Of a stretch of DNA of 51,156 nucleotides, positions 1-51,156 are shown piece by piece. The stretch covers positions 1-51,156 of the forward strand of contig JBGSMV010000045.1 in assembly GCA_041739995.1 (NCBI GenBank), read 5' to 3'. This DNA comes from Bdellovibrionota bacterium. Lineage in GTDB: Bacteria; Bdellovibrionota_C; UBA2361; JBGSMV01. The notes under the pieces are model-generated. The model worked only from the letters and a program-made list of their open reading frames with translations. It was not told the origin of the DNA and made no database searches. A program made the translations under genes and the position numbers. The stretch's first letter is position 1. Each line of letters opens with the position of its first letter.

Positions 1-1
1 T

Positions 2-3000
2 GGCATCTACCACTTTCTTCTGGGGACGACCGTACCCGCACTTGGAACGTCATGGTGCGTGGCGAACATCGCCCAAGATCAAACCGAAGTATGGAAGCTG
101 GCAGAAGTTGGCTTGAAGAATTCCAACATTGTGGCGCGCTCGCGCGCTCGGCCTGGGCTTATGGGTTGGGGGCAAATTCAAATCTCACAGTATGACGAGC
201 CGAGCAATCCCGTCGAGGTATCGTCCCTCTTCCTGTGGTTTGATTCTCTCATAAGCAGCACCGTGCAGTGGCTGACGGTGTGGACTGGCGTGTACCAGCA
301 AGTCGGTAGTGATGACGCAAGCTCTGGGATTCTGAAGGCGCCCGAAGGCTTCGCCTCAACGAGTGCCGACCAGTATTATCTTCTCTCCAATACCAAGTGG
401 CCGATGCTCGATCGTATCACTGGAGCACGCCTGCACAACGGCGATGTGCGTGACGCGTTAGTGACATTCTTGAGTTCAGAGTGTGGCGATACTCTCGCGC
501 GTTCGGTTGAGCCTGGGAACCTAATCGCCGCGTCAAATTCAAAGACGGGAGATATTCCTTACTCGGTATTTCGAGGTGTGACTGCGCCGACAAACGGAGT
601 AGGTGGCACAGCGCCTGCGGCACAATGTAACTCAAGTACCTCTACTCCTCGAAATTACTCAAATGTAACCAAGGCGCTTTCAAACCAGCTTATTCCAGTA
701 CCTCGATCAGTGCGGCGTTCGTGGTGGAATCCAGACCGTGCGAGTACTGGCAACATTTCCACAGCGGGTGCTAATCTTAAAGGAACTTTGCCAGGATTCT
801 ACCAGGACTATTCCTTCAGTTACCTTCCTCCTTCCATTCCATTTTTTGGATTCTTTGGGTTTGGTGGAGGATTTCAGATTCCGATTCCTCCTACACACCC
901 AGGGGCCGCTCGAATCGACACCTATCTTGAAAACGAAGACAACATGTCCTGTGCGGACCTCATGTTTTACGTGATCAACGGCATGCGCTGGGAAGCAGGA
1001 CAGGCGTATTACCAGATGGTTTCCACCGCTCCTCAGAACATGAATAGCGACCAAGTGATCTTCAATCTCTTCTACGGATGGGATCTGAGAGATCAGTGTG
1101 GTAAGAAACTCGAGGATGCCACGCAGCTACGCGCATTTCTTCAAGACCTCATTCTTGTCCATCTGGTTAGGAATGAGATGGCAATCGCCCCCAAAGTCGT
1201 TGATTCTCGGTACCTTCAGCAAAGTGCCACAGCGGGGAATGATTCTAACCGTTTCATCGCAGAAACCGGCGGCAAATCTAAGTTTGGTGAGATCTACGTT
1301 TGGGCACTGATGACACCTTATTTGCAAGGGGTGCTGCTCTATTTGTTCGCCATGATGTACCCATTTGTTTGTGTCGTGGTCGTGGTGCCGGGCTGGCATA
1401 AGACTCTGTTCACTTGGATGTCATTTTGGGCCTGGGTCAAGCTCTGGGATGTCGGCTTTGCAATCGTGATTGTGCTCGAGCGCACTATCTGGGCCATCAT
1501 GGGAAATAACTCTACTGCCCAGAATTTGAGCGGCCATATTGTAGAGATGCAAAACTGGGCGAAGGTGAACGTCGAGACCTGTCGTGTTGGCGGTCCCGAT
1601 TGTCCAGTGGTCCCCGCTATTGTAGATGGCATGACCGTCAGCGGTGCCGACGGACTACGCGAAGCATGGCAGAATCTGCTTGCGGTGTTTGATCGCGCCA
1701 TGTTGGTTGGATCATCGATCGATATCGACATTCAGAACGGTTACTACATTTACATCATGTCTGCGCTTTACTTCGCTGTCCCTGCGGTAACTGGACAGCT
1801 AGTGCTCGGCGCAAAGGCTGGAGCCGCTGGCCTCGCGAGCAATCTGTTTCAGGGTGCGCAGAGCGATGGTGGAAGGGCGGCGAGTCAGGCATTTACGGGA
1901 GGTCTAAGAAATGCCGCGGCCGCGAACTCAGCCAGTGTCTCCCAAGCTGGAACTGCTAAGGCTTTTAGAGGAGAGGGCATTGCAGGTCGAGCGATTCAAG
2001 CAGGAAACGAGCAGGCACAGCACGATCTTGCGGGACGATTCGCTAATGCTGCCGAGGGAGGCCTTGGTCGGTTGAGCTCAGTTAATGGGATGAACTCTGG
2101 GATGGCGCGCTCCAATCTATCTGCGGGCCTTGGGATGGCAAATCTTTGGACCTCGGCTCACGGAATCGCAGCACTTGAGGCGATGGCCGGGTTCAATAAA
2201 CTTGCAGGAGTGCCCGACGGCATGCAGTCTCGAGGACTGGGTGGAGGAGCTACTTCTGGTGGTGTTGCCGGTGGGAGTGGAGGCGTAGTGCCCGGTTCGC
2301 TTGGTGGAGGAACCGGTGGATCGGGAGTTCTCGGAGGAGGAATTCCCACACGAGGAGCTGGACCGACTGGAGTGGCTGGGAGTGCCTCTGGTGGGCAGTC
2401 TGGCGCATGGTCGGTTTTGGGTGCGATGGCGGCGGGAAACCTTGATGAGCACATGCGTCGAGGGATTAGTGAGGGAATAAACGCCGTAGGGAGCAATGCG
2501 ATTGATCGCGGGTTTAACCGAGTCGGGCTTGGACTGATGAGTGGGCAAGCCAACGCAGCCGTCGCGGGATTTGGCTACGGATTCCAGGGTACGGCTGCTG
2601 GGAATCAGCAATCTCGTTTAGGTGGACATGCAGAGTTCAATGCCGAGATGGGGGCGTGGGAGGGGCGTCGTGACTTTGCAAACCAGACCTCGGGATACCT
2701 GAGTGCTCTTGGAGTTGACTCTAGTGCGGTGAGCCCTGGATCAAAGCCTAGCAGCATGATGGGGATGGCAATGTCCGGGATGCTCGGCTCGGGCACGAAG
2801 GACGCAGCAAATTACTTTGCCGCAGGCGGGGCGTTCCTCTCCGGCGGCGCACAGGCACAGTCGCAGCTGGATGCGATGTACGGAGGTGCGGCGGTTTCCT
2901 CAGCTTATAATTCTGGAACTTGGGGCGGGGAACTTACCAATGCCGCTGGCGCAATTAATCAATCCATGCCGTCGATGGATCAGATTCAAGGGATTTATAG

Positions 3001-3127
3001 TCAGTCGGTGGATCAAACTGCGAAGGTTGCTACTTGGATGGCAACGGGCGGAGATCCAAATAATGCCCCGACCCTTGAGGGCATCCCCAATCCGATTGGG
3101 ATCGCCGATGGCAACCGGAAAGATTAG
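2..3127 (+). CDS. TraG-like conjugal transfer/mating-pair stabilisation protein (TraG N-terminal domain plus long Gly/Ala/Ser-rich C-terminus); 5' end lies outside the window
   Basis: The frame is open from position 2. The membrane block PYLQGVLLYLFAMMYPFVCVVVVVPGWHKTLFTWMSFWAWVKLWD and the later helix YIYIMSALYFAVPAVTGQLV resemble TraG_N/VirB6-like proteins. A low-complexity GAS-rich tail follows. Confidence 0.6.
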   Translation, partial: GIYHFLLGTTVPALGTSWCVANIAQDQTEVWKLAEVGLKNSNIVARSRARPGLMGWGQIQISQYDEPSNPVEVSSLFLWFDSLISSTVQWLTVWTGVYQQVGSDDASSGILKAPEGFASTSADQYYLLSNTKWPMLDRITGARLHNGDVRDALVTFLSSECGDTLARSVEPGNLIAASNSKTGDIPYSVFRGVTAPTNGVGGTAPAAQCNSSTSTPRNYSNVTKALSNQLIPVPRSVRRSWWNPDRASTGNISTAGANLKGTLPGFYQDYSFSYLPPSIPFFGFFGFGGGFQIPIPPTHPGAARIDTYLENEDNMSCADLMFYVINGMRWEAGQAYYQMVSTAPQNMNSDQVIFNLFYGWDLRDQCGKKLEDATQLRAFLQDLILVHLVRNEMAIAPKVVDSRYLQQSATAGNDSNRFIAETGGKSKFGEIYVWALMTPYLQGVLLYLFAMMYPFVCVVVVVPGWHKTLFTWMSFWAWVKLWDVGFAIVIVLERTIWAIMGNNSTAQNLSGHIVEMQNWAKVNVETCRVGGPDCPVVPAIVDGMTVSGADGLREAWQNLLAVFDRAMLVGSSIDIDIQNGYYIYIMSALYFAVPAVTGQLVLGAKAGAAGLASNLFQGAQSDGGRAASQAFTGGLRNAAAANSASVSQAGTAKAFRGEGIAGRAIQAGNEQAQHDLAGRFANAAEGGLGRLSSVNGMNSGMARSNLSAGLGMANLWTSAHGIAALEAMAGFNKLAGVPDGMQSRGLGGGATSGGVAGGSGGVVPGSLGGGTGGSGVLGGGIPTRGAGPTGVAGSASGGQSGAWSVLGAMAAGNLDEHMRRGISEGINAVGSNAIDRGFNRVGLGLMSGQANAAVAGFGYGFQGTAAGNQQSRLGGHAEFNAEMGAWEGRRDFANQTSGYLSALGVDSSAVSPGSKPSSMMGMAMSGMLGSGTKDAANYFAAGGAFLSGGAQAQSQLDAMYGGAAVSSAYNSGTWGGELTNAAGAINQSMPSMDQIQGIYSQSVDQTAKVATWMATGGDPNNAPTLEGIPNPIGIADGNRKD

Positions 3128-3375
3128 CTAATATTGCGGAGATTGGCTGCGCTGATGGCGAGATGCTCATGAGAGAGCACCGCGACCAAAGGAGCGAATC
3201 TATTCTGAGTGCGAAAGTGCTGATGAGCTTTCGCCACTGTTTAACTGGCATAGTAAGCTGAGTTTGTTAGAGATATAGGGCTCTCAGCGATTTGAAAAAT
3301 AAGGCACCCCTAGACTGAATTCGTCCATAACAAACATGTCAGTATTCGAGATCCGCACAGAGGAGTAGGGGTGTC

Positions 3376-6102
3376 ATGGCAATGAATTTGAAGGAAGACC
3401 GCTCACCTTTGGTAGAGCTTGGCGTAAAGCGAGGGGGGCGTGCGCCTGTCGCACGTTCGCTCATGCAAGAGGCATTTGGGATCTCTGAGAAACAAGAGAG
3501 ACTAGACCATCTCGTCCAGAGAGTTGGGAAAATTAGTAAGGCCCTGACTCAAGGAGAATCCAGGGAGATCTTTTTCTCCCCGTCGACGCCCATCGCCGGC
3601 ATGCTGGAGAGATACCACGAAGCAAGTTCATCGACCAAAGCACTATCCGCAGTCGCTGATTACAGGCCAATGTGTGAGGCAACTTTAGGTAAACTTTCAC
3701 GGGCGCTGGGAAAGGCATTACTGGGAGAGGCTCAGCAAAATAGCCATGCCTTCGAATCAGCTCTCAAAACACTTTCATTAGCGGACATAGAAGTAGCGAA
3801 AAGAGCGGTGGCCGCTGCCGACCCGTCTAGTGCTAGTTCCTCCGTGGCGGTCGCGCTGATTGAAAAAGCCCGCGCGACGAATAACATCCAAACACAATCG
3901 TCCAGTGATTTAGGGAGTAGGGGCGTCGCGACGGGGTCGAGGTCTTCTTCGGCACAGGCCAGTACTACAGGTCCGATGAACGCCAAGGGCGCCGGTGGGG
4001 GCGTCCCCGTTTTACCAGTAGCTCCTCATGGCGCGGGCGGTGCAGCCATCATTCCCGGGATAGTCAATGGACCGAACGCTGGCGCAGGGCGAGGCGGTCG
4101 ATTCGGCGGTCTGGGTCGCATCGCAAACGGCTTCTGGAATCATCGTTGGAACCCCACAAATATTCTTCGAGAATTTGCCTATCTACCGAAGTTTGAACGT
4201 CCCTCGTTTATTGATGTATTCAAGGTTGCGCAGTTTGTGGCGACTCCGGCCATTGGGTATGGGGCATTTTGGGCCGCTTCGAAGGTCACCTTCGCGGTAG
4301 TGGGGGCGGTTAATCCTGTCTTTGCAGCGACTGTTGCGACGGGTGTCGGATTGTTTATCGGCCTAAAGGTGGGGGCAAAGGCCTACGACACCTCAATGAC
4401 CCTATTGCGTCGCATTCTTGGCAATCGCATCCAAGCCCCACTCCAACTTGATGTGCAGTCAGCAAAAACGCCCGCCGGATACATGGTGCGGGTACGGAAT
4501 GCTACAGAGTTAATCGCGAAGACGATGGGTCTTGGCTACGTTGTAGATTTAGCTGAATCAGTAATTTTCCTTCGAAAGGAGATTGACTCGGGCCTCGATG
4601 TTCTGCGTCGTTTTAATGATGCACGAGCAGCGGGTGCGAAAACGAGCCCGAATGATTTGAAGCGACTGCAAGATCAGGTCGACCGGTACATGCAGAACGT
4701 GTCGAAGCAGGTAGCGCCAAGCGAGAAGCGCTATGCAATTCTGCTTCAGCGTAGAGATCAAATGATCCAGCCTGTTAAAGACTCGCTTCGCGTCCATAAT
4801 CCTTCGCTGCTAGGACGTCTTGAAGCTGCCGCAGTTTGTGGATTCACATTCGACTCTCCTGGACGTATGGAGAGGTGGCGTGCCTTCGCCGCTCGAAGTT
4901 CTGACTTTGAAACGAAACAGGTCAGCGAGGAGTTTTCGAAGTTTCTGAAAACTCTTTCGCGTCCAGAGCGCCAGGCTTGGGAATCGGCGGTTCAGCTGGA
5001 CAAAAAGCTTCTCGATCCTTGGACAAAATCGTTGCATGGCGCGGCGGTACGCACGGCAAGATTCATCGACTCCCTGGTCGACCCGGTCGACTACACAGAT
5101 CCTTCTGGCCCGAAACCGAAACCTGTTCCAATGCCAAAGGATCTTGCGGACTATTTCAACGGAGTTCTGCAAGTCCAGTTTAAAAATTCAAGTTCGCCAA
5201 GTGGATTTTCCACGCAAACCCTAGCGCCTACTGTTGGCGGTTTTGACATACGAAACACCGGGCAGCTGAGAGCATGGGAGGAGGCAGCAAATAATGATCC
5301 TCTGCATGCCCCGCTGGCTCAGAAGTTAAGAGATCATATTGCTGAGCTTAGAGTTAAGGAACCGAGCGCTGCCGCAGCTTGGGATTACCTCTATTCACTG
5401 GATGGACGTGTTTCTGCGGCGATGGGTCAGTGGAACGCGCGGGACAGTTTCATTGAAGAGATAAAAATCGACTTGCGTGGGCGAGATGAGAGACATCCGG
5501 ACATTAAAATTAGCCAGTTTACTCCGCGTCATACGATCAGTCCGCTGGACTTCTTTAAGCTTGGGTACGAGGTCCCCGCGAAGCTCCTGACCGTGTTGTT
5601 CAAGGGTAAGCGATTCTCGTCCACCTGGAATCCCCTAAATCGCGGATTTGTCGAGACGGATTTAGTGGAACCTTTGATGAGTTTTATTGAGGTCGTTAGG
5701 TATATTGATGAAAAGGAGAAAGTTTGGGCGACTGGTTCGAACTTCGAGAAAGATCAAGCGATGGGACAGATCGAGATTCAGATTAAGGGCCTTCCTATTG
5801 GAGAGCGCGTAGCCCAGTATGGCGATCGAAAAGTCATCCTCCCAGCGGTGCAGGAGCAGCTCCTAAATCGGTACCATGTTGTTGCAAGAGCGATCGAGGG
5901 AATAATCGATAACTCTGTGCGTAGTCAGGATCCGAAAGTGAAGGCAGCCTTCGTCGCCTATACTCTCGGCTTCCCTCTTTTTGGGCAAATCACTCCTTGG
6001 ATTTACGGCGCCGTTGGGGCGCCCACGGGTGCGGTATTGACCGCTGTTGCTGCCAAAGCGAGAAAGACGTGGATGCAAGGTGATGCTCAGAACAAGAAGT
6101 AG
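3376..6102 (+). CDS. Hypothetical 908-aa membrane-associated protein
   Basis: Long ORF with GAGGAG upstream. It has a central hydrophobic hairpin (FVATPAIGYGAFWAASKVTFAVVGAVNPVFAATVATGVGLFIG), helical segments and a hydrophobic C-terminus. No family recognised. Confidence 0.8.
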   Translation: MAMNLKEDRSPLVELGVKRGGRAPVARSLMQEAFGISEKQERLDHLVQRVGKISKALTQGESREIFFSPSTPIAGMLERYHEASSSTKALSAVADYRPMCEATLGKLSRALGKALLGEAQQNSHAFESALKTLSLADIEVAKRAVAAADPSSASSSVAVALIEKARATNNIQTQSSSDLGSRGVATGSRSSSAQASTTGPMNAKGAGGGVPVLPVAPHGAGGAAIIPGIVNGPNAGAGRGGRFGGLGRIANGFWNHRWNPTNILREFAYLPKFERPSFIDVFKVAQFVATPAIGYGAFWAASKVTFAVVGAVNPVFAATVATGVGLFIGLKVGAKAYDTSMTLLRRILGNRIQAPLQLDVQSAKTPAGYMVRVRNATELIAKTMGLGYVVDLAESVIFLRKEIDSGLDVLRRFNDARAAGAKTSPNDLKRLQDQVDRYMQNVSKQVAPSEKRYAILLQRRDQMIQPVKDSLRVHNPSLLGRLEAAAVCGFTFDSPGRMERWRAFAARSSDFETKQVSEEFSKFLKTLSRPERQAWESAVQLDKKLLDPWTKSLHGAAVRTARFIDSLVDPVDYTDPSGPKPKPVPMPKDLADYFNGVLQVQFKNSSSPSGFSTQTLAPTVGGFDIRNTGQLRAWEEAANNDPLHAPLAQKLRDHIAELRVKEPSAAAAWDYLYSLDGRVSAAMGQWNARDSFIEEIKIDLRGRDERHPDIKISQFTPRHTISPLDFFKLGYEVPAKLLTVLFKGKRFSSTWNPLNRGFVETDLVEPLMSFIEVVRYIDEKEKVWATGSNFEKDQAMGQIEIQIKGLPIGERVAQYGDRKVILPAVQEQLLNRYHVVARAIEGIIDNSVRSQDPKVKAAFVAYTLGFPLFGQITPWIYGAVGAPTGAVLTAVAAKARKTWMQGDAQNKK

Positions 6103-6139
6103 GAAGCGGTTTCTGGTCTGAAGAAGGTAGAGGAGTCTT

Positions 6140-8023
6140 ATGTTTGATTTGCTTGGCCGAGTATTGGGGCGCCCGACCCCGGATGTGCCAGGCACTCCCA
6201 GTCCTCATATCGCGCCGTTTGTGCCGATCGGTGGAGGGCTCGCCGGCGCACGGATTACCGCAGCGTTGACGTCCGTGGATCTTCGACGCGCGCATCTGCA
6301 CGGTGCTAACCTTCCCGCCGAACTTGGTCGTACGAATCGTTTGACCCGTGAGGGCTATGCAATTATTGAGTTCGTCGGTTCTCCTGAGACTAGTGACGGG
6401 AGATTCCCTCGAATAGCTGCATATGGACCGAGCCTGGAGCGCCTCGCGGAGTGGGCTAAGCAATACAAGCGCGAGATCTTGGAAATTGAACCGATTTTAG
6501 CTCGGCGTGAGCATGTAAAGGGTTCAACAAGCGATGGCATTCATTATTATGTGCGATATAGGGAGACCGATGATCTCGTAGCGAAACTAGCGGCGGATCC
6601 CAGCGCATCACCTCGATCCGTGGGAGCAATTGATCAGGTGGTTGAGCAGGCTTCGCGAGCCTGTGGCCCCGCTCGTTTCGGCTTTGTCACAAAGAACGGT
6701 CTGATAATTCAGATCCATGATCGAATTTTCTCAAGGTCAGCCGAGGATGAGGCAATTCCGCGCGCGAACCAAAACTATCTTCTCGAAAATGGTGCGCATG
6801 AGGAGAGAATGGGTGGCGCTAAGCGATTAAAGTACACCTACGCTGTTGGTCTTGCAGAACACGTTAGGCCTGGCATGCCCACGGTGGCATTTACCGGAAT
6901 GCAGATATGGAAGACAAAGCCGGATCTTCGAGAACCGCAATTTGAGCAGCGAGCGAAGCTCCCTCGACTCCCTCATTCAGCGGCGCCGGGAAATATCGAA
7001 GCAGAGGCCAAGGTCGAAGCGGGAGTGGTAGCTTCCCGTGGTTATAGGATGCCAGATGGGAGTGTCTGGCGATTCATTGGTTACCGAGGGCCACCCCCTG
7101 GAGGCGATAATTATTCTACCGCTCAGCAGGAGCGGCGGTTCGCTGAGATAATAACCGATGTTTTCGATCGACAGAATGTCGTCGATGTTAAGAATCTTCA
7201 CTACTTTCGGAATTGGGGAAGTCACACTAAAGCCACGCAGGATAACTCGGGTGCTATTCAGGGCTTTTACTTCGGTTGTCTGGTTCGATGTGAGGATGGC
7301 CCGAGTGCAGATGCTGCACCTTCATGTCCACCACCGCGTTCTGCGTTTAGTACTATTGAGATATCGGCGGCAGGCTATCGTGCTCAGAATAAAAAATCAG
7401 AGCATGGAGTCATTGGGCCGAAAGGAGAGGGCTTTTCGATCATTGAGTATTTCGCTGCTCCAGAAAGAAACGGAGAGATCACAGTCGAACAGCAGTGGGA
7501 TGAATTTCTCAGGCGCATAGGCGACTGGATGCAAAAGTACCCAGAGCGAGAAATTCTAGAAACAGCTTTCAATGTTTCTGAAGCCCCATTTATTACCCCA
7601 CAGGACAAGGGGTATCGCTACCGAATGGTATTGCGTTTTAATGAAACTAATTTTAAGCCGGACCAAGCGACCAAGGAAGTGCCGAAACCTGCGCTTTCGA
7701 CTTTCGAACTGGTTTCGGCTGAAATGAAGCGACAAACGCTAGACGCTTATGCCGGATACGAACACAAGCCTGGATATGGTAATGCCATCATCCACTTCTT
7801 TACCCCTCCTCCTATCGGTAACGAAATAGGTGTTCGGGAAGGGAACTGGCAGGGACTCCTTCACTTGAATGAATGGATGAAGGCGCATCCCGACAGGCGT
7901 ATCGTAGAGTTCACCCCCTTCTTTCGGTGGGACAATCCCGCAGTTCCGGTCCACAGTGGGAACTCGTTCGAACATTCTTGGTTTGTCCGCTATGAGCCCA
8001 TATCAGGCAAGCTCTCCGAGTAG
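6140..8023 (+). CDS. Hypothetical 627-aa protein with 3-4 divergent internal repeats of about 105-115 aa
   Basis: GAGGAG RBS before the ATG. Recurring pattern G(Y/F)xII(E/H)(F/Y)...L..W....(P).R.I.E...(V/L)R(Y/F). Confidence 0.8.
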   Translation: MFDLLGRVLGRPTPDVPGTPSPHIAPFVPIGGGLAGARITAALTSVDLRRAHLHGANLPAELGRTNRLTREGYAIIEFVGSPETSDGRFPRIAAYGPSLERLAEWAKQYKREILEIEPILARREHVKGSTSDGIHYYVRYRETDDLVAKLAADPSASPRSVGAIDQVVEQASRACGPARFGFVTKNGLIIQIHDRIFSRSAEDEAIPRANQNYLLENGAHEERMGGAKRLKYTYAVGLAEHVRPGMPTVAFTGMQIWKTKPDLREPQFEQRAKLPRLPHSAAPGNIEAEAKVEAGVVASRGYRMPDGSVWRFIGYRGPPPGGDNYSTAQQERRFAEIITDVFDRQNVVDVKNLHYFRNWGSHTKATQDNSGAIQGFYFGCLVRCEDGPSADAAPSCPPPRSAFSTIEISAAGYRAQNKKSEHGVIGPKGEGFSIIEYFAAPERNGEITVEQQWDEFLRRIGDWMQKYPEREILETAFNVSEAPFITPQDKGYRYRMVLRFNETNFKPDQATKEVPKPALSTFELVSAEMKRQTLDAYAGYEHKPGYGNAIIHFFTPPPIGNEIGVREGNWQGLLHLNEWMKAHPDRRIVEFTPFFRWDNPAVPVHSGNSFEHSWFVRYEPISGKLSE

Positions 8024-8108
8024 ATGTTCGGGCTGAGGCACAGATCCAAGAAATCCATCATAACCTATTAAGCTGAAAGACTTTAGGTTCTTACCGGAGG
8101 AAGTGGGC

Positions 8109-10586
8109 ATGCCAATGTACGGTCGAACTTTAGAGAGCTCCACTGATTCTGGCGCACTTGTCTCTCCGCACGGATCGCGAGGAGCGCTTCAGCGCGAAGT
8201 TGCGGGGGTACGGGTAGGAAGTGACACTGCCGGACTGCGAGGAGTATCGCTGGGCGAAGACGCGGTATCATCCGCAAGAGCTCAGCGGAGCATATCCCTG
8301 GTAGATAGTGCTGAGAGACCAGACACCCAATCCCGTCGGGGTTTCCCGGGCTTAGCGACGGAAGAGTGGCTTCTTTCTGAAGTGTCTGCGCTTGCCTCCA
8401 AGATGGCCTCCGAAGATTTCAGAGCTAGTCCGGCAAAGCGGCCGAACGACGAACGGATCGAGGCTGAACTCAAGCGAATACTCTCGGAGCATCCACACTT
8501 GGTGAATGAGGACCTTGTGAAACGCGCGCTCTCTCAATTTAACGACGCCTATCGAGCCAAGACCGATAGTCTGTTTTCGAGTGAACTCTCTTGGATAGAG
8601 CGGTCTTATTACCGAACTCGACGCTTCTTTAGCCAAGCCATCGATATTTCAGGGACGGTAGTTAAGGGCCTCGCGTCGTTGGGAAGCATGATGGCGAGCG
8701 GAATGGAGACTCTCGTTGCAGAAGGGATTCCGAAGCTAGCGTCTCGAGAGCTTTGGAATGATGTCGGTTCGGCGCTGATGCGTGGTGCCGAGACGCTTAC
8801 GAGTGCGGAATTTTGGAATTCAGTGGGGAACGGAATTGTCGCTGGCCACCAGCTCTTGGTGAGAGGCGCTGAAGCCTTGATAAACAATCCAGGTGCCGCC
8901 TTGAGCGCTGTGTGGGGAGGAATCCGCGCGATAAGTGACTCAATGGGCGTGACCGACATTGTTCGTGGTGTCGGGCGAATGTTCACTGGTGATTTTGCAG
9001 GTGGTCTCGAGGCGCTTAAAGGAGGTGCCCGGCTTCTTTGTGAGGTGACTGGCCTTGCGGATGCGTGGGGTGCGGTAAAGCACCTTGGACTTGGCGTATA
9101 TGCGCTTGGTCAGGGGGACAAGGCAGGATTCTATGTCCACGTTGGTCAGGCGGCCATGCACGGCGCATTTGCCGCTATGTCTATCGGGTCAATTGCAGCC
9201 ACGGTTGCGACGGGCGGCGCGGCAGCTGGTGCTGTCGTAGGAGTAGTGCTTCTTCGCCAAAGCCTGAAGTCAGCCGCAAAGACTGTGTTGAAGACGGCCG
9301 CAAAGGAGTTCCTCGAGTGTGCGGGCAAAGAGATTGGCGAGAAGGTCGTAAAGGAATTCGGTGAAAAAATTGGAGTAGAACGGCTCGCCCAAGCTTCGCG
9401 CGATCTGGTCGATTCGGGGACGAAGGACGTTCTAAATGACGTACTCGGTACGGGTGGTGCCGCGAAACTAATGGATACGGCCACGCCCCCCGCGGTTCGG
9501 GAAAGATTGATATCGAAGGCAGCGACTGAACTTACACCCGGTAAATTTGAGAGTGTCTTCCGAGAGAATGCAGAGAAATTGACAGACGCGTTGATGAAGG
9601 AAGGAAAAATCGAGAAGTTGGTCGAGAAACACTCCTCAGCGATGCTGAATAATGTAAACAAGAAGAGCGCTCGGAAGCTCGCAAGGGAGTTGGTTGACTC
9701 AGGGCTCGTACGGGATCCTGCATACGCCAAGAGAATGGCCGCGGAGATGAAAAGTGCGCTTAAAAAGGACTACTACCGTAGGCCGCATATCGAAGCAGAC
9801 AAGAATTATTTTGATTCGATTGAAGAAATTGGACGGCATAGAAAGAATGGTGAGGCTCAACGAGGGCAAGCCGATCAAATGATGAAAGCCGTTCTTTCTG
9901 AAGGAGTTTCCCGGGAAGTTCGCGAGTACGTAGAAAAGGGAATGAAAAAAGAGTTTGGCGAAAGGTTAAGTCAGGGTCTCTCCGGACAGCTTCGCGACCC
10001 GGCATCTAAGGCGCTTTCGGAAGTGGTTGAGAGGCAGGCTAAAACTCTAGGCAGAGATGTTGACTCTTTGGTGAAGGAGTATGTTGATGCTTCCTGGAAG
10101 GGTGCGCGTGAGGGCATCGAATCTGCCACTAAGAAAGCGGTTCGACATGGAGTGGACGACGCCTTTACTAAGTTTAGAAAGAGCTCGCTGCCCCATAAAG
10201 TTGGAATCGGCTTGGGGGCGGCACTTTCCGCAGCGGGTCTGGCCGATGCCGGCGGTGGGGTCATGGGTGATCATCTAACGGACACGGACAGAGCCGACAG
10301 GCGCACCTTTCGGGAGGAAAAGGAGGATCATCGAGGTTCACTCCAGTATGATACTCGATCGTACCGACGTGGTCTTCACATGGTGCGCGATGTCTTAGTG
10401 AGATCGGAGGGAGGGAAGTGGGAGATTGCCCATCGCGAAGAAATGGGTATCGCTGAGTTTGCCGAAGATCAGTTGGCGAAGCGGGCGGCTAATCTTACGA
10501 AAGGGCTTCTTAGTGCACTCTCTCCCGGCGCCTCCACGCACGCGAATGGCGGCCGGAACGGCATCGAAGCGAGTCCTGCTTCCTAG
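8109..10586 (+). CDS. Hypothetical ~825-aa helical protein with a central Gly/Ala-rich hydrophobic region
   Basis: GGAGGA lies 7 nt before the ATG at 8109. The hydrophobic segment AFAAMSIGSIAATVATGGAAAGAVVGVVLL is followed by Lys/Glu-rich helices. Confidence 0.8.
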   Translation: MPMYGRTLESSTDSGALVSPHGSRGALQREVAGVRVGSDTAGLRGVSLGEDAVSSARAQRSISLVDSAERPDTQSRRGFPGLATEEWLLSEVSALASKMASEDFRASPAKRPNDERIEAELKRILSEHPHLVNEDLVKRALSQFNDAYRAKTDSLFSSELSWIERSYYRTRRFFSQAIDISGTVVKGLASLGSMMASGMETLVAEGIPKLASRELWNDVGSALMRGAETLTSAEFWNSVGNGIVAGHQLLVRGAEALINNPGAALSAVWGGIRAISDSMGVTDIVRGVGRMFTGDFAGGLEALKGGARLLCEVTGLADAWGAVKHLGLGVYALGQGDKAGFYVHVGQAAMHGAFAAMSIGSIAATVATGGAAAGAVVGVVLLRQSLKSAAKTVLKTAAKEFLECAGKEIGEKVVKEFGEKIGVERLAQASRDLVDSGTKDVLNDVLGTGGAAKLMDTATPPAVRERLISKAATELTPGKFESVFRENAEKLTDALMKEGKIEKLVEKHSSAMLNNVNKKSARKLARELVDSGLVRDPAYAKRMAAEMKSALKKDYYRRPHIEADKNYFDSIEEIGRHRKNGEAQRGQADQMMKAVLSEGVSREVREYVEKGMKKEFGERLSQGLSGQLRDPASKALSEVVERQAKTLGRDVDSLVKEYVDASWKGAREGIESATKKAVRHGVDDAFTKFRKSSLPHKVGIGLGAALSAAGLADAGGGVMGDHLTDTDRADRRTFREEKEDHRGSLQYDTRSYRRGLHMVRDVLVRSEGGKWEIAHREEMGIAEFAEDQLAKRAANLTKGLLSALSPGASTHANGGRNGIEASPAS

Positions 10587-10764
10587 CTCCTAACCCATTT
10601 CGTCAGCGGCTTCGTGGGCCCATCCCCTCAGGGACCTTGGGGGCACCGGGGGGAGCTCTAACCCGCTGATTCGGGAGCCACTTTTGAGTGGTTCTAAGCC
10701 CCGCAACTTTTCGCTCAATTCTCCGAGTATCTCTCCATTGAACTGAATTTCTTTGGAGGACGAT

Positions 10765-11226
10765 ATGCCTAATACAAGTGAACTGCTCTCGAAGCCATCG
10801 ACCGAAACGCTTTGCTCTACGCCCGAGAGTTGGGAGCGCATCCGCAGCAAAGTAGGGTTTCTCGATAGGCTGGTGGAAAGCGGGGAGAGCGCTGAAGAAA
10901 TCGAAATCGATGTGCGTGCCTTAGCCGATCTATTCGCACCAATATTCTGTGACTGGATGCGCAAGAGCGACTTCCCAGAATTTAAGGGAATAGATCCAGA
11001 ATCACATTGGATGGCTGCGCACGCCTTCGTGTGCTTTACCTACCTCGGTGAGCATCCGCGCAGAGCGTCCCTTTTTAAAGTACCGAAGACGTTTGATAGA
11101 CGCTTCTTAGACCTGATGGGTGAAGAGCTGGGCATATCCGATGCTATGTTTCGTGCGATATTACAGGTTTCAGTAGATCTTGTGCGAAAGTTCATTGTGG
11201 AGGTTCATTCGGATCGTGGACATTAA
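10765..11226 (+). CDS. Hypothetical 153-aa protein
   Basis: GGAGG at 10755-10759 precedes the ATG at 10765 (the ORF track starts at TTG 10753). The ORF fills the gap up to the convergent receptor gene. Confidence 0.65.
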   Translation: MPNTSELLSKPSTETLCSTPESWERIRSKVGFLDRLVESGESAEEIEIDVRALADLFAPIFCDWMRKSDFPEFKGIDPESHWMAAHAFVCFTYLGEHPRRASLFKVPKTFDRRFLDLMGEELGISDAMFRAILQVSVDLVRKFIVEVHSDRGH

Positions 11227-11241
11227 TGCGACTCTCTTTGA

Positions 11242-13401
11242 CTAGAAGGTCCCGCGCACCCCAACCAAAAAGGCGCGCCCACGTAGTGGAGCCAGATCTT
11301 TCAGGAATGACGAATGCACGCGAGCTTCCTCGTTGGTCAGATTCGTGGCGCGCAGAAACACACGAGGCCTTTCCTCGGAGCTTTTGGAGGGCAGGATGGT
11401 TGGCGTATAGCCAAGCTCAGCGTTGAACATGGTGTAGCCATCTGTGGTTGTTTCAAAGTCAGAGACCCGATCTTGTTCGCTTACGAATACCGCCTCTAGT
11501 GATGAGTCAAATTGACTCCCTAAGAGATATTCTGCTCGAACGATATTTCGAAGCGGTGGAATACGCGCGAGCGGGTCGTCGGCGCTCTCATTTCTAGCTC
11601 TTAAAAAATCTAGCTGATAATGCAGTAAGAGCTCATCGCGAGAAAGGTTGAGTAGCCGATTGAGATGAAGTGTAGAACTGAATTCGAATCCTATGAAAAG
11701 CGCCTCTACTGACTGGTAATCGTAGACAGGAAGGTCGTCGATGAATTCATCGGTTGCGGAGAGATCTATATACTCAGAGAAATGCTGTATGAATGGCGTC
11801 ACCGCGCCGGTGATGAGGCCAGTATTTTTTCTAAAAGCCAAATCTGCGCCCCATGACTTCTCGATCGACAGGTTAGAGTCGCCGACTTCGAAAATTTGTC
11901 GCGCCAGATGGGGTCCGAAGGCGAAGAGCTCAGTCGCACTTGGTGCACGCTCGGTGCGTGCGAGGGAGAGAGCAACAGAGTAGGAGGCGTCTTGGCCGAA
12001 GTCCCAAACAGGCCCTAAAGAAATGCTATAGGGAACAAAGGACTGAGAATCGGCATTGAGGGGATCTCTATGCACAAATTCAACGCGGCCACCAAGTTCA
12101 AGTCTCAAATCTTTCAAAAGTGAGGCTTTCTCAAATACGAAGAGCGCAGGAGTTGTTGATCTCGTAGGTTCTAGGTACACCTCTTCACCAGTCGCAGAGA
12201 AGTCATCGTAGGTAAACTGGACTCCCCAAGAACCGTTCAGAGCGCCCAGGGGAGACTTAAATGGGCGGTGGACTAATTCGAAACGACTCTCAAAGGTGTT
12301 GCGCTCAAAGCGAGTGCTTACTTCGCCATTCTCGATTTCACTGTGTCTGTAGCGAGTAACGGCGGCCTCGACCTGGGTAGCTTCCACAAGCTCTGAAACA
12401 TTATTAACTCTTCCACGTAAGGCTAAGCGTAGGCTTTTGGCATCGATGCGGACGCTTTCCTCTTCCTCCGAATCGTGATCAGCCTCTTGATGATCGGCCT
12501 CCATGTGGTCCTCGGTATGCTCTTCTGTATGCGCATGGCCGGGAATTCCGTAGTCAGAATCAAGGGCATTGAGCGAAAGCCCAAAGAAGCCTTGATCCCA
12601 AATGTAGGAGCTCCCCACTGTAGCGCCATAGGTCTCAGAACTTGTATTGGGAACTTTCCCCTTAATCTCGTCTTCATCCGAATGATCGCCGTCTTCGGAC
12701 TCAGACTCGCGAAGCTGTGAAGACTCAGCAAATCCGGGAATGCGATAGTCATTCGTAGAGCGATAGAAGCCAGAAGTGCGCACCGTCACAGAGCCTTCGG
12801 GAGTGCGGTTAAGTTCCCCAAGGAAGCTCGCTCCCACGGAGCGCTCATCGTCAGCGTTTGAACCAACGGCGCCGAATATTTCGGTTTCAAAGGGTGAAGG
12901 GAGGAAATTCTCGGGAATATCTTTGCCAACAACGTTTACCGATCCGCCAATGCTCGAGTTTCCGTATCGCAGGCTCTCCGGTCCGCGAACTAGCTCGATG
13001 GCGTCGGCCTGAGACGGGTCGGCGCTCACTAGATGGTCTTCGCTGATCTCTGAGACATCACCGGTGCCAAGCCCGTCTGTCATTACCTTGAGGCGGTCTC
13101 CTGAGAAACCTCGAACAATGGGACGGCTGGCGCCTGGACCGAAGAAGGAGCTGCGTACTCCAGGCTCTAGTTCAAGGGTCTCGCCAAGAGTCGCGGAGAG
13201 ACGGCGCTCTAAGTCTCGTCTATCGAGCACTTCAGCAGCTCTCCCAAATGAGAGGGCGCCGCCACTAGGCGCAGGAGCTTTCACAATGATGGTGGTGACT
13301 TCTGTAGGTTCGGCTGGCGGATCTTCTGCAAGCGCGTGCTCAGCCAACAATATGGGCAGTAATGAGGCCCAACACAAGAATGACGTAGCTCGATATCCCA
13401 T
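11242..13401 (-). CDS. TonB-dependent receptor, ZnuD-like zinc uptake family
   Basis: Signal peptide; plug motifs TLGETLELEPGV, GPGASRPIVRG and IELVRGPESLRYG; His/acid-rich loop (GHAHTEEHTEDHMEADHQEADHD); C-terminal NLTNEEARVHSSFLKDLAPLRGR...GTF. The start was moved to ATG 13401 because the upstream in-frame codons lie within the operator palindrome. Confidence 0.9.
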   Translation of the reverse strand: MGYRATSFLCWASLLPILLAEHALAEDPPAEPTEVTTIIVKAPAPSGGALSFGRAAEVLDRRDLERRLSATLGETLELEPGVRSSFFGPGASRPIVRGFSGDRLKVMTDGLGTGDVSEISEDHLVSADPSQADAIELVRGPESLRYGNSSIGGSVNVVGKDIPENFLPSPFETEIFGAVGSNADDERSVGASFLGELNRTPEGSVTVRTSGFYRSTNDYRIPGFAESSQLRESESEDGDHSDEDEIKGKVPNTSSETYGATVGSSYIWDQGFFGLSLNALDSDYGIPGHAHTEEHTEDHMEADHQEADHDSEEEESVRIDAKSLRLALRGRVNNVSELVEATQVEAAVTRYRHSEIENGEVSTRFERNTFESRFELVHRPFKSPLGALNGSWGVQFTYDDFSATGEEVYLEPTRSTTPALFVFEKASLLKDLRLELGGRVEFVHRDPLNADSQSFVPYSISLGPVWDFGQDASYSVALSLARTERAPSATELFAFGPHLARQIFEVGDSNLSIEKSWGADLAFRKNTGLITGAVTPFIQHFSEYIDLSATDEFIDDLPVYDYQSVEALFIGFEFSSTLHLNRLLNLSRDELLLHYQLDFLRARNESADDPLARIPPLRNIVRAEYLLGSQFDSSLEAVFVSEQDRVSDFETTTDGYTMFNAELGYTPTILPSKSSEERPRVFLRATNLTNEEARVHSSFLKDLAPLRGRAFLVGVRGTF

Positions 13402-13409
13402 GATTTCTC

Positions 13410-13430
13410 TAACGCAACCAAGTTGCATTA
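13410..13430 (-). promoter_or_regulatory. Zur-type operator palindrome upstream of the ZnuD-like receptor
   Basis: Minus strand reads TAATGCAAC-TTG-GTTGCGTTA, 8 nt before the ATG. It matches the second copy at 16438-16458. Confidence 0.75.
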
Positions 13431-13724
13431 TCAAATAGAGTATCTTGTATAGCGAGTCAATGACGAAAGAGGGGAATTCTTAGGGTGGTCGAAGTGATTG
13501 GCTCCACAGGGTTCCAAGGCATCGTTGCCCGATCGGACTAAGCGCAAGCGAGTTGGACGTTGGCCCCAAACGCGGGTAGTTGGCAAAGAAACCCGGGCGC
13601 TCAGCGGGAGGCCGAATATTTTTTCTATTCGGCCTAGCAGCCCCGCCCGTGGCAGGTCTGAGCTGGCCCAGATTCCACGGACGCGGTAACAATACGGCAT
13701 CAGCGTAGGTGTTTAGGCATTGAG

Positions 13725-14357
13725 ATGGGGCTTATGTATCAAATAAAGTCAGCTAAAATTTCTCGAACTTTTGGAAGCATGTTGGCCGGAGCGCTCATGC
13801 TTCTTGTGCCGATCCTCCTTGGTGGCTGTGGGTACAACACCCTGCAGCGAGGAGACGAGGAAATTAAGTCAGCATGGGCCGAGGTGCTCAATCAATATCA
13901 ACGCAGGGCGGACTTGGTGCCAAACCTGGTGAACACCGTCAAAGGCTATGCGTCTCACGAGCAACAGGTCTTCGAAGAAGTCACCAATGCTCGTTCACGA
14001 GTCGGGCAAATAAATGTTTCTCCTGAGCTGCTTAACGATGAAGCTGGATTTCAGAAGTTTGTGCAAGCTCAAGGGCAAATGACTGGGGCGCTCTCGCGAC
14101 TTATCGCAGTGGCTGAGAACTATCCTGATTTAAAGGCCGACGGCGCGTTCCGAGACTTGCAAGCTCAGCTCGAAGGCACCGAGAACCGCATCGCGGTTGC
14201 CCGCAAGCGCTACATTGACTCGGTCAAGGAATACAACATTACCGTGAGGTCTTTCCCTTCTAATCTGATTGCGATGTTATTTGGGTACAGCACCAAGCCC
14301 ACGTTCACGGTAGAAAATGAGCAAGCGATCGCCTCACCACCTAAGGTTGAGTTCTAG
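13725..14357 (+). CDS. lemA: LemA family protein
   Basis: Motifs GCGYNTLQ, YQRRADLVPNLVNTVKGYASHE, ENYPDLKA, LEGTENRIAVAR and FPSNL. Exact start uncertain. Confidence 0.95.
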   Translation: MGLMYQIKSAKISRTFGSMLAGALMLLVPILLGGCGYNTLQRGDEEIKSAWAEVLNQYQRRADLVPNLVNTVKGYASHEQQVFEEVTNARSRVGQINVSPELLNDEAGFQKFVQAQGQMTGALSRLIAVAENYPDLKADGAFRDLQAQLEGTENRIAVARKRYIDSVKEYNITVRSFPSNLIAMLFGYSTKPTFTVENEQAIASPPKVEF

Positions 14358-14421
14358 GTTCGCTGAACGAATGGTCGACGACGCGTGGAGCGAGATTTTC
14401 AGACGGAATTTTGAGTATCGC

Positions 14422-15294
14422 ATGCCGATTCTCGCACTTAGGAAAAGGTGGCAGCCGGCACTCTTAAATGTGTTGGTGCTGCTGTGTGGCTGGGTTTTGG
14501 GCATTGGTGCCGCCGTTGCTGATCAAACGGTGCCGTCACTAAGTGCGCGCGTCACGGACCTCACCTCAACACTGTCTTCGGAGCAGATGGGGGTGCTTGA
14601 GAAGCGCCTTGCTCAAATGGAGGCGGAGAAAGGGTCTCAATTCGCCATTCTGCTAGTTCCGACCACAGAGCCAGAAACTATTGAGCAATACTCACTTCGC
14701 GTAGTTGAGAGATGGAAACTTGGTCGCAAGGGTGTAGATGACGGCGTGCTGTTGTTACTCGCGATGGAAGATCGAGCCATGCGAATCGAGGTTGGATATG
14801 GCCTTGAAGGAGCGCTCACTGATGCGCTTTCAAGTCGAATCATCCGAGAAATTTTGACTCCAGAGCTGCGCGCGGGCAGGCCCTTTGAAGCGATTTCAGG
14901 CGCAGTCGATGCTATTGAGAAAGTGCTTCGTGGAGAAGAACTTCCGCCCCCGATCGCTGGCCGCAATTCTCAGAACTCCTCAGAGAGCGACCCGATTGGG
15001 TTTATTCTCATCTTGCCCTTTATCCTTGGGAGCGTGTTGCGGAATCTGCTTGGACGGCCCATTGCAGGCGTGGCGACTTTTGGTGTTGCCGCAGCCGTAG
15101 GCGCGGTCATGGGCTATCTGATGTTCGGGGCTCTGGTTGGCCTCGTTGCGGGGCTCTTTGTCGCTTTTGGATCGTCGGTGAGCGGGGGAAGGGGCCGTGG
15201 CAGCAGCTGGGGCGGTGGAAGTAGTTCCAGCGGTGGAGGCTTTAGCGGTGGTGGTGGAAGCTTTGGTGGGGGAGGGGCGTCCGGGCGCTGGTGA
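14422..15294 (+). CDS. TPM-domain (YgcG-like) membrane protein with Gly-rich tail
   Basis: VTDLTSTLS, WKLGRKGVDDGVLLL, RIEVGYGLEGALTD and a GGFSGGGGSFGGGGASGRW tail. Typical lemA partner. Start uncertain (the ORF track gives 14317). Confidence 0.92.
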   Translation: MPILALRKRWQPALLNVLVLLCGWVLGIGAAVADQTVPSLSARVTDLTSTLSSEQMGVLEKRLAQMEAEKGSQFAILLVPTTEPETIEQYSLRVVERWKLGRKGVDDGVLLLLAMEDRAMRIEVGYGLEGALTDALSSRIIREILTPELRAGRPFEAISGAVDAIEKVLRGEELPPPIAGRNSQNSSESDPIGFILILPFILGSVLRNLLGRPIAGVATFGVAAAVGAVMGYLMFGALVGLVAGLFVAFGSSVSGGRGRGSSWGGGSSSSGGGFSGGGGSFGGGGASGRW

Positions 15295-15809
15295 GTATGA
15301 CTACATTCTTTCACAATTTTCAAAGAGCCTTTCGGCACATGTGCACCACTAGCGGAGCGGTTGAGCGTGCCTTTGGTGCGGATTTCGCTCAGAGAATTGC
15401 CGCGAAGGTAAAGACCAGCGAGGCGCAGCATAGTGGAGAACTAGTTGTGGTGATTGAGGCTGCGCTTGACCCGCTTGTGGCGCTTTCAGGAGTTACCGGA
15501 CCGCAACGCGCTATTGAAATATTCGGTCAAAAGCGAGTGTGGGATACAGAGCAGAACAACGGAGTGCTGTTGTATGTGCTGCTTGCTGATAGGGATATAG
15601 AGATCCTTGCAGATCGTGGCATCGCGCAGCATGTGCCAAATACTGAGTGGCAGCGAGTGTGCGAGGGGGTCGAAGAGCAATTTAGGCAGCAGCAGTTCAT
15701 TCTTGGCATTGAGCGCGCAATCGAGGAAGTGACGCTACATTTACGCAAGCACTTTCCCCCGAAAGCTACCGATGTGAATGAACTGCCGGACGGGTCGATA
15801 TTGGTGTGA
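15291..15809 (+). CDS. TPM-domain protein
   Basis: SEAQHSGELVVVIE, VWDTEQNNGVLLYVLLADR.IEILADRGI and NELPD. It overlaps the previous stop codon (GTGA). Confidence 0.92.
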   Translation: MSMTTFFHNFQRAFRHMCTTSGAVERAFGADFAQRIAAKVKTSEAQHSGELVVVIEAALDPLVALSGVTGPQRAIEIFGQKRVWDTEQNNGVLLYVLLADRDIEILADRGIAQHVPNTEWQRVCEGVEEQFRQQQFILGIERAIEEVTLHLRKHFPPKATDVNELPDGSILV

Positions 15810-15830
15810 GTGTGGAGCGGAGCCGGCTCG

Positions 15831-16427
15831 TTAGTGACGACAGTGACTTCCGTGAACATGCGGGCCTTCACCCTCATGAGTATGAGTAGTGCAGCTTGAG
15901 CACGATCGGCACAGGCGATCGTTGAGGAAATGTCCAAGTGCGAGCGTTAGGCCACCAATGCCCATCAGAACCCAGTGCAGAGTCTCACTGGAGAAATGAA
16001 GCGCGCTGATATCTCCGAGCAGTAGCGTCGAAGTGTGAGAGTGCCCATCTCCGGAAAGTATCGAATGATCCAGGAGTGACATCCCGCTTGCGAAGAGGGC
16101 CGCGGCTGCCGCGATGAAAAGTAGTAGTTTCCATTGACCATGGATGCGTACGCCCCAACAAAAGCTTGCGGTCGCAAGTGTAAGTGCAATCCCAATCATT
16201 ATGAGCTCAAACAAACTATGCGCGAGAAAAGATAATCCAATGAGCGGAAGCAGCGTAATGATGAATGGCAGAGCGACGCAGTGCAGTGCGCAGGCGAATG
16301 AAAGAGTGCCGCCGACAGAGTCTAGAAGGCTTCGTGATCGGTGCCCGGTTGCCTGCTGAGGTGCAGCGATTAGAGCGCGCGCCCCGGGTCTAAAGGCGGG
16401 ACCTGAATATGGCGTGATCTGAGGCAT
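15831..16427 (-). CDS. MerC-family metal transporter with His-rich motifs
   Basis: LDSVGGTLSFACALHCVALPF motif, about 4 TM helices, GHFLN, and a C-terminal CRSCSSCTTHTHEGEGPHVHGSHCRH. The start was moved to ATG 16427, downstream of the operator. Confidence 0.85.
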   Translation of the reverse strand: MPQITPYSGPAFRPGARALIAAPQQATGHRSRSLLDSVGGTLSFACALHCVALPFIITLLPLIGLSFLAHSLFELIMIGIALTLATASFCWGVRIHGQWKLLLFIAAAAALFASGMSLLDHSILSGDGHSHTSTLLLGDISALHFSSETLHWVLMGIGGLTLALGHFLNDRLCRSCSSCTTHTHEGEGPHVHGSHCRH

Positions 16428-16437
16428 GCCTAGATGG

Positions 16438-16458
16438 TAATGCAACTGAGTTTCATTA
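16438..16458 (-). promoter_or_regulatory. Zur-type operator palindrome upstream of the MerC-family gene
   Basis: Plus strand reads TAATGCAAC-TGA-GTTTCATTA, a near-perfect 9-3-9 inverted repeat lying 10 nt before the ATG. Confidence 0.75.
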
Positions 16459-16489
16459 GTCAAAGAAGCGCTTAAGGGGCGAATTTTGG

Positions 16490-17581
16490 CTACTCTAGGC
16501 CAGTTCCAAGCACCAACCAGCGGCGTTCTTGGGGGGCGCCGGTACGCGCACTCGAGCCGGAGTGCACCCAGCTGCGCGCTTTAAAAATGAAGTGGATGTT
16601 TCCATCGGGTAGTGCTGCTTCTTTGGGAGGATTGGGGTCTCGAGCCCCGTGTGTAACGGCAGAGGCCAACACGTCGTCGAAGCGTTGGCTACCCGACGAG
16701 TTCTCAAGCGAGACGCGAACAAGCTTTCCGGCCGGAGACATCACTGCCTTTACTACAGTGTCCGATGATAGGCCGCGAATGTCAGCTGCGCTAAGGTGTT
16801 CCCAGCCAGACGCTCGAAGATTATTAAAAACCTGAATAGCCACACGTCGCACAAAAACCGCAAACAGATTTGCCTTGGTGTTGAGGAAGGTAATGTCACC
16901 GTCGGGTAGCGATGGAATATAATCCGGAGAACCAGAGATCCCAAGAATCTGAGCGCCTGAGCCGCTCGCCCTGGAGAATGGTTGGGCAGACGCCATCGAG
17001 CCTGTTTCTGACGGAGCCCCGGAGCCTGAGAGTGCGGCGCGAAGTCTATCCTCGCTGCTCTCGTCTTTGGCACTCGCGAACTCACGCAACAGCGTGTCTT
17101 CATCAAGTGCGAGCTGTGGAAGAGTTGAAGTGCTGCGATTTGCCTTGGAGGGGCTAGGATTAGATTGGCGGCGGGCTTGTGGTGCTGTGCTCGCCTGTTT
17201 GTTGACTGCTTGTTGAGGAGCGGAAGCTGCAGCGGCGGAAGCGGGCTGCAGCCCAGCCTTTGGATCATCTCCGCGCTTGATTTGAAGCTTATCGGCGGAG
17301 GCGTCTCTATCTGAGAGAAAGGCATCTGGAGCCGGAGGTTTGTCGAGCGACTGTTCGGGCGGTGTCACCATCTGTCGTTTCGGGTCTGAGGCGCTCTTGG
17401 GTGGAGGTGGTATGAATGACACCATCATCGGTGGTTCAATCGCTGCCGAAGATGAGGACCCACGCGAGCTAAGCTCAAAGTAGGTGACTGCAACAAATAG
17501 GAGATGTACCAGTAGCGAGACCAGTGCGCCTGAGAGGAAGTAAGAATCTATGCTGCGATCTTCTAGGAGTCTCGAATGCAT
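16490..17581 (-). CDS. TonB-family energy transducer (TonB C-terminal domain protein)
   Basis: N-terminal TM with SLLVH, a Pro/Ala/Ser-rich spacer, and a C-terminal domain with GKLVRVSLENSSGSQRFDD...PNPP. Confidence 0.8.
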   Translation of the reverse strand: MHSRLLEDRSIDSYFLSGALVSLLVHLLFVAVTYFELSSRGSSSSAAIEPPMMVSFIPPPPKSASDPKRQMVTPPEQSLDKPPAPDAFLSDRDASADKLQIKRGDDPKAGLQPASAAAASAPQQAVNKQASTAPQARRQSNPSPSKANRSTSTLPQLALDEDTLLREFASAKDESSEDRLRAALSGSGAPSETGSMASAQPFSRASGSGAQILGISGSPDYIPSLPDGDITFLNTKANLFAVFVRRVAIQVFNNLRASGWEHLSAADIRGLSSDTVVKAVMSPAGKLVRVSLENSSGSQRFDDVLASAVTHGARDPNPPKEAALPDGNIHFIFKARSWVHSGSSARTGAPQERRWLVLGTGLE

Positions 17582-17754
17582 GCAGTGCCCCGCCCAGCAC
17601 AAACTTTAGCCAACACGATCTTTAGATGGTAAGCCGCAGTTGTGCAAATTTATGGGGTTTTAGTCAGTGATCAGAGAGTAGTAGTGACTACGGTCTGTTG
17701 AAAGCAGCAAATGGTGAGCTTGGAACTGGAGGTTCTAGTCGTAGCGAATCTGCT

Positions 17755-25800: not shown

Positions 25801-27717
25801 ATGAAAAAATTGGACGAATGTAATTCTATTCCCGATGCTTTCTTCGCGATGGCGGCAGACCATCCGAGCTCGATAGTGTGTGAGCAGGCGCTTATTGACC
25901 CGGTCAGAGACTCTAAGGGAGGGGCTCGCCGTCGAAGAAAGGTTACGCTTGGGGAGTGCCGTACCCGAGTAATGGCACTTTCTCATTACTTCCGACGCTG
26001 CGGAATCCGTAAGGGTGACAAAGTTGCGATCATTTCCCAGTCTCGCCCTGAGTGGATGGAAGCGGACATTGCTGCGCAGGCTGCTGGCGCAGTGGTGGTG
26101 TCAGTGTATCCTTCGCTCCTTGCCGAAGAAATCGGTTACATACTATTCGACTCTGGCGCCAAAGTAGTAGTGGCGGAAAATCAAGAGCAACTGGATAAGC
26201 TTATTCATTTGCTTGAGAACGAGTGCCGAATGCCTTCCACTGAGGAACGCTCGCAACTCGCTACTCGAGTGCTCGTTGAGCGAATTGTTTGCTTCGAAGA
26301 ATTTAAGGTGCCCGAGCCTCATCGCTATCTTAGCGCTGGCGTGGAGCGAGCGGTTTCCTATTCCGACGCCTGCGCGACTGAATTTGATCCGTCAGTGGAA
26401 CTCCATGAGCCGTTGGTTCGAGACGATCTGGCAAGTCTGGTATACACTTCCGGGACCACGGGCGCGGCAAAGGGAGTCATACAAACTCATGGCAATCATC
26501 TCTCTAATGTTCGTCAGGCGAAGGAGTCGCGACTTTTTCTTGACGGCGCCCGTTTGGTAATCTTTCTTCCACTCGCGCATTCGTTTGCACGGCTTATGGC
26601 CTATATCGGCTACTTGACCCCGGCAACTCTCGAATTCCCTGCCATTGTAAGTACTCAGTCATCGCGAGCTGATCCAGAGTCTATTACCCGCGATATACGG
26701 GAGGGGTCGGCTGATTTGGTGCCCGCAGTTCCACGTATCTTTGAGAAGATGCAGGCTGGCGTAGAGCACAAGTGCAGGGGGAGCGGGCTTGCGGCCCGAT
26801 TGTTGGCTTTGACCTTATGGTCTGCAGCTCAGGTGTACCAAGCGAATAAAAGCGGAACGTCAGCGCCTATTTTTGCGAGGCTCGGATTTTGGTTTACAGG
26901 GTTCGTACGAAAGAAAATTTCTCGACAGCTCTTTGGAAGCAAGCTTCGCTTCGCTGTTTCAGGAGGTGCAAAGCTCCAGCCTGCGACAAACGAATTCTTC
27001 GATTCCCTCGGCATTCTTGTACTTGAGGGCTATGGGCTCACTGAGACGGTGGTAGCCACTAACATTAACCGACCTGAGAGTCGTCGTATTGGGACTGTGG
27101 GACCAGTGTTGGCCTCGGATATTGAGGTGAGAATTGCGGATGACGGGGAAATTTGTTTCCGAGGTCCTAACGTGGCGCTTGGTTACTTTAATCGCCCTGC
27201 GGCAACGAGTCAGTCTTGGGACGCTGACGGATGGTTTCACACTGGAGACCTTGGCATGCTTTCTGACGATGGATTTCTGTCGGTCACGGGGCGTAAGAAA
27301 GAACTGATCGTGACGTCAGGCGGAAAGAAAATTCCACCGGACCCAATTGAGCAGAAGCTTAAGCTATGCAAATTCGTCTCTCAGGTGATGGTGTTTGGCG
27401 ACGACAAGTCTTACTGCATAGCTCTGATCTGTCTGAATATGAACGCGGTCGAGATCTGGGCCTTCAAACAGGGCAAGACGGTTGGGCCAAGCACCGTGAC
27501 AGAAGAGGCTTTGAGGCGGGAGATTTGGGAACATGTAGTGAAGGTGAACGAGTCGCTTGCGAGTTACGAGTCCATTAAGAAGATCAGAATCCTGCCTGAA
27601 GAATTTACTTTGGAAAACGGACTGCTTACTCCGACGCTTAAGGTGCGACGGGCGCAAGTGGTGAAGCGTTTTCGAGAAGAGATTGAGGCTACCTATGCGA
27701 GCCCTGATCCGTATTGA
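25801..27717 (+). CDS. Long-chain fatty acid--CoA ligase (AMP-dependent synthetase)
   Basis: YTSGTTGAAKG, LPLAHSFAR, EGYGLTET, GWFHTGDLG, GRKKELIVTSGGK and LLTPTLK. Confidence 0.93.
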   Translation: MKKLDECNSIPDAFFAMAADHPSSIVCEQALIDPVRDSKGGARRRRKVTLGECRTRVMALSHYFRRCGIRKGDKVAIISQSRPEWMEADIAAQAAGAVVVSVYPSLLAEEIGYILFDSGAKVVVAENQEQLDKLIHLLENECRMPSTEERSQLATRVLVERIVCFEEFKVPEPHRYLSAGVERAVSYSDACATEFDPSVELHEPLVRDDLASLVYTSGTTGAAKGVIQTHGNHLSNVRQAKESRLFLDGARLVIFLPLAHSFARLMAYIGYLTPATLEFPAIVSTQSSRADPESITRDIREGSADLVPAVPRIFEKMQAGVEHKCRGSGLAARLLALTLWSAAQVYQANKSGTSAPIFARLGFWFTGFVRKKISRQLFGSKLRFAVSGGAKLQPATNEFFDSLGILVLEGYGLTETVVATNINRPESRRIGTVGPVLASDIEVRIADDGEICFRGPNVALGYFNRPAATSQSWDADGWFHTGDLGMLSDDGFLSVTGRKKELIVTSGGKKIPPDPIEQKLKLCKFVSQVMVFGDDKSYCIALICLNMNAVEIWAFKQGKTVGPSTVTEEALRREIWEHVVKVNESLASYESIKKIRILPEEFTLENGLLTPTLKVRRAQVVKRFREEIEATYASPDPY

Positions 27718-27961
27718 GCATTCTCTTCGAGTGAGCTGTCTTGGGGCCGTCAGTCAGGGGAAGAATTTCTAACATTTAGAAATGGAAGTGCCGTAGACCT
27801 TTTGATGGGCGACGTGACAGTTATTTATCTTGTTAAATTCACACCACTGCGTGCAATCCAACGTTGGGCATCTGTTGCCGAATTGACCGTAGTCAATCGA
27901 TATTATTGGGCTTTGTGTGCGGTTTGAATTGGAATAATGGATGGAGAACCCTAGCTCGTCC

Positions 27962-27999
27962 CCCTGTCCAGTTGTCAGTGAATTGATAACTGGACAGGG
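27962..27999. repeat. 16-bp inverted repeat (hairpin) in the intergenic gap between convergent genes
   Basis: CCCTGTCCAGTTGTCA-gtgaat-TGATAACTGGACAGGG, with one G-T wobble pair. Confidence 0.7.
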
Positions 28000-28124
28000 C
28001 TAATTATGATCAGACCACTGATAATTTGGACCGCATGCTTATTCAGCTTCTCAGGCCAGGCAGGGGGCGAAGGGGACATCGAGCGGAGCTTGGTGGAGAC
28101 TGAGCTTCGCCTGCTCAGACTGAA

Positions 28125-28763
28125 CTAGTTACGGGCATCAATGAACGGCGCTTCGGTCTTTGACTTGATTTCTTCGAGAGTTACGTCAGGACCTAGCTCA
28201 ATAAGTGACAGTCCTTTCTGGTCGATCGAGAAAACGCCCAGTTCGGTAATTACCATGTCGACCACGGTTTTGCCGGTAAGTGGCAAGCTGCATTCATTGA
28301 CCAGTTTTGCTGAGCCGTCTTTAGCATTGTGTTCCATGATGACTAGCACGCGTTTAACGCCTGCAACTAAGTCCATGGCGCCTCCCATGCCTTTCACCAT
28401 TTTCCCCGGTACCATCCAGTTGGCGAGGTCGCCGTTGCCGGAAACTTGCAGAGCGCCAAGAATCGCTAAGTCAATGTGTCCGCCTCGAATCATGGAAAAG
28501 GAAGTCGCTGAATCGAAGTAAGAACTGTCAGAAAGCTCAGAGATGGTCTGTTTTCCTGCGTTGATTAAGTCAGCATCGACTTGGCTCTCGGTCGGGTAGG
28601 GGCCCATGCCCAGCATTCCATTCTCACTTTGCAGAGTAATGTCGATACCTGCCGGAATATGATTGGCAACCATGGTGGGGATGCCAATCCCGAGATTCAC
28701 ATAGTACCCGTCTTCGAGCTCGGCGGCAGCGCGCGCGCACATTTGGTCTTTATTCCAAGGCAT
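28125..28763 (-). CDS. scoB: Succinyl-CoA:3-oxoacid CoA-transferase subunit B
   Basis: YVNLGIGIPT, LQSENG (catalytic Glu), DLINAGKQT and KGMGGAMDLV. Start at MPWNKDQM. Confidence 0.93.
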   Translation of the reverse strand: MPWNKDQMCARAAAELEDGYYVNLGIGIPTMVANHIPAGIDITLQSENGMLGMGPYPTESQVDADLINAGKQTISELSDSSYFDSATSFSMIRGGHIDLAILGALQVSGNGDLANWMVPGKMVKGMGGAMDLVAGVKRVLVIMEHNAKDGSAKLVNECSLPLTGKTVVDMVITELGVFSIDQKGLSLIELGPDVTLEEIKSKTEAPFIDARN

Positions 28764-28767
28764 GTGG

Positions 28768-29466
28768 TTACTTTCCCCTGGTAGTTTTAAATTCAATTCT
28801 CTTTTCGAACAGCTTCCCGACGAACAGTCTCTGCACGAAGATGCCTGGTGTGTGCACATCGTCCGCTCCGATCTTTCCATTTGGAACAAGTTCTTCGACT
28901 TCCACGACCGTGACCTTTCCCGCCATCGCCATCAACGGATTGAAGTTTCTCGCTGTCTTTCTATAAACAAGATTACCTTCTTGATCTGCTTTCCAGGCTT
29001 TAATAATCGAGAGGTCCGCGCGCAGGGCCGTTTCCATTACGTAGGTTTCGCCATTGAATTCGCGAGTTTCTTTGCCTTCGGCTACGATGGTGCCGACGCC
29101 GGTCTTGGTAAAGAAAGCGGGGATGCCGGAGCCGCCTATTCGAATGCGTTCAGCTAAGGTGCCTTGGGGATTGAACTCCAAAGCGAGTTCGCCACTAAGG
29201 TATAGTTGCTCGAAAGTTTTATTCTCGCCGACGTACGACGAGACCATCTTTTTGATCTGCTTAGTCTTGAGCAATATGCCGAGACCAAAGTCATCTACGC
29301 CGCAATTATTCGAAATAATGGTAAGGTTATTTACTCCCGCATCCCGAATTGCGGCGATGCAGTGTTCTGGAATACCACAAAGGCCAAAGCCTCCCGCCAT
29401 GATAGTCATGCCGTCGAAGAGCAGTCCCTCAAGGGCTTGAGAAGCGTCTGCGAAGTGTTTCTTCAT
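28768..29466 (-). CDS. scoA: Succinyl-CoA:3-oxoacid CoA-transferase subunit A
   Basis: GGFGLCGIPE, SSYVGENK, PQGTLAERIR and TARNFNP. Start at MKKHF. Confidence 0.93.
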   Translation of the reverse strand: MKKHFADASQALEGLLFDGMTIMAGGFGLCGIPEHCIAAIRDAGVNNLTIISNNCGVDDFGLGILLKTKQIKKMVSSYVGENKTFEQLYLSGELALEFNPQGTLAERIRIGGSGIPAFFTKTGVGTIVAEGKETREFNGETYVMETALRADLSIIKAWKADQEGNLVYRKTARNFNPLMAMAGKVTVVEVEELVPNGKIGADDVHTPGIFVQRLFVGKLFEKRIEFKTTRGK

Positions 29467-30061
29467 CGAATGCCCAAAGTGTAAGCGCCAACGGGGTGCC
29501 GCGGTGACGAGAGTCGCCTGGGCCGTACCAACCAATTTGAGGTCTGACGATAGCCGATAGCCAGTCCTGGCTGCAAGGAAAAGAGGCACCTCTGTAGGCT
29601 ACGGTTCGAACAAAATCTGAGGTGAGGTGGAAGCATGCGCGTGAATAGCGATTTTAGATCGCGACTTCGCTTGGCTGTCTTATTCTTTACTCGGCCATTC
29701 GCTTCAACCTCTATCGAGGGTGCCTGAATCACAATAGTCGATATCCCGACAGCTGCGAGAACCGGGTGCAGCCAAAAACCGCTGTAGCCAGATTCGGAAC
29801 AGGTCCATACTTCAATTCCGAAAAGTACCTCCTCATCAACAGGATACCTGCCTTGGACTCTGACGGCTTCCAGCGTAGGCTACACACTCCGCGACCAGAT
29901 CTTCCTGCACGTCATAGAATAATCAAATTGTTCGCAACTAATTCGATTACTTATGGCTGGAGGACGATGCCCCTTACGTCTCTCCAGCTACATAGCAACT
30001 ATTCTTCTGACATTGTGAGAGCCCATAGACCAATCTCTTACAAACGCTATTATTACGCACT

Positions 30062-31837
30062 GTGATCGTCTCTTCTCATTCCAAACTGTACTTGCGCGCG
30101 CTGGTGTGCGTGCTTATTGGCGCTGTTTTGTGGCTTTGGTATCCAGTGGTCTCCCCCTCAGCCTCACCAGTAACAGTGACTCACATGGGGTCAACCGAAC
30201 GAGCTGAGCTCCCCTTTCGCACCGAGAGTGTGTCCCAGGCGCGCTACGCGCTGAGTTTTCGTATGTCGCATAGCGCAGCTTCTGCCACCCGCTACAATCT
30301 TTGGGCGGATGATTGCCTCGAGCATGTGGTAGTGAACGGAGTGTCGCTCTCGCGCTATCCTCTCCCACTATGCGATTGGGGGAAGAGTTTTGAGTTCGAT
30401 CTCTCCTCAGTTCTTAAAGACGGGCAGAACGATTTCACCATTATAATTTCGAATCATCCAGGCAACGGGGGATTTCACCTCGCTCCGTCTTTCTTCGATT
30501 CACGGGTTCTCTCGTTTCGAATAACCACCTGCGTGTTCATTCTTTGGCTCACCTGGATCGCCACGGGTGGTCTGATTCGCTACCCACTCACGCGGGCATC
30601 ACTGTTGCTAGGTGTTTTTCTTCGCTTATTTTACTTTTACGTGACTCCCGCGCGAGTTCGGTCCCATGATTTTGAAGGACACCTTGAATTTATCTATTTT
30701 ATCGCAACGCATCTCCAGCTACCGCCCGCATCTCAGGGGTGGGAGTTTCACCAGCCACCGCTGTATTATCTGTTCACCGGAGGAGTCCTCCACCTACTTC
30801 AGAGTGTCGGATCTTCAGCGTCTGAGGTGCTGAGCTACCTGCAACTATTTTCCCTGGTATGCGCGATTTGCACCCTCTTTGTTGGTGTCAAAATTGGGGA
30901 AATTGTGTTCGGAGAGCGGAGTCGGGAACTTCCGCTGCTCGCCTATAGCTTGATCCTCTCGACCTTGCCTAGTCTAGTCTTCTCAAGCACGCGAGTGTCC
31001 AATGACGTGCTCTTCCACCTCTTCGCGTTCACATGGATGTTGGCTATTGTCAGGTGGTGGTACAAGCCCACCAGGCTCGCATGGCTACCCGTACTGGCGC
31101 TGCTCATGCTGTTGTGCGTTACCAAAGCGACTGCCGCGCCGCTGATCGCGAGTACCTTGGTCCTGTCGCTCTTGCGACCTCAGGTTTCCCGCTCACACAG
31201 AATCCTCGCTTTCACCTCGGGAGCTTTAGTCTCTGCTCTCACCGTCGGCAGCCTATGGCTATATCGTAGCGCCGTAGAGGCCGCGCCGTCCCTCTTCGAT
31301 AAGGGGCAGACGCTGCACAGCGCACTCCGAGTGGGGAACGGTCTCGCCAATTTCCTGCATTTCAATCTTAGGGATGTTCTCATCACTCCATTCAACAATC
31401 CTTGGGGCGACGAGGCTGGGCGACAACATTTCTGGGAGTTCCTGTTTCGGTCGATTTTTTTTGGCGAATTTCAATATGCGCCTGAAATCGAGGGGCTGGC
31501 GAGCTGCATTCTTCTGTTCGGATTCCTCTGGATTGTGTTCGCACTATGGGGCTTTGCTTGCGCCGGCACTGCCAAGGAATTCTCGTTCGTTCCACTGGCG
31601 GTTGTCGGCCTCTCTCTACTGGGCGCTTTGATAACGTTTCGAGTTTGGTATCCCTTTGCGGTTCATCAGGATTTTAGATTCATTCACCTCCTGGGCGTCC
31701 CATTGGCAGCTTTTCCTTCCATGTGTCGCCCACCTTCAAGGGCTTTAACAATCGGATTAGCCACGCTGACTGGCACGTTAGCCCTACTATTGATCCTCTT
31801 TCTCCTGCTGCTCCTCGATAATTTCGCGCCGCTCTAG
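30062..31837 (+). CDS. GT-C fold (ArnT/PMT, GT39-like) membrane glycosyltransferase with an N-terminal beta-sandwich
   Basis: Many TM helices; HDFEGH, GWEFHQPPLYY, SNDVL and TKAT. The N-terminal ADDCLEHVVVNG...LKDGQN segment resembles a carbohydrate-binding sandwich. Confidence 0.7.
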   Translation: MIVSSHSKLYLRALVCVLIGAVLWLWYPVVSPSASPVTVTHMGSTERAELPFRTESVSQARYALSFRMSHSAASATRYNLWADDCLEHVVVNGVSLSRYPLPLCDWGKSFEFDLSSVLKDGQNDFTIIISNHPGNGGFHLAPSFFDSRVLSFRITTCVFILWLTWIATGGLIRYPLTRASLLLGVFLRLFYFYVTPARVRSHDFEGHLEFIYFIATHLQLPPASQGWEFHQPPLYYLFTGGVLHLLQSVGSSASEVLSYLQLFSLVCAICTLFVGVKIGEIVFGERSRELPLLAYSLILSTLPSLVFSSTRVSNDVLFHLFAFTWMLAIVRWWYKPTRLAWLPVLALLMLLCVTKATAAPLIASTLVLSLLRPQVSRSHRILAFTSGALVSALTVGSLWLYRSAVEAAPSLFDKGQTLHSALRVGNGLANFLHFNLRDVLITPFNNPWGDEAGRQHFWEFLFRSIFFGEFQYAPEIEGLASCILLFGFLWIVFALWGFACAGTAKEFSFVPLAVVGLSLLGALITFRVWYPFAVHQDFRFIHLLGVPLAAFPSMCRPPSRALTIGLATLTGTLALLLILFLLLLLDNFAPL

Positions 31838-31866
31838 CGAATTTGTGTAGAGAGCACAAATGGGGT

Positions 31867-31924
31867 TAGCCTCCCGCGCAGGGCTACCCTCAAGAAAGAT
31901 CCTGGGGGGGGGAGCGCGGGGCTA
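31867..31924. terminator. GC-rich stem-loop downstream of the glycosyltransferase gene
   Basis: TAGC-CT-CCCGCGC ... GCGCGGG-GCTA arms enclose a G9 run. No clear U-tract. Confidence 0.3.
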
Positions 31925-32348
31925 GCGTTACATTCAGCCTATTGAGCGGAACTTCGCCCTTCGCCGTCATCCGCGTTCGTCAGAGCGCGTTCGTCAGAGT
32001 TTGATCCTTCTCAACCAGGTTTGATGTGCAGACGTGCGGCGCCAATACATTAGGCCGTGGGAGTGCGGGCACAGCTTAGCGAGCTGTCGCTTTCTCACAC
32101 TCTCGTGGGTGACGACCTGGCGCCAAATTTCCTGCTCTCTGCCGACTATCTTGGTCAGCAGAGAGTGGGGGGTGTTTTTTGGTTTTTCGTAATCCCCATC
32201 TCTTCTTAATGTGCGCGATCGTTTCGCGCGCATTGGTTTCTCAACACGGCACTCTCAAGTCAATTGAGTGCCTCACCATTTTCCCATGGAGATACGTTAC
32301 GTACCTCCAAGTGAAACACATACGGCAAAAAAGCCGGGGAGTACATCA

Positions 32349-33389
32349 ATGCGGTTTTTCCTCTCTCTTGCAGTGACCATCGGTCTTCTTCAGAGTTCGG
32401 TTTTCGCGCGGTTTGTGGGCACGGACCAGGCCTACTCGGCGGAGCAAGTGGTCGGGGCAAACGGGCGAGCGTTCTTGGCCAGAGATCTTGCCGAAGACGG
32501 TACCGTTTCGGGCAGCATCGATGGATCCCCCGCCTTGTGGTCTTCCGTCGACGGTCCTCGTTCACTCGCCACCGGAGAAAACGCCACGCTCAAGGGGGCA
32601 GGCATGAAAGTCGCCAAGACGAGCGCCGGTCACACCACACTGGTGCAGGTGTCTGTCTCATCCCAGGCACCGCGGGAGTGGCGCGTATTGGAGATCAACT
32701 CACGGGGACAAGTGACTGATAGGTCAGTCGTTGTGAACCCCAAGGGGCCGGTGCGAGCCTTGGATCTTCGGGGCATGGATGAGACGGGCAGCGTCCTTGG
32801 CAACATGATGTTCAAGGAAGGCAGCTCGCCGACTTACATCGGACCGGCGAAGTTCACGCGCGGCACAATCTCGAAAGTAGCTCCACCGAAAGAGATGAAC
32901 GGTGCGCTTCTTGACTCTTCTGGTCAGTGGAGCTGCGGCATTCTGGTTCTTCGAGCCAATGCAGCAGCCAAGGAACAAGCCGCGGTGTGCAAACCTTCCG
33001 GCCAATGGGTCCTAGTCACTGATGGCCAGAAGGACGTGACTGAGTCGAGCGCCTCCGCCATCTCGTCATCGGGCGAGACAGTGGGAAGTTTCATAAAGGC
33101 CGGAAAGGTCTATCCGTTTCTTTGGTCGCCTTCTGAGGGGGGCGCCTTCGTCCAGCTTGGCGAATCCAGCGGTGAAGCGCTGGACATCAACGACTCTGGG
33201 ACGATTGTCGGTCACCTTGGAGACAAAGCGATGCTCTACGATCGCAGCCAGAATCGGTGGATTGAAATCGACTCTCTGACCAACGCTAAAGACCTCCGCT
33301 TCAGGTCGGCTCTGTCTATCAATGCCAAGGGCCAAATCTTGGCGCTCAGCAGCGACGGCGTGTACTACGTGCTCACGCCAGGGAAGTGA
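32349..33389 (+). CDS. Secreted HAF-repeat-like (beta-repeat) protein
   Basis: Signal peptide MRFFLSLAVTIGLLQSSVFA and repeats ASAISSSGETVG, ALDINDSGTIVG and ALSINAKGQIL. GGGGAG upstream of ATG 32349. Confidence 0.75.
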   Translation: MRFFLSLAVTIGLLQSSVFARFVGTDQAYSAEQVVGANGRAFLARDLAEDGTVSGSIDGSPALWSSVDGPRSLATGENATLKGAGMKVAKTSAGHTTLVQVSVSSQAPREWRVLEINSRGQVTDRSVVVNPKGPVRALDLRGMDETGSVLGNMMFKEGSSPTYIGPAKFTRGTISKVAPPKEMNGALLDSSGQWSCGILVLRANAAAKEQAAVCKPSGQWVLVTDGQKDVTESSASAISSSGETVGSFIKAGKVYPFLWSPSEGGAFVQLGESSGEALDINDSGTIVGHLGDKAMLYDRSQNRWIEIDSLTNAKDLRFRSALSINAKGQILALSSDGVYYVLTPGK

Positions 33390-33421
33390 TCAGTGTCGGG
33401 CGTCGCATGGGATAACACATC

Positions 33422-33495
33422 ATCGAGAGGGGGGGGGTAATCAGCGCTCAGGGTTTACTCGAAATAAGGTTGCCACTTCACCCCCCCCTCTCGAT
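33422..33495. repeat. Inverted repeat with homopolymer arms
   Basis: ATCGAGA-G9 ... C8-TCTCGAT, separated by about 43 nt, just downstream of the HAF-repeat gene. Confidence 0.65.
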
Positions 33496-33861
33496 TCTCA
33501 CCTCATTGAATCGATGTGCAGTTCCTTCTTACGCTCTATCAGACTCGTCAGAGGTCCCTTCCGCGGGGGGCTTTCTCACAAACTCAAAGCCACACGCCCG
33601 CGCAGGGTCGTTTCGCGGAGTTACGCTCAGCCCCACCTGTCGGTTGGGCATCCTGGTCTATCTGGTGGGGCCATGAAAAGACTTGTTTCCGGTCCTGCTA
33701 TAGATCCTTAACTTGCTTCCAAGGAATGATGGCAGTATAAGGCACCGAGAATGAGGCGCGGTCATTCATGCCTCAGTAGATCTTTCTCTTCCTCGTCCTG
33801 AGTAGTGCGTGTATACGTTTGTTCTCCGAAGGTTTTGCGATTCACCTCGCCCTTACACTAC

Positions 33862-33891
33862 ATTTATTTCCGAACAATTTATTTCCGAACA
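33862..33891. repeat. Perfect 15-bp tandem duplication
   Basis: ATTTATTTCCGAACA occurs twice. A third partial copy, TTCCGAAC, lies at 33899-33906. Confidence 0.8.
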
Positions 33892-34188
33892 GCACCGCTT
33901 CCGAACCGCTTCGTTTGCATACAACGCTGGGTTTCTGATCAGCCTAGTATTTGGATACGAAGTTTCAATTCAAACCTGAGCTCTATTCAAACTCAGCCTA
34001 TCAGAGTCAGACTGAGCCTCACGGCAACTCCATCGATTGCGTTCGCGCAAGATGGTTTCGCAAGCGATTGTTCAGATCGAATCGGCAATTAACGTTAGCA
34101 CGTCACTTCCGAGGAGCTTGCGTGAAAAGCCGGATTGCGTGGTCTGCCAAGCAGCTTTCGTACTCCACTTAACTAGGGAGCACACGGT

Positions 34189-37100
34189 ATGATTAGAAGT
34201 TTGCCACTATATTTGTCGTTCTCCTTCCAGTGCGCTCGGAATTCTCGGGGGCCTCAGCCTTCTTTGGCGCTACTGTGCGTCCGAGCATTGCCTCTCTTCG
34301 CTTTTCTGCTGACCTCACTCGCGACGGTGGTAGTTGATGCCAAGGCTCAAGGCGCTCGCCTCGCAGCCAGCGATGACAATGTCCAATTTTCGAATGGTGT
34401 CCTGCGGCATCATCGTTACGACGACATCGATCTGTACACTCGAAGTTTACACGGAATTTCTTATGCAGTTGGGCCAGTCGAGCTACAGTATAATGAGAGT
34501 TATCCTGACACAGGCGGGTACTTTCACGACCGTGCCGGCAATTTTGATCTAAAGTCGGTCAACTTTGAACAAGGAATCGTTGTCGGTCTTCCCCGCGTAT
34601 ACGCGAATTGGATCTACGACGGAGTTCTTCGCTATCGTCTTGGTCCTACTCGCCCATCGGGAAGCCAAGGGGGATACGGAGATTATCAGTTCCAAACGCT
34701 AATCTCGAGTGGGCGCTATGTCGCGATTGATATTGGGTTTCCCGATGCCCAACTGCACGACACGGAACTTGGACTCAACTATCATCTCAGACTTCATGAC
34801 GTCGACGGCTCCTGGATTCCGTATGAGATAGTGACCGAGAGCGGTCACGTCGTTGAGGTGACTTGGAACGAAACTCTCTCACAGCATGGACTCCCGCTTC
34901 CCGCTTCGTTTCGTCTCAGCATGGGAGGTATTGAATTAGAGAGGCTAGAGCTCTCCTACACTACCTCAGGTCCTCGCCCACGCCTTACGTCAATCAATTC
35001 TTTTCTTAACGGCCAATTTGCCGCGTGGCGTAGTGTCTGGCTTGGCTACTTGAGCTCAGGGCATCAACCGGAATTTATCCTGAATCGTTTGTTTCTTGGG
35101 GCCAATGGTAGCGGCCCGTTGCAGCCAAATTTAGTTCCCAGCGGTTTACGCCTCTCCTATGGCACCGCGGGAAATAAAGATATTTTGCTCCGACTCAATA
35201 ACTATCAGAACAAGCAGCTAAAGGAGTTTCTCCTCTCTGAGGTTCCGGTTCCTCCGTTCAATCTGGTTCGAACTGTGTACTCTGGCATTCGAATCGGAGG
35301 CCCCACTCGAGCGCCGACTACACTCGTCTATCAGCTTAGCGGTCCAAGCGGTCAAGACCGCAGTGCCATCGTGACCTCACCGCTCAGACCTAACGATCCT
35401 CTGACCATGGATCTAGACAGCGAGATTGGGACGTTAGTGCGGATGTCGCGCGCTTCCTGTCCTAACCCCCTTTACCAGGCCACTTATTCAAACGGAGGTC
35501 CCTCATCCGGATATCTCGAAAGCGAGCAGCTGCGTCATGAATGTGATAAACTCCTCACTCGAACTTTCGTATACTCACCGCAGGGGTTCTTGGAGGGTAT
35601 CGAAACAGTCGGTGTCGGGTCTGACGGTCAGCCCCTCACTCGTTCATTTTCAATGGCTACCCGTTCAACGCTTACCGCCAGCGGCACGCGAAGCTATCGA
35701 CTCACCGAGACTACCGATACGTTTGGGCGCTCGATGAGTTGGGACTATGACGATAAGGGTCGCATGACCGAGGAATGGTCAAGCGAACCCGGAGATAACA
35801 TACAAACCCATTACTCATTTTGGGATAGTGCCGGCACCCAGGTACAGAGCGTCGTGCACACGTTTGAAAACGCTCGACAGTCCGAGGCGCTGTTTTCTCA
35901 GGCTGGGCTACTTCTGCAAACCTCTGAGGCGGCAAACACACCGGACGAGGTCACTCAGTCCTATTTGTACGACCCCATGCTCCGCGCGCAAGCATTAGTG
36001 GACTACCGAGGGAACCAGACGACTCTGTCCTACGATGAGAACGGCAACCTAGAGCGCCTTGCCCTTATTCCAAGTGGTGGAGAAGAGCACGTCACTACTA
36101 CCTATAGCTTCCACCCGGACTTCCCCCAAACGGTGCGTCGCGTCGACATCGAATGGGAAAAGGGCGGACTCCATCAGTCGGGATTCTCGGAACTGACTTT
36201 CCTGAGCGATACGCCTGTAGCGACCAAGCAAGTTCTTGGTGGTTCGTCTACTACTCCGCTTACTGCCTGGAGCACTGAGTTTGATCCTTCCACACTACGA
36301 CTCACGCGCTATTGCATGCGACCAGATTTCTCAAGCAATAGTGGGTGTCAAAACTTCAACTTTCGTGCGGACGGGGTGTTTGCGGGACTTCCGCACTACG
36401 TGGACTATGCGGGCGGACTCTCCTCGGGCGGGTATCGCAGGACCTTCCTGTATGGCGCCTTCACCGATTTGATCGGCTCGCGGGTGCAGGATCAGGCGCT
36501 AGATTATTCCACCTATCGCACCTTCGATGATTTCGGCCGTCTGCGACAAGCGCAGTCGATTCCCGCTAGTGGCAGCCCAGAGCTGCTTGAGTATCGCTTC
36601 GACGCGAATGACCGCTTGGTCGGACAAAGGAAGTTCATCGGCGGGATCCTTACTTCGGACCTGCAACAAGAATTTTTACTGAATGGCGCGTCAGATCGTC
36701 CGGCTCGCTTCGAGGATTTAGTATCTGAGCTGCGCACAACCTACGAATATGCTGACAGTTTCGGACGACTCACACGAGCGCGAACAACTATCGGCGACTC
36801 GCGCCTACAAGAAGATTTCTTTGTCGATGCGGGTTCGTTCGATAGCTTCAATCGACCGCGGACTTTTTCAAGGTTCGTCGATGGGGCTGGCTCTTTGACC
36901 TGGCAGGCAAACTGGAACACTTTGGGAGATCTCGTCTCTCGCTCTGACGAGCGCGGGAATCCAACTATATTTGAGTACGATTCGTTCGGGCGAATGACGC
37001 ACCAACTCACTCCCTTGTTCGATATTGCGGTAGTCTACGGTATATCCAGCAACGGACGATTCATTCGTACAATTTCGACCGAGCGCACCACCAATTCGAG

Positions 37101-38508
37101 TTTACGCACGCCACATACGACGGAAGCCGCTCTCGATGCGATCGGCAGAGTTTCCGCACTGCGTGATGAGACCCGCGGACTGGTCCGCACCTATACCCAT
37201 GGGGCGCGTGGTTTAGTCGAATCCGCCCTTCTGGAATACCCGGACGAAGATTCTAGAATTATCCAGCAAGACTATGATTCGTTTGACCGTGAAGTCTCTC
37301 GATCAATAAATGGTGTGCCTTTATTTTCGCGAGAATATTCAGGCGTTGGCCTCTTGCTCGCCCTGCAAGATTCTCGACAAGAACGAACAGAACTCTCGTA
37401 TGATGGCATGGGGCGTCGCTCCGCAATCTCCTATCCTGATGGGTCTCGGCTCTCTTATGAAGCTCCCGTGTTCTTTTACCCGGCCTTGCCGAACGGCAGC
37501 GTTCTAAGGACGCGTTGGAACGATCGTGGGGGTTCCACCGTAACCGCGGAGTTCGATACGTTTGGGCAGCCAGTGTTGTTTTCCGCTTCGTCCGGGCCGC
37601 TGGGATCTGCCTCACGCCTGTATAGCTACGATGCGCTCAGGCCGATTGCGATATACTCGCAACAGGCCGACGGAGCCTCCGCACTTCTTTCCTACGAGTA
37701 TGATTCCCTCGGCAGGCCTGTTGGGGAGTCCTCCTCCGTATCATCGAGCACCTATCAAGAGGCCTACACATTGGGGAAGGACTACGATCAGTTCGGAAGA
37801 CTCGTACGTTACGACTATCCGACGACTCCGCCAACGCGCGTCGATTACCTCCGTGACCAATTCGGAAGGGTGCGCGAAGTTCGCGTGAATGACGCCCCGA
37901 TTCAGACCTCAATCTTCGATGGCCCGGTGCTCGTGGGAGAGACCCTGGGCGAGGTGCTGCGGTTGTTCGAGTACGATTCCAGCACGGGCGAGCTGGCCAG
38001 GGCTCGTGACACCGTTGGCTCCAGCACCCTCTCAGATCTTCGCTTTGACTATAGTGCGGCTGGCCGATTGACAGTGCGCGACGACTTCGGATTGCGCCGA
38101 GGAGCCCTTCCCTCGACCCATGAAACTTTCAGATACAATGATCTTGGAATGCTTGAGGAGCACCACGCTATCCAGCCAAGAGGAAGGTCAGGCAGCCGTC
38201 TCTTCTACCCCGAAGCAGACGGAGTCTTGGGGCTCATTCCAAATGCTAATGAGATGTTCGAGCTCACCTCGCTCTTCTCATATGACGCATTCGGCAACCC
38301 AACTCATAGCACCACTGGAAACTTCCAGTTCCAATGGTCACCACTTGGCCTACGCACCCTCTCCCGACCAAGCGTCTCTGCACTCTTCGCACAAGACGCA
38401 ATTGGTCGGAACGTGCTGCACCAAAAGGTCGGCACCTTCAGTTCTACCCAAACCACCCAAGTTCGGGATCGTGGCATGGTTCTCTATCAACGTGAGACCT
38501 TGGAATAG
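34189..38508 (+). CDS. Rhs/YD-repeat shell protein lacking the Rhs-associated core and toxin
   Basis: Many YD/xDxxGR repeats (YDDKGR, YDENGNL, FDDFGRL, YDSFGRM, YDSLGRP, YDQFGRL, YDAFGN). The N-terminal hydrophobic segment ends in AKA-Q. No DPxG motif at the end. Confidence 0.9.
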   Translation: MIRSLPLYLSFSFQCARNSRGPQPSLALLCVRALPLFAFLLTSLATVVVDAKAQGARLAASDDNVQFSNGVLRHHRYDDIDLYTRSLHGISYAVGPVELQYNESYPDTGGYFHDRAGNFDLKSVNFEQGIVVGLPRVYANWIYDGVLRYRLGPTRPSGSQGGYGDYQFQTLISSGRYVAIDIGFPDAQLHDTELGLNYHLRLHDVDGSWIPYEIVTESGHVVEVTWNETLSQHGLPLPASFRLSMGGIELERLELSYTTSGPRPRLTSINSFLNGQFAAWRSVWLGYLSSGHQPEFILNRLFLGANGSGPLQPNLVPSGLRLSYGTAGNKDILLRLNNYQNKQLKEFLLSEVPVPPFNLVRTVYSGIRIGGPTRAPTTLVYQLSGPSGQDRSAIVTSPLRPNDPLTMDLDSEIGTLVRMSRASCPNPLYQATYSNGGPSSGYLESEQLRHECDKLLTRTFVYSPQGFLEGIETVGVGSDGQPLTRSFSMATRSTLTASGTRSYRLTETTDTFGRSMSWDYDDKGRMTEEWSSEPGDNIQTHYSFWDSAGTQVQSVVHTFENARQSEALFSQAGLLLQTSEAANTPDEVTQSYLYDPMLRAQALVDYRGNQTTLSYDENGNLERLALIPSGGEEHVTTTYSFHPDFPQTVRRVDIEWEKGGLHQSGFSELTFLSDTPVATKQVLGGSSTTPLTAWSTEFDPSTLRLTRYCMRPDFSSNSGCQNFNFRADGVFAGLPHYVDYAGGLSSGGYRRTFLYGAFTDLIGSRVQDQALDYSTYRTFDDFGRLRQAQSIPASGSPELLEYRFDANDRLVGQRKFIGGILTSDLQQEFLLNGASDRPARFEDLVSELRTTYEYADSFGRLTRARTTIGDSRLQEDFFVDAGSFDSFNRPRTFSRFVDGAGSLTWQANWNTLGDLVSRSDERGNPTIFEYDSFGRMTHQLTPLFDIAVVYGISSNGRFIRTISTERTTNSSLRTPHTTEAALDAIGRVSALRDETRGLVRTYTHGARGLVESALLEYPDEDSRIIQQDYDSFDREVSRSINGVPLFSREYSGVGLLLALQDSRQERTELSYDGMGRRSAISYPDGSRLSYEAPVFFYPALPNGSVLRTRWNDRGGSTVTAEFDTFGQPVLFSASSGPLGSASRLYSYDALRPIAIYSQQADGASALLSYEYDSLGRPVGESSSVSSSTYQEAYTLGKDYDQFGRLVRYDYPTTPPTRVDYLRDQFGRVREVRVNDAPIQTSIFDGPVLVGETLGEVLRLFEYDSSTGELARARDTVGSSTLSDLRFDYSAAGRLTVRDDFGLRRGALPSTHETFRYNDLGMLEEHHAIQPRGRSGSRLFYPEADGVLGLIPNANEMFELTSLFSYDAFGNPTHSTTGNFQFQWSPLGLRTLSRPSVSALFAQDAIGRNVLHQKVGTFSSTQTTQVRDRGMVLYQRETLE

Positions 38509-38520
38509 AAGGAGCACTCT

Positions 38521-41175
38521 ATGAAACACTTAATCGCAGTTATGAAATACTTCCTTCAGGCTCCTGTCTTCATCGCGACGATCGCCACAATGATCCTCGG
38601 GCTGCTTCTTGGCACAGCCTCTCATTCGCATGCGTGGACTCCAGTTGAGATTCCGGTCGCTGTAGATACGGTGACAATACTAAACTACAGCCCAATTAAG
38701 CGGCCAAAGAGTACGATTACCGTATACCAACCCGATACTGGCGCTCCGCTCGTGAGCTATATTGAATATGGTTCGGGGTCGAATCGACAGCACTACGGCT
38801 TTTTGCACCTTATCGATCCGAACAGTAATACCTCTTTGCTACTCCGAGAGTCGTCAACTGGTATAAATATTCCGCTTTACTATCAGGAAGCATTCCCCTC
38901 CCAGGTCGTACTCTCTCCGCAGCATGCGAGATATGCAGCACTTATCCCAGCTCTTGGAATTGGGGCGTTGGTGTGCGACTCGGAACTGCAATCTTGCATC
39001 ACCGACTATCGTCTCTACGATGCTCGCTCAGTTTCATCTGGTGGCTCACTGCGATTTCTTTCCCCCGATCCACTCGGCACATGGGTGAGTCAAAACCAGT
39101 ATCAGTATGCGACCGAGACCGATATCAACCCGCTGCAATCAGTCGATCCCACCGGCTTGCAACCAGACGACCCAGACAGTCGAGCTCAGGCCCGAGAGCG
39201 TGCAAGAGAGAGACAACGAAACGCGGAGCATGAAGCAGCCAACCAACGACTTCAAGAGAGTTATGGGGGCAACTCCTCGTTCTGGAACACTGTCCGGTTT
39301 ACGATTGCCGAGGTAAGTCCCGGGCTTGGAATGTACGTTGCTCGCGACTATACAACATTCTCGGCGGCTGCTCGCGGGGAAACGGATATCATGGGAAGTT
39401 ACGCACAGGCGCGAAACGGCGCCTTGCTCGACGCGGTTACGGCCCCAATCGGCGCAGGCTCGACTAAGCTGATCGCTGGAACGATCGAAAGACAGGTAGT
39501 AGGGGAAGTTCTTGAAGGAGCCAGCCGCCAAGTTGCGAGAGAGGTTACTCAGGCCGTTGGCAGAAACGGGGCGCGCCATCTTGATGCGGATGGCATTGCG
39601 AGAATGGGAGAGCGTCTCTCCGATAGCGGCGTTTCCTATCGCGGCACGCAGTACGGTCCTAATAATTTCAATGCAGATAACGCAATTGACTCGCTGCAGG
39701 GCAGTCGAAAGGATCTCACCGATGGAGTCAATTGGAACAGGAATGGCAACACGGACCCCATGCCTGATTACTTTACCGGAGGGCAGCAGCAAGACCTAGT
39801 CAGGAACGGCTCGCCGGATCTTAGATTTTCAACTACCAACCCGCAGGTTGGAGTTAAGTATACCGGGGGGCATGGCGGTCTTGAAGTCCTTCCTGGGACA
39901 AATGCGATGCAGATGGTTCCCAAGAATCCAAATTTTGGGCACGGCACACTTACTGTCGGACGCCAATTCGATGATATGCGAGCGATTTCTGACACAGTAT
40001 CGCGCGATGCCGAACAGGTCTCTCGTGGCTTTCATCAGTTTGGAAGCTTCCTTGATTCTGGATATCGCAGGGTTGGTTCAGAGACGGAAATGTGGGCAAG
40101 GAACTTCAGGCCAAACAGATTCGATCCTACCGGTAGGGAAATAGCGCGTCAGATGAACTGGGGGAACAATTTCAACAATCTCGCCGCAGGACTCGGGGGA
40201 CTCACGGCTCAGCAGTTAGGGAACCAGCTGAACGATGTAGCAGCCGACAACCTTTATGCACAACCTCCGGGCACGACTACCGGAAGTAGCTCAAGTAGCA
40301 GCTCCAGCAATTCATCTTCCCAGAGCTCTAGTAATTCGAGCGAATCGTCTTCAAGCAACTCGAGCTCGACGAGCAGCAATTCGAGCAATAGCGATTCCAG
40401 CAATAGCAACTCCAGTCAAAGCAGCCAAAGTTCTGACTCCTCCCAAAGTTCTTCCGAGTCCTCTAACTCCTCAGAAAGCTCCTCATCATCGAATAGTTCG
40501 AGCAGTTCCAGCTCCTCAGGTAGTTCAAGTTCCTCATCGAGCGATTCAAGTAGTAGCAGTGAGTCATCGTCAAGTGATTCTAGCGACAGTTCTGCGAGTT
40601 CCGATTCGAACGGAAGCAGCTCTGGGGGGAGCAACTCGGGTGGTAGCAGCTCCGGTGGCAGCAACTCAGGCGGCAGTAGTTCTGGCGGAAGCAGCTCTGG
40701 CGGAAGCAGTTCGGGTTCAAGCTCCTCGGAGAGCAGCTCCCCCGGTTCGAGTAGTTCATCGAGTAGCGTATCAAGCAGCTCTTCGAGTAGCTCAAGCTCC
40801 GCGTCATCAAGTAGCTCGTCATCAGAGTCGAGTAGCGCGTCATCCAGCTCTACTCCTAGCTCCTCGAGTGTAAGTTCGTCCAGTTCCGCGAGCTCCTCCG
40901 ATTCGAGCCATAGCCACTCCGAGAGTAGTCAAAGTTCCTCATATAGCGGGGGGTGTCCTCTCGCAGCTCAGTACCGATGCATAGAGTGCTTTGAATCGGT
41001 CGGGGCTGCATCTTTCGCATCAGGCTCAGAGGTTTCGGAGGCTCAGAGCCTCGCCACCGAGGACACAGAACGAGCTGGCATCTTGGATGATATTCGAGAG
41101 TGGATCTTCCCGTCTCAACCAAGCTGCGCCTCTCTGCGTTCAATGTGTTGCCATTGCTGGGGGATGGGCTGTTAG
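38521..41175 (+). CDS. Signal peptide + Rhs-associated core + ADP-ribosyltransferase-like domain + poly-Ser linker + Cys-rich tail
   Basis: AAGGAG RBS; signal peptide ending SHSHA-W; core motif RFLSPDPLG...NQYQYA...NPLQSVDPTGL; then YRG, FSTTN and ETE motifs; a Ser tract of about 220 aa; C-terminal CxxC and CCxC motifs. Confidence 0.8.
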   Translation: MKHLIAVMKYFLQAPVFIATIATMILGLLLGTASHSHAWTPVEIPVAVDTVTILNYSPIKRPKSTITVYQPDTGAPLVSYIEYGSGSNRQHYGFLHLIDPNSNTSLLLRESSTGINIPLYYQEAFPSQVVLSPQHARYAALIPALGIGALVCDSELQSCITDYRLYDARSVSSGGSLRFLSPDPLGTWVSQNQYQYATETDINPLQSVDPTGLQPDDPDSRAQARERARERQRNAEHEAANQRLQESYGGNSSFWNTVRFTIAEVSPGLGMYVARDYTTFSAAARGETDIMGSYAQARNGALLDAVTAPIGAGSTKLIAGTIERQVVGEVLEGASRQVAREVTQAVGRNGARHLDADGIARMGERLSDSGVSYRGTQYGPNNFNADNAIDSLQGSRKDLTDGVNWNRNGNTDPMPDYFTGGQQQDLVRNGSPDLRFSTTNPQVGVKYTGGHGGLEVLPGTNAMQMVPKNPNFGHGTLTVGRQFDDMRAISDTVSRDAEQVSRGFHQFGSFLDSGYRRVGSETEMWARNFRPNRFDPTGREIARQMNWGNNFNNLAAGLGGLTAQQLGNQLNDVAADNLYAQPPGTTTGSSSSSSSSNSSSQSSSNSSESSSSNSSSTSSNSSNSDSSNSNSSQSSQSSDSSQSSSESSNSSESSSSSNSSSSSSSSGSSSSSSSDSSSSSESSSSDSSDSSASSDSNGSSSGGSNSGGSSSGGSNSGGSSSGGSSSGGSSSGSSSSESSSPGSSSSSSSVSSSSSSSSSSASSSSSSSESSSASSSSTPSSSSVSSSSSASSSDSSHSHSESSQSSSYSGGCPLAAQYRCIECFESVGAASFASGSEVSEAQSLATEDTERAGILDDIREWIFPSQPSCASLRSMCCHCWGMGC

Positions 41176-41507
41176 CTTCTAGAGGTAACTTCAAAGGGCT
41201 CCGAGGCACATAAAGTATCGACGCACGGTAGAGCCATCGAAAATGCTTGCTGCCGCCATCTGACGCAAGACGCTCAGGCAGATACCAGTGCTGGTTCCCG
41301 TCCCTCGCTGTAATGCGAGTAGATGATTTATAGATTCCTAATGTAGGAGATGGGGACAAAGGGACGGCACTGCCCAAGAATAATGTAACCAGCGAGGCTG
41401 AGAGAGAGTGTGTGTGAAGCTCGCGCCCGTCGAGCCTCGAAGGGCGGAGAAAGTCCCACAAACGGGACTTTCTGAAGTTCGTTAAAGGAGTATTCGAAAA
41501 ACGCGCA

Positions 41508-42284
41508 CTAAAAAACGTTGCTCGCCTTCGCGAGTGAATCGCAGAACGCAAGTTTGTCACTAAGTCCAGAAAGTATGTTCTGCACTTCTGGTGAGGCACC
41601 AAGGATAGGAAGCGTTCGTTGATGTCTATCAGTCAACTGCTGCACCAGGCGTGGGATCCATCCTCTCGAAAAAGATGAAACCGAAGCTGGGTCAATCTCA
41701 GAACAATCGAGAACAAGGAAAGCACCCCTCCGAGAGAGATAGACCAGATCACTAAATGTGTGCTCAATGTCGTTCGTTCCTAGTGATTCCGGTCTGAGAA
41801 GAGTCTCCGCAATCACGGAGTTGCCTGCTTGAATGGTAAGGTCTACGAACCTAAAGTAGCGTGTAGCACGGTTGACTTCGCCTGACGCAACGCCCACATT
41901 TGCCGATACCATTGGGTTGTCGACGGCCACCAACTCGGTGTTGGGGAAGCGTTCGTCATCAGCGTCTTTGATACCAGTCTTCCGGGATGAACTTCGAGGG
42001 GAACTTCGGGATGGGAAGGTCTCGGCTCCCTCTCGTGGGCGAAGGATTTCTCCAATCAGTGTTGGTCGCACCTCGCCGAGCGCTGCTGCATGAGAGCGCT
42101 CTTCGGCAGAAGCGCCATTCCAGAGTCGAACCCGCGCACATGCTCGGCGATAGATTCCCGGATCCTCACCGGGGGCTACCAAGTAGGGAAGCTTAACCAT
42201 CCGGAGCTCGCCCAACGGCTCGCTCCGTCTAGATTCGCTCCGTCTAGATATTGGACCCGTGTCCCCTATGTGAAATGGCCACAT
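41508..42284 (-). CDS. Hypothetical protein with a C-terminal STAS (anti-sigma antagonist)-like domain
   Basis: LVLDCSEIDPASVSS...LPILGASPEVQNIL resembles the STAS pattern LD.S.v..idSs...l.g.sp.v..il. AGGAG before ATG 42284. Confidence 0.5.
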   Translation of the reverse strand: MWPFHIGDTGPISRRSESRRSEPLGELRMVKLPYLVAPGEDPGIYRRACARVRLWNGASAEERSHAAALGEVRPTLIGEILRPREGAETFPSRSSPRSSSRKTGIKDADDERFPNTELVAVDNPMVSANVGVASGEVNRATRYFRFVDLTIQAGNSVIAETLLRPESLGTNDIEHTFSDLVYLSRRGAFLVLDCSEIDPASVSSFSRGWIPRLVQQLTDRHQRTLPILGASPEVQNILSGLSDKLAFCDSLAKASNVF

Positions 42285-42476
42285 ACCAGCTCCTGACTTC
42301 TTATTTGCGCCAAAGGATACCACGCCGCCCGGTGGTACTAAAGCATATAGATTCAATTCGTTAGGACCGATGTCCGGTCGACCATGCGCGTCACAATGCG
42401 TTTTGGCATATCTGCTCTTGAGTCGGAGAGGCTACTTCAAAACTAACCGAGGATCTCTTTTCGCTTCAAATCGGGG

Positions 42477-42889
42477 CTAAATCGCCGCCACTCCATGGGG
42501 AAGCGTGGGCACCTGTGAAGTAATCTCTTGGAGCGACGAGAGCATTTTCTCTGCGCTCTGAACTCGCCTCTCAGGATCTCGGTCCATCGACCTCATGGTC
42601 GCTCTCGCAGGGGACTCAGGGCGCGCTCACCTCTCAGTAGGCGGGGAGACGCGGGTGGGTGCCGCAGTCTTCCCTCAAGGGCATCACGTACGCTCTTCGC
42701 CTGAAACGGTCCTGCGCCGGTGAGCATCTCGTATCCGAGGCACCCGAGGGTGTAGAGGTCGTCGCGCCGGTAAAGGCGTCCTTCGGTCAAGTACGCCTGC
42801 GCGGCATAATCGAGGGAGCCAAAAGAAGGTGATTGCCCTTCGTCTACTCGTAGGGATTCTCTCGAGAAGACACTCTCCGATCGACACAC
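42477..42889 (-). pseudogene. Frameshifted, truncated Ser/Thr kinase remnant (C-lobe)
   Basis: FGSLDYAAQAY...DDLYTLGCLGYEMLTGAGPF (subdomains VIII-IX) in one frame. After a shift near 42610, MRSMDRDPERRVQSAEKMLSSL (subdomain XI) follows in another frame. No N-lobe, HRD or DFG seen. Confidence 0.75.
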
Positions 42890-43025
42890 GACTCATGTTC
42901 TTTGCGCTGACGCTTGCTCCGAAAGCACATCTGAGGTGGATGCTTGCGCGGGAATATCGATTTTACATCGCCGCCTCGCATTTCAGTGCTCGCAGAGCTC
43001 GAGGTGCTGTTGGTATACTAGGAGC

Positions 43026-44075
43026 ATGTCGATGCTTCGAAGAGTGGGCGCACCCTGGTTTTTTTTGTGCGTGTTGATCTCGTTTCCTCTGAGCGGAGTT
43101 CCCTTAAATGCTCAGAGCACCTCTGCTAAAGAAGAACAGCTTCGCGCTGGGCTACTAAAGCGTCTTGAATCGGATGACATAGGCTTGGTCGAAGATCTGA
43201 GACCCTACTATAGGAGAGATCTGCAAATTCCATTTCGGAAACAACCCGGCGCAAATATAGCTGCGGCCATTGAACTAGGGAGAAAGCTCTTTTTTGAAAA
43301 GCGCATCTCGACTAGCGGCAAGCTGTCGTGCGCAAGCTGCCATATGCCTGAGAAATATTGGACGGATGGACTGGCGCAAAGTAGCGAGGGGAATAGTCGG
43401 CGCTCCATGGCGCTGTTTAATCTTGCCTGGGACGGGCTTTACACCTGGCACGGGAGAGCAGGAACCCTTATGTCTCAGTCAATTCTGGCTATGACTGCTC
43501 CGCGTGGCATGGGGGCGAATATGCTTGATGCCGCAAAGCGACTATCTGCAGATTCAGACTATCTCAAGTTGTCGGCCAAGGCGTTCCCACTTGCGCCGCA
43601 ACGGATAACCCCAGAAATTATTGGCGCAGCGGTTGAGTACTATGTGGCCTCCCGTATATCCGGGAACTCTGCGTTTGACCGCTGGGTGGATGGGGACGAA
43701 GCAGCGATCGGCGTCCGGGCAAAGCGCGGATTTTTGAAGTTTCATATTACTGCGAATTGTGGACAGTGCCACAACCTGTGGCGCTTTTCGGATAGTCGTC
43801 GCTATGACATTGGCTTGAGGGAAGTGGCGAATAGTGACCGAGAGCCGAAGTATAAAGCCGTAGGCCTCAGAAATATCGCGAAGCGTCCACCTTACATGCA
43901 CGACGGTTCGTTGGAAACGCTTGAAGAGGTTTTGCAATTCTATGTTCGAGGCGGGGACGAGCTGCGTAAGAGCAAATCACCGCTGATCCGGCCACTTCGC
44001 CTTAGCTTGGAAGATCAGGCAGAGATATTAATTTTTCTTCAGAGTCTCACCGATTCCAAGCCGCCAACCCCCTAA
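43026..44075 (+). CDS. Di-heme cytochrome c peroxidase/MauG-family protein
   Basis: ELGRKLFFEKRIS, CASCH, WHGRA, CGQCH and LRNIAKRPPYMHDGS, plus a signal peptide. Start at 43026 or 43032. Confidence 0.9.
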   Translation: MSMLRRVGAPWFFLCVLISFPLSGVPLNAQSTSAKEEQLRAGLLKRLESDDIGLVEDLRPYYRRDLQIPFRKQPGANIAAAIELGRKLFFEKRISTSGKLSCASCHMPEKYWTDGLAQSSEGNSRRSMALFNLAWDGLYTWHGRAGTLMSQSILAMTAPRGMGANMLDAAKRLSADSDYLKLSAKAFPLAPQRITPEIIGAAVEYYVASRISGNSAFDRWVDGDEAAIGVRAKRGFLKFHITANCGQCHNLWRFSDSRRYDIGLREVANSDREPKYKAVGLRNIAKRPPYMHDGSLETLEEVLQFYVRGGDELRKSKSPLIRPLRLSLEDQAEILIFLQSLTDSKPPTP

Positions 44076-44237
44076 TAATACCGATGAATTTTGGAAGTGT
44101 GGCCAAATGCTCAGGAGTGCCCATGGATTTTCGTAGGGCTCTCTAGGAAATTATGGCACACGGACAATCAACTCCGCATAAGAACTATTAGGTTGGTCAA
44201 CCCGTGCGTAGGCATGGGGTGTTTTTGTGGGGTTCAA

Positions 44238-45614
44238 ATGAAGGTTGGTTTTTCCTCTCGCAGAGTTGCGTCGCGGCTACTCTTAATCTCAATCGTCACG
44301 CTCTCCGCAACTAATATTTCTCTGATGTCGATGCCTGGTGAGGCGCTCGCTGAAATCCAAGTCCAACAAGGCGGGGCAGCATCTCCCTGTGTTGCTGGTG
44401 AGGATGTGGTCGTGCAACGACTTGCTCTTCATGAAGTAGATGGACGAGACCCCTTTCTAGCTCCCGTGGAGCCTTGTACTGGAGGGGGATCGAGCTCAAG
44501 TTCAAGTGTCGGGTCCAGTTCCTCATCTTCGACGTCGAGCATGGGAGACTATTACAACGGCGGAACCATGTGCGGATTTAGTCAGGGCTCCGGACTCGAT
44601 TTCGGTGCTTGCGCCCCAGGAGAAACATGCGTGCCGTTTGTGATCGTTGGAGGCGGCATCGGTGGAATATGTGAGCCCTGTCAGGGAGGTCTGTGCGGTT
44701 GCGCAGCCGGTGAGTTTGCATGCGGAAACACCTGTTGTGGCTCCGGCCAGAGTTGCTTCAATGGTGCCTGCACGGGCGGGTCGAGTTCGTCTTCAAGCTC
44801 CTCAAGCGAGAGTAGTAGTTCATCGAGCTCTGAGTCGTCTAGCTCTTCAAGCTCTGAATCCTCAAGCAGTTCGTCTGAATCGAGCTCATCGAGCACAAGC
44901 AGCTCCTCCAGCTCTGAATCGTCGTCTAGTGTAAGTAGTAGCTCCTCGAGCTCTTCGAGTGCGAGCAGCAGCTCGTCAAGTTCAGAGTCATCGTCAAGCT
45001 CATCGAGCATGAGTAGTGAATCGTCTAGTTCCAACAGCTCGGTAGGGAGTTCGAGCAGTTCGTCATCGAGTGAGAGTTCGAGTAGCTCATCTGACTCAAG
45101 CAGTAGCTCATCAAGTTCCGAAGGTGATTTGCCACCGGGCTGTGAGAGACAGGTGTTCATTGAGCAAAAGGAATTTCTTGGTCTTGGGCCTAAGCTGTTA
45201 ACGCAGTATTCGAACAAGGTACTGAAGCGCCTTAACAGGGTAACCACGAACTCCAACACGAGAGTGGCACTTCGCAATGTGAAGAAAGGGCCGCAGCGAC
45301 GCATCGCAAGGTACACCCAAGCGGCATATGTCAGCTTGGCGCAGCTTCCTGAGGTGATGGTGCTCTGTTCAACAGAGGAGCATTGCTACGCGGTCGACAA
45401 TACGCCGGCGATCAATCAGCATATTCAGGCGATTCTGAAATTGCGGAATACCATCACTCGGGTCCTCAATCGGGCCACGCGTTTGGTTTTCCCGTCTGTC
45501 GAGGAGGCTCGTAAGAAGACCAAGAAGTTTGGTCGACAAATCAAACGCTACGGCAAGGAGCTTGTGGCGGAAGCCCAAAGGCTTCCACCTACTCAGTTTG
45601 TGTGCGAGCAATAA
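44238..45614 (+). CDS. Secreted Cys-rich, poly-Ser protein with a basic helical C-terminal domain
   Basis: Signal peptide ending ALA-E; Cys-rich module CAAGEFACGNTCCGSGQSCFNGAC; a Ser tract of about 115 aa; the C-terminal domain is shared with 48982-50442. Confidence 0.8.
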   Translation: MKVGFSSRRVASRLLLISIVTLSATNISLMSMPGEALAEIQVQQGGAASPCVAGEDVVVQRLALHEVDGRDPFLAPVEPCTGGGSSSSSSVGSSSSSSTSSMGDYYNGGTMCGFSQGSGLDFGACAPGETCVPFVIVGGGIGGICEPCQGGLCGCAAGEFACGNTCCGSGQSCFNGACTGGSSSSSSSSSESSSSSSSESSSSSSSESSSSSSESSSSSTSSSSSSESSSSVSSSSSSSSSASSSSSSSESSSSSSSMSSESSSSNSSVGSSSSSSSSESSSSSSDSSSSSSSSEGDLPPGCERQVFIEQKEFLGLGPKLLTQYSNKVLKRLNRVTTNSNTRVALRNVKKGPQRRIARYTQAAYVSLAQLPEVMVLCSTEEHCYAVDNTPAINQHIQAILKLRNTITRVLNRATRLVFPSVEEARKKTKKFGRQIKRYGKELVAEAQRLPPTQFVCEQ

Positions 45615-45656
45615 GCGACCACGACTCCCAGATGCGCTTAATGGGGAGGGTCGTCG

Positions 45657-46046
45657 CTATCGTTGAGGGATAGCGGCGATCATAGAAATCTCCACGAGCG
45701 ACCCTTTGGGAAGTCCTGCAACCTGAACGGTCGCTCTGGCAGGCTTGGAATCTTTCATCCACTTCCCATATACCGTATTAACCGTATCAAAGTGAGCGAA
45801 GTCCATCAGGTAGATAGTGGTGCTTACCACATCAGCAAACGACAGCTCCGCATGGGTCAATACTGCGGAAAGACTCTGCATTACGCGCTCGGCTTGAGCC
45901 TGAATTCCCCCTTCAACAATGGTCATTTTCTGTGGATCTAGAGGGATTTGCCCTGCCAAGAACGCAAAGCCGTTGGCCATCGTGACTTTGGAGTAGGGGC
46001 CAATGGCGCTCGGGGAATCGGGGGCATCACTTGAATAGGCAACCAT
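45657..46046 (-). CDS. ridA: RidA/YjgF/UK114-family enamine deaminase
   Basis: AIGPYS, AGQIPLDP, VNTVYG and PARATVQVAGLPKGSLVEI. Confidence 0.93.
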   Translation of the reverse strand: MVAYSSDAPDSPSAIGPYSKVTMANGFAFLAGQIPLDPQKMTIVEGGIQAQAERVMQSLSAVLTHAELSFADVVSTTIYLMDFAHFDTVNTVYGKWMKDSKPARATVQVAGLPKGSLVEISMIAAIPQR

Positions 46047-46062
46047 CTCAGCTCCTTAACTA

Positions 46063-51156: not shown

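Follow-up and report, generated by a model that had tools for sequence, protein, structure and literature searches.

A probable two-subunit Rhs cocoon system with export-type N-termini on both the shell and the core protein in a Bdellovibrionota genome

Two adjacent genes and the junction between them

The window (the whole stretch of DNA analysed, 51,156 nucleotides, contig JBGSMV010000045.1 of the Bdellovibrionota assembly GCA_041739995.1) contains two adjacent ORFs, called here gene 1 and gene 2, which together are collinear with the single-chain Rhs protein P0008. Residue 1412 of the gene 1 product aligns to residue 1441 of P0008, and residues 178-213 of the gene 2 product align to its residues 1581-1614. 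The features of both genes are given in Table 1.

Table 1. Positions of the two genes and their features in the window, with the basis of each assignment
Feature	Position	Strand	Basis
Gene 1, YD-repeat (Rhs) shell subunit	34189..38508	+	ORF, 1439 aa; TAG stop 38506-38508
Shell signal-like segment, residues 26-54	34264..34350	+	17-residue uncharged run, then AKA/Q
Junction, 12 nt	38509..38520	+	Shine-Dalgarno-like AAGGAG at 38509-38514, 6 nt before ATG
Gene 2, plug/core plus cargo	38521-41175	+	ORF, 884 aa
Gene 2 signal-like N-terminus, residues 1-38	38521..38634	+	K2, K9, hydrophobic run, SHA/W
Rhs core with plug and putative aspartyl autoprotease, residues 39-213	38635..39159	+	Weak TIGR03696 match, core alignment
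Middle region, residues 214-579, 366 aa	39160..40257	+	Charged helical stretch, then domain without recognised fold
Ser-rich low-complexity spacer, residues 580-810	40258..40950	+	161 Ser in 231 residues
Cys-rich C-terminal tail, residues 811-884 plus stop	40951..41175	+	8 Cys in last 120 residues

Gene 1, for which 34264 is a possible alternative TTG start, passed the cut-offs of both YD-repeat profiles: PF05593 (RHS_repeat) in the Pfam search with an E value of 2.5e-31 (107.9 bits versus a cut-off of 22) and TIGR01643 in the NCBIfam search with an E value of 9.7e-24 (82.9 bits versus 15.8). Two further loci with genomic context were found, one in a same-genus Bdellovibrionota MAG (G001, a 1428-aa shell and a 1099-aa core protein) and one on a metagenome contig (L048, a 1411-aa shell and the 1205-aa core protein P0006). 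The shells of both passed the same cut-offs, with 35% identity to gene 1 over 1421 aa for G001 and 30% over 1148 aa for L048. All three shells have a comparable signal-like N-terminus by heuristics and conservation, and none has the PVxxxxGE N-terminal cleavage motif. Pfam gave no SpvB or beta-propeller match in gene 1. The mature shells contain exactly four cysteine residues each, all of them invariant in the three proteins (C424/C452 and C709/C720), a pattern that fits disulfides formed in an oxidising compartment. Gene 1 had no PDB sequence match at E <= 0.01. A predicted model of residues 50-650 consists entirely of beta-hairpins (mean pLDDT 59.9), and Foldseek matched it to Rhs and teneurin shells with E values of about 1e-12, but with TM scores of at most 0.24 and an rmsd of about 30 angstroms.

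The 12 intergenic nucleotides are AAGGAGCACTCT. A preliminary description of this DNA had presented gene 1 as a YD-repeat shell that stops before the Rhs core and gene 2 as starting 12 nt on behind its own AAGGAG; the ORFs, the junction sequence and the profile matches agree with this anatomy. Gene 2 is also in frame with gene 1, from which it is separated by one TAG and four codons (the open frame is 888 aa), a point that the preliminary description does not make. The other two junctions are built differently. In G001 the sequence GAGGAGG lies 6 nt before a GTG start that overlaps the TGA stop (GTGA), whereas in L048 a TAG is followed by 4 nt and then ATG; in both, the second gene is in another frame.

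The shell thus ends at a homologous position in all three loci with context, with three different junction geometries, and the ORFs (884-1439 aa, 28-45% protein identity among the loci) are all intact. Because the break falls at the homologous shell position each time while the junctions differ, a nonsense mutation or an assembly error does not account for the split, and sequence comparison supports a genuine split that has been kept by selection. The preliminary description had argued against a simple nonsense mutation, and the differing stop, spacing and frame at the three loci bear it out. It had also allowed that close homologues might all be single-chain, with the junction an assembly error; the relatives found with context are themselves split at the homologous place. 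Read data point the same way, as contigs of two of four sequencing runs bridged the junction without a difference (all four runs are from one study, which is possibly the source of the assembly).

The core protein, its relatives and its variable C-terminal part

The export-type N-terminus that had been proposed for gene 2 is present by heuristics and by its conservation in all four core proteins of the family (gene 2, P0004 from G001, P0005 and P0006; P0005 is the one further protein beside the three loci). Maximal hydropathy over 15 residues is 2.63 in gene 2 and 2.01-2.83 across the four proteins. In contrast, the equivalent region of five single-chain homologues, those in which the motif could be located, reached only 0.85-1.52 and lacks the hydrophobic segment. 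Sec-type heuristics were positive for 3/3 shells and 4/4 core proteins, although they do not separate a cleaved signal peptide from an uncleaved anchor. These observations support export-type N-termini on both proteins in every member. The earlier statement that orphan rhs-CT modules lack signal peptides is not general: of 27 short-frame loci examined, six (L029, L031, L043, L052, L017 and L094) have a signal-like N-terminus joined to a core with no adjacent shell. At L029, the gene upstream of the core gene is CstA.

The core itself was recognised by weak matches. Residues 160-213 of gene 2 match the C-terminal part of TIGR03696 (Rhs_assc_core; profile positions 27/32-76 of 76) with 24.9 bits in the protein search and 27.9 bits in the genome scan, both below the curated cut-off of 32.5, and the core also had weak sequence matches to PDB entries 7pq5 and 8h8b. 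From about residue 60 to residue 213 it aligns with canonical cores, and D183 (39067-39069), D209 (39145-39147) and G212 are invariant in all eight sequences aligned. By this alignment the catalytic dyad is intact. The two aspartates are 26 residues apart in gene 2, whereas the canonical sequences aligned with it have a spacing of 23, and so does TccC3 (D651 and D674) according to 10.1101/590430, which places the cut between L678 and M679. DPTGL occupies residues 209-213, where the preliminary description had placed it (39145-39159). The P and L of the DPxGL motif are not invariant, as P0005 reads DPAGT and P0006 reads DSRGL.

The family is rare. A phmmer search with gene 2 residues 1-260 against 1,835,955,588 representatives returned three matches at E <= 0.001, namely the query, P0005 and P0006, and in both relatives the core is N-terminal (residues 36-174 and 59-207 of the matches). 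In a survey of the phylum two of 124 genomes matched at E <= 1e-5, both in the genus of the window. Note that word-based homology searches gave only the query itself or distant single-chain Rhs proteins; these searches are insensitive here because the G001 and L048 proteins were missed. The suggestion that one shell might take interchangeable core-toxin cartridges found no support, since the window genome and the related genomes searched have one core gene each.

Conservation among the four core proteins ends right after the D..G motif. The region downstream is common only to the window and G001 proteins: the gene 2 middle region is homologous to that of P0004 (the two proteins share 34% identity over 584 aa), but not to those of P0005 and P0006. 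A conserved N-terminal part followed by a C-terminus that varies beyond the core motif is, at the sequence level, the classical polymorphic pattern. The variable middle regions are nearly constant in length (366, 388, 427 and 402 aa), and the spacer that follows begins at residue 580 in gene 2 and at residues 601, 602 and 608 in its three relatives, where its composition is different (Gly-rich or Thr/Pro-rich). P0004 also has a C..C..C cluster directly behind its spacer. In all, the post-motif parts are 671-1000 aa long (68.6-106.4 kDa). In 10.1101/2024.02.26.582050 cocoon cavities are put at about 25,000 and 37,000 cubic angstroms and the largest Rhs toxins at 38 kDa, and the post-motif parts are too large by this measure to be fully enclosed toxins. 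Their size and their spacers suggest a function nearer that of a surface device on a tether than that of an enclosed toxin of the classical kind.

Profile searches of the post-core parts against Pfam, NCBIfam and PDB gave nothing above threshold (only fn3 at E 0.064 in P0005), and an AlphaFold2 model of gene 2 residues 214-600 was unusable (pLDDT 34.7). Several candidate assignments were rejected. The ESM Atlas scores for DUF4237/TNT as the window cargo were 0.86-0.88, below 0.9, and shuffled proteins get a first hit of at least 0.8 a third of the time. The zinc peptidase clusters for P0006 scored 0.75-0.81, likewise below 0.9, and the HExxH of P0006 is a single motif that could be due to chance.

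The preliminary description had reported no PAAR gene nearby, and this extends to the whole genome (91% complete), in which neither PAAR nor the T6SS sheath (VipB) nor SpvB was found. Shell and core genes are adjacent in 3/3 loci with context and no other gene is common to all three. No conserved neighbour, downstream immunity-like gene or outer-membrane secretion component accompanies them in the three loci, and gene 2 of the window is followed only by doubtful minus-strand ORFs. In a scan of 33300-42000, promoter and terminator sites were no more numerous than in shuffled sequence.

Assembly of the cocoon and the competing explanations

The preliminary description had proposed modelling the core on the end of the barrel. 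Co-folding of the gene 2 core with the C-terminal 800 residues of the shell (shallow alignments of eight rows) placed the core there by strand pairing, with a score of 0.83 (median of three runs) versus 0.00 for the best of three controls. Of 157 solved complexes 116 attain the mark used, as do two of 215 mismatched pairs; these rates apply here only approximately, since the co-fold was run on custom alignments. Contact agreement among the runs was at least 72%, the pLDDT of the partner was at least 68 and that of the C-terminal half of the shell was 82-84. In the predicted complex shell residues 1431-1434 contact gene 2 residues 65-69, and gene 2 contributes residues 60-72 plus stretches up to 204. 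In the model the last shell strand thereby pairs with the strand that opens mature gene 2, at the fission point. The pass may, however, reflect likeness to solved single-chain Rhs structures, and it has no bearing on events in the cell.

Taken together, the two genes probably encode a genuine two-subunit Rhs cocoon system that has been kept by selection in a Bdellovibrionota-type diderm genome. Gene 1 would supply the YD-repeat shell as far as the conserved turn before the Rhs core. Gene 2 would bring an export signal of its own, the final strands that the shell lacks, the plug and autoprotease core, and a very large polymorphic C-terminal part, in which a variable middle (about 370-430 aa) is followed by a long spacer of low complexity and then by a C-terminal module. 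Both chains would cross the inner membrane via Sec, separate and unfolded. Since the split and the two export signals have been kept in related genomes, we infer that the cocoon is probably assembled outside the cytoplasm after separate export. The shell would fold in the periplasm or beyond, stabilised by its two conserved cysteine pairs, and the N-terminus of mature gene 2 would add to the last shell strand and close the cocoon, after which the core may cut after DPTGL. Because the cocoon has no room for most of the C-terminal part, the spacer and the C-terminal module would most likely stay outside it, as an arm for tethering, adhesion or anchoring. A more specific form of this scheme is tentative and, as a whole, rather unlikely. 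In it the shell is reusable, gene 2 is the plug-and-cargo subunit of a Sec-exported cocoon closed in trans, the cavity-sized middle region is enclosed, and the spacer (start at 580-608) threads out to an external anchoring or adhesion module.

The gene 2 N-terminus could instead be an uncleaved membrane anchor, because its h-region is long (an uncharged run of 33 residues, with 26 in P0005). The complex would then be the same, but the inner membrane would hold gene 2 and the shell would dock onto it in the periplasm; its role would lie in the envelope, for example in sensing or regulation, with no released toxin. A comparable case would be Bd0109 of Bdellovibrio bacteriovorus, a periplasmic YD-repeat protein reported in PMC3818213 to interact with Bd0108 and tied to pilus regulation, and the lack of a conserved outer-membrane secretion component or downstream immunity-like gene suits such a role. 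However, each protein has small residues at -3 and -1 behind the hydrophobic run, the h-regions of the G001 protein and P0006 (15-17 residues) are of typical signal-peptide length, and the long spacers and repeat-like C-terminal modules resemble those of surface or extracellular proteins. We therefore judge this anchored arrangement unlikely.

A little less probable still is that the genes are co-transcribed but form no common cocoon, gene 2 being a secreted protein of signal peptide and core that acts free of the shell while the shell works alone. The six short-frame loci with signal-like core proteins and no adjacent shell would be in keeping with this. Against it, the genes are adjacent at every locus with context, the pair is collinear with single-chain Rhs, the shell lacks a closing plug, and the co-fold passes its controls, its strand contacts falling precisely where the chain is split. 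Stop-codon read-through or translational coupling, giving one fused and functionally ordinary Rhs chain in the window organism, is suggested by the in-frame TAG and the mere four codons between the genes, but an in-frame placement is expected by chance in one case of three, the G001 and L048 genes are out of frame, and a fused chain would have an internal hydrophobic segment, all of which makes it very improbable. We give hardly any credence to the view that a normal single-chain Rhs gene recently gained a nonsense mutation, became a pseudogene or was misassembled or misread, which would explain the frame and single TAG in the window and has parallels in the commonly broken Rhs genes (at L019 and L095 YD ORFs lie directly upstream of a core frame, without signal-like N-termini), given the homologous stops with differing geometry, the start codon, ribosome-binding-like site and hydrophobic N-terminus of an intact ORF at each locus, and the junction bridged unchanged in contigs of two runs.

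Current models picture Rhs as a single chain whose shell part folds around the toxin within the cytoplasm of the producing cell. Co-translational encapsulation is argued for Rhs in 10.1101/2024.02.26.582050. If the two-subunit cocoon is real, a cocoon could be closed in trans outside the cytoplasm. This would bear on how Sec-dependent Rhs proteins fold, on how payloads are loaded, and on whether shells accept foreign cargos. In the more specific scheme, Rhs shells would also encapsulate without co-translational folding of a single chain, and the cocoon would be a modular delivery device independent of secretion systems.

Comparison with known systems

Canonical Rhs toxins carry shell, core and toxin in one chain, whereas here there are two ORFs in 3/3 loci. 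The T6SS Rhs effectors (RhsA, Tse5, RhsP, Tse15 and Tre23) resemble the present system in the predicted beta-hairpin type of shell (best Foldseek matches at E about 1e-12, with TM at most 0.24) and in a DPxGL-type core. Unlike them, the present system has no PAAR, no sheath and no PVxxxxGE, and has signal-like N-termini instead. The Sec-dependent single-chain Rhs/WapA-type toxins begin with a signal peptide, to which the N-termini here are similar, and like the present pair they have YD repeats, then a core, then a C-terminus that varies; RHS repeats are listed among the Sec/T2SS-exported polymorphic toxins in Table 1 of Zhang et al. 2012 (PMC3482391). Those toxins, however, have one chain with one signal, whereas here there are two chains, each with a signal-like N-terminus, and no immunity gene conserved downstream turned up in the three loci.

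Teneurins and teneurin-like YD proteins of bacteria have in common with the proposed system an extracellular YD shell with C-terminal domains outside it, and Foldseek also matched the gene 1 model to teneurin structures. They differ in being single chains. Moreover, the residues around the toxin-type RHS cleavage site are described as not conserved in teneurins (10.1101/590430), whereas both Asp residues and the Gly are invariant in the eight cores aligned here. Bd0109 and Bd0108 of Bdellovibrio bacteriovorus resemble the present pair in that a YD-repeat protein, here from a related group of predators, acts together with a second protein; a non-toxin role is proposed for it in PMC3818213. Unlike gene 2, Bd0108 is a small protein and not an Rhs core.

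A further parallel in architecture is TcB-TcC (BC) of the Tc/ABC toxins, in which the cocoon is likewise made from two chains encoded by adjacent genes and the second chain has the aspartyl autoprotease (two Asp, DPxGL-type cut) and a variable C-terminus (10.1101/590430; 10.1101/2024.02.26.582050). BC structures also came up when the gene 1 model was compared by Foldseek (TM at most 0.24 overall). Here, however, the fission lies just before the core and gene 2 therefore gives only the last strands and the plug, whereas much of the TcB-TcC shell is built from TcC. In further contrast to TcB-TcC, there is no SpvB in gene 1 or the genome and no Pfam beta-propeller in gene 1, both chains have export-type N-termini, and the post-cleavage part is 671-1000 aa long with a low-complexity spacer. 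No paper on an Rhs protein split before the core and bearing a second signal peptide was found in a search of openly accessible full texts, which is no proof that such a split is unpublished. TcB-TcC is, to our knowledge, the only known two-chain cocoon, and the junction described here would, if the two-subunit cocoon is real, be a second natural fission point beside it.

A two-gene Rhs locus and its relatives

The source genome (3.8 Mb in 81 contigs, 91% complete) holds the locus on one entire contig of 51,156 bases, and gene 1/gene 2 was the only Rhs-type locus found in a genome scan. The coordinates, the ribosome-binding site and the gene 2 N-terminal sequence of the preliminary description were all correct. 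Gene 1 encodes a YD-repeat protein by profile search (PF05593, E 2.5e-31; TIGR01643, E 9.7e-24). A Pfam search with gene 2 gave no match; its residues 160-213 match two thirds of TIGR03696, the Rhs-associated core model, at the C-terminal end, with scores below the curated cut-off (24.9 and 27.9 bits in two scans versus 32.5). In the single-chain Rhs homologue P0008 (1735 aa), residue 1441 corresponds to gene 1 residue 1412 and residues 1581-1614 correspond to gene 2 residues 178-213; both genes are therefore collinear with one Rhs chain, the mature gene 2 protein resuming about where gene 1 stops. Four canonical cores align to gene 2 over about residues 60-213, and the extra material at the fission point is the signal-like segment and short linker of gene 2.

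When gene 2 residues 1-260 were searched with phmmer against 1,835,955,588 representative proteins, only three reached E <= 0.001, namely the query and two relatives, P0005 (1008 aa) and P0006 (1205 aa). In both relatives the core lies directly behind a hydrophobic N-terminus (residues 36-174 and 59-207, respectively), and no single-chain protein in that set reached E <= 0.001. Two of 124 genomes of the phylum, both of the same genus as the window, matched at E <= 1e-5. The other nearest relatives of the shell are ordinary single-chain Rhs proteins (1624-2480 aa, 22-27% identity); the split family is small and represents a divergent branch of the single-chain Rhs proteins.

Positions of features in the window and in related or surveyed loci
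Feature	Position	Strand	Size or content
Gene 1 ORF	34189-38508	+	1439 aa
Gene 1/gene 2 spacer			12 nt, AAGGAGCACTCT
Gene 2 ORF	38521-41175	+	884 aa
DPTGL of gene 2	39145-39159		residues 209-213
Low-complexity spacer, gene 2	40258-40950		Ser-rich, 161/231 residues
Upstream neighbour	30062-31837		591 aa
Upstream neighbour	32268-33389		373 aa
Region 3' of gene 2	41176-42935	-	doubtful ORFs, 248 and 282 aa
Low-complexity spacer, G001	L008 about 11807-12919		Gly-rich, 235 Gly/371 residues
P0006 gene	L048 8521-12138
Shell-less core proteins	L029 9440-10861; L031 (same layout); L052 130-1707; L017 697-1749; L094 about 4934-5254; L043 from 1789
Broken Rhs gene	L019 7894-9249 and 9233 onward
Broken Rhs gene	L095 517-1458 and 1508 onward

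Putative export signals and the junction between the genes

Signal-like N-termini were recognised by heuristics in all three shells and all four core proteins. Every member of the family begins with positive charge, continues with 15-33 uncharged, hydrophobic residues and has small residues at -3/-1 after these, as in SHA|W of gene 2 and AKA|Q of gene 1. No lipobox was seen in these N-termini. Over the 200 residues that precede the core motif, the maximum 15-residue hydropathy was 2.01-2.83 in the four family proteins and 0.85-1.52 in the same region of single-chain homologues, where the motif pattern matched in five of ten and one of the five matches (P0010) may not be a true core. The hydrophobic run of the window's gene 2 is long, and it is possible that this segment stays in place as an uncleaved anchor. 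Each of the three shells has exactly four cysteines outside the signal region (C424/C452 and C709/C720, gene 1 numbering), invariant despite only 28-35% identity, which hints, as one independent sign read from sequence, at an oxidising location.

The same arrangement is found in G001, a genome of the same genus (shell of 1428 aa, core protein of 1099 aa), where the core GTG start overlaps the shell TGA stop (GTGA) and is preceded by GAGGAGG. In the metagenome contig L048 a shell of 1411 aa is followed by TAG, 4 nt and the ATG of P0006. Identity to gene 1 is 35% for the G001 shell and 30% for the L048 shell, and the core regions are 38-45% identical; these two genes are the only gene content common to the three loci. 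All three shells have homologous ends, a few residues past a conserved W/R-D/E-x-G-M-x-L motif, while the junctions differ in stop, spacing and reading frame. As the fission point is common to all three loci with context and the junctions have diverged, a recent nonsense mutation, against which the preliminary description had argued, or an assembly error is excluded. Contigs of two of four public runs span 38506-38523 without difference, which adds little because the four runs come from one study, possibly the source of the assembly. The window's two genes share a reading frame, which the preliminary description had missed, and are separated by one TAG and four codons (38506-38520; open frame 888 aa); the shared frame is probably chance, since both related loci are out of frame. 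Read-through there would fuse the two chains and leave a hydrophobic segment inside the product.

Modelled shell-core fit, putative catalytic residues and cargo

Shell residues 640-1439 were co-folded with gene 2 residues 39-215 using self-made 8-row alignments. Over three runs the median score was 0.83, versus 0.00 for the best of three controls, with contact agreement between runs of at least 72% and partner pLDDT of at least 68; 116 of 157 solved complexes and 2 of 215 mismatched pairs pass the mark set for the co-fold tool, counts that are only rough here. Confidence is highest for contacts between shell residues 1431-1434 and gene 2 residues 65-69, and therefore in the model the sheet continues across the fission point. 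The co-fold thus supports the suggested assembly of the two parts as predicted binding, although the pass may reflect likeness to solved Rhs cocoons, since these were solved as single chains. Modelled separately, shell residues 50-650 form beta-hairpins throughout (mean pLDDT 59.9), and the model finds Rhs, teneurin and BC shells with E down to 1e-12, yet with TM at most 0.24; to judge from this globally poor model, the N-terminal half looks like further shell, not like a separate propeller or lectin.

D183, D209 and G212 are invariant in all eight aligned cores, and by sequence the gene 2 core looks active. For TccC3, catalytic aspartates D651 and D674, a conserved G677 and a cut between L678 and M679 are reported, and a strict recognition sequence is reported to be unnecessary (10.1101/590430). 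The variant motifs DPAGT in P0005 and DSRGL in P0006 need not be inactive.

The four core proteins carry 671, 887, 834 and 1000 residues after the motif (68.6-106.4 kDa). Cavity volumes are reported as about 25,000 cubic angstroms in T6SS Rhs and about 37,000 in BC, and toxin sizes in Rhs proteins as up to 38 kDa (10.1101/2024.02.26.582050). The C-terminal part as a whole is too large to be enclosed. The four proteins have in common a layout of a variable middle region (366-427 aa), a low-complexity spacer starting at residue 580, 601, 602 or 608, and a C-terminal module. The spacer differs in composition in each, those of P0005 and P0006 being Thr/Pro-rich; the window and G001 orthologues thus have extreme tracts of unlike composition at equal position. 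In the window and G001 proteins the C-terminal module is a tail rich in Cys; in P0005 it consists of repeats, with a weak fn3 lead (E 0.064). The window and G001 middle regions are homologous (34% over 584 aa); the alignment of the four core proteins gave no homology of the P0005 and P0006 middle regions to these. From lineage to lineage the cargo differs, as it does in other polymorphic toxins. P0006 has an HExxH motif (HEVAH) at about residues 400-460, in a middle region that could be metallopeptidase cargo; Atlas leads from P0006 to zinc peptidases had chance-level scores.

Past the anatomy we infer every step. Both chains would be exported separately by Sec, the shell would fold outside the cytoplasm, and the mature gene 2 N-terminus would complete and plug it. 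The core may then cut after L213, and the spacer and C-terminal module would remain outside as a tether or adhesion arm. The middle region might be sized to the cavity, the one hint of this being its nearly constant length across unrelated sequences. The earlier idea that a single shell serves several cartridges at the same time is unsupported, because no second core gene was found in the window's genome or in G001.

Neighbours, other Rhs cores and known systems

T6SS sheath, PAAR and SpvB were not found in the window's genome (91% complete), the PVxxxxGE motif is absent from the three shells, and no conserved neighbour fit for an immunity gene or secretion partner was found across the three loci. 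Upstream of gene 1 lie two genes without Pfam match, not conserved beside related Rhs loci: the longer has many hydrophobic segments and looks like a polytopic membrane protein, and the shorter has a signal-like N-terminus. The about 1.7 kb 3' of gene 2 contain only doubtful minus-strand ORFs without Pfam match (one overlaps the gene 2 end), and no immunity-like gene was recognised there.

A survey gave 113 loci with a core match, some duplicating one contig (L015/L064, L031/L091). An in-frame stop lay <400 codons upstream of the RFxxxDP motif in 44 and further upstream in 38; in 31 the frame was open to the locus start. Among the 27 of 44 short-frame loci inspected, with N-termini judged by eye, a shell of at least 1400 aa that ends where a signal-bearing core gene starts was present in L009 (the G001 contig) and L048 only. 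Six had a signal-like N-terminus and no adjacent shell; the remainder were apparent orphan or frame-shifted fragments without signal-like N-termini. The six shell-less proteins (350-525 aa) are encoded in MAGs, among them Verrucomicrobiota-type ones, and in metagenome contigs. In L029 CstA lies upstream, and the mature N-terminus opens with a TVY.P motif, as in the split family. In two MAG loci, L019 and L095, an Rhs gene is broken into overlapping or adjacent frames; in contrast to the split family, the core part lacks a signal-like N-terminus, and both are ordinary Rhs genes with a frameshift or truncation.

The split first described is confirmed as an observation, and its interpretation is partly supported: the locus is a probable two-chain Rhs cocoon with a putative double export signal. 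A full-text literature search found no description of a two-chain Rhs with this fission point and double export signal. To our knowledge, TcB-TcC is the only two-chain cocoon known, and the fission point and double export signal of gene 1/gene 2 are not seen there.
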